Shown here: piece after piece, positions 1-64,000 of the stretch
How positions within the stretch are numbered: the stretch's first letter is position 1
Layout of the letters: each line of letters opens with the position of its first letter
Assembly (NCBI RefSeq): GCF_030684315.1
Contig: NC_081391.1
Location: 21,040,629-21,104,628, forward strand
Source: Stegostoma tigrinum
Lineage: Eukaryota
Direction: 5' to 3'
DNA: 64,000 bases
Made by a program: the position numbers and the translations under genes
The notes under the pieces: generated by a model
Database searches by the model: none
Told to the model about the DNA's origin: nothing
The model's input: the letters and a program-made list of their open reading frames with translations, nothing else

Positions 1-630
1 TGATAATGCTGATAAGAAGGCTTACCGTGTGTTAGGTTTTATTGGTAGAGGGATTGAGTTCCGGAGCCGTGATGTCATGCTGCAACTGTACAAAACGCTA
101 GTGCGGCCTCATTTGGAATATTGCGTGCAGTTCTGGTCACCCCATTACAGGAAGGATGTGGAAGCATTGGGAAAGGTGCAGAGGAGATTTACCAGGATGT
201 TGCCTGGTCTGGAGCGCAGGCCCTATGAAGAAACGCTGAGGGACTTGGATCTGTTCTCATTGGAGAGAAGTAGGCTAAGAGGGGATTTAATAGAGACATA
301 CAAGATGATCAGAGGATTAGATAGGGTGGACAGTGAGAGTCTTTTTCCGAGGATGATGACTTCAACTTGTACAAGGGGGCATAGCTACAAATTGCGGGGT
401 GATACATTTAAGACATTTGTCAGAGGCAGGTTCTTTGCTCAGAGAGTGGTAAGGGCGTGGAAAGCCCTGCCTGCCAATGTAGTTAACTCAGCCACGTTAG
501 GGGCATTTAAACATTTCTTGGATAAGCATATGGATGGTGACGTGATTGTGTAGGAGGTGGGGCTTGGATTAGCTCACAGGTCGGCGCAACATCGAGGGCC
601 GAAGGGCCCGTTCTGCGCTGTATTGTTCTA
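1..630 (+). mobile_element. CR1 LINE 3' portion (ORF2 C-terminus plus 3' tail), cut by window start
   Basis: ORF 29..553 has CR1 C-terminal motifs LYKTLVRPHLEYCVQFWSP, RLRGDLIETYK and TRGHSYKL. Tail GAGGGCCGAAGGGCC...TGTTCTA is followed by right TSD TGAACC (631-636). Confidence 0.92.
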
Positions 631-636
631 TGAACC

Positions 637-1237
637 TTGTGTTTTCAAATTGAGGCATCGAGTATAAAAGCAAGGAATTGATGATACCCCTCTACAACTC
701 ATTGGTTAGACCACATTTGCAGTGATGTGCTCAGTTCTGGGCGTGGCTTTTAAGGAAGGGCATGCAAGCCCTGGACAGAGTTCAAAGGTGATTTATAATA
801 ATGACACCTGGAATGGGGAATTTCAGACACACGGAAAGATTAAAGAAATAGCGCTTATTCTCCTTGGAGCAAGGAGCACTTGTTGAAGTGATCAAAATTA
901 TCACCAATTCTGTCAGGGTAAAGGGGGATATTCTGTTTTCACCAGTGGATACGTTAGTGACGAGGGGTCACAATTTGTCAGTGAGGGAGCTCACAGTGAG
1001 AGGAGGAGAAACCTCTTCACTCAGAAAGTTGGTAGGGTTTGGTATGCGTAGCTGACAGGAGTGATGGACGCAGATTCCGTAGGTGGCTTTAGAAAAGCAG
1101 CTGTATACATATATGGAAGTGGCAAATTTAGAGGGATACAGACATAGGGCTGGAGAGTGGGGCTGCGTGTGGAATGCTTTCAGAAACTGAATCAGGCACG
1201 ATGGGCCAAATGGCCTCCTATCATTAAAAATCCTCTG
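637..1237 (+). mobile_element. older degenerate CR1 3' fragment present in most spacers
   Basis: Decayed GIEYKSKE / LVRPHL / TRGHNL coding and a GGGCCAAATGGCCTCC tail. Copies at ~7482-8085, 19403-20006, 27163-27770, 33317-33917, 45267-45870, 53008-53615 and 60047-60647. Confidence 0.75.
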
Positions 1238-1764
1238 CATGTTCCCCCAGGAAATTCTCAGAGTTTGGAGAGGGGCTTTGTACTCCTCTCAGTGGGCACC
1301 TGTACAAGGCACCTTTAATGTGGGAAAGCTGTTACACATCAGCAGAGACATGGTCCTTTACACAAGGTAGACCCAGTTCCACTGGCAAAGAAATGTTGAC
1401 TGGGGATCCCCCCACTGCTGACCTTCACCCACCGTCACAGCCAACGATAGCACACGCCTATCTTCCACCTGGATGGCCGTTGGGAACTTGTTTTGCATTG
1501 TACTTTACCAGGACCCTCCCCTCGATCGTACCGTCCTGGGTGGCCCTGCCAGGAGGTGAAATCCTCTTCAGGTATCACTCTCAGAACCAACAGAACACTC
1601 GAGGCTCTCCATCACTGCGAGGTGACAATCCACAGGCAGGAGCTGGAGGCAGGGAGATGCTGCTCAGGTACAGACCCATCACAGAATCGGAGAATTGTTG
1701 TGGCACAGCAGGCGGCCATTCGGTCCTTTGTGCCTGTACCTGTTCTGGTTGTTTTCTAATTCTG

Positions 1765-1860
1765 CCTGTAGAGATGTTACAAAATCTCTGGATCTGGTAT
1801 GGACTTGGACCAAGGCTTCCTGGTCCACAGCTAGGGACATTACCCCTGCATCACAATACC
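1765..1860 (-). mobile_element. tRNA-derived SINE head fragment
   Basis: Reverse complement shows degenerate Pol III A-box-like (TGATGCAGGGG) and B-box-like (GGTCCAAGTCC) motifs at tRNA-like spacing. Copies at ~8598-8693, 20521-20617, 34445-34540, 46383-46480 and 61175-61270. Confidence 0.5.
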
Positions 1861-1884
1861 CTGGCTGCACTGGTTGTACAAACT

Positions 1885-2250
1885 TAGAATCATCGAAAAA
1901 AAATTGTTGGATTCGGCCATTCAGCCCCCTCCAGACTGCTCTGCCATTCCATGTGATTGTGGCTGATTCCATAACTCAGTCCCATCTTCCCACTCTCTCT
2001 CCATACTCTTTGATCCCTTCAGCCCTCAAAGCTACACCCAACTGCTCCTGGAAAACATTCAAAGTTTTGGCCTCAAATGTTTTCTGTGGCACAGAATTCC
2101 ACAGGACCCCCACTCTCTCGGTGAAGAGATTTCTCCTCATCTCAGTCCTAAATGTGTCCTTAGGCTGTGACCCCTGATCCTAAACTTTTCCATCATCAGG
2201 AACATCCTTCCTGTCTTTTCCACAGCTGACACTATGACAATTTTCGATGA
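1885..2250 (-). mobile_element. antisense CR1 3' end fragment upstream of the promoter
   Basis: The copy at 34656..35039 translates on the minus strand to MRRNLFTERVGGLWNSVP, a CR1 C-terminal motif, and GCTGAATGGCC tail sequence is present. Copies at ~8720-9075, 20645-20990, 34565-34935, 46505-46855 and 61295-61665. Confidence 0.65.
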
Positions 2251-2745
2251 CCCCGAGCCAATTTCCCACCTTTCTTTCCCAAATCCCAGCACAACAGGCT
2301 GAGAAACTGACACTCCCCTTCCTCAATGAGTCCCTTGTGCAGTTGATCACAACCACCTTAATTTAAAAACAAAACGAGCAATCTTTTTTCAAACCATATT
2401 TACTTCTTTTAAAAAAGAACCAAATAACACACGACCTGAGTGAGTGGTGCAGAAGGTTTGAGATGCCGAATGGCCTCCTGCTGTTCCAATCACAGAATAA
2501 CCATCCAGACCTGGCTCTCATCTCCACCTCTGATCAGCTCTGCTTAACACACCCTCCCCCTCTCTCTCATTGGTGCCTGTATGCATGGGTGGCTCCTGAT
2601 TGGCTAGCAGCAACTGTCAGTCATCATCAGTTCGGTCTCCCTCTGGGTGAGTGCCGGTTGTCTCAGGAGTAGAAACACAACAGCTTTGGGGATTGAGGCC
2701 TTAGTTCCAGAGTTGTCCTTGTGATTGTGAGCAGGAATAGTGAAG

Positions 2746-5138
<2,393 letters not shown>

Positions 5139-5210
5139 ATGGGGTCAATATCTATATCTGTTGTACATGGTGACGTCATTCTACTAAATGACTAGTTGTG
5201 CTCTGAGCAA

Positions 5211-5216
5211 ATTAAA
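5211..5216 (+). terminator. putative polyadenylation signal ATTAAA
   Basis: ATTAAA lies ~70 nt after the stop in every complete copy: also 12030, 17151, 23830, 30689, 37890, 43014, 49695 and 56532. Confidence 0.6.
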
Positions 5217-6244
5217 ATAGTATTCACCATGGAATTGTGTACAGTGTGTAATTTCCATAGCTTCTGGTTCTTGGAGCTTTTTGTGCTGTCATGTCTGATC
5301 ATCAATCCTTTGTTCTTTGTGACATCCTTTGATTCAATGCCTGCCCCAGTAACTTGCTCAGTGTTTGATTCTGCTGTGTCTGGGGATTGAGTGGGCAATC
5401 CTTTTATTGGAAATTCCATAACTGGTAAGGTTGTTGACAGATAAGTCAGCATTACTGACATCCACTCGCAGGGACAAGTTTGCAGGACCAGCTTCCAATC
5501 AATGCACTGACTGAAATCAGTCCTTTGCCTAAAGGGTAGGCACTGATCTAATGCACTGCCCTTGGTCATGTGTTTGGGTCTCTTTTTAAATAAGCAGATT
5601 CTGGAAACCAGGATCAAAACCTGCTGGGAAATCTCAGGTTTGGCAGCATTGGGAGGGAGAAGGGTTGAACAGAACCTGGCCATGAGACACGTGATCATCT
5701 CTTGTTTGATTTTGTTGCCTGACAGTGAGGTGTTTTCCAGCAATTTGTTCTAATGCCTTGGTGTTACTCATTTTCGTAAATCGTAAAATTCCTCCTCCCA
5801 AAGAGTAAGATAGAATGCTTTTCCGCAGTTTTTTTTCTTTGACATAAGCAATTGCTTATTGCACTCTTCCCTGAGCTAGGGAATTAGTTTCTTCAGTATC
5901 TCCTACTTACATGTAAGAGAAAGGAAACATCTACCTTGTCTTACAATGCTAAAGATGATGAGGAACTGCGTTGGGAATGAAGCAGTGCCCCCCCCTTGTT
6001 GCCTGTGTGATAATTTCTATTATTACCCTGCAACGAAGAGGTGACAAATACTGAGGATGCTTGGTGCAAAAGCAAGCTAAAATGCAACGAGCATGTGCAG
6101 AAATCAGCAGTTTCAATTTTCAAGCAGATCAGATCGCCTGCTGTCGACTGGCTGATCTGTGACTCCACACAGTGCACGCTGGGGGCCTAATCACTATCAA
6201 TCAGCCCTGAATTACAATGTGACTGGTTTGTGTAAGTGCTTTAA

Positions 6245-7115
6245 CAGGATCAGGCTATCACTGACGGGCAGCATTTATTATCCATCTCTGATTACCCACC
6301 CAGCCCATGAGTAATTCAAATTAAACCCCTTTGCTGTGGCCGTGGGGTTACACATAAGCCAGAGCAGGTAAGGATGGCAGTTTCTTACAAACAAGGACAT
6401 TAGTGAACTAGAAGAGGCTTGTTTGCACCATCACTTCTGGAATGAGAATGATGTGCAGGAAATTCAGTGATGTCAGACAGAATCAGGAAAACAGGTTGCA
6501 GTCTAACACTACAGAATGTTGACAGCCTCCAGCAAACGAGCAGCCACTTTAGTCAATCCTTCCACCACTGACATACGCAGAGACTGCAATATATACCATC
6601 TACCAAATGCTGTAGGAATCCACCAAAGCTCCTCAGACAACTTCTTAAAACCATAACTACTTTCCATCGGACAAGGGCCGCAGAAATGTGGGAACACCAT
6701 GCCTCTCCACGTTCTACACTAAGCCACTGCTCATCTGGCGTTGGAAACATAGCCCCACATTCCCTCCCTAACAGCAGTATGGCTTTGCCTACACCAAATG
6801 GGCAACAGTAACGCAAGAAGGAAAGTCACCACGTTCTCGAAACTAATGTTAGCCCTGATCTCTGAGGGGTTCAAATACCTCTGGATGGAGAGGTATTGGT
6901 GAAATTGTCAAGTTCCTGTTCAACCACAGCCGGAGTGCACAGTTCTGGCAGGTACGACCCCGACAATGGTCATGCACAGAATTTCTGGAAGTAACCTGGA
7001 CAGAGAGATGGTTAATTCATCATAATGGCTTGTCCAGTCCCTCTGTGTAGAAGGTTAAGGGATGGCTGTAACTGATATTGTTCAGAGGACTAACGGATTT
7101 GACAGGGTAGAGAGG
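6245..7115. mobile_element. cluster of old SINE and non-LTR retrotransposon fragments in the intergenic spacer
   Basis: CAGCATTTATT...GGTAAGGATGGCAG block (~6245-6425), a LINE-3'-like TCCACCACTGAC...TACCATCTAC block (~6510-6840) and decayed CR1 GFDRVDRE coding (~6850-7115). Homologues occur after every gene copy. Family assignment is by recall only. Confidence 0.45.
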
Positions 7116-9384
7116 AAAGAACCCATTTCTTCTCAATGATCATCTCGGACTGTGCGTAGAATGGGATGACAATCTTCACATGAGAACTACATCATCCAGG
7201 ATCATGTCAAAAACAGTTACTTTGTGGAAAGGACAACATTTGCACGCACAGATATTTACTGCACAAGGCTTGATGTTGCCAATCACTTTCCAATTTCAAG
7301 ACATAAAAAAAAAAGTGAGTAATGCATTTTTGTCCAAGAAACACAGAAAGACAAAACAGGCTCGATGTTACAAATCTGATGTGAGTACAGGAGCTCAGAG
7401 GCTTTCGGTTTCAAGTATGCGATTATCTGAAAGTGGTCAGGCAGGATGAAGCTGTTATTAATGGAGATTGAGCCACCTATGTGAACCTTGTGTTTTCAAA
7501 TTGAGGCATCGAGAATAAAAGCAATGAATTGATATTGCACCTGTACAAATCATTGGTTAGACCACATTTCCATTATGTACTCAGTTCTGGGCATGGCATT
7601 CAAGGCACGACATGAAAAACCTCAAAAGAGTTCAAAGGAGATTTATTAGAATGACCCCAGGAATGAGGAATTTTAGATACACAGAAAGATGAAGGAAAAT
7701 GGGCTAAATCTCCTTACAGGTGACCTTGTTGACATGATCAAAACTATGAACAATTTTGATAGAGTAAAAAGGATATTCTGATTTCAGCAGTTGACTTGTC
7801 AGTGACGAGGGGTCACAGTTTGTCAGTAGGGGAGATCAGAGTGAAATGGGAAGAAACCTCTTTGCTCAGAAAGTTGTTCGGATTTGGAATGTGCTGCCTG
7901 GAAGAGTGACGGAGGTCGATTCCATGGGTGGTTTCAAAACAAGAGTTGGATATGTCCTTGGAAGTGACGAATTTAGAGAGGGACAGAGATAGGGCTGGAA
8001 AGTGGGACTAATCAGGTAGCTCTTTCAGAAGCTAATACAGGAACGGTGGGCTGAACGGCCTCCTGTTGTGAAGAACGCTCTGAATTTCCACCCAGGAAAT
8101 TCTGAGAGTTTGGGGACGGGGTTTGAATTCCACCTGTACAAGGCACCTTTAATGTGGGAAAGCTGTTACACATCAGCAGAGACATGGTCCTTTACACAAG
8201 GTAGACCCAGTTCCACTGGCAAAGAAATGTTGACTGGGGATCCCCCCACTGCTGGCCAACACCCACTGTCACAGCCAACGATCGCACACACCTATCTTCC
8301 ACCTGGATGGCCGCTGGGGACTGGTTTTGCATTGCACCTTATCAGGAGCCTCCCCTCGATCGTACCGTCCAGGGTGGCCCTGCCAGGAGGTGAAATCCTC
8401 TTCAGGTATCCCTCTCAGAACCAACAGAACACTCGAGGCTTTCCATCACTGCGAGGTGACAATCCACAGGCAGGAGCTGGAGGCAGGGAGATTCTGCTCA
8501 GGTACAGACCCGCCACAGAATCGGAGAATTGTTATGGCACAGCAGGAGGCCATTCGGTTCTTTGTGCCTGTACCTGTTCTGGTTGTTTTCTAAATCTGCC
8601 TGTAGAGATGATTTAAGAGCTCTGGATCTGGTAGGAACTTGTACCAAGGCCTCCTGGTCCACAGCTAGGGACATTACCCCTAAACCACAAGACCCTAGCT
8701 GCGCTGGTTGCAGAAACATAGGATCATAGAAAAGAAATGTTGAGTCGGCCATTCATCCCTTCCAGCCGGCTCTGCCATTCCATGTGATTGTGGCTGATTC
8801 CATAACTCGGCACCATATTCTCACCCTCTCTGCAATCCCCTTTGATCCAGCCCTCAAAGCTCTCCCCAATTCCTGTTTTGGCTTCAATCGTTTTCTGTGG
8901 CAGAGAATTCCACAGGTTCCACCACTTCGCCCCCCGAGGTGAAGAGATTTCTCCTCACCTCAGTCCTAAACGTATCCTTAGATTGCAAACCCTGGTCCTG
9001 GCCTCCCCCATAATCAGGAACATCCTTCCTGTCTTTTCCACAGCAGACACTGTTATAATTTTTCTATGACCCAGAGACAATTTCCCACCCTTCTTTCCCA
9101 AATCCCAGCACAACAAGCTGAGAAACTGATGCCCCTCTTCCTCATTGAATCCCTCGTGCAGTTGCTCACAACCACCTTAATTTTTAAAAAATGTGTAACT
9201 TTTTTGAAACCAAATTGACTTCTTTTAGAAAAGAACCAAATGATCTATGACCTGATTGAGTGCTGCAGAAGGTTTGAGATGCCGAATGGCCTCCTGCTGT
9301 TCCAATCACAGAATAACCATCCAGACCTGGCTCTCATCTCCACCTCTGATCAGCTCTGCTTAACACACCCTCCCCCTCTCTCTC

Positions 9385-9494
9385 ATTGGTGCCTGTATGC
9401 AGGGGTGGTTCCTGATTGGCTAGCAGCAACTGTCAGTCATCATCAGTTCTGCCTCTCTCTGTGTGACTGCAGGATGGTCCCAGGACTATAAATA
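9385..9494 (+). promoter_or_regulatory. core promoter of copy B: two inverted CCAAT boxes and a TATA box
   Basis: ATTGG at 9385 and 9415 (30 bp apart) and TATAAATA at 9487-9494, starting 77 nt before the ATG. The same TATA occurs at 21409 (D), 28133 (E), 35351 (B'), 47272 (D') and 53978 (E'). Confidence 0.7.
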
Positions 9495-9563
9495 CAAGAG
9501 CCTGTGGGAGAGAGAGACTTAGTTCTAGAGTTTTCTTGCTGCTTGTGAGCAGGAATAGTGAAG

Positions 9564-11961
<2,398 letters not shown>

Positions 11962-14042
11962 GTGAGGTCAATAATGTGTCTGTTGTACATGGTGACATAA
12001 TGCTAGTAACTTGGTTGTGCTCTGAGCAAATTAAAATAGTGTTCACCATGGAACTGAGTACTTTGTATAATTTCACAGCTGCTTCTGGCTCTTGGTATTG
12101 CTGTTTGACACCTGATCATTAATTCCTTTTCTGTTCTGATTACCCTTTGATTCAATGCCTGCCCCAGTCGTCTGCTCCTTTTCTCTTGTTTGTAGGAATT
12201 AGGTGGGCAATCCTCGCAGTGGAAATTCCACAAGTGTTCAATTTGGGTTTTTGGCTAGTAAGCAGTGTTGTATTGACTTTTTTATTCCAAACCAGCTTCT
12301 AGTCAATATCTTCAGTGAAACCAGCCCCCTGTCTCAATGTTAGACACTGCCCTTGGCAATGTTCAAGTCTCTTTTGTAAATAAGCAGGGGCAGGAAATAG
12401 CAGGTTTGGGGAGCATCTGTGGAGAGAACTGTTCTCAGTCCCAGGACCCAAGATACAGTCACATCTCGTGACAGATGTTGCCAGACCTGTGAGGCTTTCC
12501 AGCAATTTTTTTGTCGCACTTCAAATCTAGCAATTTGAGCATACTTTCACTCTTTTGAACAGGAATATATAGTGGAACATCCAGCATCTAAGATGCACTG
12601 ATCTTTAGCACTTTAGATAAGCAATTGTTTCCAGAGCTGGGAAATAGTTTACTCTCTTTTGCTGCAGTGGGGGAAGGAGTAAGGGCACTGCCTGATTGTA
12701 GGAGAATGGCAAAATTTGTTTTCTCGTGTAGCAGTCTTTCTGCTTTTAGACAATGATCCTCATTATGTAATGCAGCAGTGCCCACCTTGGAGCCCCTGTG
12801 GTAGAACTTCTATCATTGCTCTGCAATGTAGAGATGCCAAAGGCTCAGGACACCTAGTAAAAATAAAGCTAGAATGCAAATGCCACTAGCAGAAAGCAGC
12901 AGTTTGTGTGCTTAGCAAGGAAATAAGCTCTCCTGATGTATGCTGACCGGCATGTACCTCCACCTGCAATGTGCTATGGCTGCCTAATTACTGGTGCTCA
13001 GGGGTGACAGTTTCCTTTATTTAAAGGATGAGGATGTCTCTGAGCTGACACCATTTATTTATCCATTGCTCATTGTCCCCAAGGCCAGGTCAGAGTCACA
13101 CACGTGGCTGTGGTTGCAGCGTCATACGCAGGCCAGGTAAGGATGGGTTTTTGACACTGAATATAATGCTCCTCATCAGCTTCTTAATTCTAGAACTCCA
13201 GAGAGTTGTCGCACAGAATTAGGAGATCATTCCACCACTCCAGAAACTTGATGGCCTCCAGCAGCCACTAGATGCATTCTTTGCACCACTGACACACACG
13301 GAGTACACTGTGTACCGCCTCCCAAAAGCTGGAGAAATCCACCAAAGCTCCTGAGAATACTTTCCAAAGCCCTAATTACTTGCCATGGGAGAAAGGCATC
13401 TGATACAGGGGAAAACCACCCCCTCTAAGTTCTCCATCAAGCTACCTGCCATCCTGAGTTGGAAACACAACACCCCATTCTCCAGTGTTGGTGGATCAGA
13501 ATCCTGGAATTCCCTCACTAGGAACATTGTGGATCTGACTACAGCAATTAAAGAAGGAAAGCCACCCCATTCTCTCATGGTGGGTGTGATCTCCGAGCGG
13601 GTCAAATACCTCTGGCTGGGCCGCCTTTTGTGAAATTGTCAAGTTCTAGCTCAACTCCATCTCGAGTGCATGGTTCTAGTAGGTTCAATCCAAAGATGCT
13701 TATGCACAGAATTTCTGGAATGAACCTGGGCAGAAAGTTAATTGGCTACGATGATAATCGTTTTCCCAAGTCCCTCGATGTAGAAGTGGACGGGATGTCT
13801 GTGCTTGAAATTTACAAGTGGATTCATGGATTTGACAGGGTAGATAGAGAGATCCTGCTTCTTTTCAATTCACATCCAGGACTGAGAGGGGGGAATTTGA
13901 TGACATTCCTAGCAGTAGAAGTAAATCATCCATGATAAAGCAAAAAACAGCTGCTTTTTGGAAAGGATAATATGTGAATGAGCAGTTAGATATTTATTCG
14001 GTAAGATGTTGATGTTGCCAATCACTTTCCCATTGGAACATA

Positions 14043-15218
14043 TGACCAAACAGGTAGATGAGAGTAAACCGGTTGATGTGGTGTATATGCATTTCGGCAA
14101 GGCGTTCGATTAGGCTCCCCACAGTAGGCTATTGTACAAAATGCGGAGGAATGGGATTGTGGGAGATATAGCAGTTTGGATCAGAAATTGGCTTGCTGAA
14201 AGAAGACAGGGTGGTGGTTGATGGGAAATGTTCATCCTGGAGACCGGTTACTCGCGGTGTACCGCAAGGGTCCGTGTTGGGTCCACTGCTGTTTGTCATT
14301 TTTATAAACGTAGAAGGATGGGTTAGTAAATTTGCAGATGACACTAAGGTCGGTGGAGATGTGGGTAGTGACGAAGAATGTTGTAGGTTACAGAGAGACG
14401 TGGATAAGTTGCAGAGCTGGGCTGAGAGGTGGCAAATGGAGGTTAATGCCGACAAGTGTGAGGTGATGCACTTTGGTAGGAGGAACCGGAAGGCAAAGTA
14501 CTGTAAGATTCTTGGTAGTGTAGATGAGCAGCGAGATCTCGGTGACCATGTACACAGATCCTTGAAAGTTGCCACCCAGGTTGACAGGGTTGTTAAGAAG
14601 GCATACAGTGTTTTAGCTTTTATGAATACAGGGATCGTGTTCCGGAACCAAGAGGTTATGCTGCAGCTGTACAAAACTCTTGTGCGGCCGCACTTGTAGC
14701 ATTGCGTACAGTTCTGGTCACCGCATTATAAGAAGGATGTGGAAGTTTTGGAAAGGGTGCAGAGGAGGTTTACTGGGATGTTGCCTGGTATGGAGGGAAA
14801 GTCTTACGAGCAAAGGCTGAGGGACTTGAGGCTGTTTTCGTTAGAGAAAAGAAGGTTGAGAGGTGACTTAATTGAGACATCTAAGATAATCAAAGGGTTA
14901 GACAGGTTGGATAGGGAGAGCCTTTTTCCCAAGACGGAGACAGCGAGCACGAGGGGCATAGCTTTAAATTGAGGGGTGAAAGATATACGACAGATGTCAG
15001 AGGTAGTTTCTTTACTCAGAGAATAGCAAGGGTGTGGAACGTTTTGCCTGCAACGGTAGGAGATTCACCAACGTTAAGTACGTTTAAGTTGTCATTGGAC
15101 AAGCATATGGACGTACATGGAATAGTGTAGGTTAGATGAGCTTCAGATCGGTATGACAGGTCGGCACAACGTCAAGGGCCGAAGGGCCTGTACTGTGCTG
15201 TCATGTTCTCTGTTCTAT
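14043..15218 (+). mobile_element. 5'-truncated CR1 LINE (RT fragment) with AACATA TSD
   Basis: GVPQGSVLGPLLF and KFADDTK RT motifs, internal stops and frameshifts, TGTTCT tail. AACATA at 14037-14042 and 15219-15224. Confidence 0.92.
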
Positions 15219-15249
15219 AACATAAAAGATGAATGCATTTAAGATTATC

Positions 15250-15768
15250 TTCATTAGAAGGGTGATGGGGTCGGGGGGGAACCTGACTGAGGTCAACAAA
15301 ATCATGAGAACTATAGACAAGGTGAATAGCAAGAAGCTTTTTCCCAGAGTCGGGGATTCAATGACTCGGAGTCATGAGTTCAAAATAAGAGCAAAGTTTA
15401 GAGGGGATTTGGTTAGATTGCCTACAGTGTGGAAACAGGCCCTTTAAGCCAAAAATGTCCACACTGGCCCTTGAAGCATCCCACCAAAACCCCCCACACT
15501 TCTGAACGCTACGGGCAATTTATCATGTGGATGTGTGGCAAGCTCTTTACGCAGAGGTTGGAGGGTGCCTGGCACACTTTGCCTGTGGAGGTGGTAGACG
15601 AAGTCACGCAAGTGTCTTTTTAAGATGTATCAGGACAGGTACATGGATGGGCAGGGAGCAAAGGGATACTGACCCTAGAAAAGAGATGACAGACTTACAC
15701 AGGATCTCGATCGGTGCAGGCTTGGAGGGCCGAAGGGCCTGTTCCTGTGCTGTGATTTTCTTTGTTCT
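15250..15768 (+). mobile_element. CR1 3' fragment with a nested antisense SINE/LINE tail (15411-15527)
   Basis: Decayed GNLTEVNKIMRTIDKV / TRSHEFK coding and a GAGGGCCGAAGGGCCTG tail, interrupted by reverse-oriented GGGCCTGTTTCCACACTGTAGGCAATCTAA. Copy at ~41111-41629. Confidence 0.75.
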
Positions 15769-15870
15769 TAAATGTGGAATCAAGATAGTGACCAGGTTAG
15801 TTTCTGATTGAGGAGTGCCATTGATTAACATCAGATATGTTTCCCTTTCCTGCCTTTCTCTTCCCCACGG

Positions 15871-17078
15871 TTCTCTTACTTTGACCGGGATGATGTTGCC
15901 CTGCGTCACTTTGCTGAGTTCTTCAAGGAGCAGTCCCATGAGGAGCGGGAACACACTGAGAACCTGATGGCTTTCCAGAATAAACGTGGGGGCCGAATCC
16001 TCCTGCAGGACATCAAGGTTAGATTTTGAAGCCTTCTGTTTGCAGCTTTTCGTGAAATACCACTCAATTGTGGCTCGCTCAATCTGTTTAGCTTCAGGAC
16101 TGAGCAAATACTGTATGAATGGGGGGGTTGCTCACCACAATACGATTCCCTTCACTAAAAGGAAACACTTTTGCACGTGATTGAACAATAGTTGGCAATT
16201 GTGATAATCCAGTATTCTGGATGGTGAGCACATATCGGTGTCTAACGCTGCTTTGGACAACATGAGGTGTCAAAAGGGAAAACAGAAATCTTTCAGGTGC
16301 GGAAAGCATCAGTATGAAGCCTTTATACATCTCAAGATGTTTCTGATGCCTTGATATCACTCTGATCACAGCATAGCAGGATCTGTTTAGAAATGTCCCC
16401 TTCAAGAACAGTACCAAATACAGCAGGTGTTTCACCAAGGTCAAGTTGGCCTGTAGTACCTCCCCTACAATGATGCGGGATAACTAACTGATCAGATGTA
16501 GACTAATGATACAACTGCCTGCTGAGCTGTGCTTTCTGTTCCTGCTTCCCTCCCTCCAGAAGCCAGAGCAGGATGAGTGGGGCAATGGTCTGGAGGCAAT
16601 GCAGAGAGCTCTGCAGATGGAGAAGGTTGTGAACCAGAGTCTGCTGGATCTGCACAAACTGGCCTCTGGCAACACAGACCCTCATGTGAGTGTGGTGTAT
16701 TTAAATCTGGGTTTCTGAATAAAAACAGTGATCAGACACTTGGTCCTTTTTGTTAGCCACAAGATCTCATTTGACATTGTGGAGGGTTTTCTTGGGTTAT
16801 ACCAACATCCTCCTGTTTCTAAAACTGAGCACTTTCGAAAGTATTTGGCAATCTCCATGACATCACTTCACTGCTCGGTCTCCCAAGCTGCATTTGGTCA
16901 GATTTAACCAGTTCCCCTCTTTGTCTTCCAGCTGTGTGACTTCCTGGAGAGGCACTACCTGGATGAGCAAATGAAGATGATCAAGAAGCTGGGAGATCAC
17001 ATCACCAACCTGAAGAGACTGGGAGCCCCTGACAATGGCATGGGAGAGTACCTGTTTGACAGGCTCACACTCAGCTGA
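15871..17078 (+). pseudogene. ferritin pseudogene C (no promoter or exon 1; exon-2 acceptor AG>GG)
   Basis: Exons 2-4 at 15871..16017, 16560..16685 and 16932..17078. The acceptor reads CCACGG. No exon 1 lies between gene B and this locus. Confidence 0.88.
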
Positions 17079-20000
17079 ATGGGGTCAATATCTATATCTG
17101 TTGTACAAGGTGACCTCATTCTACTAAATGACTAGTTGTGCTCTGAGCAAATTAAAATAGTGTTCACCATGGAACTGAGCACAGTGTGTAATTTTCATAG
17201 CTTCTGGTTCTTGGAGCTTTTTGTGTTTTAATGTCTGATCATCAATCCTTTGTTCTTTGTGACAAGCTTTTGATTCAATGCCTGCCCCAGTAACTTGATC
17301 AGTGTTTGATTCTGCTGTGTCTGGGGATTGAGTGGGCAATCCTTTTATTGGAAATTCCATAACTGGTAAGGTTGTTGACAGATAAATCAGCATTACTGAC
17401 ATGTACTCACAGGGACAAGTTTGCAGGACCAGCTTCTAATCAATACACTGACTGAAATCATTCCTTTGCCTAAAGGGTAGGCACTGATCTAATGCACTGT
17501 CCTTGGCCATGTGTTTGCATCTCTTTTAAATAAGGAGATTCTGGAAACCAGGAACACAACCTGCTGGGAAATCTCAGGTTGGGCAGCATTGGTAGGGAGA
17601 AGGGTTGAACAGAACCTGGACATGAGACACTCAATCATCTCTTGATTGACTTTGTTGCCTGACAGTGAGGTGTTTTCCAGCAATTTGTTCTCATGCCGAG
17701 ATGTTAGTGATTTTAGTAGTTTGTAAAATTCCTCCTTACAAGACTAAGATACAATGCTTTTCCACAGTCTCTTTTTTTCTTTGACATAAGCAATTGCTCA
17801 TGTCATTGTTCCCAGAGCTAGGGAATTAGTTTCTTCAGTATTTCCTTTATACATGTAGGAGAAGGAAAAATCTACCTTCTCTTAGAATGCTAACGTCTAG
17901 GAACGGCCATGCGAATGAAGCGGTGCCCACCTCGTTCCCTGTGTGATAATTTCTATTATTACCCTGCAACGAAGAGGTGACAAATACTGAGGATGCCTGG
18001 TGGAAAATCAAGCTAAAATACAAATACCATGTGCAGAATCGGCAGTTCCAATTTTTACGTTTATTAATCTTCAGCAGGAGAGCTGATCTGGCTGACCTGT
18101 GACTCCAAACAGTGCACTGTGGGGGCCTAATCACGATCAATCAGCCCTGAATTACAATGTGACTGGTTTGTGTAAGTGCTTTAACAGGATCAGGATATCA
18201 CTGACGGGCAGCATTTATTATCCATCTCTGATTACCCACCCAGCCCATGAGTAATTCAAATTAAACCCCTTTGCTCTGCCTGTGGCGTTACGCAAAGGCC
18301 CGATCAGGTAAGGATGGCAGTTTCTTACGAACAAGGACATTAGTGAACCAGAAGAGGCTTGTTGGGACCATCTCTTCTGGAAAGAGAATGATGTGCATGA
18401 AATTCTGTCAAGTCAGACAGTATCAGGATTACAGGTGGCAGTCTAACACTCCAGAATGTTGACAGCCTCCAGCAAACGAGCAGCCACTTTCGTCTATCCT
18501 TCCACCACTGACATACGCAGAGACTGCAATATATACCATCTACCAAATGCTGTAGGAATCCACCAAAGCTCCTCAGCCAACTTCTTAAAACCGTAACTAC
18601 TTTCCATCGGACAAGGGCAGATGATATGTGGGAACACCACGTTCTACACCAAACCACCGATCAGCTGGTGTTGGAAACATCGCTCCCAGGTTCCCTCCCG
18701 AACAGCAGTATGGGTTTGATTACACCAAATGGGCTACAGTAATGCAAGAAGGCAAGTCACCACATTCTCTAAACTAATGTTGGCCCTGATCTCTGAGGGG
18801 TTCAAATACCTCTGGATGAAGAGGTTTTGGTGAAATGGTCAAGTTCCTGTTCAACCACAGCCGGAGTGCACAGTTCTGGCAGGTTCGACCCAAAGATGGT
18901 TATGCACAGAATTTCTGGAAGTAACCTGGACAGAGTGATGGTTAATTCATGATAACGGCTTGTCCAGTCCGTCTGTGTAGAAGGTTAAGGGATGGCTGTA
19001 ATTGATAATTTTCAGAGGATTAATGGATTTGACAGGGTAGAGAGGAAAGAACCCATTTCTTCTCAATGATCATCTCGGACTGTGCGCAGAATGGGATGAC
19101 AATCTTCACATTAGAATTACATCATCCAGGATAATATCAAAAACAATTTCTTTGTGGAAAGGACAATATCTGCACACACAGATATTTACTGCACAAGGTT
19201 TGATGTTGCCAATCACTTTCCAATTTCAACAAAAAAAAGTGAGTAATGCATTTTTGTCGAAGAAACACAAAGTCAAAACAGGCTCGATGTTACAAATCTG
19301 ATGTGAGTACAGGAGCTCAGCGACTTTCAGTTTCAAGTATGTGATTATCTGAAAGTGGTCAGGCAGGATGAAGCTGTTATTAATGGAGATTGAGCCACTT
19401 TTGTGAACCTTGAGTTTTCAAATTGAGGCATCGAGGATAAAAGCAACGAATTGATGTTACACCTCTACAAATCATTGGTTAGACCACATTTCCATTATGT
19501 ACTCAGTTCTGGGCGTGACATTCAAGGAAGGATGTGAAAAACCTCAAAAGTGTTCAAAGGTGATTTATTACGATGACCCCAGGAATGGGGAATTTTAGAT
19601 ACACGGAAAGATTAAGGAAAATGGGGGAAATCTCCTTGTAGGTGACCTTATTGACGTGATCAAAACTATGATCAATTTTGTCAGAGTAAAGCAGGATATT
19701 CTGATTTCAGCAGTTGACTTGTCAGTGACGAGGGGTCACAGTTTGTCAGTAGGGGAGATCAGAGTGAAATGGTTAGAAAACTCTTTGCTCAGAAAGTTGT
19801 TCGGATTTGGAATGTGCTGCCTGGGAGAGTGACGGAGGTCGATTCCATGGTTGGTTTCAGAACAAGAGTTGGATATGTCCTTGGAAGTGACGAATTTAGA
19901 GAGTGACAGAGATAGGGCTGGAGAGTGAGACTAATCAGGTAGCTCTTTCAGAAGCTATTACAGGAACGGTGGGCTGAACGGCCTCCTGTTGTGAAAAACG

Positions 20001-21485
20001 CTCTGAATTTCCACTCAGGAAATTCTGAGAGTTTGGGGACGGGGTTTGAATTCCACCTGTAGAAGGCACCTTTAATGTGGGAAAGCTGTAACACGCCAGC
20101 AGAGACATGGTCCTTTACACAAGGTAGACCCAGTTCCACTGGCAAAGAAATGTTGACTGGGGATCCCCCCACTGCTGACCAACACCCACTGTCACAGCCA
20201 ACGATCGCACACACCTATCTTCCACCTGGATGGCCGCTGGGGACTGGTTTTGCATTGCACTTTATCAGGACCCTCCCCTCGATCGTACCATCCTGGGTGG
20301 CGCTGCCAGGAGGTGAAATCTTCTTCAGGTATCACTCTCAGAACCAACAGAACACTCGAGGCTCTCCATCACTGCGAGGTGACAATCCACAGGCATGAGC
20401 TGGAGGCAGGGAGATTCTGCTCAGGTACAGACCCACCACAGAATCGGAGAATTGTTATGGCACAGCAGGAGGCCATTCGGTCCTTTGTGCCTGTACCTGT
20501 TCTGGTTGTTTTCTAAATCTGCCTGTAGAGATGATTTAAGATCTCTGGATCTGGTAGGAACTTGTACCAAGGCCTCCTGGTCCACAGCTAGGGACATGAC
20601 CCCTTAACCACAAGACCCTGGCTGCGCTAGTTGCACAAACGTGGAATCATAGAAAATAAATGTTGAGTCGGCCATTCATCCCTTCCAGCCTGCTCTGCCA
20701 TTCCATGTGATTGTGGCTGATTCCATAACTCAGCACCATATTCTCACCCTCTCTGCATTCCCTTTTGATCCAGCCCTCAAAGCTCTCCCCAATTCCTGTT
20801 TTGGCTTCAATCCTTTTCTGTGGCAGAGAATTCCACAGGATCCACCACCCCGCCCCCCGAGGTGAAGAGATTTCTCCTCACCTCAGTTCTAAATGTATCC
20901 TTAGACTGCAAACCCTGGTCCTGAACTCCCCCATAATCAGGAACATCCTTCCTGTCTTTTCCACAGCTGACACTGTTACAATTTTCTATGACCCAGAGAC
21001 AATTTCCCAACTTTCTTTCCCAAATCCCAGCATAACAAGCTGAGAAACTGATGCCCCTCTTCATCATTGAATCCCTCATGCAGTTGCTCACAACCACCTT
21101 AATTAAAAAAAATGTGAAAACTTTTCTCAAACCAAATTGACTTATTTTAAAAAAGAACCAAATAACACACGACCTGAGTGAGTGGTGCAGAAGGTTTGAG
21201 ATGCCGAATGGCCTCCTGCTGTTCCAATCACAGAATAACCATCCAGACCTGGCTCTCATCTCCACCTCTGATCAGCTCTGCTTAACACACCCACCCCCTC
21301 TCTCTCATTGGTGCCTGTATGCAGGGGTGGTTCCTGATTGGCCGGCAGCAACTGTCAGTCATCATCAGTTCTGCCTCTCTCTGTGTGACTGCAGGATGGT
21401 CCCAGGACTATAAATACAAGAGCCTGTGGGAGAGAGAGACTTAGTTCTAGAGTTTTCTTGGTGCTTGTGAGCAGGAATAGTGAAG

Positions 21486-23761
21486 ATGGTTTCCCAAGTG
21501 TGTCAGAACTACCACAAGGACTGTGAGGATGCTGTTAACAAGCAGATCAACCTGGAGCTCTATTCCTCCTATGTTTACCTCTCCATGGTGAGCTTTGTGG
21601 AATTGAAGCCTGTGCTATGATAGTGTTGACCTGTTTGGTTTTTACGCTGAGTTAATGAATTAGCTGTAACATGTATTATTTTCTGTGGCCCTTCCCCTGT
21701 TGCAATCTAGTGCCGGTCTTATCACTGACTCTCTGTTCAAAACTTGACCACTGTCTTCATGTCCAACTGGCTCCTGGATGTGGATGCCCAGCTTGCTGTC
21801 TCTGGACAATGTAACCCTTGGTGATTTTTTTCATCTAACTCTGGAGGGATGATCTGGTCTTGGTCAATAATTAATTTTTGTAAAACTTTGGTTGTATTCC
21901 TTTTCTCAACAAAAGCTTTTCCTGACACAAATATACTCCTTTTTTAAAACCTTGCCCTATTCACCGGACTGTCTTGTGCTCAAGATGTCAAGTTCCCTGA
22001 ACTAAAAGAACAGCTGCTGCTAGACATTAAACACTAACAAAAATAGCTAGAAAAGCTCTACAGAGCTGGAAGAAATCCAAGCTCTGGGTCCATTGACCCT
22101 TTCTCAGAAGTGGCTTTGAGCTATGCAATGTGAGGAAAGGGGCACATTTTCAGACTATGTATGTGTTTTTTTTTCTTTCTCTCTAACAAAGCAGTTAAAA
22201 TTCTGTGGAGTGGGTGGTAGGACACTGCGGTTATTCAGGTGGGTGATAGTGATAATGAGACTGCTGACTGAGCTTTCTGGTTGTGTTAATGAACACATGT
22301 CCCTTCATTCAGTTGGACAGGGGCCGAACTGGTCTCCACCTCCTGAACAATAGTGTTTCTAACCTGCAGAGCAGGGATGTCTAATGGCTCTAGACAGCTC
22401 TCCCCTTCATCATCCATGGAAGGTGACTTCCTGCTTTGTCTGTTTTTTTAACCACTTAAATGTGGAATCCAGATGGTGCCCAGGTTAGTTCCAGAGTGAG
22501 GAGTGTCATTCATGAATTTCAGACAGTTTCCTTTTAGCCTCTCTCTCCCCACAGTTCTCTTACTTTGACCGGGATGATGTTGCCCTGCATCACTTTGCTG
22601 AGTTCTTCAAGGAGCAGTCCCATGAGGAACGGGAACACGCTGAGAAACTGATGGCATTCCAGAATAAACGTGGAGGTCGAGTCATCCTGCAGGACATCAA
22701 GGTTAGATTCTGAAGCCTTCTGTTTGCAGCTTTTTGTGAGCAGCTACAATCGACTGGTATCTCCATCTATTTAGCTTTAGCCTTGAACAAATACTGTGTG
22801 AAGGGGAGGGTGTTCACCAAAATAGGATTCCTTTAGGTTGAAAGGAAATACTCTGCACTTATGAGGGCAATTGAGAGGAACCAGAATAGTGAGTAGATAT
22901 CAATGTGAATGACTCTCCTTCAGACAGAATGAGGTAACAAAAGCTAAGACAGGAAATTGTTGCACTGTGGAAAGTAGCAGTGTCCAGCCTTTCTGAATCT
23001 GGAAGATGTTTCTAACACCACAATAGTGAAGCCAGGAACTACTTCCATTGGTACCTATTCTCTACATGTGAATTCTGAGAATCTACATTAACAGTAGAAT
23101 GTGTTTAGAAAATTTGTTATTCCCTCAGTACAAAATCTAGTTGTTGTCTTCAAATTCAAGTTGGTTTGCAGTACCTCCCCTACAATGATGAGGGATAACT
23201 AACTGATCAGATGTAGACTAATGATACAACTGCCTGCTGAACTGTGCTTTCTGTTCCTGCTTCCCTCCCTCCAGAAGCCAGAGCAGGATGAGTGGGGCAG
23301 TGGTCTGGAGGCAATGCAGAGAGCTCTGCAGATGGAGAAGGATGTGAACCAGAGTCTGCTGGATCTGCACAAACTCGCCTCTGGCCACACTGACCCTCAT
23401 GTGAGTTTGTAAACTTTCTTCTTGGAAGAAAGTGGTGTGTTTGTGCACTCTCTGGGTAAAAATCCAATTACCTTCTCCCAGCCTCCTGCAGGCTGTTAAA
23501 ACAAACTTACAAATGCATCACCTCAGTGGACCTCCACCTGGTTGTGATGGTCACATCTGTCATGGGGGTCACTTTCAGACACTTTTGATCCTCTGGATTA
23601 ATTTTCTCTTCCAGCTGTGTGACTTCCTGGAGAGGCAATACTTGGATGAGCAAGTGAAGATGATCAAGAAGCTGGGAGATCACATCACCAACCTGAAGAG
23701 ACTGGGAGCCCCTGACAATGGCATGGGAGAGTACCTGTTTGACAGGCTCACACTCGGCTGA
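21486..23761 (+). CDS. ferritin subunit (M / heavy-chain-B-like), copy D, 173 aa, intact
   Basis: join(21486..21587,22555..22701,23275..23400,23615..23761). TATA at 21409. Ends [10 protein letters not shown]...FDRLTLG. Confidence 0.94.
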
Positions 23762-25837
23762 ATGGGGTCAATAATGTGTATGTTGTACATGGTGACATAA
23801 TGCTAGTAACTTGGTTGTGCTCTGAGCAAATTAAAATAGTGTTCACCATGCAACTGAGTACTTTGCATAATTTCACAGCTGCTTCTGGCTCTTGGTATTG
23901 CTGTTTGACACCTGATCATGAAGTGTTTTTCTGTTCTGATTAACCTTTGATTCAATGCCTGCCCCACTGGCTTGCTCCTTTTCTCTTGTTTGTAGGAATT
24001 AGGTGGGCAATCCTTGTAGTGGAAATTCCACAAGTGTTCAGTTTGGGTTTTTTTGGCGAGTAAGCAGTGTTGTATTGACTTCTTTATTCCAAACCAGCTT
24101 CTGGTCAATATCTTCAGTGAAACCAGCCCCCTGTCTCAATGTTAGACACTGCCCTTGCAAATGTTTAGGTCTCTTTTGTAAATAAGCAGGGGCAGGAAAT
24201 AGCAAGTTTGGGGAGCATCTGTGGAGAGAAAACTGTTCAGTCCCAGGACCCAAGCTTTCCAGCAATTTTGTTGTCGCACTTCAAATCTAATGATTTGAGC
24301 ATACATTCACTCTTTTTGGAACAGGAATATATATAGCAGAACATCCAGCATTTCAGATGCACTGATCTTTCGCATTTAGATAAGCAATTGTGTCCAGATG
24401 TGGGAAATTGGTTTCTCTCTTTTGCTGCGGTGGTGGAAGGAGTGAGGGCAGTGGCTGTTTGTAGGAGAATGGCAAAGTTTGTTTTCTTGTGTATCAGTCT
24501 CTCTGCTTCTAGACAATGATCCTGATTAGGTAATGAAGCAGTCCCCACCTTCGAGCCCCTGTGGTAGAACTTCTATCACTTCTCTGCAGTCTAAGGACGC
24601 CAAATGCTCATGACACCAGGAGAAAATAAAGCTCGAACCCAAATGCCACTGGCAGAAAGCAGCAGTTCCTATTCTTAGCAAGGAAATAAGCTCTCCTGAT
24701 GTAGATTGACTGACTGGAATGTACCTACACCTGCAGAGCACTCTGGCTGCCTAATTACTGATGCTCAGGGGTGACAGATTCCTTTAGAAAAAGGATGAGG
24801 ATGTCTCTGAGCTGACACCATTTATCCATTTCCGATTGCCCCCCGCCAAAGCCAGGTCAGAGTGTCACGCTTTGCTGTGGTTGCAGTGTCATATGCAGGC
24901 CAGACTAAGTAAGGATGCATTTTTGACACTGAATTTAATGCTACTCATCAGTTTCTTAATTCTAGAACTCCAGAGAGTTGTTGCACAGAATTAGAAGATC
25001 AGTCCACCACTCCAGAAATGTGATGGCCTCCCGCTCCCACCAGCCACGAGATTCATTCTTTGCACCACTGACACACACAGAGTACACTGTGTACTGCCTC
25101 CCAAAAGCTGCAGAAATCCACCATCGCTCCTGAGACAATACTTTCCATAGCCCTAATTACGTGCCATGGGAGAAAAGCATCTGATACAGGGGAACACCAC
25201 CCCCTCTAACTACTCCACCAAGCGACATGCCATCCTGAGTTGGAAACGTGACCCGCCATGCTCCAGGGTCGGTGGATCAGAATCCTGGAATTCCCTCACT
25301 CAGAACATTATGGATCTGACGACAGCAAATAGGCAACAGCAATTCAAGAAGGAAAGCCACCACATTCTCTCATGGTGAGCCTGATCTCAGACCGGGTCCA
25401 ATACCTCGGGATGGGCCTTCTTTTGTGAAATTGTCAAGTCCTAGTTCAACCCCATCTGGAGTGCACTGTTCCAGTAGGTTCAATCCAAAGATGCTTATGC
25501 ACAGAATTTCTGGAATGAACCTGGGCAGAAAGTTAATTGGCTACGATGATAATAGTTTTCCCAAGTCTCTCGGTGTAGAAGTGGAAGGGATGTCTGTGCT
25601 TGAAATTTACAAGTGGATTCATGGATTTGATAGGGTAGATAGAGAGATCCTGCTTCTTTTCAATTCCATTCCAGGACCGAGAGTGGGGAATATGATTACA
25701 TTCCTAGTAGTAGAAGTAAATCATCCATGATAAAGCAAAAAACAGCTGCTTTTTGGAAAGGATAATATGTGAATGAGCAGTTAGATATTTATTCGGTAAG
25801 ATATTGATGTTGCCAATCACTTTCCCATTGCAACATA

Positions 25838-26999
25838 TGACCAAACAGGTAGATGAGAGAAAACCGGTTGATGTGGTGTATATGGATTTCGGCAAGGCTT
25901 TCGATTAGGCTATTGTACAAAATACGGAGGAATGGGATTGTGGGAGATATAGCAGTTTGGATCAGAAATTGGCTTGCTGAAAGAAGACAGCGTGGTGGTT
26001 GATGGGAAATGTTCATCCTAGAGACCGGTTACTCGCGGTGTACCGCAAGGGTCGGTGCTGGGTCCACTGCTGTTTGTCATTTTTATAAACGTAGAAGGAT
26101 GGGTTAGTAAATTTGCAGACGACACGAAGGTCGGTGGAGATGTGGATAGTGACGAAGAATGTTGTAGGTTACAGAGAGACGTAGATAAGTTGCAGAGCTG
26201 GGCTGAGAGGTGGCAAACGGAGGTTAATGCGGACAAGTGTGAGGTGTTGTACTTTGGTAGGAGGAACCGGAAGGCAAAGTACTGTAAGATTCTTGGTAGT
26301 GTAGATGAGCAGAGAGATCTCGGTGACCATGTACACAGATCCTTGAAAGTTGCCACCCAGGTTGACAGGGTTGTTAAGAAGGCATACAGTGTTTTAGCTT
26401 TTATGAATCCAGGGATCATGTTCCGGAACCAAGAGGTTATGCTGCAGCTGTACAAAACTCTGGTGCGGCCGCACTTGGAGCATTGCGTACAATTCTGGTC
26501 ACCGCGTTATAAGAAGGATGTGGAAGTTTTGGAAAGGGTGCAGAGGAGGTTTACTAGGATGTTGCCTGGTATGGAGGGAAAGTCTTACGAGGAAAGGCTG
26601 AGGGACTTGAGGCTGTTCTCGTTAGAGAGAAGAAGGTTGAGAGGTGACTTAATTGAGACATATAAGATAATCAAAGGGTTAGACAGGTTGGATAGGGAGA
26701 GCCTTTTCCCTAGGACGGAAACGGCGAGCACGAGGGGGCATAGCTTTAAATTGAGGGGTGAACGATATAGGACAGATGTCAGAGGTAGTTGCTTTACTCA
26801 GAGAATAGTAAGGGTATGGAACGCTTTGCCTACAACGGTCGTAGATTCACCAACTTTAAGTACATTTAAGTCGTCATTGGACAAGCATATGGACGTACGT
26901 GGAATAGTGTTGGTTAGATGAGCTTCAGATCGGTATGACAGGTCGGCACAACGTCAGGGCCGAAGGGCCTGTACTGTGCTGGAATGTTCTATGTTCTAT
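25838..26999 (+). mobile_element. 5'-truncated CR1 LINE, same insertion as 14043-15218
   Basis: ORF 26055..26921 encodes the RT C-terminus (KFADDTK, RPHLEHCVQFWSP). TSD AACATA at 25832-25837 and 27000-27005. Confidence 0.92.
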
Positions 27000-28206
27000 A
27001 ACATAAAAGATTAATGCATTTTGGTTGAGAAACATAGAAAGACAAAACAGGCTCGATGTTACAAATCTGAGGTGAGTACGGGAGCAGAGGGACTTTGGGT
27101 TTCAAGTATGTGATTATCTGAAAGTGGCCGAGCGGGACTAACCTGCTATGAAGAAGGCTTTTGTGAAATGTGTGTTTTCAAATAGATGCGGAGAGTATAA
27201 AAGCGAGGAATAGATGTTACACCTCCACAAATCATGGGTTAGACCACATTTGCAGTACTGTGTTCAGTTCTGGGCATGGTATTTAAGGAAGGACATTAAA
27301 GCCCTCGACAGAGTTCAAAGGGCATTTACGAGAATGACACCAGGAATGAGGGATTTTAGATACAAGGAAAGATGAAGGAAATTGGGATAAATCTCCTTGA
27401 AGCATAGTTGATTAAGAGGTGTCCCCGTTGAAGTGACAAAAATAATGAACATTCTGTCAGGGTAAAGGAGGATATCCTGTTTTCACCAGTTGATACGGCA
27501 GTGATGAGGGGTCACAATTTGTCAGTAAGGGAGCTCTGAGATGAGGACAAACCTCTCTATTCAGAAGGTTGTTAGGATTTGGAATCTGATGCCTGGGAGA
27601 GTGGCGGAGGTAGATCCCATAGGTGGCTTCAAAACAAGAGCTGGATATATACTTGGGAGTGACGAATATAGAGGGTATAGGGCTGGAGAGGGCGACTAGG
27701 TGGGTAGCTCTTTCGGAAGCCGATACGGACATGATGGGCTGAATGGCCTCTGTCGTTAAAAATCCTCTGAATGTCCACCCAGGAACTTTTGTAAATTTTG
27801 GGTTTGTATTCCTCTCAGTCTTAAATGTCCAACCCAGTCCTCTTACATCAGGATACCCTGATCCTGGACTCCCCCATCATTGGGAACATCCTTCCTGTCC
27901 TTGCCCCGTCTGATCCTGTCACAGTTTTCTATGACCCAGAGCCAATTTGCCACCTTTCTGTCTCATATCCCAGCACAACAGGCTGAGAAACCGACACCTC
28001 TTCTTCATTGACTTCCTCGTGCAGTTTGTCACAACCGCCTTAATTTAGAAACAAAATGTTAAAGCTTTTTTCAATTGCCAGTCATCATCAGCTCTGCCCT
28101 TCTCTGTGTCAGTGCGGGATGGCCCCCAGGAGTATAAATACAGAGCTTGTCGGGGAGCAACTCAGTTCTAGGGTGGTCTTGGTTTTAATGAACAAGGCTA
28201 GTGATG

Positions 28207-30616
28207 ATGGCCTCCCAAGTATGTCAGAACTACCACAAGGACTGTGAGGATGCTGTTAACAAACAGATCAACCTGGAGCTCTATTCCTCCTATGTTTACC
28301 TCTCCATGGTGAGACTTGTGATCTTGAATGGTCTATTTCAGTGTTAGGGCTGTGATATGATTGTACTGAGCCTTTAAGTGGCTTCTTGCTCAATGATTTA
28401 GTACTACCATATATCTTGTCTGTTGTCCTTCCTGGAATGAATCCTGTGAGTGCTCTTAATGCTAATTCTGTAGCAATTTTAAGCTTGTCTTGTGTTGGAG
28501 CTGGCTCTTGTCTAGGAGTCCCCAGGATGTTGTAATTCTGGGCAGAGCACATTTTTGGTGCTGAGGGATGGCCTGGTTCTGCTTCTTAATTCAACTCCTC
28601 CTTCCATGTTGATATCAATGGCCCATTTATATTTGAAATCATTTACATCCTTGTGGAAGCTTGCATCAGTCCAAATCTAACTTTTTATATCTTGTCCTTT
28701 TAATGAAGCCTTTTTTTTAATAAACATCCTAACTGTGATTAACTACTGGAAATAAAAGACTAAAATGAGCTGCTGGAAAAGCTTAGTGGGTCTGGTAGGA
28801 TCTGTGGTGAGAAATCAGTTCCTGTTTTTGGTCCGGTGACCTTTCCTTCACGGTTTTTAGTTGCTACTTATGAGGAGCAGACTTTTTCCACTCCCAAGAT
28901 GGATTATCTGGAACAAAAATCAGTCACTGTCTCTTGTGCAGATGAGGTGTTAGGACAGTGGGGCTAAATCAGATGAGTGATGTTGGTAATGTGAGGAGCT
29001 CAGATTTCAGCTTCTCTTGGTCAACATGCACATGTCCCTTCATTCAGTTGGACAATGCCCTGATTGGCTTCCAGCACTGGGTAATAGTGTTTCTGACCTG
29101 CAGTGCAGGGATGTCTAATGCCTGTTGCCAGCTGTGACCGTCACCGTGCACTGTCTCACCAAGTCACCGACCAGCGGTTGTAGCGGGTGCTACTTAATCT
29201 TTATTTCTAGATGTTTGAACAAATGTCTGTCTAGTTTAGTTTATGGATGACCATAAATGTAAATACCTGTCTTCTTACTGTCCATCTAACTTCCATTTCG
29301 TGAGCAAAACCAAGCTGAATTGAGTGAAATTTACTTCCCATTTTGTCTGTTTGCAGTTCTCTCTCTTTGACCAGGATGATGTTGCCCTCCATCACTTTGC
29401 TGAGTTCTTCAAGGAGCAGTCCCATGAGGAGCGGGAACACGCTGAGAAACTGATGGCATTCCAGAATAAACGTGGAGGCTGAGTCCTCCTGCAGGACATC
29501 AAGGTTGGATTCTGAGAATGTCTGTCTGTTTGCAGCTTTTTGAGCAGCGACAATCGAATGGTATCTCCATCTATTTAGCTTCAGGATTGATCAAATACTA
29601 TGTCAAGGGCAAGTTGTTCCCCGAAACAGGATTTGTTTAGGGAAAAGGGAAATACTTTGCATTTGTGACTCAATAGCAGAAGGCAATTCAGATGATCCAG
29701 GCTACTGGATGGTGAGCACATGTCCCTGTATGTGACTCTATATGGACAAGGTGAGGTAACAAAAGGTAAGGCTGAGAACTTGCAGCTACAAAAAGCAGCA
29801 GCATCCAACCTCACTACATCTAGAAGAGGTTTGTAATGCCTTGGGACCATTCTGGTCACTACATCAAACAGTAAAGCAAGGGATTACTTCCATTGCGACT
29901 GATTCTAGATACGACTTCTTTCAGAATTCACAGTAACAGTGAGATATGTTAACATTTCTTTATTCTCAGGCCAGCATAAAATCTAGAGGGTTTTTGTATC
30001 CAAGTAAAATTTTTTGTCTGAATGTAACCCCTGGAAATGATGAGGGATAACTAACTGATCAGATGTAGACTAATGATACAACTGCCTGCTGAGCTGTGCT
30101 TTCTGTTCCTGCTTCCCTCCCTTCAGAAGCCAGAGCAGGATGAGTGCGGCAATGGTCTGGAGGTGATGCAGAGAGCTCTGCAGATGGAGAAGGATGTGAA
30201 CCAGAGTCTGCTGGATCTGCACAAACTTGCCTCTGACCACATAGACCCTCATGTGAGGTTTTATCCCTTTCCTGGTAGAAAGTGATCTGTTTGTGTACTT
30301 CCAGGGTGGGGAATCCAATTATTTTTCTACCTGCCTCCTGCAGGATGTTTAAACAAAACCTTGTGAAGGCATCACTTGCATGCCCCTCCCCCATAGGGAG
30401 GTGATGGTCACTTCTGTCATGGGAGGTCACTGACATTTTTTGATCCTTGTTGGATTAATTTTGTCTTCCAGCTGTGATTTCATGGAGAGGCACTACTTGG
30501 ATAAGCAAGTGAAGATGATCAAGAAGCTGGGAGATCACATCACCAACCTGAAGAGACTGGGAGCCCCTGACAATGGCATGGGAGACTACATGTTTGACAG
30601 GCTGCCACTCCATTGA
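28207..30616 (+). pseudogene. ferritin pseudogene E
   Basis: Exons 28207..28308, 29357..29503, 30127..30252 and 30472..30616. CGA>TGA stop at 29480-29482, a 2-bp deletion at the start of exon 4 (CTG TGA) and W>C in DEW. Confidence 0.92.
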
Positions 30617-32382
30617 ATGGGGTCAATATCTATATCTGTTGTACATGGTGACCTCATTCTACTAAATGACTAGTTGTTCTCTGAGCAAATTAAAAGAGTG
30701 TTCACCATGGAACTGAGTACAGTGTGTAATTTTCATAGCTTCTGGTTCTTGGAGGTTTTTTGTGTTTTAACATCTGGTAATCAAATCCATTTTCTGTTCT
30801 TTCTTGCAACCTTTGATTCAATGCCTGCCCCAGTAATTTGCTCGGTGTTTGCTTCTGCTGAGCGTCTGTCTGTAGGGATTGAGTGGGCAATCTTGTCCTT
30901 GGAAATGCCACAACTGGCAAATATCTGCATTGCAGACAATGCCAGAACAAAATCTGTCCTCAGCTTTCCCAGGACAATTTTTCAGGACCAGCTTCGGCTC
31001 AAAACCATGACTGAAATCTGTCCTGTGCCTAAACATTAGGCATTGCCAAGGCCCGTCCATTCATTCAATCTTCAGCATTTTTGGAAAAACCAAGCTGACA
31101 CTGGAAACCAGGAACAAAAGCTGCTGGGAAATCTCAGGTTTGGTAGTGAGAAGTGTTGAACAGAACCGGGACATGAGACACGTGTTTATCTCTTGACTGA
31201 TTTTGTTGCCAGGCCATGAGGTGTTTTCCACCTACTTGTTCTCTTGCTTAAATCCTACTGACTTTAATAGGTCACAAAATTCCTCATTACAAGAATATAA
31301 AGTTGACCAATCGTGCAAGGTACACCTGCTTTTCTGCAATTGCTTACCATTTACATGTTTCCTGCGCTAGAGAATTGTTTCTCTAGTATGTCCTTTCCAT
31401 TCAGTAGAATGAAAGCTCTGCTTTCTCCCTGACAATGCTAATGACTATGGCCTCTATTAGGCAATGAAGCAGTGCCCACCTTCTAAAGCATCTGCTGTAA
31501 CTCCTGTCCTTGCTCTGCAATGCAAAGGTGACAAATGCTGAGGACACCTGATGACAATAAAGCTAAAAACAAAATACCACTTGCAGAAGTCAGTAGTTCC
31601 AATTTCCTTTACATTTAATTGTGAAGAAAATCAGCTTTCTGATGTAATCTGGCCTCCATGTGGCTCCACACACGCTGCATTGGGTCTAGCTCATTGCTGT
31701 CAATCACAATCAGTCACTGGTTTCTAATGGGTGACCACTGACAATTCCTTGACAGGATAAGGATGTCACTGACCAGGCAGCATTTATCCTCTGTCTGAAC
31801 TGCCCATGGGACAATTAGTCAACCACAGTGCTTTAGGCTTGGTGTCATATACTGGCCAGACCAGGTAAGGATGGCAGTTTGGCAGTTCCCTTCCCTAAAT
31901 GACTTCAGTGAAAAGGATATTTTATTCAGACTAGGAATTGCATGCTCATTTTTAGGTTCATAATGCCCAAAGAGAGTTTTTCAGACAGAATCAGGACAAT
32001 GGGCCTCAGTCCCACACTCCAGAAGCTTAACAGTTGCCAGCTCAGAGCAGCCACGAGATTCACTCCTTCCACCACTGACACACAGGGACTGCAATGTGTA
32101 CTATCACCAAATGTTGTAGAAATCCACCAAAGCTCCTTAGACAACACACGTGCTGTTAGATATTTATTGTGTAAGGCTTGACTTTGACAATCACTTTCTA
32201 ATTTCAACACTAAAAATATGTGAATAACACATTTTGTTTGAGAAACATAGAAAGACAAAACAGGCTCAATGTTCCAAATCTGATGTGAGTACAGGAGCAG
32301 AGAGACTTTGGGTTTCAAATATGTGATTATCTGAAAGTGACCAGCCAAGATGATGCTGTTATTGAGAAGGCTGTGGTGAACC

Positions 32383-33310
32383 AAGCATGTGGATGAGGGA
32401 AGGGCAGTTGACGTGGTGTAATTGGACTTCAGTAAAGCCATTGATAAGGTTTCACATGGTAGGCTATTGGAGAAAATACAGAGGCAGAGAATTGAGGGAG
32501 ATTTAGCAGTTTGGATTAGAAACTGGCTTTCTGTAAGAAGGCAACGAGTGGTGGTTGATGGAAAATATCCAGCCTGGAGTCAGGTCACTCGTAGTGTGCC
32601 TCAAGGATCTAATTTAGGACCACTGCTGTTTGTCATTTTTATAAATGTCTTGGACGCAGGCATAGGTGGATGGGTTAGTAAGTTTGCAGATGACACTAAA
32701 GTCGGTGGAGTGGTGGACGGTGTGGAAGAATGTTGCACGTTGCAGGGAGACTTGGATAAACTGCAGAATTGGGCTGAAAGGTGGCAAATGGAGTTCAATG
32801 CAGATAAATGTTCTGGTCACCCCATTACAGGAAGGATGTGGAAGCATTGGGAAAGGTGCAGAGGAGATTTACCAGGATGTTGCCTGGTCTGGAGCGCAGG
32901 CCCTATGAAGAAACGCTGAGGGACTTGGATCTGTTCTCATTGGAGAGAAGTAGGCTAAGAGGGGATTTAATAGAGACATACAAGATGATCAGAGGATTAG
33001 ATAGGGTGGACAGTGAGAGTCTTTTTCCGAGGATGATGACTTCAACTTGTACAAGGGGGCATAGCTACAAATTGCGGGGTGATACATTTAAGACATTTGT
33101 CAGAGGCAGGTTCTTTGCTCAGAGAGTGGTAAGGGCGTGGAAAGCCCTGCCTGCCAATGTAGTTAACTCAGCCACGTTAGGGGCATTTAAACATTTCTTG
33201 GATAAGCATATGGATGGTGACGTGATTGTGTAGGAGGTGGGGCTTGGATTAGCTCACAGGTCGGCGCAACATCGAGGGCCGAAGGGCCCGTTCTGCGCTG
33301 TATTGTTCTA
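32383..33310 (+). mobile_element. 5'-truncated CR1 LINE with internal 262-bp deletion and TGAACC TSD
   Basis: DFSKAIDKV, VPQGSNLGPLLF and KFADDTK motifs. TSD at 32377-32382 and 33311-33316. Deletion junction at 32810. Confidence 0.92.
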
Positions 33311-35427
33311 TGAACCTTGTGTTTTCAAATTGAGGCATCGAGTATAAAAGCAAGGAATTGATGATACCCCTCTACAACTCATTGGTTAGACCACATTTGC
33401 AGTGATGTGCTCAGTTCTGGGCGTGGCTTTTAAGGAAGGGCATGCAAGCCCTGGACAGAGTTCAAAGGTGATTTATAATAATGACACCTGGAATGGGGAA
33501 TTTCAGACACACGGAAAGATTAAAGAAATAGCGCTTATTCTCCTTGGAGCAAGGAGCACTTGTTGAAGTGATCAAAATTATCACCAATTCTGTCAGGGTA
33601 AAGGGGGATATTCTGTTTTCACCAGTGGATACGTTAGTGACGAGGGGTCACAATTTGTCAGTGAGGGAGCTCACAGTGAGAGGAGGAGAAACCTCTTCAC
33701 TCAGAAAGTTGGTAGGGTTTGGTATGCGTAGCTGACAGGAGTGATGGACGCAGATTCCGTAGGTGGCTTTAGAAAAGCAGCTGTATACATATATGGAAGT
33801 GGCAAATTTAGAGGGATACAGACATAGGGCTGGAGAGTGGGGCTGCGTGTGGAATGCTTTCAGAAACTGAATCAGGCACGATGGGCCAAATGGCCTCCTA
33901 TCATTAAAAATCCTCTGCATGTTCCCCCAGGAAATTCTCAGAGTTTGGAGAGGGGCTTTGTACTCCTCTCAGTGGGCACCTGTACAAGGCACCTTTAATG
34001 TGGGAAAGCTGTTACACATCAGCAGAGACATGGTCCTTTACACAAGGTAGACCCAGTTCCACTGGCAAAGAAATGTTGACTGGGGATCCCCCCACTGCTG
34101 ACCTTCACCCACCGTCACAGCCAACGATAGCACACGCCTATCTTCCACCTGGATGGCCGTTGGGAACTTGTTTTGCATTGCACTTTACCAGGACCCTCCC
34201 CTCGATCGTACCGTCCTGGGTGGCCCTGCCAGGAGGTGAAATCCTCTTCAGGTATCACTCTCAGAACAAACAGAACACTCGAGGCTCTCCATCACTGCGA
34301 GGTGACAATCCACAGGCAGGAGCTGGAGGCAGGGAGATGCTGCTCAGGTACAGACCCATCACAGAATCGGAGAATTGTTGTGGCACAGCAGGCGGCCATT
34401 CGGTCCTTTGTGCCTGCACCTGTTCTGGTTGTTTTCTAATTCTGCCTGTAAAGATGTTACAAAATCTCTGGATCTGGTATGGACTTGGACCAAGGCTTCC
34501 TGGTCCACAGCTAGGGACATTACCCCTGCATCACAATACCCTGGCTGCACTGGTTGTACAAACTTAGAATCATCGAAAAAAAATTGTTGGATTCGGCCAT
34601 TCAGCCCCCTCCAGACTGCTCTGCCATTCCATGTGATTGTGGCTGATTCCATAACTCAGTCCCATCTTCCCACTCTCTCTCCATACTCTTTGATCCCTGC
34701 AGCCCTCAAAGCTACACCCAACTGCTCCTGGAAAACATTCAAAGTTTTGGCCTCAAATGTTTTCTGTGGCACAGAATTCCACAGGCCCCCCACTCTCTCG
34801 GTGAAGAGATTTCTCCTCATCTCAGGCCTAAATGTGTACTTAGGCTGTGACCCCTGGTCCTGAACTTTTCCATCATCAGGAACATCCTTCCTGTCTTTTC
34901 CACAGCTGACACTGTTACAATTTTCAATGACCCCGAGCCAATTTCCCATCTTTCTTTCCCAAATCCCAGCACAACAGGCTGAGAAACTGACACTCCCCTT
35001 CCTCAATGAGTCCCTTGTGCAGTTGATCACAACCACCATAATTTAAAAACAAAACGAGCAATCTTTTCTCAAACCATATTTACTTCTTTCAGAAAAGAAC
35101 CAAATGACCTATGACCTGATTGAGTGGTGCAGAAGGTTTGAGATGCCGAATGGCCTCCTGCTGTTCCAATCACAGAATAACCATCCAGACCTGGCTCTCA
35201 TCTCCACCTCTGATCAGCTCTGCTTAACACACCCTCCCCCTCTCTCTCATTGGTGCCTCTATGCAGGGGTGGTTCCTGATTGGCTAGCAGCAACTGTCAG
35301 TCATCATCAGTTCTGCCTCTCTCTGTGTGACTGCAGGATGGTCCCAGGACTATAAATACAAGAGCCTGTGGGAGAGAGAGACTTAGTTCTAGAGTTTTCT
35401 TGGTGCTTGTGAGCAGGAATAGTGAAG

Positions 35428-37821
<2,394 letters not shown>

Positions 37822-39903
37822 GTGAGGTCAATAATGTGTCTGTTGTACATGGTGACATAATGCTAGTAACTTGGTTGTGCTCTGAGCAAATTAAAATAGT
37901 GTTCACCATGGAACTGAGTACTTTGTATAATTTCACAGCTGCTTCTGGCTCTTGGTATTGCTGTTTGACACCTGATCATTAATTCCTTTTCTGTTCTGAT
38001 TAACCTTTGATTCAATGCCTGCCCCAGTCGTCTGCTCCTTTTCTCTCGTTTGTAGGAATTAGGTGGGCAATCCTCGCAGTGGAAATTCCACAAGTGTTCA
38101 ATTTGGGTTTTTGGCTAGTAAGCAGTGTTGTATTGACTTTTTTATTCCAAACCAGCTTCTAGTCAATATCTTCAGTGAAACCAGCCCCCTGTCTCAATGT
38201 TAGACACTGCCCTTGGCAATGTTCAAGTCTCTTTTGTAAATAAGCAGGGGCAGGAAATAGCAGGTTTGGGGAGCATCTGTGGAGAGAACTGTTCTCAGTC
38301 CCAGGACCCAAGATACAGTCACATCTCGTGACAGATGTTGCCAGACCTGTGAGGCTTTCCAGCAATTTTTTTGTCGCACTTCAAATCTAGCAATTTGAGC
38401 ATACTTTCACTCTTTTGAACAGGAATATATAGTGGAACATCCAGCATCTAAGATGCACTGATCTTTAGCACTTTAGATAAGCAATTGTTTCCAGAGCTGG
38501 GAAATAGTTTACTCTCTTTTGCTGCAGTGGGGGAAGGAGTAAGGGCACTGCCTGATTGTAGGAGAATGGCAAAATTTGTTTTCTCGTGTATCAGTCTTTC
38601 TGCTTTTAGACAATGATCCTCATTATGTAATGCAGCAGTGCCCACCTTGGAGCCCCTGTGGTAGAACTTCTATCATTGCTCTGCAATGTAGAGATGCCAA
38701 AGGCTCAGGACACCTAGTAAAAATAAAGCTAGAATGCAAATGCCACTAGCAGAAAGCAGCAGTTTGTGTGCTTAGCAAGGAAATAAGCTCTCCTGATCTA
38801 CGCTGACCGGCATGTACCTCCACCTGCAATGTGCTATGGCTGCCTAATTACTGGTGCTCAGGGGTGACAGTTTCCTTTTATTTAAAGGATGAGGATGTCT
38901 CTGAGCTGACACCATTTATTTATCCATTGCTCATTGTCCCCAAGGCCAGGTCAAAGTCACACACGTGGCTGTGGTTGCAGCGTCATACGCAGGCCAGGTA
39001 AGGATGGGTTTTTGACACTGAATATAATGCTCCTCATCAGCTTCTTAATTCTAGAACTCCAGAGAGTTGTCGCACAGAATTAGGAGATCATTCCACCACT
39101 CCAGAAACTTGATGGCCTCCAGCAGCCACTAGATGCATTCTTTGCACCACTGACACACACGGAGTACACTGTGTACTGCCTCCCAAAAGCTGGAGAAATC
39201 CACCAAAGCTCCTGAGAATACTTTCCAAAGCCCTAATTACTTGCCATGGGAGAAAGGCATCTGATACAGGGGAAAACCACCCCCTCTAAGTTCTCCATCA
39301 AGCTACCTGCCATCCTGAGTTGGAAACACAACACCCCATTCTCCAGTGTTGGTGGATCAGAATCCTGGAATTCCCTCACTAGGAACATTGTGGATCTGAC
39401 TACAGCAATTAAAGAAGGAAAGCCACCCCATTCTCTCATGGTGGGTGTGATCTCCGAGCGGGTCAAATACCTCTGGCTGGGCCGCCTTTTGTGAAATTGT
39501 CAAGTTCTAGCTCAACTCCATCTCGAGTGCATGGTTCTAGTAGGTTCAATCCAAAGATGCTTATGCACAGAATTTCTGGAATGAACCTGGGCAGAAAGTT
39601 AATTGGCTACGATGATAATCGTTTTCCCAAGTCCCTCGATGTAGAAGTGGACGGGATGTCTGTGCTTGAAATTTACAAGTGGATTCATGGATTTGACAGG
39701 GTAGATAGAGAGATCCTGCTTCTTTTCAATTCACATCCAGGACTGAGAGGGGGGAATATGATTACATTCCTAGCAGTAGAAGTAAATCATCCATGATAAA
39801 GCAAAAAACAGCTGCTTTTTGGAAAGGATAATATGTGAATGAGCAGTTAGATATTTATTCGGTAAGATGTTGATGTTGCCAATCACTTTCCCATTGGAAC
39901 ATA

Positions 39904-41079
39904 TGACCAAACAGGTAGATGAGAGTAAACCGGTTGATGTGGTGTATATGCATTTCGGCAAGGCGTTCGATTAGGCTCCCCACAGTAGGCTATTGTACAA
40001 AATGCGGAGGAATGGGATTGTGGGAGATATAGCAGTTTGGATCAAAAATTGGCTTGCTGAAAGAAGACAGGGTGGTGGTTGATGGGAAATGTTCATCCTG
40101 GAGACCGGTTACTCGCGGTGTACCGCAAGGGTCCGTGTTGGGTCCACTGCTGTTTGTCATTTTTATAAACGTAGAAGGATGGGTTAGTAAATTTGCAGAT
40201 GACACTAAGGTCGGTGGAGATGTGGGTAGTGACGAAGAATGTTGTAGGTTACAGAGAGACGTGGATAAGTTGCAGAGCTGGGCTGAGAGGTGGCAAATGG
40301 AGGTTAATGCCGACAAGTGTGAGGTGATGCACTTTGGTAGGAGGAACCGGAAGGCAAAGTACTGTAAGATTCTTGGTAGTGTAGATGAGCAGCGAGATCT
40401 CGGTGACCATGTACACAGATCCTTGAAAGTTGCCACCCAGGTTGACAGGGTTGTTAAGAAGGCATACAGTGTTTTAGCTTTTATGAATACAGGGATCGTG
40501 TTCCGGAACCAAGAGGTTATGCTGCAGCTGTACAAAACTCTTGTGCGGCCGCACTTGTAGCATTGCGTACAGTTCTGGTCACCGCATTATAAGAAGGATG
40601 TGGAAGTTTTGGAAAGGGTGCAGAGGAGGTTTACTGGGATGTTGCCTGGTATGGAGGGAAAGTCTTACGAGCAAAGGCTGAGGGACTTGAGGCTGTTTTC
40701 GTTAGAGAAAAGAAGGTTGAGAGGTGACTTAATTGAGACATCTAAGATAATCAAACGGTTAGACAGGTTGGATAGGGAGAGCCTTTTTCCCAAGACGGAG
40801 ACAGCGAGCACGAGGGGCATAGCTTTAAATTGAGGGGTGAAAGATATACGACAGATGTCAGAGGTAGTTTCTTTACTCAGAGAATAGCAAGGGTGTGGAA
40901 CGTTTTGCCTGCAACGGTAGGAGATTCACCAACGTTAAGTACGTTTAAGTTGTCATTGGACAAGCATATGGACGTACATGGAATAGTGTAGGTTAGATGA
41001 GCTTCAGATCGGTATGACAGGTCGGCACAACGTCAAGGGCCGAAGGGCCTGTACTGTGCTGTCATGTTCTCTGTTCTAT
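39904..41079 (+). mobile_element. 5'-truncated CR1 LINE (duplicate of 14043-15218)
   Basis: Same RT motifs. TSD AACATA at 39898-39903 and 41080-41085. Confidence 0.92.
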
Positions 41080-41731
41080 AACATAAAAGATGAATGCATT
41101 TAAGATTATTTTCATTAGAAGGGTGATGGGGTCTGGGGGGAACCTGACTGAGGTCAACAAAATCATGAGAACTATAGACAAGGTGAATAGCAAGAAGCTT
41201 TTTCCCAGAGTCGGGGATTCAATGACTCGGAGTCATGAGTTCAAAATAAGAGCAAAGTTTAGAGGGGATTTGGTTAGATTGCCTACAGTGTGGAAACAGG
41301 CCCTTTAAGCCAAAAATGTCCACACTGGCCCTTGAAGCATCCCACCAAAACCCCCCACACTTCTGAACGCTACGGGCAATTTATCATGTGGATGTGTGGC
41401 AAGCTCTTTACGCAGAGGTTGGAGGGTGCCTGGCACACTTTGCCTGTGGAGGTGGTAGACGAAGTCACGCAAGTGTCTTTTTAAGATGTATCAGGACAGG
41501 TACATGGATGGGCAGGGAGCAAAGGGATACTGACCCTAGAAAAGAGATGACAGACTTACACAGGATCTCGATCGGTGCAGGCTTGGAGGGCCGAAGGGCC
41601 TGTTCCTGTGCTGTGATTTTCTTTGTTCTTAAATGTGGAATCAAGATAGTGACCAGGTTAGTTTCTGATTGAGGAGTGCCATTGATTAACATCAGATATG
41701 TTTCCCTTTCCTGCCTTTCTCTTCCCCACGG

Positions 41732-42941
<1,210 letters not shown>

Positions 42942-45900
42942 ATGGGGTCAATATCTATATCTGTTGTACAAGGTGACCTCATTCTACTAAATGACTAGTT
43001 GTGCTCTGAGCAAATTAAAATAGTGTTCACCATGGAACTGAGCACAGTGTGTAATTTTCATAGCTTCTGGTTCTTGGAGCTTTTTGTGTTTTAATGTCTG
43101 ATCATCAATCCTTTGTTCTTTGTGACAAGCTTTTGATTCAATGCCTGCCCCAGTAACTTGATCAGTGTTTGATTCTGCTGTGTCTGGGGATTGAGTGGGC
43201 AATCCTTTTATTGGAAATTCCATAACTGGTAAGGTTGTTGACAGATAAATCAGCATTACTGACATGTACTCACAGGGACAAGTTTGCAGGACCAGCTTCT
43301 AATCAATACACTGACTGAAATCATTCCTTTGCCTAAAGGGTAGGCACTGATCTAATGCACTGCCCTTGGCCATGTGTTTGCATCTCTTTTAAATAAGGAG
43401 ATTCTGGAAACCAGGAACACAACCTGCTGGGAAATCTCAGGTTGGGCAGCATTGGTAGGGAGAAGGGTTGAACAGAACCTGGACATGAGACACTCAATCA
43501 TCTCTTGATTGACTTTGTTGCCTGACAGTGAGGTGTTTTCCAGCAATTTGTTCTCATGCCTAGATGTTAGTGATTTTAGTAGTTTGTAAAATTCCTCCTT
43601 ACAAGACTAAGATACAATGCTTTTCCACAGTCTCTTTTTTTCTTTGACATAAGCAATTGCTCATGTCATTGTTCCCAGAGCTAGGGAATTAGTTTCTTCA
43701 GTATTTCCTTTATACATGTAGGAGAAGGAAAAATCTACCTTCTCTTAGAATGCTAACGTCTAGGAACGGCCATGCGAATGAAGCGGTGCCCACCTCGTTC
43801 CCTGTGTGATAATTTCTATTATTACCCTGCAACGAAGAGGTGACAAATACTGAGGATGCCTGGTGGAAAATCAAGCTAAAATACAAATACCAGGTGCAGA
43901 ATCGGCAGTTCCAATTTTTACGTTTATTAATCTTCAGCAGGAGAGCTGATCTGGCTGACCTGTGACTCCAAACAGTGCACTGTGGTGGCCTAATCACTAT
44001 CAATCAGCCCTGAATTACAATGTGACTGGTTTGTGTAAGTGCTTTAACAGGATCAGGCTATCACTGACAGGCAGCATTTATTATCCATCTCTGATTACCC
44101 ACCCAGCCCATGAGTAATTCAAATTAAACCCCTTTGCTCTGCCTGTGGCGTTACGCAAAGGCCCGATCAGGTAAGGATGGCAGTTTCTTACGAACAAGGA
44201 CATTAGTGAACCAGAAGAGGCTTGTTTGGACCATCTCTTCTGGAAAGAGAATGATGTGCATGAAATTCTGTCAAGTCAGACAGTATCAGGATTACAGGTG
44301 TCAGTCTAACACTCCAGAATGTTGACAGCCTCCAGCAAACGAGCAGCCACTTTCGTCTATCCTTCCACCACTGACATACGCAGAGACTGCAATATATACC
44401 ATCTACCAAATGCTGTAGGAATCCACCAAAGCTCCTCAGCCAACTTCTTAAAACCGTAACTACTTTCCATCGGACAAGGGCAGATGATATGTGGGAACAC
44501 CACGTTCTACACCAAACCACCGATCAGCTGGTGTTGGAAACATCGCTCCCAGGTTCCCTCCCTAACAGCAGTATGGGTTTGATTACACCAAATGGGCAAC
44601 AGTAATGCAAGAAGGCAAGGCACCACATTCTCTAAACTAATGTTGGCCCTGATCTCTGAGGGGTTCAAATACCTCTGGATGAAGAGGTTTTGGTGAAATG
44701 GTCAAGTTCCTGTTCAACCACAGCCGGAGTGCACAGTTCTGGCAGGTTCGACCCAAAGATGGTTATGCACAGAATTTCTGGAAGTAACCTGGACAGAGTG
44801 ATGGTTAATTCATGATAACGGCTTGTCTAGTCCCTCTGTGTCGGAAGTTAAGGGATGGCTGTAATTGATAATTTTCAGAGGATTAATGGATTTGACAGGG
44901 TAGAGAGGAAAGAACCCATTTCTTCTCAATGATCATCTCGGACTGTGCGCAGAATGGGATGACAATCTTCACATTAGAATTACATCATCCAGGATAATAT
45001 CAAAAACAATTTCTTTGTGGAAAGGACAATATCTGCACACACAGATATTTACTGCACAAGGTTTGATGTTGCCAATCACTTTCCAATTTCAACAAAAAAA
45101 AGTGAGTAATGCATTTTTGTCGAAGAAACACAAAGTCAAAACAGGCTCGATGTTACAAATCTGATGTGAGTACAGGAGCTCAGCGACTTTCAGTTTCAAG
45201 TATGTGATTATCTGAAAGTGGTCAGGCAGGATGAAGCTGTTATTAATGGAGATTGAGCCACTTTTGTGAACCTTGTGTTTTCAAATTGAGGCATCGAGTA
45301 TAAAAGCAACGAATTGATGTTACACCTCTACAAATCATTGGTTAGACCACATTTCCATTGTGTACTCAGTTCTGGGCGTGACATTCAAGGAAGGATGTGA
45401 AAAACCTCAAAAGTGTTCAAAGGTGATTTATTACGATGACCCCAGGAATGGGGAATTTTAGATACACGGAAAGATTAAGGAAAATGGGGGAAATCTCCTT
45501 GTAGGTGACCTTATTGACGTGATCAAAACTATGATCAATTTTGTCAGAGTAAAGCAGGATATTCTGATTTCAGCAGTTGACTTGTCAGTGACGAGGGGTC
45601 ACAGTTTGTCAGTAGGGGAGATCAGAGTGAAATGGTTAGAAAACTCTTTGCTCAGAAAGTTGTTCGGATTTGGAATGTGCTGCCTGGGAGAGTGACGGAG
45701 GTCGATTCCATGGTTGGTTTCAGAACAAGAGTTGGATATGTCCTTGGAAGTGACGAATTTAGAGAGTGACAGAGATAGGGCTGGAGAGTGAGACTAATCA
45801 GGTAGCTCTTTCAGAAGCTATTACAGGAACGGTGGGCTGAACGGCCTCCTGTTGTGAAAAACGCTCTGAATTTCCACTCAGGAAATTCTGAGAGTTTGGG

Positions 45901-47348
45901 GACGGGGTTTGAATTCCACCTGTAGAAGGCACCTTTAATGTGGGAAAGCTGTTACACGCCAGCAGAGACATGGTCCTTTACACAAGGTAGACCCAGTTCC
46001 ACTGGCAAAGAAATGTTGACTGGGGATCCCCCCACTGCTGACCAACACCCACTGTCACAGCCAACGATCGCACACACCTATCTTCCACCTGGATGGCCGC
46101 TGGGGACTGGTTTTGCATTGCACTTTATCAGGACCCTCCCCTCGATCGTACCATCCTGGGTGGCGCTGCCAGGAGGTGAAATCTTCTTCAGGTATCACTC
46201 TGAGAACCAACAGAACACTTGAGGCTCTCCATCACTGCGAGGTGACAATCCACAGGCAGGAGCTGGAGGCAGGGAGATTCTGCTCAGGTACAGACCCACC
46301 ACAGAATCGGAGAATTGTTATGGCACAGCAGGAGGCCATTCGGTCCTTTGTGCCTGTACCTGTTCTGGTTGTTTTCTAAATCTGCCTGTAGAGATGATTT
46401 AAGATCTCTGGATCTGGTAGGAACTTGTACCAAGGCCTCCTGGTCCACAGCTAGGGACATGACCCCTTAACCACAAGACCCTGGCTGCGCTAGTTGCACA
46501 AACGTGGAATCATAGAAAATAAATGTTGAGTCGGCCATTCATCCCTTCCAGCCTGCTCTGCCATTCCATGTGATTGTGGCTGATTCCATAACTCAGCACC
46601 ATATTCTCACCCTCTCTGCATTCCCTTTTGATCCAGCCCTCAAAGCTCTCCCCAATTCCTGTTTTGGCTTCAATCCTTTTCTGTGGCAGAGAATTCCACA
46701 GGATCCACCACCCAGCCCCCCGAGGTGAAGAGATTTCTCCTCACCTCAGTTCTAAATGTATCCTTAGACTGCAAACCCTGGTCCTGAACTCCCCCATAAT
46801 CAGGAACATCCTTCCTGTCTTTTCCACAGCTGACACTGTTACAATTTTCTATGACCCAGAGACAATTTCCCAACTTTCTTTCCCAAATCCCAGCATAACA
46901 AGCTGAGAAACTGATGCCCCTCTTCCTCATTGAATCCCTCATGCAGTTGCTCACAACCACCTTAATTAAAAAAAATGTGAAAACTTTTCTCAAACCAAAT
47001 TGACTTATTTTAAAAAAGAACCAAATAACACACGACCTGAGTGAGTGGTGCAGAAGGTTTGAGATGCCGAATGGCCTCCTGCTGTTCCAATCACAGAATA
47101 ACCATCCAGACCTGGCTCTCATCTCCACCTCTGATCAGCTCTGCTTAACACACCCACCCCCTCTCTCTCATTGGTGCCTGTATGCAGGGGTGGTTCCTGA
47201 TTGGCTAGCAGCAACTGTCAGTCATCATCAGTTCTGCCTCTCTCTGTGTGACTGCAGGATGGTCCCAGGACTATAAATACAAGAGCCTGTGGGAGAGAGA
47301 GACTTAGTTCAAGAGTTTTCTTGGTGTTTGTGAGCAGGAATAGTGAAG

Positions 47349-49626
47349 ATGGTTTCCCAAGTGTGTCAGAACTACCACAAGGACTGTGAGGATGCTGTTA
47401 ACAAGCAGATCAACCTGGAGCTCTATTCCTCCTATGTTTACCTCTCCATGGTGAGCTTTGTGGAATTGAAGCCTGTGCTATGATAGTGTTGACCTGTTTG
47501 GTTTTTATGCTGGGTTAATGAATTAGCTGTAACATGTATTATTTTCTGTGGCCCTTCCCCTGTTGCAATCTAGTGCAGGTCTTATCACTGACTCTCTGTT
47601 CAAAACCTGACCATTGTCTTCATGTCCAACTGGCTCCTGGATGTGGATGCCCAGCTTGCTGTCTCTGGACAATGTAACCCTTGGTGATTTTTTTCATCTA
47701 ACTCTGAAGGGATGATCTGGTCTTGGTCAATAATTAATTTTTGTAAAACTTTGGTTGTATTCCTTTTCTCAACAAAAGCTTTTCCTGACACAAATATACT
47801 CCTTTTTTTCAAACCTTGCCCTATTCACCGGACTGTCTTGTGCTCAAGATGTCAAGTTCCCTGAACTAAAAGAACAGCTGCTGCTAGACATTAAACACTA
47901 ACAAAAAGAGCTAGAAAAGCTCTACAGAGCTGGAAGAAATCCAAGCTCTGGGTCCATTGACCCTTTCTCAGAAGTGGCTTTGAGCTATGCAATGTGAGGA
48001 AAGGGGCACATTTTCAGACTATGTATGTGTTTTTTTTTTCTTTCTCTCTAACAAAGCAGTTAAAATTCTGTGGAGTGGGTGGTAGGACACTGCGGTTATT
48101 CAGGTGGGTGATAGTGATAATGAGACTGCTGACTGAGCTTTCTGGTTGTGTTAATGAACACATGTCCCTTCATTCAGTTGGACAGGGGCCGAACTGGTCT
48201 CCACCTCCTGAACAATAGTGTTTCTAACCTGCAGAGCAGGGATGTCTAATGGCTCTAGACAGCTCTCCCCTTCATCATCCATGGAAGGTGACTTCCTGCT
48301 TTGTCTGTTTTTTTAACCACTTAAATGTGGAATCCAGATGGTGCCCAGGTTAGTTCCAGAGTGAGGAGTGTCATTCATGAATTTCAGACAGTTTCCTTTT
48401 AGCCTCTCTCTTCCCACAGTTCTCTTACTTTGACCGGGATGATGTTGCCCTGCATCACTTTGCTGAGTTCTTCAAGGAGCAGTCCCATGAGGAACGGGAA
48501 CACGCTGAGAAACTGATGGCATTCCAGAATAAACGTGGAGTTCGAGTCATCCTGCAGGACATCAAGGTTAGATTCTGAAGCCTTCTGTTTGCAGCTTTTT
48601 GTGAGCAGCTACAATCGACTGGTATCTCCATCTATTTAGCTTTAGCCTTGAACAAATACTGTGTGAAGGGGAGGGTGTTCACCAAAATAGGATTCCTTTA
48701 GGTTGAAAGGAAATACTCTGCACTTATGAGGGCAATTGAGAGGAACCAGAATAGTGAGTAGATATCAATGTGAATGACTCTCCTTCAGACAGAATGAGGT
48801 AACAAAAGCTAAGACAGGAAATTGTTGCACTGTGGAAAGTAGCAGTGTCCAGCCTTTCTGAATCTGGAAGATGTTTCTAACACCACAATAGTGAAGCCAG
48901 GAACTACTTCCATTGGTACCTATTCTCTACATGTGAATTCTGAGAATCTACATTAACAGTAGAATGTGTTTAGAAAATTTGTTATTCCCTCAGTACAAAA
49001 TCTAGTTGTTGTCTTCAAATTAAAGTTGGTTTGCAGTACCTCCCCTACAATGATGAGGGATAACTAACTGATCAGATGTAGACTAATGATACAACTGCCT
49101 GCTGAACTGTGCTTTCTGTTCCTGCTTCCCTCCCTCCAGAAGCCAGAGCAGGATGAGTGGGGCAGTGGTCTGGAGGCAATGCAGAGAGCTCTGCAGATGG
49201 AGAAGGATGTGAACCAGAGTCTGCTGGATCTGCACAAACTCGCCTCTGGCCACACTGACCCTCATGTGAGTTTGTAAACTTTCTTCTTGGAAGAAAGTGG
49301 TGTGTTTGTGCACTCTCTGGGTAAAAATCCAATTACCTTCTCCCAGCCTCCTGCAGGCTGTTAAAACAAACTTACAAATGCATCACCTCAGTGGACCTCC
49401 ACCTGGTTGTGATGGTCACATCTGTCATGGGGGTCACTTTCAGACACTTTTGATCCTCTGGATTAATTTTCTCTTCCAGCTGTGTGACTTGCTGGAGAGG
49501 CAATACTTGGATGAGCAAGTGAAGATGATCAAGAAGCTGGGAGATCACATCACCAACCTGAAGAGACTGGGAGCCCCTGACAATGGCATGGGAGAGTACC
49601 TGTTTGACAGGCTCACACTCGGCTGA
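47349..49626 (+). CDS. ferritin subunit, copy D', 173 aa, frame intact with two extra missense changes
   Basis: join(47349..47450,48420..48566,49140..49265,49480..49626). RGG>RGV and CDF>CDL relative to D. TATA at 47272. Confidence 0.9.
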
Positions 49627-51700
49627 ATGGGGTCAATAATGTGTATGTTGTACATGGTGACATAATGCTAGTAACTTGGTTGTGCTCTGAGCAAATTAAA
49701 ATAGTGTTCACCATGCAACTGAGTACTTTGCATAATTTCACAGCTGCTTCTGGCTCTTGGTATTGCTGTTTGACACCTGATCATGAAGTGTTTTTCTGTT
49801 CTGATTAACCTTTGATTCAATGCCTGCCCCACTGGTTTGCTCCTTTTTCTCTTGTTTGTAGGAATTAGGTGGGCAATCCTTGTAGTGGAAATTCCACAAG
49901 TGTTCAGTTTGGGTTTTTTGGCTAGTAAGCAGTGTTGTATTGACTTTTTTATTCCAAACCAGCTTCTGGTCAATATCTTCAGTGAAACCAGCCCCCTGTC
50001 TCAATGTTAGACACTGCCCTTGCAAATGTTTAGGTCTCTTTTGTAAATAAGCAGGGGCAAGAAATAGCAAGTTTGGAGCATCTGTGGAGAGAAAACTGTT
50101 CAGTCCCAGGACCCAAGCTTTCCAGCAATTTTGTTGTCGCACTTCAAATCTAATGATTTGAGCATACATTCACTCTTTTTGGAACAGGAATATATATAGC
50201 AGAACATCCAGCATTTCAGATGCACTGATCTTTAGCATTTAGATAAGCAATTGTGTCCAGATCTGGGAAATTGGTTTCTCTCTTTTGCTGCGGTGGTGGA
50301 AGGAGTGAGGGCAGTGGCTGTTTGTAGGAGAATGGCAGAGTTTGTTTTCTTGTGTATCAGTCTCTCTGCTTCTAGACAATGATCCTGATTAGGTAATGAA
50401 GCAGTCCCCACCTTCGAGCCCCTGTGGTAGAACTTCTATCACTTCTCTGCAGTCTAAGGACGCCAAATGCTCATGACACCAGGAGAAAATAAAGCTCGAA
50501 CCCAAATGCCACTGGCAGAAATCAGCAGTTCCTATTCTTAGCAAGGAAATAAGCTCTCCTGATGTAGATTGACTGACTGGAATGTACCTACACCTGCAGA
50601 GCACTCTGGCTGCCTAATTACTGATGCTCAGGGGTGACAGATTCCTTTATAAAAAGGATGAGGATGTCTCTGAGCTGACACCATTTATCCCTTTCCGATT
50701 GCCCCCCGCCAAAGCCAGGTCAGAGTGTCACGCTTTGCTGTGGTTGCAGTGTCATATGCAGGCCAGACTAAGTAAGGATGCATTTTTGACACTGAATTTA
50801 ATGCTACTCATCAGTTTCTTAATTCTAGAACTCCAGAGAGTTGTTGCACAGAATTAGAAGATCAGTCCACCACTCCAGAAATGTGATGGCCTCCCGCTCC
50901 CACCAGCCACGAGATTCATTCTTTGCACCACTGACACACACAGAGTACACTGTGTACTGCCTCCCAAAAGCTGCAGAAATCCACCATCGCTCCTGAGACA
51001 ATACTTTCCATAGCCCTAATTACGTGCCATGGGAGAAAAGCATCTGATACAGGGGAACACCACCCCCTCTAACTACTCCACCAAGCGACATGCCATCCTG
51101 AGTTGGAAACGTGACCCGCCATGCTCCAGGGTCGGTGGATCAGAATCCTGGAATTCCCTCACTCAGAACATTATGGATCTGACGACAGCAAATAGGCAAC
51201 AGCAATTCAAGAAGGAAAGCCACCACATTCTCTCATGGTGAGCCTGATCTCAGACCGGGTCCAATACCTCGGGATGGGCCTTCTTTTGTGAAATTGTCAA
51301 GTCCTAGTTCAACCCCATCTGGAGTGCACTGTTCCAGTAGGTTCAATCCAAAGATGCTTATGCACAGAATTTCTGGAATGAACCTGTGCAGAAAGTTAAT
51401 TGGCTACGATGATAATAGTTTTCCCAAGTCTCTCGGTGTAGAAGTGGAAGGGATGTCTGTGCTTGAAATTTACAAGTGGATTCATGGATTTGATAGGGTA
51501 GATAGAGAGATCCTGCTTCTTTTCAATTCCATTCCAGGACCGAGAGTGGGGAATATGATTACATTCCTAGTAGTAGAAGTAAATCATCCATGATAAAGCA
51601 AAAAACAGCTGCTTTTTGGAAAGGATAATATGTGAATGAGCAGTTAGATATTTATTCGGTAAGATATTGATGTTGCCAATCACTTTCCCATTGCAACATA

Positions 51701-52844
51701 TGACCAAACAGGTTGATGTGGTGTATATGGATTTCGGCAAGGCTTTCGATTAGGCTATTGTACAAAATACGGAGGAATGGGATTGTGGGAGATATAGCAG
51801 TTTGGATCAGAAATTGGCTTGCTGAAAGAAGACAGCGTGGTGGTTGATGGGAAATGTTCATCCTAGAGACCGGTTACTCGCGGTGTACCGCAAGGGTCGG
51901 TGCTGGGTCCACTGCTGTTTGTCATTTTTATAAACGTAGAAGGATGGGTTAGTAAATTTGCAGACGACACGAAGGTCGGTGGAGATGTGGATAGTGACGA
52001 AGAATGTTGTAGGTTACAGAGAGACGTAGATAAGTTGCAGAGCTGGGCTGAGAGGTGGCAAACGGAGGTTAATGCGGACAAGTGTGAGGTGTTGTACTTT
52101 GGTAGGAGGAACCGGAAGGCAAAGTACTGTAAGATTCTTGGTAGTGTAGATGAGCAGAGAGATCTCGGTGACCATGTACACAGATCCTTGAAAGTTGCCA
52201 CCCAGGTTGACAGAGTTGTTAAGAAGGCATACAGTGTTTTAGCTTTTATGAATCCAGGGATCATGTTCCGGAACCAAGAGGTTATGCTGCAGCTGTACAA
52301 AACTCTGGTGCGGCCGCACTTGGAGCATTGCGTACAATTCTGGTCACCGCGTTATAAGAAGGATGTGGAAGTTTTGGAAAGGGTGCAGAGGAGGTTTACT
52401 AGGATGTTGCCTGGTATGGAGGGAAAGTCTTACGAGGAAAGGCTGAGGGACTTGAGGCTGTTCTCGTTAGAGAGAAGAAGGTTGAGAGGTGACTTAATTG
52501 AGACATATAAGATAATCAAAGGGTTAGACAGGTTGGATAGGGAGAGCCTTTTCCCTAGGACGGAAACGGCGAGCACGAGGGGGCATAGCTTTAAATTGAG
52601 GGGTGAAAGATATAGGACAGATGTCAGAGGTAGTTGCTTTACTCAGAGAATAGTAAGGGTATGGAACGCTTTGCCTACAACGGTCGTAGATTCACCAACT
52701 TTAAGTACATTTAAGTCGTCATTGGACAAGCATATGGACGTACGTGGAATAGTGTTGGTTAGATGAGCTTCAGATCGGTATGACAGGTCGGCACAACGTC
52801 AGGGCCGAAGGGCCTGTACTGTGCTGTAATGTTCTATGTTCTAT
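51701..52844 (+). mobile_element. 5'-truncated CR1 LINE (duplicate of 25838-26999)
   Basis: ORF 51900..52766. TSD AACATA at 51695-51700 and 52845-52850. Extra 18-bp deletion near 51712. Confidence 0.92.
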
Positions 52845-54051
52845 AACATAAAAGATTAATGCATTTTGGTTGAGAAACATAGAAAGACAAAACAGGCTCG
52901 ATGTTACAAATCTGAGGTGAGTACGGGAGCAGAGGGACTTTGGGTTTCAAGTATGTGATTATCTGAAAGTGGCCGAGCGGGACTAACCTGCTGTGAAGAA
53001 GGCTTTTGTGAAATGTGTGTTTTCAAATAGATGCGGAGAGTATAAAAGCGAGGAATAGATGTTACACCTCCACAAATCATGGGTTAGACCACATTTGCAG
53101 TACTGTGTTCAGTTCTGGGCATGGTATTTAAGGAAGGACATTAAAGCCCTCGACAGAGTTCAAAGGGCATTTACGAGAATGACACCAGGAATGAGGGATT
53201 TTAGATACAAGGAAAGATGAAGGAAATTGGGATAAATCTCCTTGAAGCATAGTTGATTAAGAGGTGTCCCCGTTGAAGTGACAAAAATAATGAACATTCT
53301 GGCAGGGTAAAGGAGGATATCCTGTTTTCACCAGTTGATACGGCAGTGATGAGGGGTCACAATTTGTCAGTAAGGGAGCTCTGAGATGAGGACAAACCTC
53401 TCTATTCAGAAGGTTGTTAGGATTTGGAATCTGATGCCTGGGAGAGTGGCGGAGGTAGATCCCATAGGTGGCTTCAAAACAAGAGCTGGATATATACTTG
53501 GGAGTGACGAATATAGAGGGTATAGGGCTGGAGAGGGGGACTAGGTGGGTAGCTCTTTCGGAAGCCGATACGGACATGATGGGCTGAATGGCCTCTGTCG
53601 TTAAAAATCCTCTGAATGTCCACCCAGGAACTTTTGTAAATTTTGGGTTTGTATTCCTATCAGTCTTAAATGTCCAACCCAGTCCTCTTACATCAGGATA
53701 CCCTGATCCTGGACTCCCCCATCATTGGGAACATCCTTCCTGTCCTTGCCCCGTCTGATCCTGTCACAGTTTTCTATGACCCAGAGCCAATTTGCCACCT
53801 TTCTGTCTCATATCCCAGCACAACAGGCTGAGAAACTGACACCTCTTCTTCATTGACTTCCTCGTGCAGTTTGTCACAACCACCTTAATTTAGAAACAAA
53901 ATGTTAAAGCTTTTTTCAATTGCCAGTCATCATCAGTTCTGCCCTTCTCTGTGTCAGTGCGGGATGGCCCCCAGGAGTATAAATACAGAGCTTGTCGGGG
54001 AGCAACTCAGTTCTAGGGTGGTCTTGGTTTTAATGAACAAGGCTAGTGATG

Positions 54052-56461
54052 ATGGCCTCCCAAGTGTGTCAGAATTACCACAAGGACTGTGAGGATGCTG
54101 TGAACAAACAGATCAACCTGGAGCTTTATTCCTCCTATGTTTACCTCTCCATGGTGAGACTTGTGATCTTGAATGGTCTATTTCAGTGTTAGGGCTGTGA
54201 TATGATTGTACTGAGCCTTTAAGTGGCTTCTTGCTCAATGATTTAGTACTACCATATATCTTGTCTGTTGTCCTTCCTGGAATGAATCCTGTGAGTGCTC
54301 TTAATGCTAATTCTGTAGCAATTTTAAGCTTGTCTTGTGTTGGAGCTGGCTCTTGTCTAGGAGTCCCCAGTATGTTGTAATTCTGGGCAGAGCACATTTT
54401 TGGTGCTGAGGGATGGCCTGGTTCTGCTTCTTAATTCAACTCCTCCTTCCATGTTGATATCAATGGCCCATTTATATTTGAAATCATTTACATCCTTGTG
54501 GAAGCTTGCATCAGTCCAAATCTAACTTTTTATATCTTGTCCTTTTAATGAAGCCTTTTTTTTAATAAACATCCTAACTGTGATTAACTACTGGAAATAA
54601 AAGACTAAAATGAGCTGCTGGAAAAGCTTAGTGGGTCTGGTAGGATCTGTGGTGAGAAATCAGTTCCTGTTTTTGGTCCAGTGACCTTTCCTTCATGGTT
54701 TTTAGTTGCTACTTATGAGGAGCAGACTTTTTCCACTCCCAAGATGGATTATCTGGAACAAAAATCAGTCACTGTCTCTTGTGCAGATGAGGTGTTAGGA
54801 CAGTGTGGCTAAATCAGATGAGTGATGTTGGTAATGTGAGGAGCTCAGATTTCAGCTTCTCTTGGTCAACATGCACATGTCCCTTCGTTCTGTTGGACAA
54901 TGCCCTGATTGGCTTCCAGCACTGGGTAATAGTGTTTCTGACCTGCAGTGCAGGGATGTCTAATGCCTGTTGCCAGCTGTGACCGTCACCGTGCACTGTC
55001 TCACCAAGTCACCGACCAGCGGTTGTAGCGGGTGCTACTTAATCTTTATTTCTAGATGTTTGAACAAATGTCTGTCTAGTTTAGTTTATGGATGACCATA
55101 AATGTAAATACCTGTCTTCTTACTGTCCATCTAACTTCCATTTCGTGAGCAAAACCAAGCTGAATTGAGTGAAATTTACTTCCCATTTTGTCTGTTTGCA
55201 GTTCTCTCTCTTTGACCGGGATGATGTTGCCCTCCATCACTTTGCTGAGTTCTTCAAGGAGCAGTCCCATGAGGAGCGGGAACACGCTGAGAAACTGATG
55301 GCATTCCAGAATAAACGTGGAGGCTGAGTCCTCCTGCAGGACATCAAGGTTGGATTCTGAGAATGTCTGTCTGTTTGCAGCTTTTTGAGCAGCTACAATC
55401 GACTGGTATCTCCATCTATTTAGCTTCAGGATTGATCAAATACTATGTCAAGGGCAAGTTGTTCACCAAAACAGGATTTGTTTAGGGAAAAGGGAAATAC
55501 TTTGCATTTGTGACTCAATAGCAGAAGGCAATTCAGATGATCCAGGCTACTGGATGGTGAGCACATGTCCCTGTATGTGACTCTATATGGACAAGGTGAG
55601 GTAACAAAAGGTAAGGCTGAGAACTTGCAGCTACAAAAAGCAGCAGCATCCAACCTCACTACATCCAGAAGAGGTTTGTAATGCCTTGGGACCATTCTGG
55701 TCACTACATCAAACAGTAAAGCAAGGGATTACTTCCATTGCGACTGATTCTAGATACGACTTCTTTCAGAATTCACAGTAACAGTGGGATATGTTAACAT
55801 TTCTTTATTCTCAGACCAGCATAAAATCTAGAGGGTTTTTGTATCCAAGTAAAATTTTTTGTCTGAATGTAACCCCTGGAAATGATGAGGGATAACTAAC
55901 TGATCAGATGTAGACTAATGATAGAACTGCCTGCTGAGCTGTGCTTTCTGTTCCTGCTTCCCTCGCTTCAGAAGCCAGAGCAGGATGAGTGCAGCAATGG
56001 TCTGGAGGTGATGCAGAGAGCTCTGCAGATGGAGAAGGATGTGAACCAGAGTCTGCTGGATCTGCACAAACTTGCCTCTGACCACATAGACCCTCATGTG
56101 AGGTTTTATCCCTTTCCTGGTAGAAAGTGATCTGTTTGTGTACTTCCAGGGTGGGGAATCCAATTATTTTTCTACCTGCCTCCTGCAGGATGTTTAAACA
56201 AAACCTTGTGAAGGCATCACTTGCATGCCCCTCCCCCATAGGGAGGTGATGGTCACTTCTGTCATGGGAGGTCACTGACATTTTTTGATCCTTGTTGGAT
56301 TAATTTTGTCTTCCAGCTGTGATTTCATGGAGAGGCACTACTTGGATAAGTAAGTGAAGATGATCAAGAAGCTGGGAGATCACATCACCAACCTGAAGAG
56401 ACTGGGAGCCCCTGACAATGGCATGGGAGAGTACCTGTTTGACAGGTTCTCACTCAGCTGA
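54052..56461 (+). pseudogene. ferritin pseudogene E'
   Basis: Exons 54052..54153, 55202..55348, 55972..56097 and 56317..56461. TGA at 55325-55327, the same 2-bp exon-4 deletion as E, and an extra CAA>TAA at 56351. Confidence 0.92.
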
Positions 56462-58850
56462 ATGGGGTCAATATCTATCTGTTGTACATGGTGACCTCAT
56501 TCTACTAAATGACTAGTTGTTCTCTGAGCAAATTAAAAGAGTGTTCACCATGGAACTGAGTACAGTGTGTAATTTTCATAGCTTCCGGTTCTTGGAGGTT
56601 TTTTGTGTTTTAACATCTGGTAATCAAATCCATTTTCTGTTCTTTCTTGCAACCTTTGATTCAATGCCTGCCCCAGTAATTTGCTCGGTGTTTGCTTCTG
56701 CTGAGAGTCTGTAGGGATTGAGTGGGCAATCTTGTCCTTGGAAATGCCACAACTGGCAAATATCTGCATTGCAGACAATGCCAGAACAAAATCTGTCCTC
56801 AGCTTTCCCAGGACAATTTTTCAGGACCAGCTTCGGCTCAAAACCATGACTGAAATCTGTCCTGTGCCTAAACATTAGGCATTGCCAAGGCCCGTCCATT
56901 CATTCAATCTTCAGCATTTTTGGAAAAACCAAGCTGACACTGGAAACCAGGAACAAAAGCTGCTGGGAAATCTCAGGTTTGGTAGTGAGAAGTGTTGAAC
57001 AGAACCGGGACATGAGACACGTGTTTATCTCTTGAATGATTTTGTTGCCAGGCCATGAGGTGTTTTCCACCTACTTGTTCTCTTGCTTAAATCCTACTGA
57101 CTTTAATAGGTCACAAAATTCCTCATTACAAGGATATAAAGTTGACCAATCGTGCAAGGTACACCTGCTTTTCTGCAACTGTTTACCATTTACATGTTTC
57201 CTGAGCTAGAGAATTGTTTCTCTAGTATGTCCTTTCCATTCAGTAGAATGAAAGCTCTGCTTTCTCCCTGACAATGCTAATGACTATGGCCTCTATTAGG
57301 CAATGAAGCAGTGCCCACCTTCTAAAGCATCTGCTGTAACTCCTGTCCTTGCTCTGCAATGCAAAGGTGACAAATGCTGAGGACACCTGATGACAATAAA
57401 GCAAAAACCAAAATACCACTTGCAGAAGTCAGTAGTTCCAATTTCCTTTACATTTAATTGTGAAGAAAATCAGCTTTCTGATGTAATCTGGCCTCCATGT
57501 GGCTCCACACATGCTGCATTGGGTCTAGCTCATTGCTGTCAATCACAATCAGTCACTGGTTTCTAATGGATGACCACTGACAATTCCTTGACAGGATAAG
57601 GATGTCACTGACCAGGCAGCATTTATCCTCTGTCTGAACTGCCCATGGGCCCATTAGTCAACTACAGTGCTTTAGGCTTGGTGTCATATACTGGCCAGAC
57701 CAGGTAAGGATGGCAGTTTGGCAGTTCCCTTCCCTGAATGACTTCAGTGAAAAGGATATTTTATTCAGACTAGGAATTGCATGCTCATTTTTAGGTTCAT
57801 AATGCCCGAAGAGAGTTTTTCAGACAGAATCAGGACAATGGGCCTCAGTCCCACACTCCAGAAGCTTAAGAGTTGCCAGCTCAGAGCAGCCACGAGATTC
57901 ACTCCTTCCACCACTGACACACAGGGACTGCAATGTGTACTATCACCAAATGTTGTAGAAATCCACCAAAGCTCCTTAGACAACACCTTCCAAAGCCCCC
58001 ATTACTTGCCATGGGACAAGGGCAGCAAATACATGGAGCACAACCGCCTCCAAGTTCTACACCAAGCCATTCACCATCCTGAATTGGAAACATGGTCCCA
58101 TTCCCCTAGTGTGCTGGATCAGAATCCTGGAATTCCCTCCCTAACAGCATTGGGGATCTGCCTACACCAAATGGGCAACAGCAATTCAAGAAGGCAAGCC
58201 ACCACATTCTCTCATCTAATGTTAGGCCTGATCTCTGAGGGTTTCAACTACCTCTGGCTGATGGTTCTTTTGTGAAATTGTCAAGTTCTAGCTCAACCAC
58301 AGCTGGAGTGCTCAGTTCTAACAGCTTCGACCCAAAGATGGTTATGCACAGAATTTCTGCAATGAACTTGGACAGAGAGCTGGTTCATTGATGATAACGG
58401 TTTGTCCCAGTCCCTCTGTGTAGAAGGTTAAGGGATGGCTGTGTTTGAAATTTCAAAGAGGATTAATGGATTTGACAGAGTGGACAGACAGAATCTGTTT
58501 CTTGTCTATGGTCATTGAGGACTGTGTGCAAAATAGGATTATAATTTTCACATTACAACTAAATCATCCAGGATAGTGTCAAAAACAGCTTCTTTGTGGA
58601 GAAGATAATATGTGCACGTGCTGTTAGATATTTATTGGGTAAGGCTTGACTTTCACAATCACTTTCTAATTTCAACACTAAAAATATGTGAATAACACAT
58701 TTTGTTTGAGAAACATAGAAAGACAAAACAGGCTCAATGTTCCAAATCTGATGTGAGTACAGGAGCAGAGAGACTTTGGGTTTCAAATATGTGATTATCT
58801 GAAAGTGACCAGCCAAGATAATGCTGTTATTGAGAAGGCTGTGGTGAACC

Positions 58851-60040
58851 AAGCATGTGGATGAGGGAAGGGCAGTTGACGTGGTGTACATGGACTTCAG
58901 TAAAGCCTTTGATAAGGTTCCACATGGTAGGCTATTGGAGAAAATACAGAGGCAGAGGATTGAGGGAGATTTAGCAGTTTGGATTAGAAACTGGCTTTCT
59001 GTAAGAAGGCAACGAGTGGTGGTTGATGGAAAATATCCAGCCTGGAGTCAGGTCACTCGTAGTGTGCCTCAAGGATCTGCTTTAGGACCACTGCTGTTTG
59101 TCATTTTTATAAATGACTTGGACGCAGGCATAGGTGGATGGGTTAGTAAGTTTGCAGATGACACTAAAGTCGGTGGAGTGGTGGACGGTGTGGAAGAATG
59201 TTGCACGTTGCAGGGAGACTTGGATAAACTGCAGAATTGGGCTGAAAGGTGGCAAATGGAGTTCAATGCAGATAAATGTGAGTTGATTCAATTTTGGGTG
59301 AATAACAGGAAGGCAGAATACTGGGTCAATGGAAAGATTCTTGGCAGTGCGGATGTGCAGATAGATCTTGGTGTCCATGTACATAGATCCCTGAAAGTTG
59401 TCACCCAGATTGATAATGCTGATAAGAAGGCTTACCGTGTGTTAGGTTTTATTGGTAGAGGGATTGAGTTCCGGAGCCGTGATGTCATGCTGCAACTGTA
59501 CAAAACGCTAGTGCGGCCTCATTTGGAATATTGCGTGCAGTTCTGGTCACCCCGTTACAGGAAGGATGTGGAAGCATTGGGAAAGGTGCAGAGGAGATTT
59601 ACCAGGATGTTGCCTGGTCTGGAGCGCAGGCCCTATGAAGAAACGCTGAGGGACTTGGATCTGTTCTCATTGGAGAGAAGTAGGCTAAGAGGGGATTTAA
59701 TAGAGACATACAAGATGATCAGAGGATTAGATAGGGTGGACAGTGAGAGTCTTTTTCCGAGGATGATGACTTCAACTTGTACAAGGGGGCATAGCTACAA
59801 ATTGCAGGGTGATACATTTAAGACATTTGTCAGAGTCAGGTTCTTTGCTCAGAGAGTGGTAAGGGCGTGGAAAGCCCTGCCTGCCAATGTAGTTAACTCA
59901 GCCACGTTAGGGGCATTTAAACAGTCCTTGGATAAGCATATGGATGGTGACGTGATTGTGTAGGAGGTGGGGCTTGGATTAGCTCACAGGTCGGCGCAAC
60001 ATCGAGGGCCGAAGGGCCCGTTCTGCGCTGTATTGTTCTA
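58851..60040 (+). mobile_element. 5'-truncated CR1 LINE with an uninterrupted 368-codon RT / C-terminal frame
   Basis: ORF 58857..59963: VYMDFSKAFDKVPH, VPQGSALGPLLF, KFADDTK, RPHLEYCVQFWSP. TSD TGAACC at 58845-58850 and TGAGCC at 60041-60046. Confidence 0.94.
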
Positions 60041-62155
60041 TGAGCCTTGTGTTTTCAAATTGAGGCATCGAGCATAAAAGCAAGGAATTGATGATACCCC
60101 TCTACAACTCATTGGTTAGACCACATTTGCAGTGATGTGCTCAGTTCTGGGCGTGGCTTTTCAGGAAGGGCATTCAAGCCCTGGACAGAGTTCAAAGGTG
60201 ATTTATAATAATGACACCTGGAATGGGGAATTTCAGACACACGGAAAGATTAAAGAAATTGCGCTTATTCTCCTTGGAGCAAGAAGCACTTGTTGAAGTG
60301 ATCAAAATTATCACCAATTCTGTCAGGGTAAAGGGGGATATTCTGTTTTCACCAGTGGATACGTTAGTGACGAGGGGTCACAATTTGTCAGTGAGGGAGC
60401 TCACAGTGAGAGGAGGAGAAACCTCTTCACTCAGAAAGTTGGTAGGGTTTGGTATGCGTAGCTGACAGGAGTGATGGACGCAGATTCCACAGGTGGCTTC
60501 AGAAAAGCAGCTGTATACATATATGGAAGTGGCAAATTTAGAGGGATACAGACATAGGGCTGGAGAGTGGGGCTGCGTGTGGAATGCTTTCAGAAACTGA
60601 ATCAGGCACGATGGGCCAAATGGCCTCCTATCATTAAAAATCCTCTGCATGTTCCCCCAGGAAATTCTCAGAGTTTGGAGAGGGGCTTTGTACTCCTCTC
60701 AGTGGGCACCTGTACAAGGCACATTTAATGTGGGAAAACTGTTACACATCAGCAGAGACATGGTCCTTTACACAAGGTAGACCCAGTTCCACTGGCAAAG
60801 AAATGTTGACTGGGGATCCCCCCACTGCTGACCTTCACCCACCGTCACAGCCAACGATAGCACACGCCTATCTTCCACCTGGATGGCCGTTGGGAACTTG
60901 TTTTGCATTGCACTTTACCAGGACCCTCCCCTCGATCGTACCATCCTGGGTGGCCCTGCCAGGAGGTGAAATCCTCTTCAGGTATCACTCTCAGAACCAA
61001 CAGAACACTCGAGGCTCTCCATCACTGCGTGGTGACAATCCACAGGCAGGAGCTGGAGGCAGGGAGATGCTGCTCAGGTCCAGACCCATCACAAAATCGG
61101 AGAATTGTTGTGGCACAGCAGGCGGCCATTCGGTCCTTTGTGCCTGCACCTGTTCTGGTTGTTTTCTAATTCTGCCTGTAGAGATGTTACAAAATCTCTG
61201 GATCTGGTATGGACTTGGACCAAGGCTTCCTGGTCCACAGCTAGGGACATTACCCCTGCATCACAATACCCTGGCTGCACTGGTTGTACAAACTTAGAAT
61301 CATCGAAAAAAAATTGTTGGATTCGGCCATTCAGCCCCCTCCAGACTGCTCTGCCATTCCATGTGATTGTGGCTGATTCCATAACTCAGTCCCATCTTCC
61401 CACTCTCTCTCCATACTCTTTGATCCCTTCAGCCCTCAAAGCTGCACCCAACTGCTCCTGGAAAACATTCAAAGTTTTGGCCTCAAATGTTTTCTGTGGC
61501 AGAGAATTCCACAGGACCCCCACTCTCTCGGTGAAGAGATTTCTCCTCATCTCAGTCCTAAATGTGTACTTAGGCTGTGACCCCTGGTCCTGAACTTTTC
61601 CATCATCAGGAACATCCTTCCTGTCTTTTCCACAGCTGACACTATGACAATTTTCGATGACCCCGAGCCAATTTCCCACCTTTCTTTCCCAAATCCCAGC
61701 ACAACAGGCTGAGAAACTGACACTCCCCTTCCTCAATGAGTCCCTTCTGCAGTTGATCACAACCACCATAATTTAAAAACAAAACGAGCAATCTTTTCTC
61801 AAACCATATTTACTTCTTTTAAAAAAGAACCAAATGACCCATGACCTGATTGAGTGCTGCAGAAGGTTTGAGATGCCGAATGGCCTCCTGCTGTTCCAGT
61901 CACAGAATAACCATCCAGACCTGACTCTCATCTCCACCTCTGATCAGCTCTGCTTAACACACCCTCCCCCTCTCTCTCATTGGTGCCTGCATCCAAGGGT
62001 CATTCCTGATTGGCCAGCAGCAACTGTCAGTCATCATCAGTTCGGTCTCCCTCTGGGTGAGTGCCGGTTCTCTCAGGAGTAGAAACACAACAGCTTTGGG
62101 GATTGAGGCCTTTGTTCCAGAGTTGTCCTTGTGATTGTGAGCAGGAATAGTGAAG

Positions 62156-63455
62156 ATGGCTTCCCGAGTGTGTCAGAACTACCACAAGGACTGTGAGGAT
62201 GCTGTTAACAAGCAGATCAACCTGGAGCTCTATTCCTCCTATGTTTACCTCTCCATGGTGAGCTTTGTGGAATTGAAGCCTGTGTGATAACAGTGTTGAC
62301 CTGTTTGGGGTTTTATGCTGGGTTAATGACTTAGCCGTAGCATGTATTGTTTTCTGTGGCCCTTCCCCTGATGCAATCTCGTGCAAGTCCTAACACTGAC
62401 TCTCTGTTCAGGTTTTGAACACTGTCTTAATATACAACTGGCTCCTGGGTGTGGATCCCCAGTTGTCCATCTCGAGACAGTGTCGCCCTTGGTGATTGTT
62501 TTCATTGAACTCTGGAGGGTTGAGCTGGTTTTGCTGATAAATTTAACTTGGTTATATCCCTTTTTCTTCAGAAAACCTTCCCTGGTAGGACACAAATGTA
62601 TCCTTTTGTTTGAACCTTGCCCCATTTGCCAGACTGGCTTATGTTCAAGATCTAAAGTTCCCTTAACTAAAAACAGCAACTGCTGGAAATCAAACAGCAA
62701 CAAGAATAGCTAGAAAAGTTCTACAGATCTGCAAGGAATGGTGGAAGAAATCCGGTCAAATTTTGGGTCCACTGACCCTTGCTCAGTGTGTTTTGTGAGC
62801 TATGAAAAGTGGCACACACTTGAAATATTAACTCGTGTACAACAAAGCAGTTAGAATTCTGTGTGGAGTGGGTGGTAGGACACTAGGGTTATTCAGGTGG
62901 GTGATGGTGATAATGAGGCTGCTGACTGAGATTTCTGGCTGTGTTAATGACTGACTGCATTATTCATAACACTTCATTCAGTTGGACAGGGGTCTAACTG
63001 GTCTCCATGTGCAGAACAGGGATATGTAATGGTTATAGACAGCTGTCCCCTTTGTGCACCATGCCACACTCTATCGCACCATCTTACCGAAACACAGGTG
63101 AGGGATTGCATTTGGCTTTTGTCCTTTTATTTCCAGAAGTCTGGCTAAGTATCTGTTATATGGGTTATAATCCACGGAAGGTGACTTCCTGGCTCTCTAG
63201 TTTTGTCCACTTAAATGTGGAGTCAAGATGGTGACTGGGTTAGTATCTGAGGACAGGCATTGATGTATTTCAGACATTTCCCTTTCTTGCCTCTTTACCC
63301 CTCGACAGGTCTCTTACTTTGACCAGGATGATGTTGCCCTGCGACACTTTGCTGAGTTCTTTAAGGAGCAGTCCCATGAGGAACGGGAACATGCGGAGAA
63401 ACTGATGGCATTCCAGAATAAACGTGGGGGCCGAGTCCTCCTGCAGGACATCAAG
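62156..63455 (+). CDS. ferritin subunit, copy A' (exons 1-2; remainder lies beyond the window)
   Basis: join(62156..62257,63309..63455). [13 protein letters not shown]...[11 protein letters not shown]|[28 protein letters not shown]... The window ends late in intron 2. Confidence 0.85.
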
Positions 63456-64000
63456 GTTGGATTCTGAAGCCTTCTGTTTGCAGCTTGTTGTGAGCAGCTA
63501 CAATCGACTGGTATCTCCATCTATTTAGCTTCAGGATTGAACAAACCCTGAGTGAAGGGGAGGGTGTTCCCCAAAATAGGATTCCCTTTCAGGCAAAAGG
63601 AAATACTTTGTCCTTGTGACTCTTCAGCAGAAGGCAATTGAAATGAACCAGAATAGGGAGTAGATTTTGCTGTGAATGACTCTTTGAGACAAGGTGAGGT
63701 AACAAAGTATGAAAGGGAACTTTTGCAGGTGTGGAAACTAGCAGTGTCCAGCCTTTGTGAATCTAGATGTTTCTGATAACTTGTGACAATTCCAAACACA
63801 ATAGGAAAGCCAGGAATTACTTCCATTGGTACCTATTCTCTGCATGTGAATTCTGAGAATCTACATTCACAGTAGAATGTGTTTAGAAAATTTCTTAATC
63901 CCTCAGTACAAAATCTAGGAGTCTTTCCCAAATTAACATTGGTTTGTAGTACCTCCTACAATGATGAGGGATGACTAACCAGTGTAGACTAATGACTCAA

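Follow-up and report, generated by a model that had tools for sequence, protein, structure and literature searches.

The 64-kb window, by which we mean the whole stretch of DNA analyzed, contains ten tandem ferritin copies, all + strand and named in sequence A B C D E B' C' D' E' A' (self-comparison and exon mapping). They are of the carpet-shark type: the closest proteins, which match copy B at 92–94%, come from Chiloscyllium, Rhincodon, and Stegostoma. Five copies are intact, four are broken, and one is cut by the end of the window. In A, B, D, B', and D', GT-AG splicing yields open 173-aa frames, and the four exons and three introns of the array genes reproduce the vertebrate ferritin gene layout. 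The features are as follows, with copy B given in full:

2670–5138, + strand: copy A, open 173-aa ORF, TATA box decayed
9385–9446, + strand: proximal promoter of copy B, with inverted CCAAT boxes at 9385 and 9415, an E-box (CANNTG) at 9427–9432, and the 13-nt CAGTCATCATCAG at 9434–9446
9487–9494, + strand: TATA box of copy B, TATAAATA
9519–9525, + strand: initiator-like TTAGTTC of copy B, predicted +1 at 9521
9521–9563, + strand: predicted 5' UTR of copy B, 43 nt, without an IRE
9564–9665, + strand: coding part of exon 1 of copy B, from exon mapping; Pfam Ferritin falls below its curated cut-off for this piece alone
10783–10929, + strand: exon 2 of copy B, from exon mapping; Pfam PF00210, E = 5e-11
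11376–11426, + strand: snoRNA-like C/D-box block closing intron 2 of copy B on its 3' side, with box C (ATGATGA) and box D (CTGA)
11461–11586, + strand: exon 3 of copy B, from exon mapping
11815–11961, + strand: exon 4 of copy B, ending with the stop; the spliced ORF has 173 aa
12030–12035, + strand: polyadenylation-type signal ATTAAA of copy B; such a signal lies 69–73 nt past the stop position in nine of nine exon-4 copies
15871–17078, + strand: copy C, a pseudogene without exon 1 and promoter, exon-2 acceptor GG, box C altered
21409–23761, + strand: copy D, intact
28133–30616, + strand: copy E, exon 2 interrupted by a stop and exon 4 frameshifted; promoter and splice sites retained, C/D block intact (30037–30092)
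35351–37821, + strand: copy B', intact; the gene is B-type and its upstream DNA A-type
41732–42941, + strand: copy C', like copy C
47272–49626, + strand: copy D', intact
53978–56461, + strand: copy E', like copy E
62080–63455, + strand: copy A', exons 1 and 2 open, TATA box decayed, continuing beyond the window end

Self-comparison revealed a 25.8-kb duplication (7482–32147 versus 33311–57986) at 98% identity, and this duplication is recent. Copy B' is chimeric (window 33000–35428): from −2400 to −300 it is 95–100% A-like and thereafter 98–100% B-like, which is a trace of unequal crossing-over. A reverse-transcriptase (LINE) remnant, presumably of the CR1 type, lies upstream of copy C (14172–15130; Pfam RVT_1, E = 2e-13), at the place where the promoter and exon 1 of that copy are missing; we looked for an exon 1 remnant upstream of copy C and found none. 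Tandem Repeats Finder gave no match in the array, whose repeat unit is longer than the program's period. In six of eight pairs of copies there are at least as many amino-acid changes as silent ones, and constraint may therefore be relaxed. In distant pairs among A, B, D, and E, fourfold sites diverge less than introns (about 5–12% versus 14–23%, on small counts), which suggests gene conversion centered on exons. The intact copies stop at 173 aa (11959–11961 in B), whereas their relatives usually have 176 aa, three residues more. The 105 nt that follow the stop (11962–12066 in B) retain 81–100% identity per 15-nt bin among A, B, D, and E, and 3' UTR control is a possible role for them.

An earlier sequence-only reading of this DNA had placed one and the same TATA box about 70 nt upstream of the ATG in every copy that has exon 1. 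The distance was borne out: the interval from TATAAATA to the ATG (9564–9566) is 69 nt in copy B and 66–69 nt across all eight exon-1 copies. The sameness of the box holds for six of the eight (B, D, E, B', D', and E'), whereas the aligned place in A and A' reads TAGAAACA, a decayed form. Downstream of it, TYAGTTC is found in seven of eight copies (TTTGTTC in A'), and we take it to be an initiator on the basis of the Inr consensus. Relative to this motif the first T of the TATA box lies at −31 to −34, the spacer between the two varying among copies, and the initiator A is separated from the ATG by 43 nt in all eight copies, in a gap-free alignment. From these sequence features we infer that transcripts start near 9521. 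Further upstream, the E-box and an invariant 13-nt CAGTCATCATCAG occur in eight of eight exon-1 copies, and both inverted CCAAT boxes occur in six. E-boxes and CCAAT boxes are also known from oocyte genes; the E-box together with CAGTCATCATCAG (9427–9446 and its equivalents) is a candidate tissue-specific element. Copies E and E' have an extra ATG within the 43-nt leader (28188 and 54033), out of frame with the coding start. A bacterial promoter scan found nothing and is irrelevant to a eukaryote.

One protein model from the basking shark extends across the same TATA region, 78 nt ahead of its Met, and matches the B leader (4 of 300 null draws scored as high), which hints at an old origin of the short leader. 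When the N-terminal extensions of eight relatives were compared with the leader in an ungapped test, this was the one clear match; two more reached 6 and 9 of 300 at mismatched distances, and the sawfish extension was not significant (26 of 300). The extensions gave no tblastn match at E 0.05, and a search for further proteins like the basking-shark extension returned only itself.

Vertebrate H, M, and L ferritin mRNAs are translationally repressed by IRP1/2 through a cap-proximal IRE. The earlier reading held that no IRE hairpin lies between the TATA box and the ATG in any exon-1 copy, and it called for a scan by SIREs or Rfam; scans of the window DNA with Rfam and with the SIREs rules agree with it. 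With Rfam, the 64 kb gave no IRE match at the gathering score, and at E ≤ 10 there was none over the whole window, over 6000–13000, or in the 55-nt leader of D. Our SIREs-rule scan, written from the published rules, required a CAGWGH loop, a 5-bp stem, and a C bulge; SIREs also allows 16 non-canonical loops according to its available description, and the scan consisted of canonical and loop-agnostic passes. Across the entire window it returned 0 canonical IREs for the + strand, the mean in 20 random 64-kb sequences being 1.3, and it recovered 200 of 200 planted IREs, all synthetic rather than natural. A looser first scan of the + strand gave six strict-loop matches, one of them with a lower stem (20100, intergenic), and that one does not fold as an IRE.

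Within the leaders themselves, copy B has no CAGTG, and the loop 5-mer CAGAG occurs in A and A' (2708 and 62118) without an IRE stem. The loop-agnostic pass found a bulged stem in seven of eight leaders, with the canonical loop in none and no such stem common to all copy types. The canonical 5' UTR IRE that marks an IRE/IRP-regulated ferritin mRNA is thus missing from the array. Absence of a motif from 43–70 nt is at chance level, and its sole informative value comes from the fact that an IRE is the norm in vertebrate ferritin mRNAs. The intergenic DNA able to hide an upstream exon lies within the window for seven copies and contains no canonical IRE, and the lack of any such element on the + strand speaks against an upstream exon within the array that would bear an IRE. 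We consider it very likely that the array mRNA carries no IRE. The proposal that the array has escaped IRP control is well supported at the sequence level, and on firmer grounds than the earlier reading gave, by the initiator-like motif, the 43-nt UTR of all eight copies and the intergenic DNA free of canonical IREs, and stands as a prediction; the accompanying idea that output is set by copy number needs care, as four of the ten copies are broken and two more have a decayed TATA box.

The encoded subunit has all seven ferroxidase ligands (E24, Y31, E58, E59, H62, E104, and Q138, a list that we take to be established; numbering from alignment to solved M-ferritin structures) in each of the five complete copies. 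Together with the Pfam ferritin domain, they place it by sequence among the ferroxidase-active (H/M-type) animal ferritins. In alignment its N-terminus coincides with residue 1 of M ferritin, so there is no signal peptide; the predicted subunit is cytosolic and ferroxidase-intact.

We placed the window protein in a quick tree of 35 chosen rows, 34 of them from 171 fetched proteins and the related ones not independent. It fell within a clade (SH-aLRT 94) whose members are sharks, rays, and a chimaera, apart from the H (98), low-copy shark (99), and tetrapod M (99) clades; its separation from tetrapod M is to be read with deep branches open and ray-finned M represented by one row. Forcing the window protein to group with the H rows was rejected (p-AU 4e-39), as was grouping with the low-copy shark clade (6e-5), for groups named after an earlier tree had been seen. 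Because the window protein is set apart from both, sharks have other, separate ferritins in which an IRE could reside. A second shark clade of multi-copy type joins a lizard L chain (91), apart from the window clade, and has K59 in five of five rows, as expected of a non-catalytic, L-like subunit. Relatives of the array form clusters of 127, 138, and 180 members at 90% identity, with several species pooled, and span shallow and deep species; the array thus belongs to a multi-copy, tandem chondrichthyan clade, as the shark ferritin expansion does. Turtle M-type ferritins (P0110, P0114, P0151, and P0163) also sit in clusters of 21–50 members, reflecting either amplification or many species.

Binding of human FTH1 to NCOA4 needs R23, for which the available text describes R23A as the only mutation tested (PMC4592949). 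The corresponding residue in the window is Lys19 (codon 19 of B, 9618–9620), and Arg occupies this position in 0 of 16 array rows, versus 15 of 15 among the remaining vertebrate rows, not counting one with a gap at that site. Lys is also found in two of three invertebrate outgroups. The substitution is a conservative R to K and may reflect one or two events, and for these reasons the change at the NCOA4 site is only a lead. We rejected the array gene as an FTH1 (H) orthologue, since it lies outside the H clade, the constraint test rejects the grouping, and there is no Arg at the NCOA4 site.

The closest published parallel is an ancient expansion described in a Greenland shark preprint, which in its available part reports 155 FTL and 179 FTH1 copies, an expansion that the white shark has too, and ovary-specific expression of the largest ferritin cluster (bioRxiv 10.1101/2024.09.09.611499). 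Like the window, that expansion consists of big tandem clusters of full-length ferritin genes of two types, and the two very probably represent the same family. The section of the preprint that deals with ferritin labels the copies FTH1 and FTL, whereas the window gene is rejected as an H orthologue, and that section is silent on IREs, promoters, NCOA4, and introns. Among solved structures, the best matches to the array are amphibian and teleost M (H') ferritins, which share its length class, ferroxidase ligands, and four exons; position 141 is Met in the array and Asp in the 1mfr-type chain. The salmon H and M isoforms, including M1–M3, are all described as IRE-bearing in the available text (PMC4117605).

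IRE-less ferritins are known from several other lineages. Snail yolk ferritin (Biomphalaria and Lymnaea) provisions eggs and is described in the available text as having no 5' IRE (PMC10799875). The array resembles it in this absence; the snail protein, however, is secreted, with a signal peptide and a 42-aa insertion, whereas the shark subunit has neither and is tandemly multiplied. We rejected membership in the molluscan yolk ferritins on the absence of these two features, although the proteins may function alike. An IRE-less Schistosoma ferritin is stated in a title cited in PMC1488847. Mammalian FTMT likewise has no IRE in the available account (PMC8393899), and by that account it is a ferroxidase-active, tissue-restricted vertebrate ferritin, as the array is predicted to be. 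FTMT is intronless and has a mitochondrial leader, whereas the shark genes have four exons and encode a predicted cytosolic subunit. To our knowledge, mouse Fthl17 has neither an IRE nor ferroxidase activity. It forms a seven-gene cluster with early-embryo expression, according to the available text (PMC2887969), and thus resembles the array in clustering but differs in being X-linked and imprinted. The hadal snailfish has 14 mostly tandem fthl27 copies (PMC10746142), but these are recent and broadly expressed, and an IRE goes unmentioned in the available text. The accessible portions of PMC7551829 and PMC11719527 offered no precedent for the array.

Under IRP control, abundant ferritin lowers free iron, and further ferritin translation is then repressed. 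A cell that has to store iron for future use benefits from losing the IRE. The window genes form part of the ancient ferritin array of cartilaginous fishes, and we think it reasonably probable that they encode an iron-stocking ferritin of the ovary that IRP feedback no longer holds back. IRP1/2 would be unable to bind the array transcripts, and heavy ferritin synthesis would stay on even as free iron falls. Expression would take place in the ovary, as in another shark; the source for this is two preprint sentences on a different shark order, and orthology of the window to the cluster concerned is assumed, which weakens the ovarian reading. As further steps, the array subunit might co-assemble with products of the L-like array that is the second one in sharks, and its degradation might be slowed because the arginine that contacts NCOA4 has been lost. 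Iron would thereby be held for the egg and embryo, with ordinary iron-sensing left to separate low-copy paralogues.

The IRE-less array might instead supply a transcriptionally driven antioxidant or stress ferritin to somatic tissues, as in the hadal snailfish, whose mostly tandem fthl27 copies are reported to be high in most tissues, with lower ROS in cells (PMC10746142). An intact ferroxidase center would suit such a role, but the sole shark expression report, in the part available, is ovary-specific, and the array is found in shallow and deep species alike; we regard this explanation as unlikely. Quite unlikely, in our judgment, is that the array is a family under birth-and-death turnover, mostly dispensable, in which the IRE was lost through weak expression or function and not to raise output. 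The broken copies and decayed TATA boxes, the many amino-acid changes between copies, the recent duplication, and the chimeric copy all fit that history. Against it, the clade persists across the span from a chimaera to the carpet sharks and still has most of the catalytic ligands, the UTR length is fixed at 43 nt, and in the available Greenland shark text more than 85% of copies are reported as full length and the cluster as expressed.

IRP control could also have been kept, either via a distant non-coding exon bearing an IRE or through non-canonical binding of IRP to a leader hairpin that is possibly a collapsed IRE. A CT-rich, acceptor-like stretch ending in CAG (9472–9474) in copy B would serve the first, but the acceptor-like AG is absent from A, A', E, and E' and no canonical IRE is found on the + strand of the window. 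As to the second, a weak 8-bp hairpin can form in the leader at 9533–9555 (z = −1.6 in copy B); it is cap-proximal, shows one two-sided change in E, and has what we take to be a likeness to the base of fish IREs, and the non-canonical loops that SIREs permits, by its available description, leave room for such an element. The pairing is nevertheless no better than in shuffles (128 of 500 as high), and there is no Rfam IRE match even on 55 nt. We rejected the hairpin as a conserved structure or IRE remnant on its weak z-scores, the pair counts within the range of shuffles, and the lack of an Rfam IRE match, and we judge retained IRP control to be highly unlikely.

The 3' end of intron 2 carries a second conserved element. 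The last 90 nt of the intron are conserved to the same degree as exons, and the C/D-box-like block within them is found in nine copies (for example, at 4526–4581, 30037–30092, and 55882–55937). Its boxes follow the C, D', C', D order of a box C/D snoRNA: C, D', and D occur in order in five of nine copies, C and D in seven of nine, and a C'-like ATGATA is seen; B and B' have lost the D' box through a 5-nt deletion. Taken alone, the C...D pattern is not rarer than expected by chance (10 versus 12), and the five matches to the full pattern are copies of one element. Between E and A, B, or D, the block differs at 2–6% of positions and the intron body at 20–23%, with 4–5 of about 40 fourfold sites differing. 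We found no terminal stem closing boxes C and D, of the kind expected in a snoRNA, and Rfam gave only sub-threshold archaeal C/D matches to the block. On these sequence features the block may be a snoRNA, a splicing element, or a product of gene conversion. That the unit is kept partly as the host of an intronic C/D snoRNA, which would account for maintenance of short-UTR and protein-dead copies (E and E'), is hardly credible: 53 of 57 columns at the intron-2 end are invariant (at most 41 in any other intron window), the conservation edge is sharp at box C, the block of E diverges far less than its intron body, and E and E' have intact boxes while C and C', which lack a promoter, have a changed box C, but no Rfam family reaches the gathering score and the best matches are archaeal C/D models, box D lies just 34 nt from the acceptor with the terminal stem absent, branch-point-like motifs lie inside the block, gene conversion spreading from exon 3 could explain the conservation, and the intact ORFs are left unexplained.

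A broader version of the iron-stocking reading, to which we give a small chance, would make the arrays a cartilaginous-fish counterpart of yolk ferritin more than 250 million years old, in which catalytic and L-like arrays escape both IRP repression and NCOA4-driven degradation and lock iron into the egg, while the catalytic genes host an uncatalogued intronic C/D-box RNA multiplied with them.

The array had been put forward as the best candidate for a new system in this DNA, which overstates the case, because the shark expansion is already in print and IRE-less ferritins (FTMT and snail yolk ferritin) and tandem amplification in fish are known. Already known, from the available parts of those sources, are an ancient, ovary-expressed shark ferritin expansion and IRE-less, egg-linked ferritins. 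What is new here is the loss of the IRE in the array, the finding that none of the 16 array proteins examined has Arg at the NCOA4 site, and the conserved intron-2 block. In the literature searched we found no report of an intron-2 C/D-like block in shark ferritin genes and no statement that the shark array lacks IREs; most subscription journals fell outside that search, as did a survey of IRE evolution, which may already note IRE-less fish ferritins.

These results bear on how shark ferritin copy numbers are read. Because the window gene is not an H orthologue, counts of shark "FTH1" copies should not be equated with extra iron-responsive H ferritin, for example in arguments about longevity. 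Sharks have very large, long-developing eggs, and no route of iron provisioning was evident in the literature searched. An IRE-free and possibly NCOA4-resistant ferritin array offers a concrete, testable mechanism of egg iron supply, and it would represent convergence, within vertebrates, with the yolk ferritins of snails and flukes.
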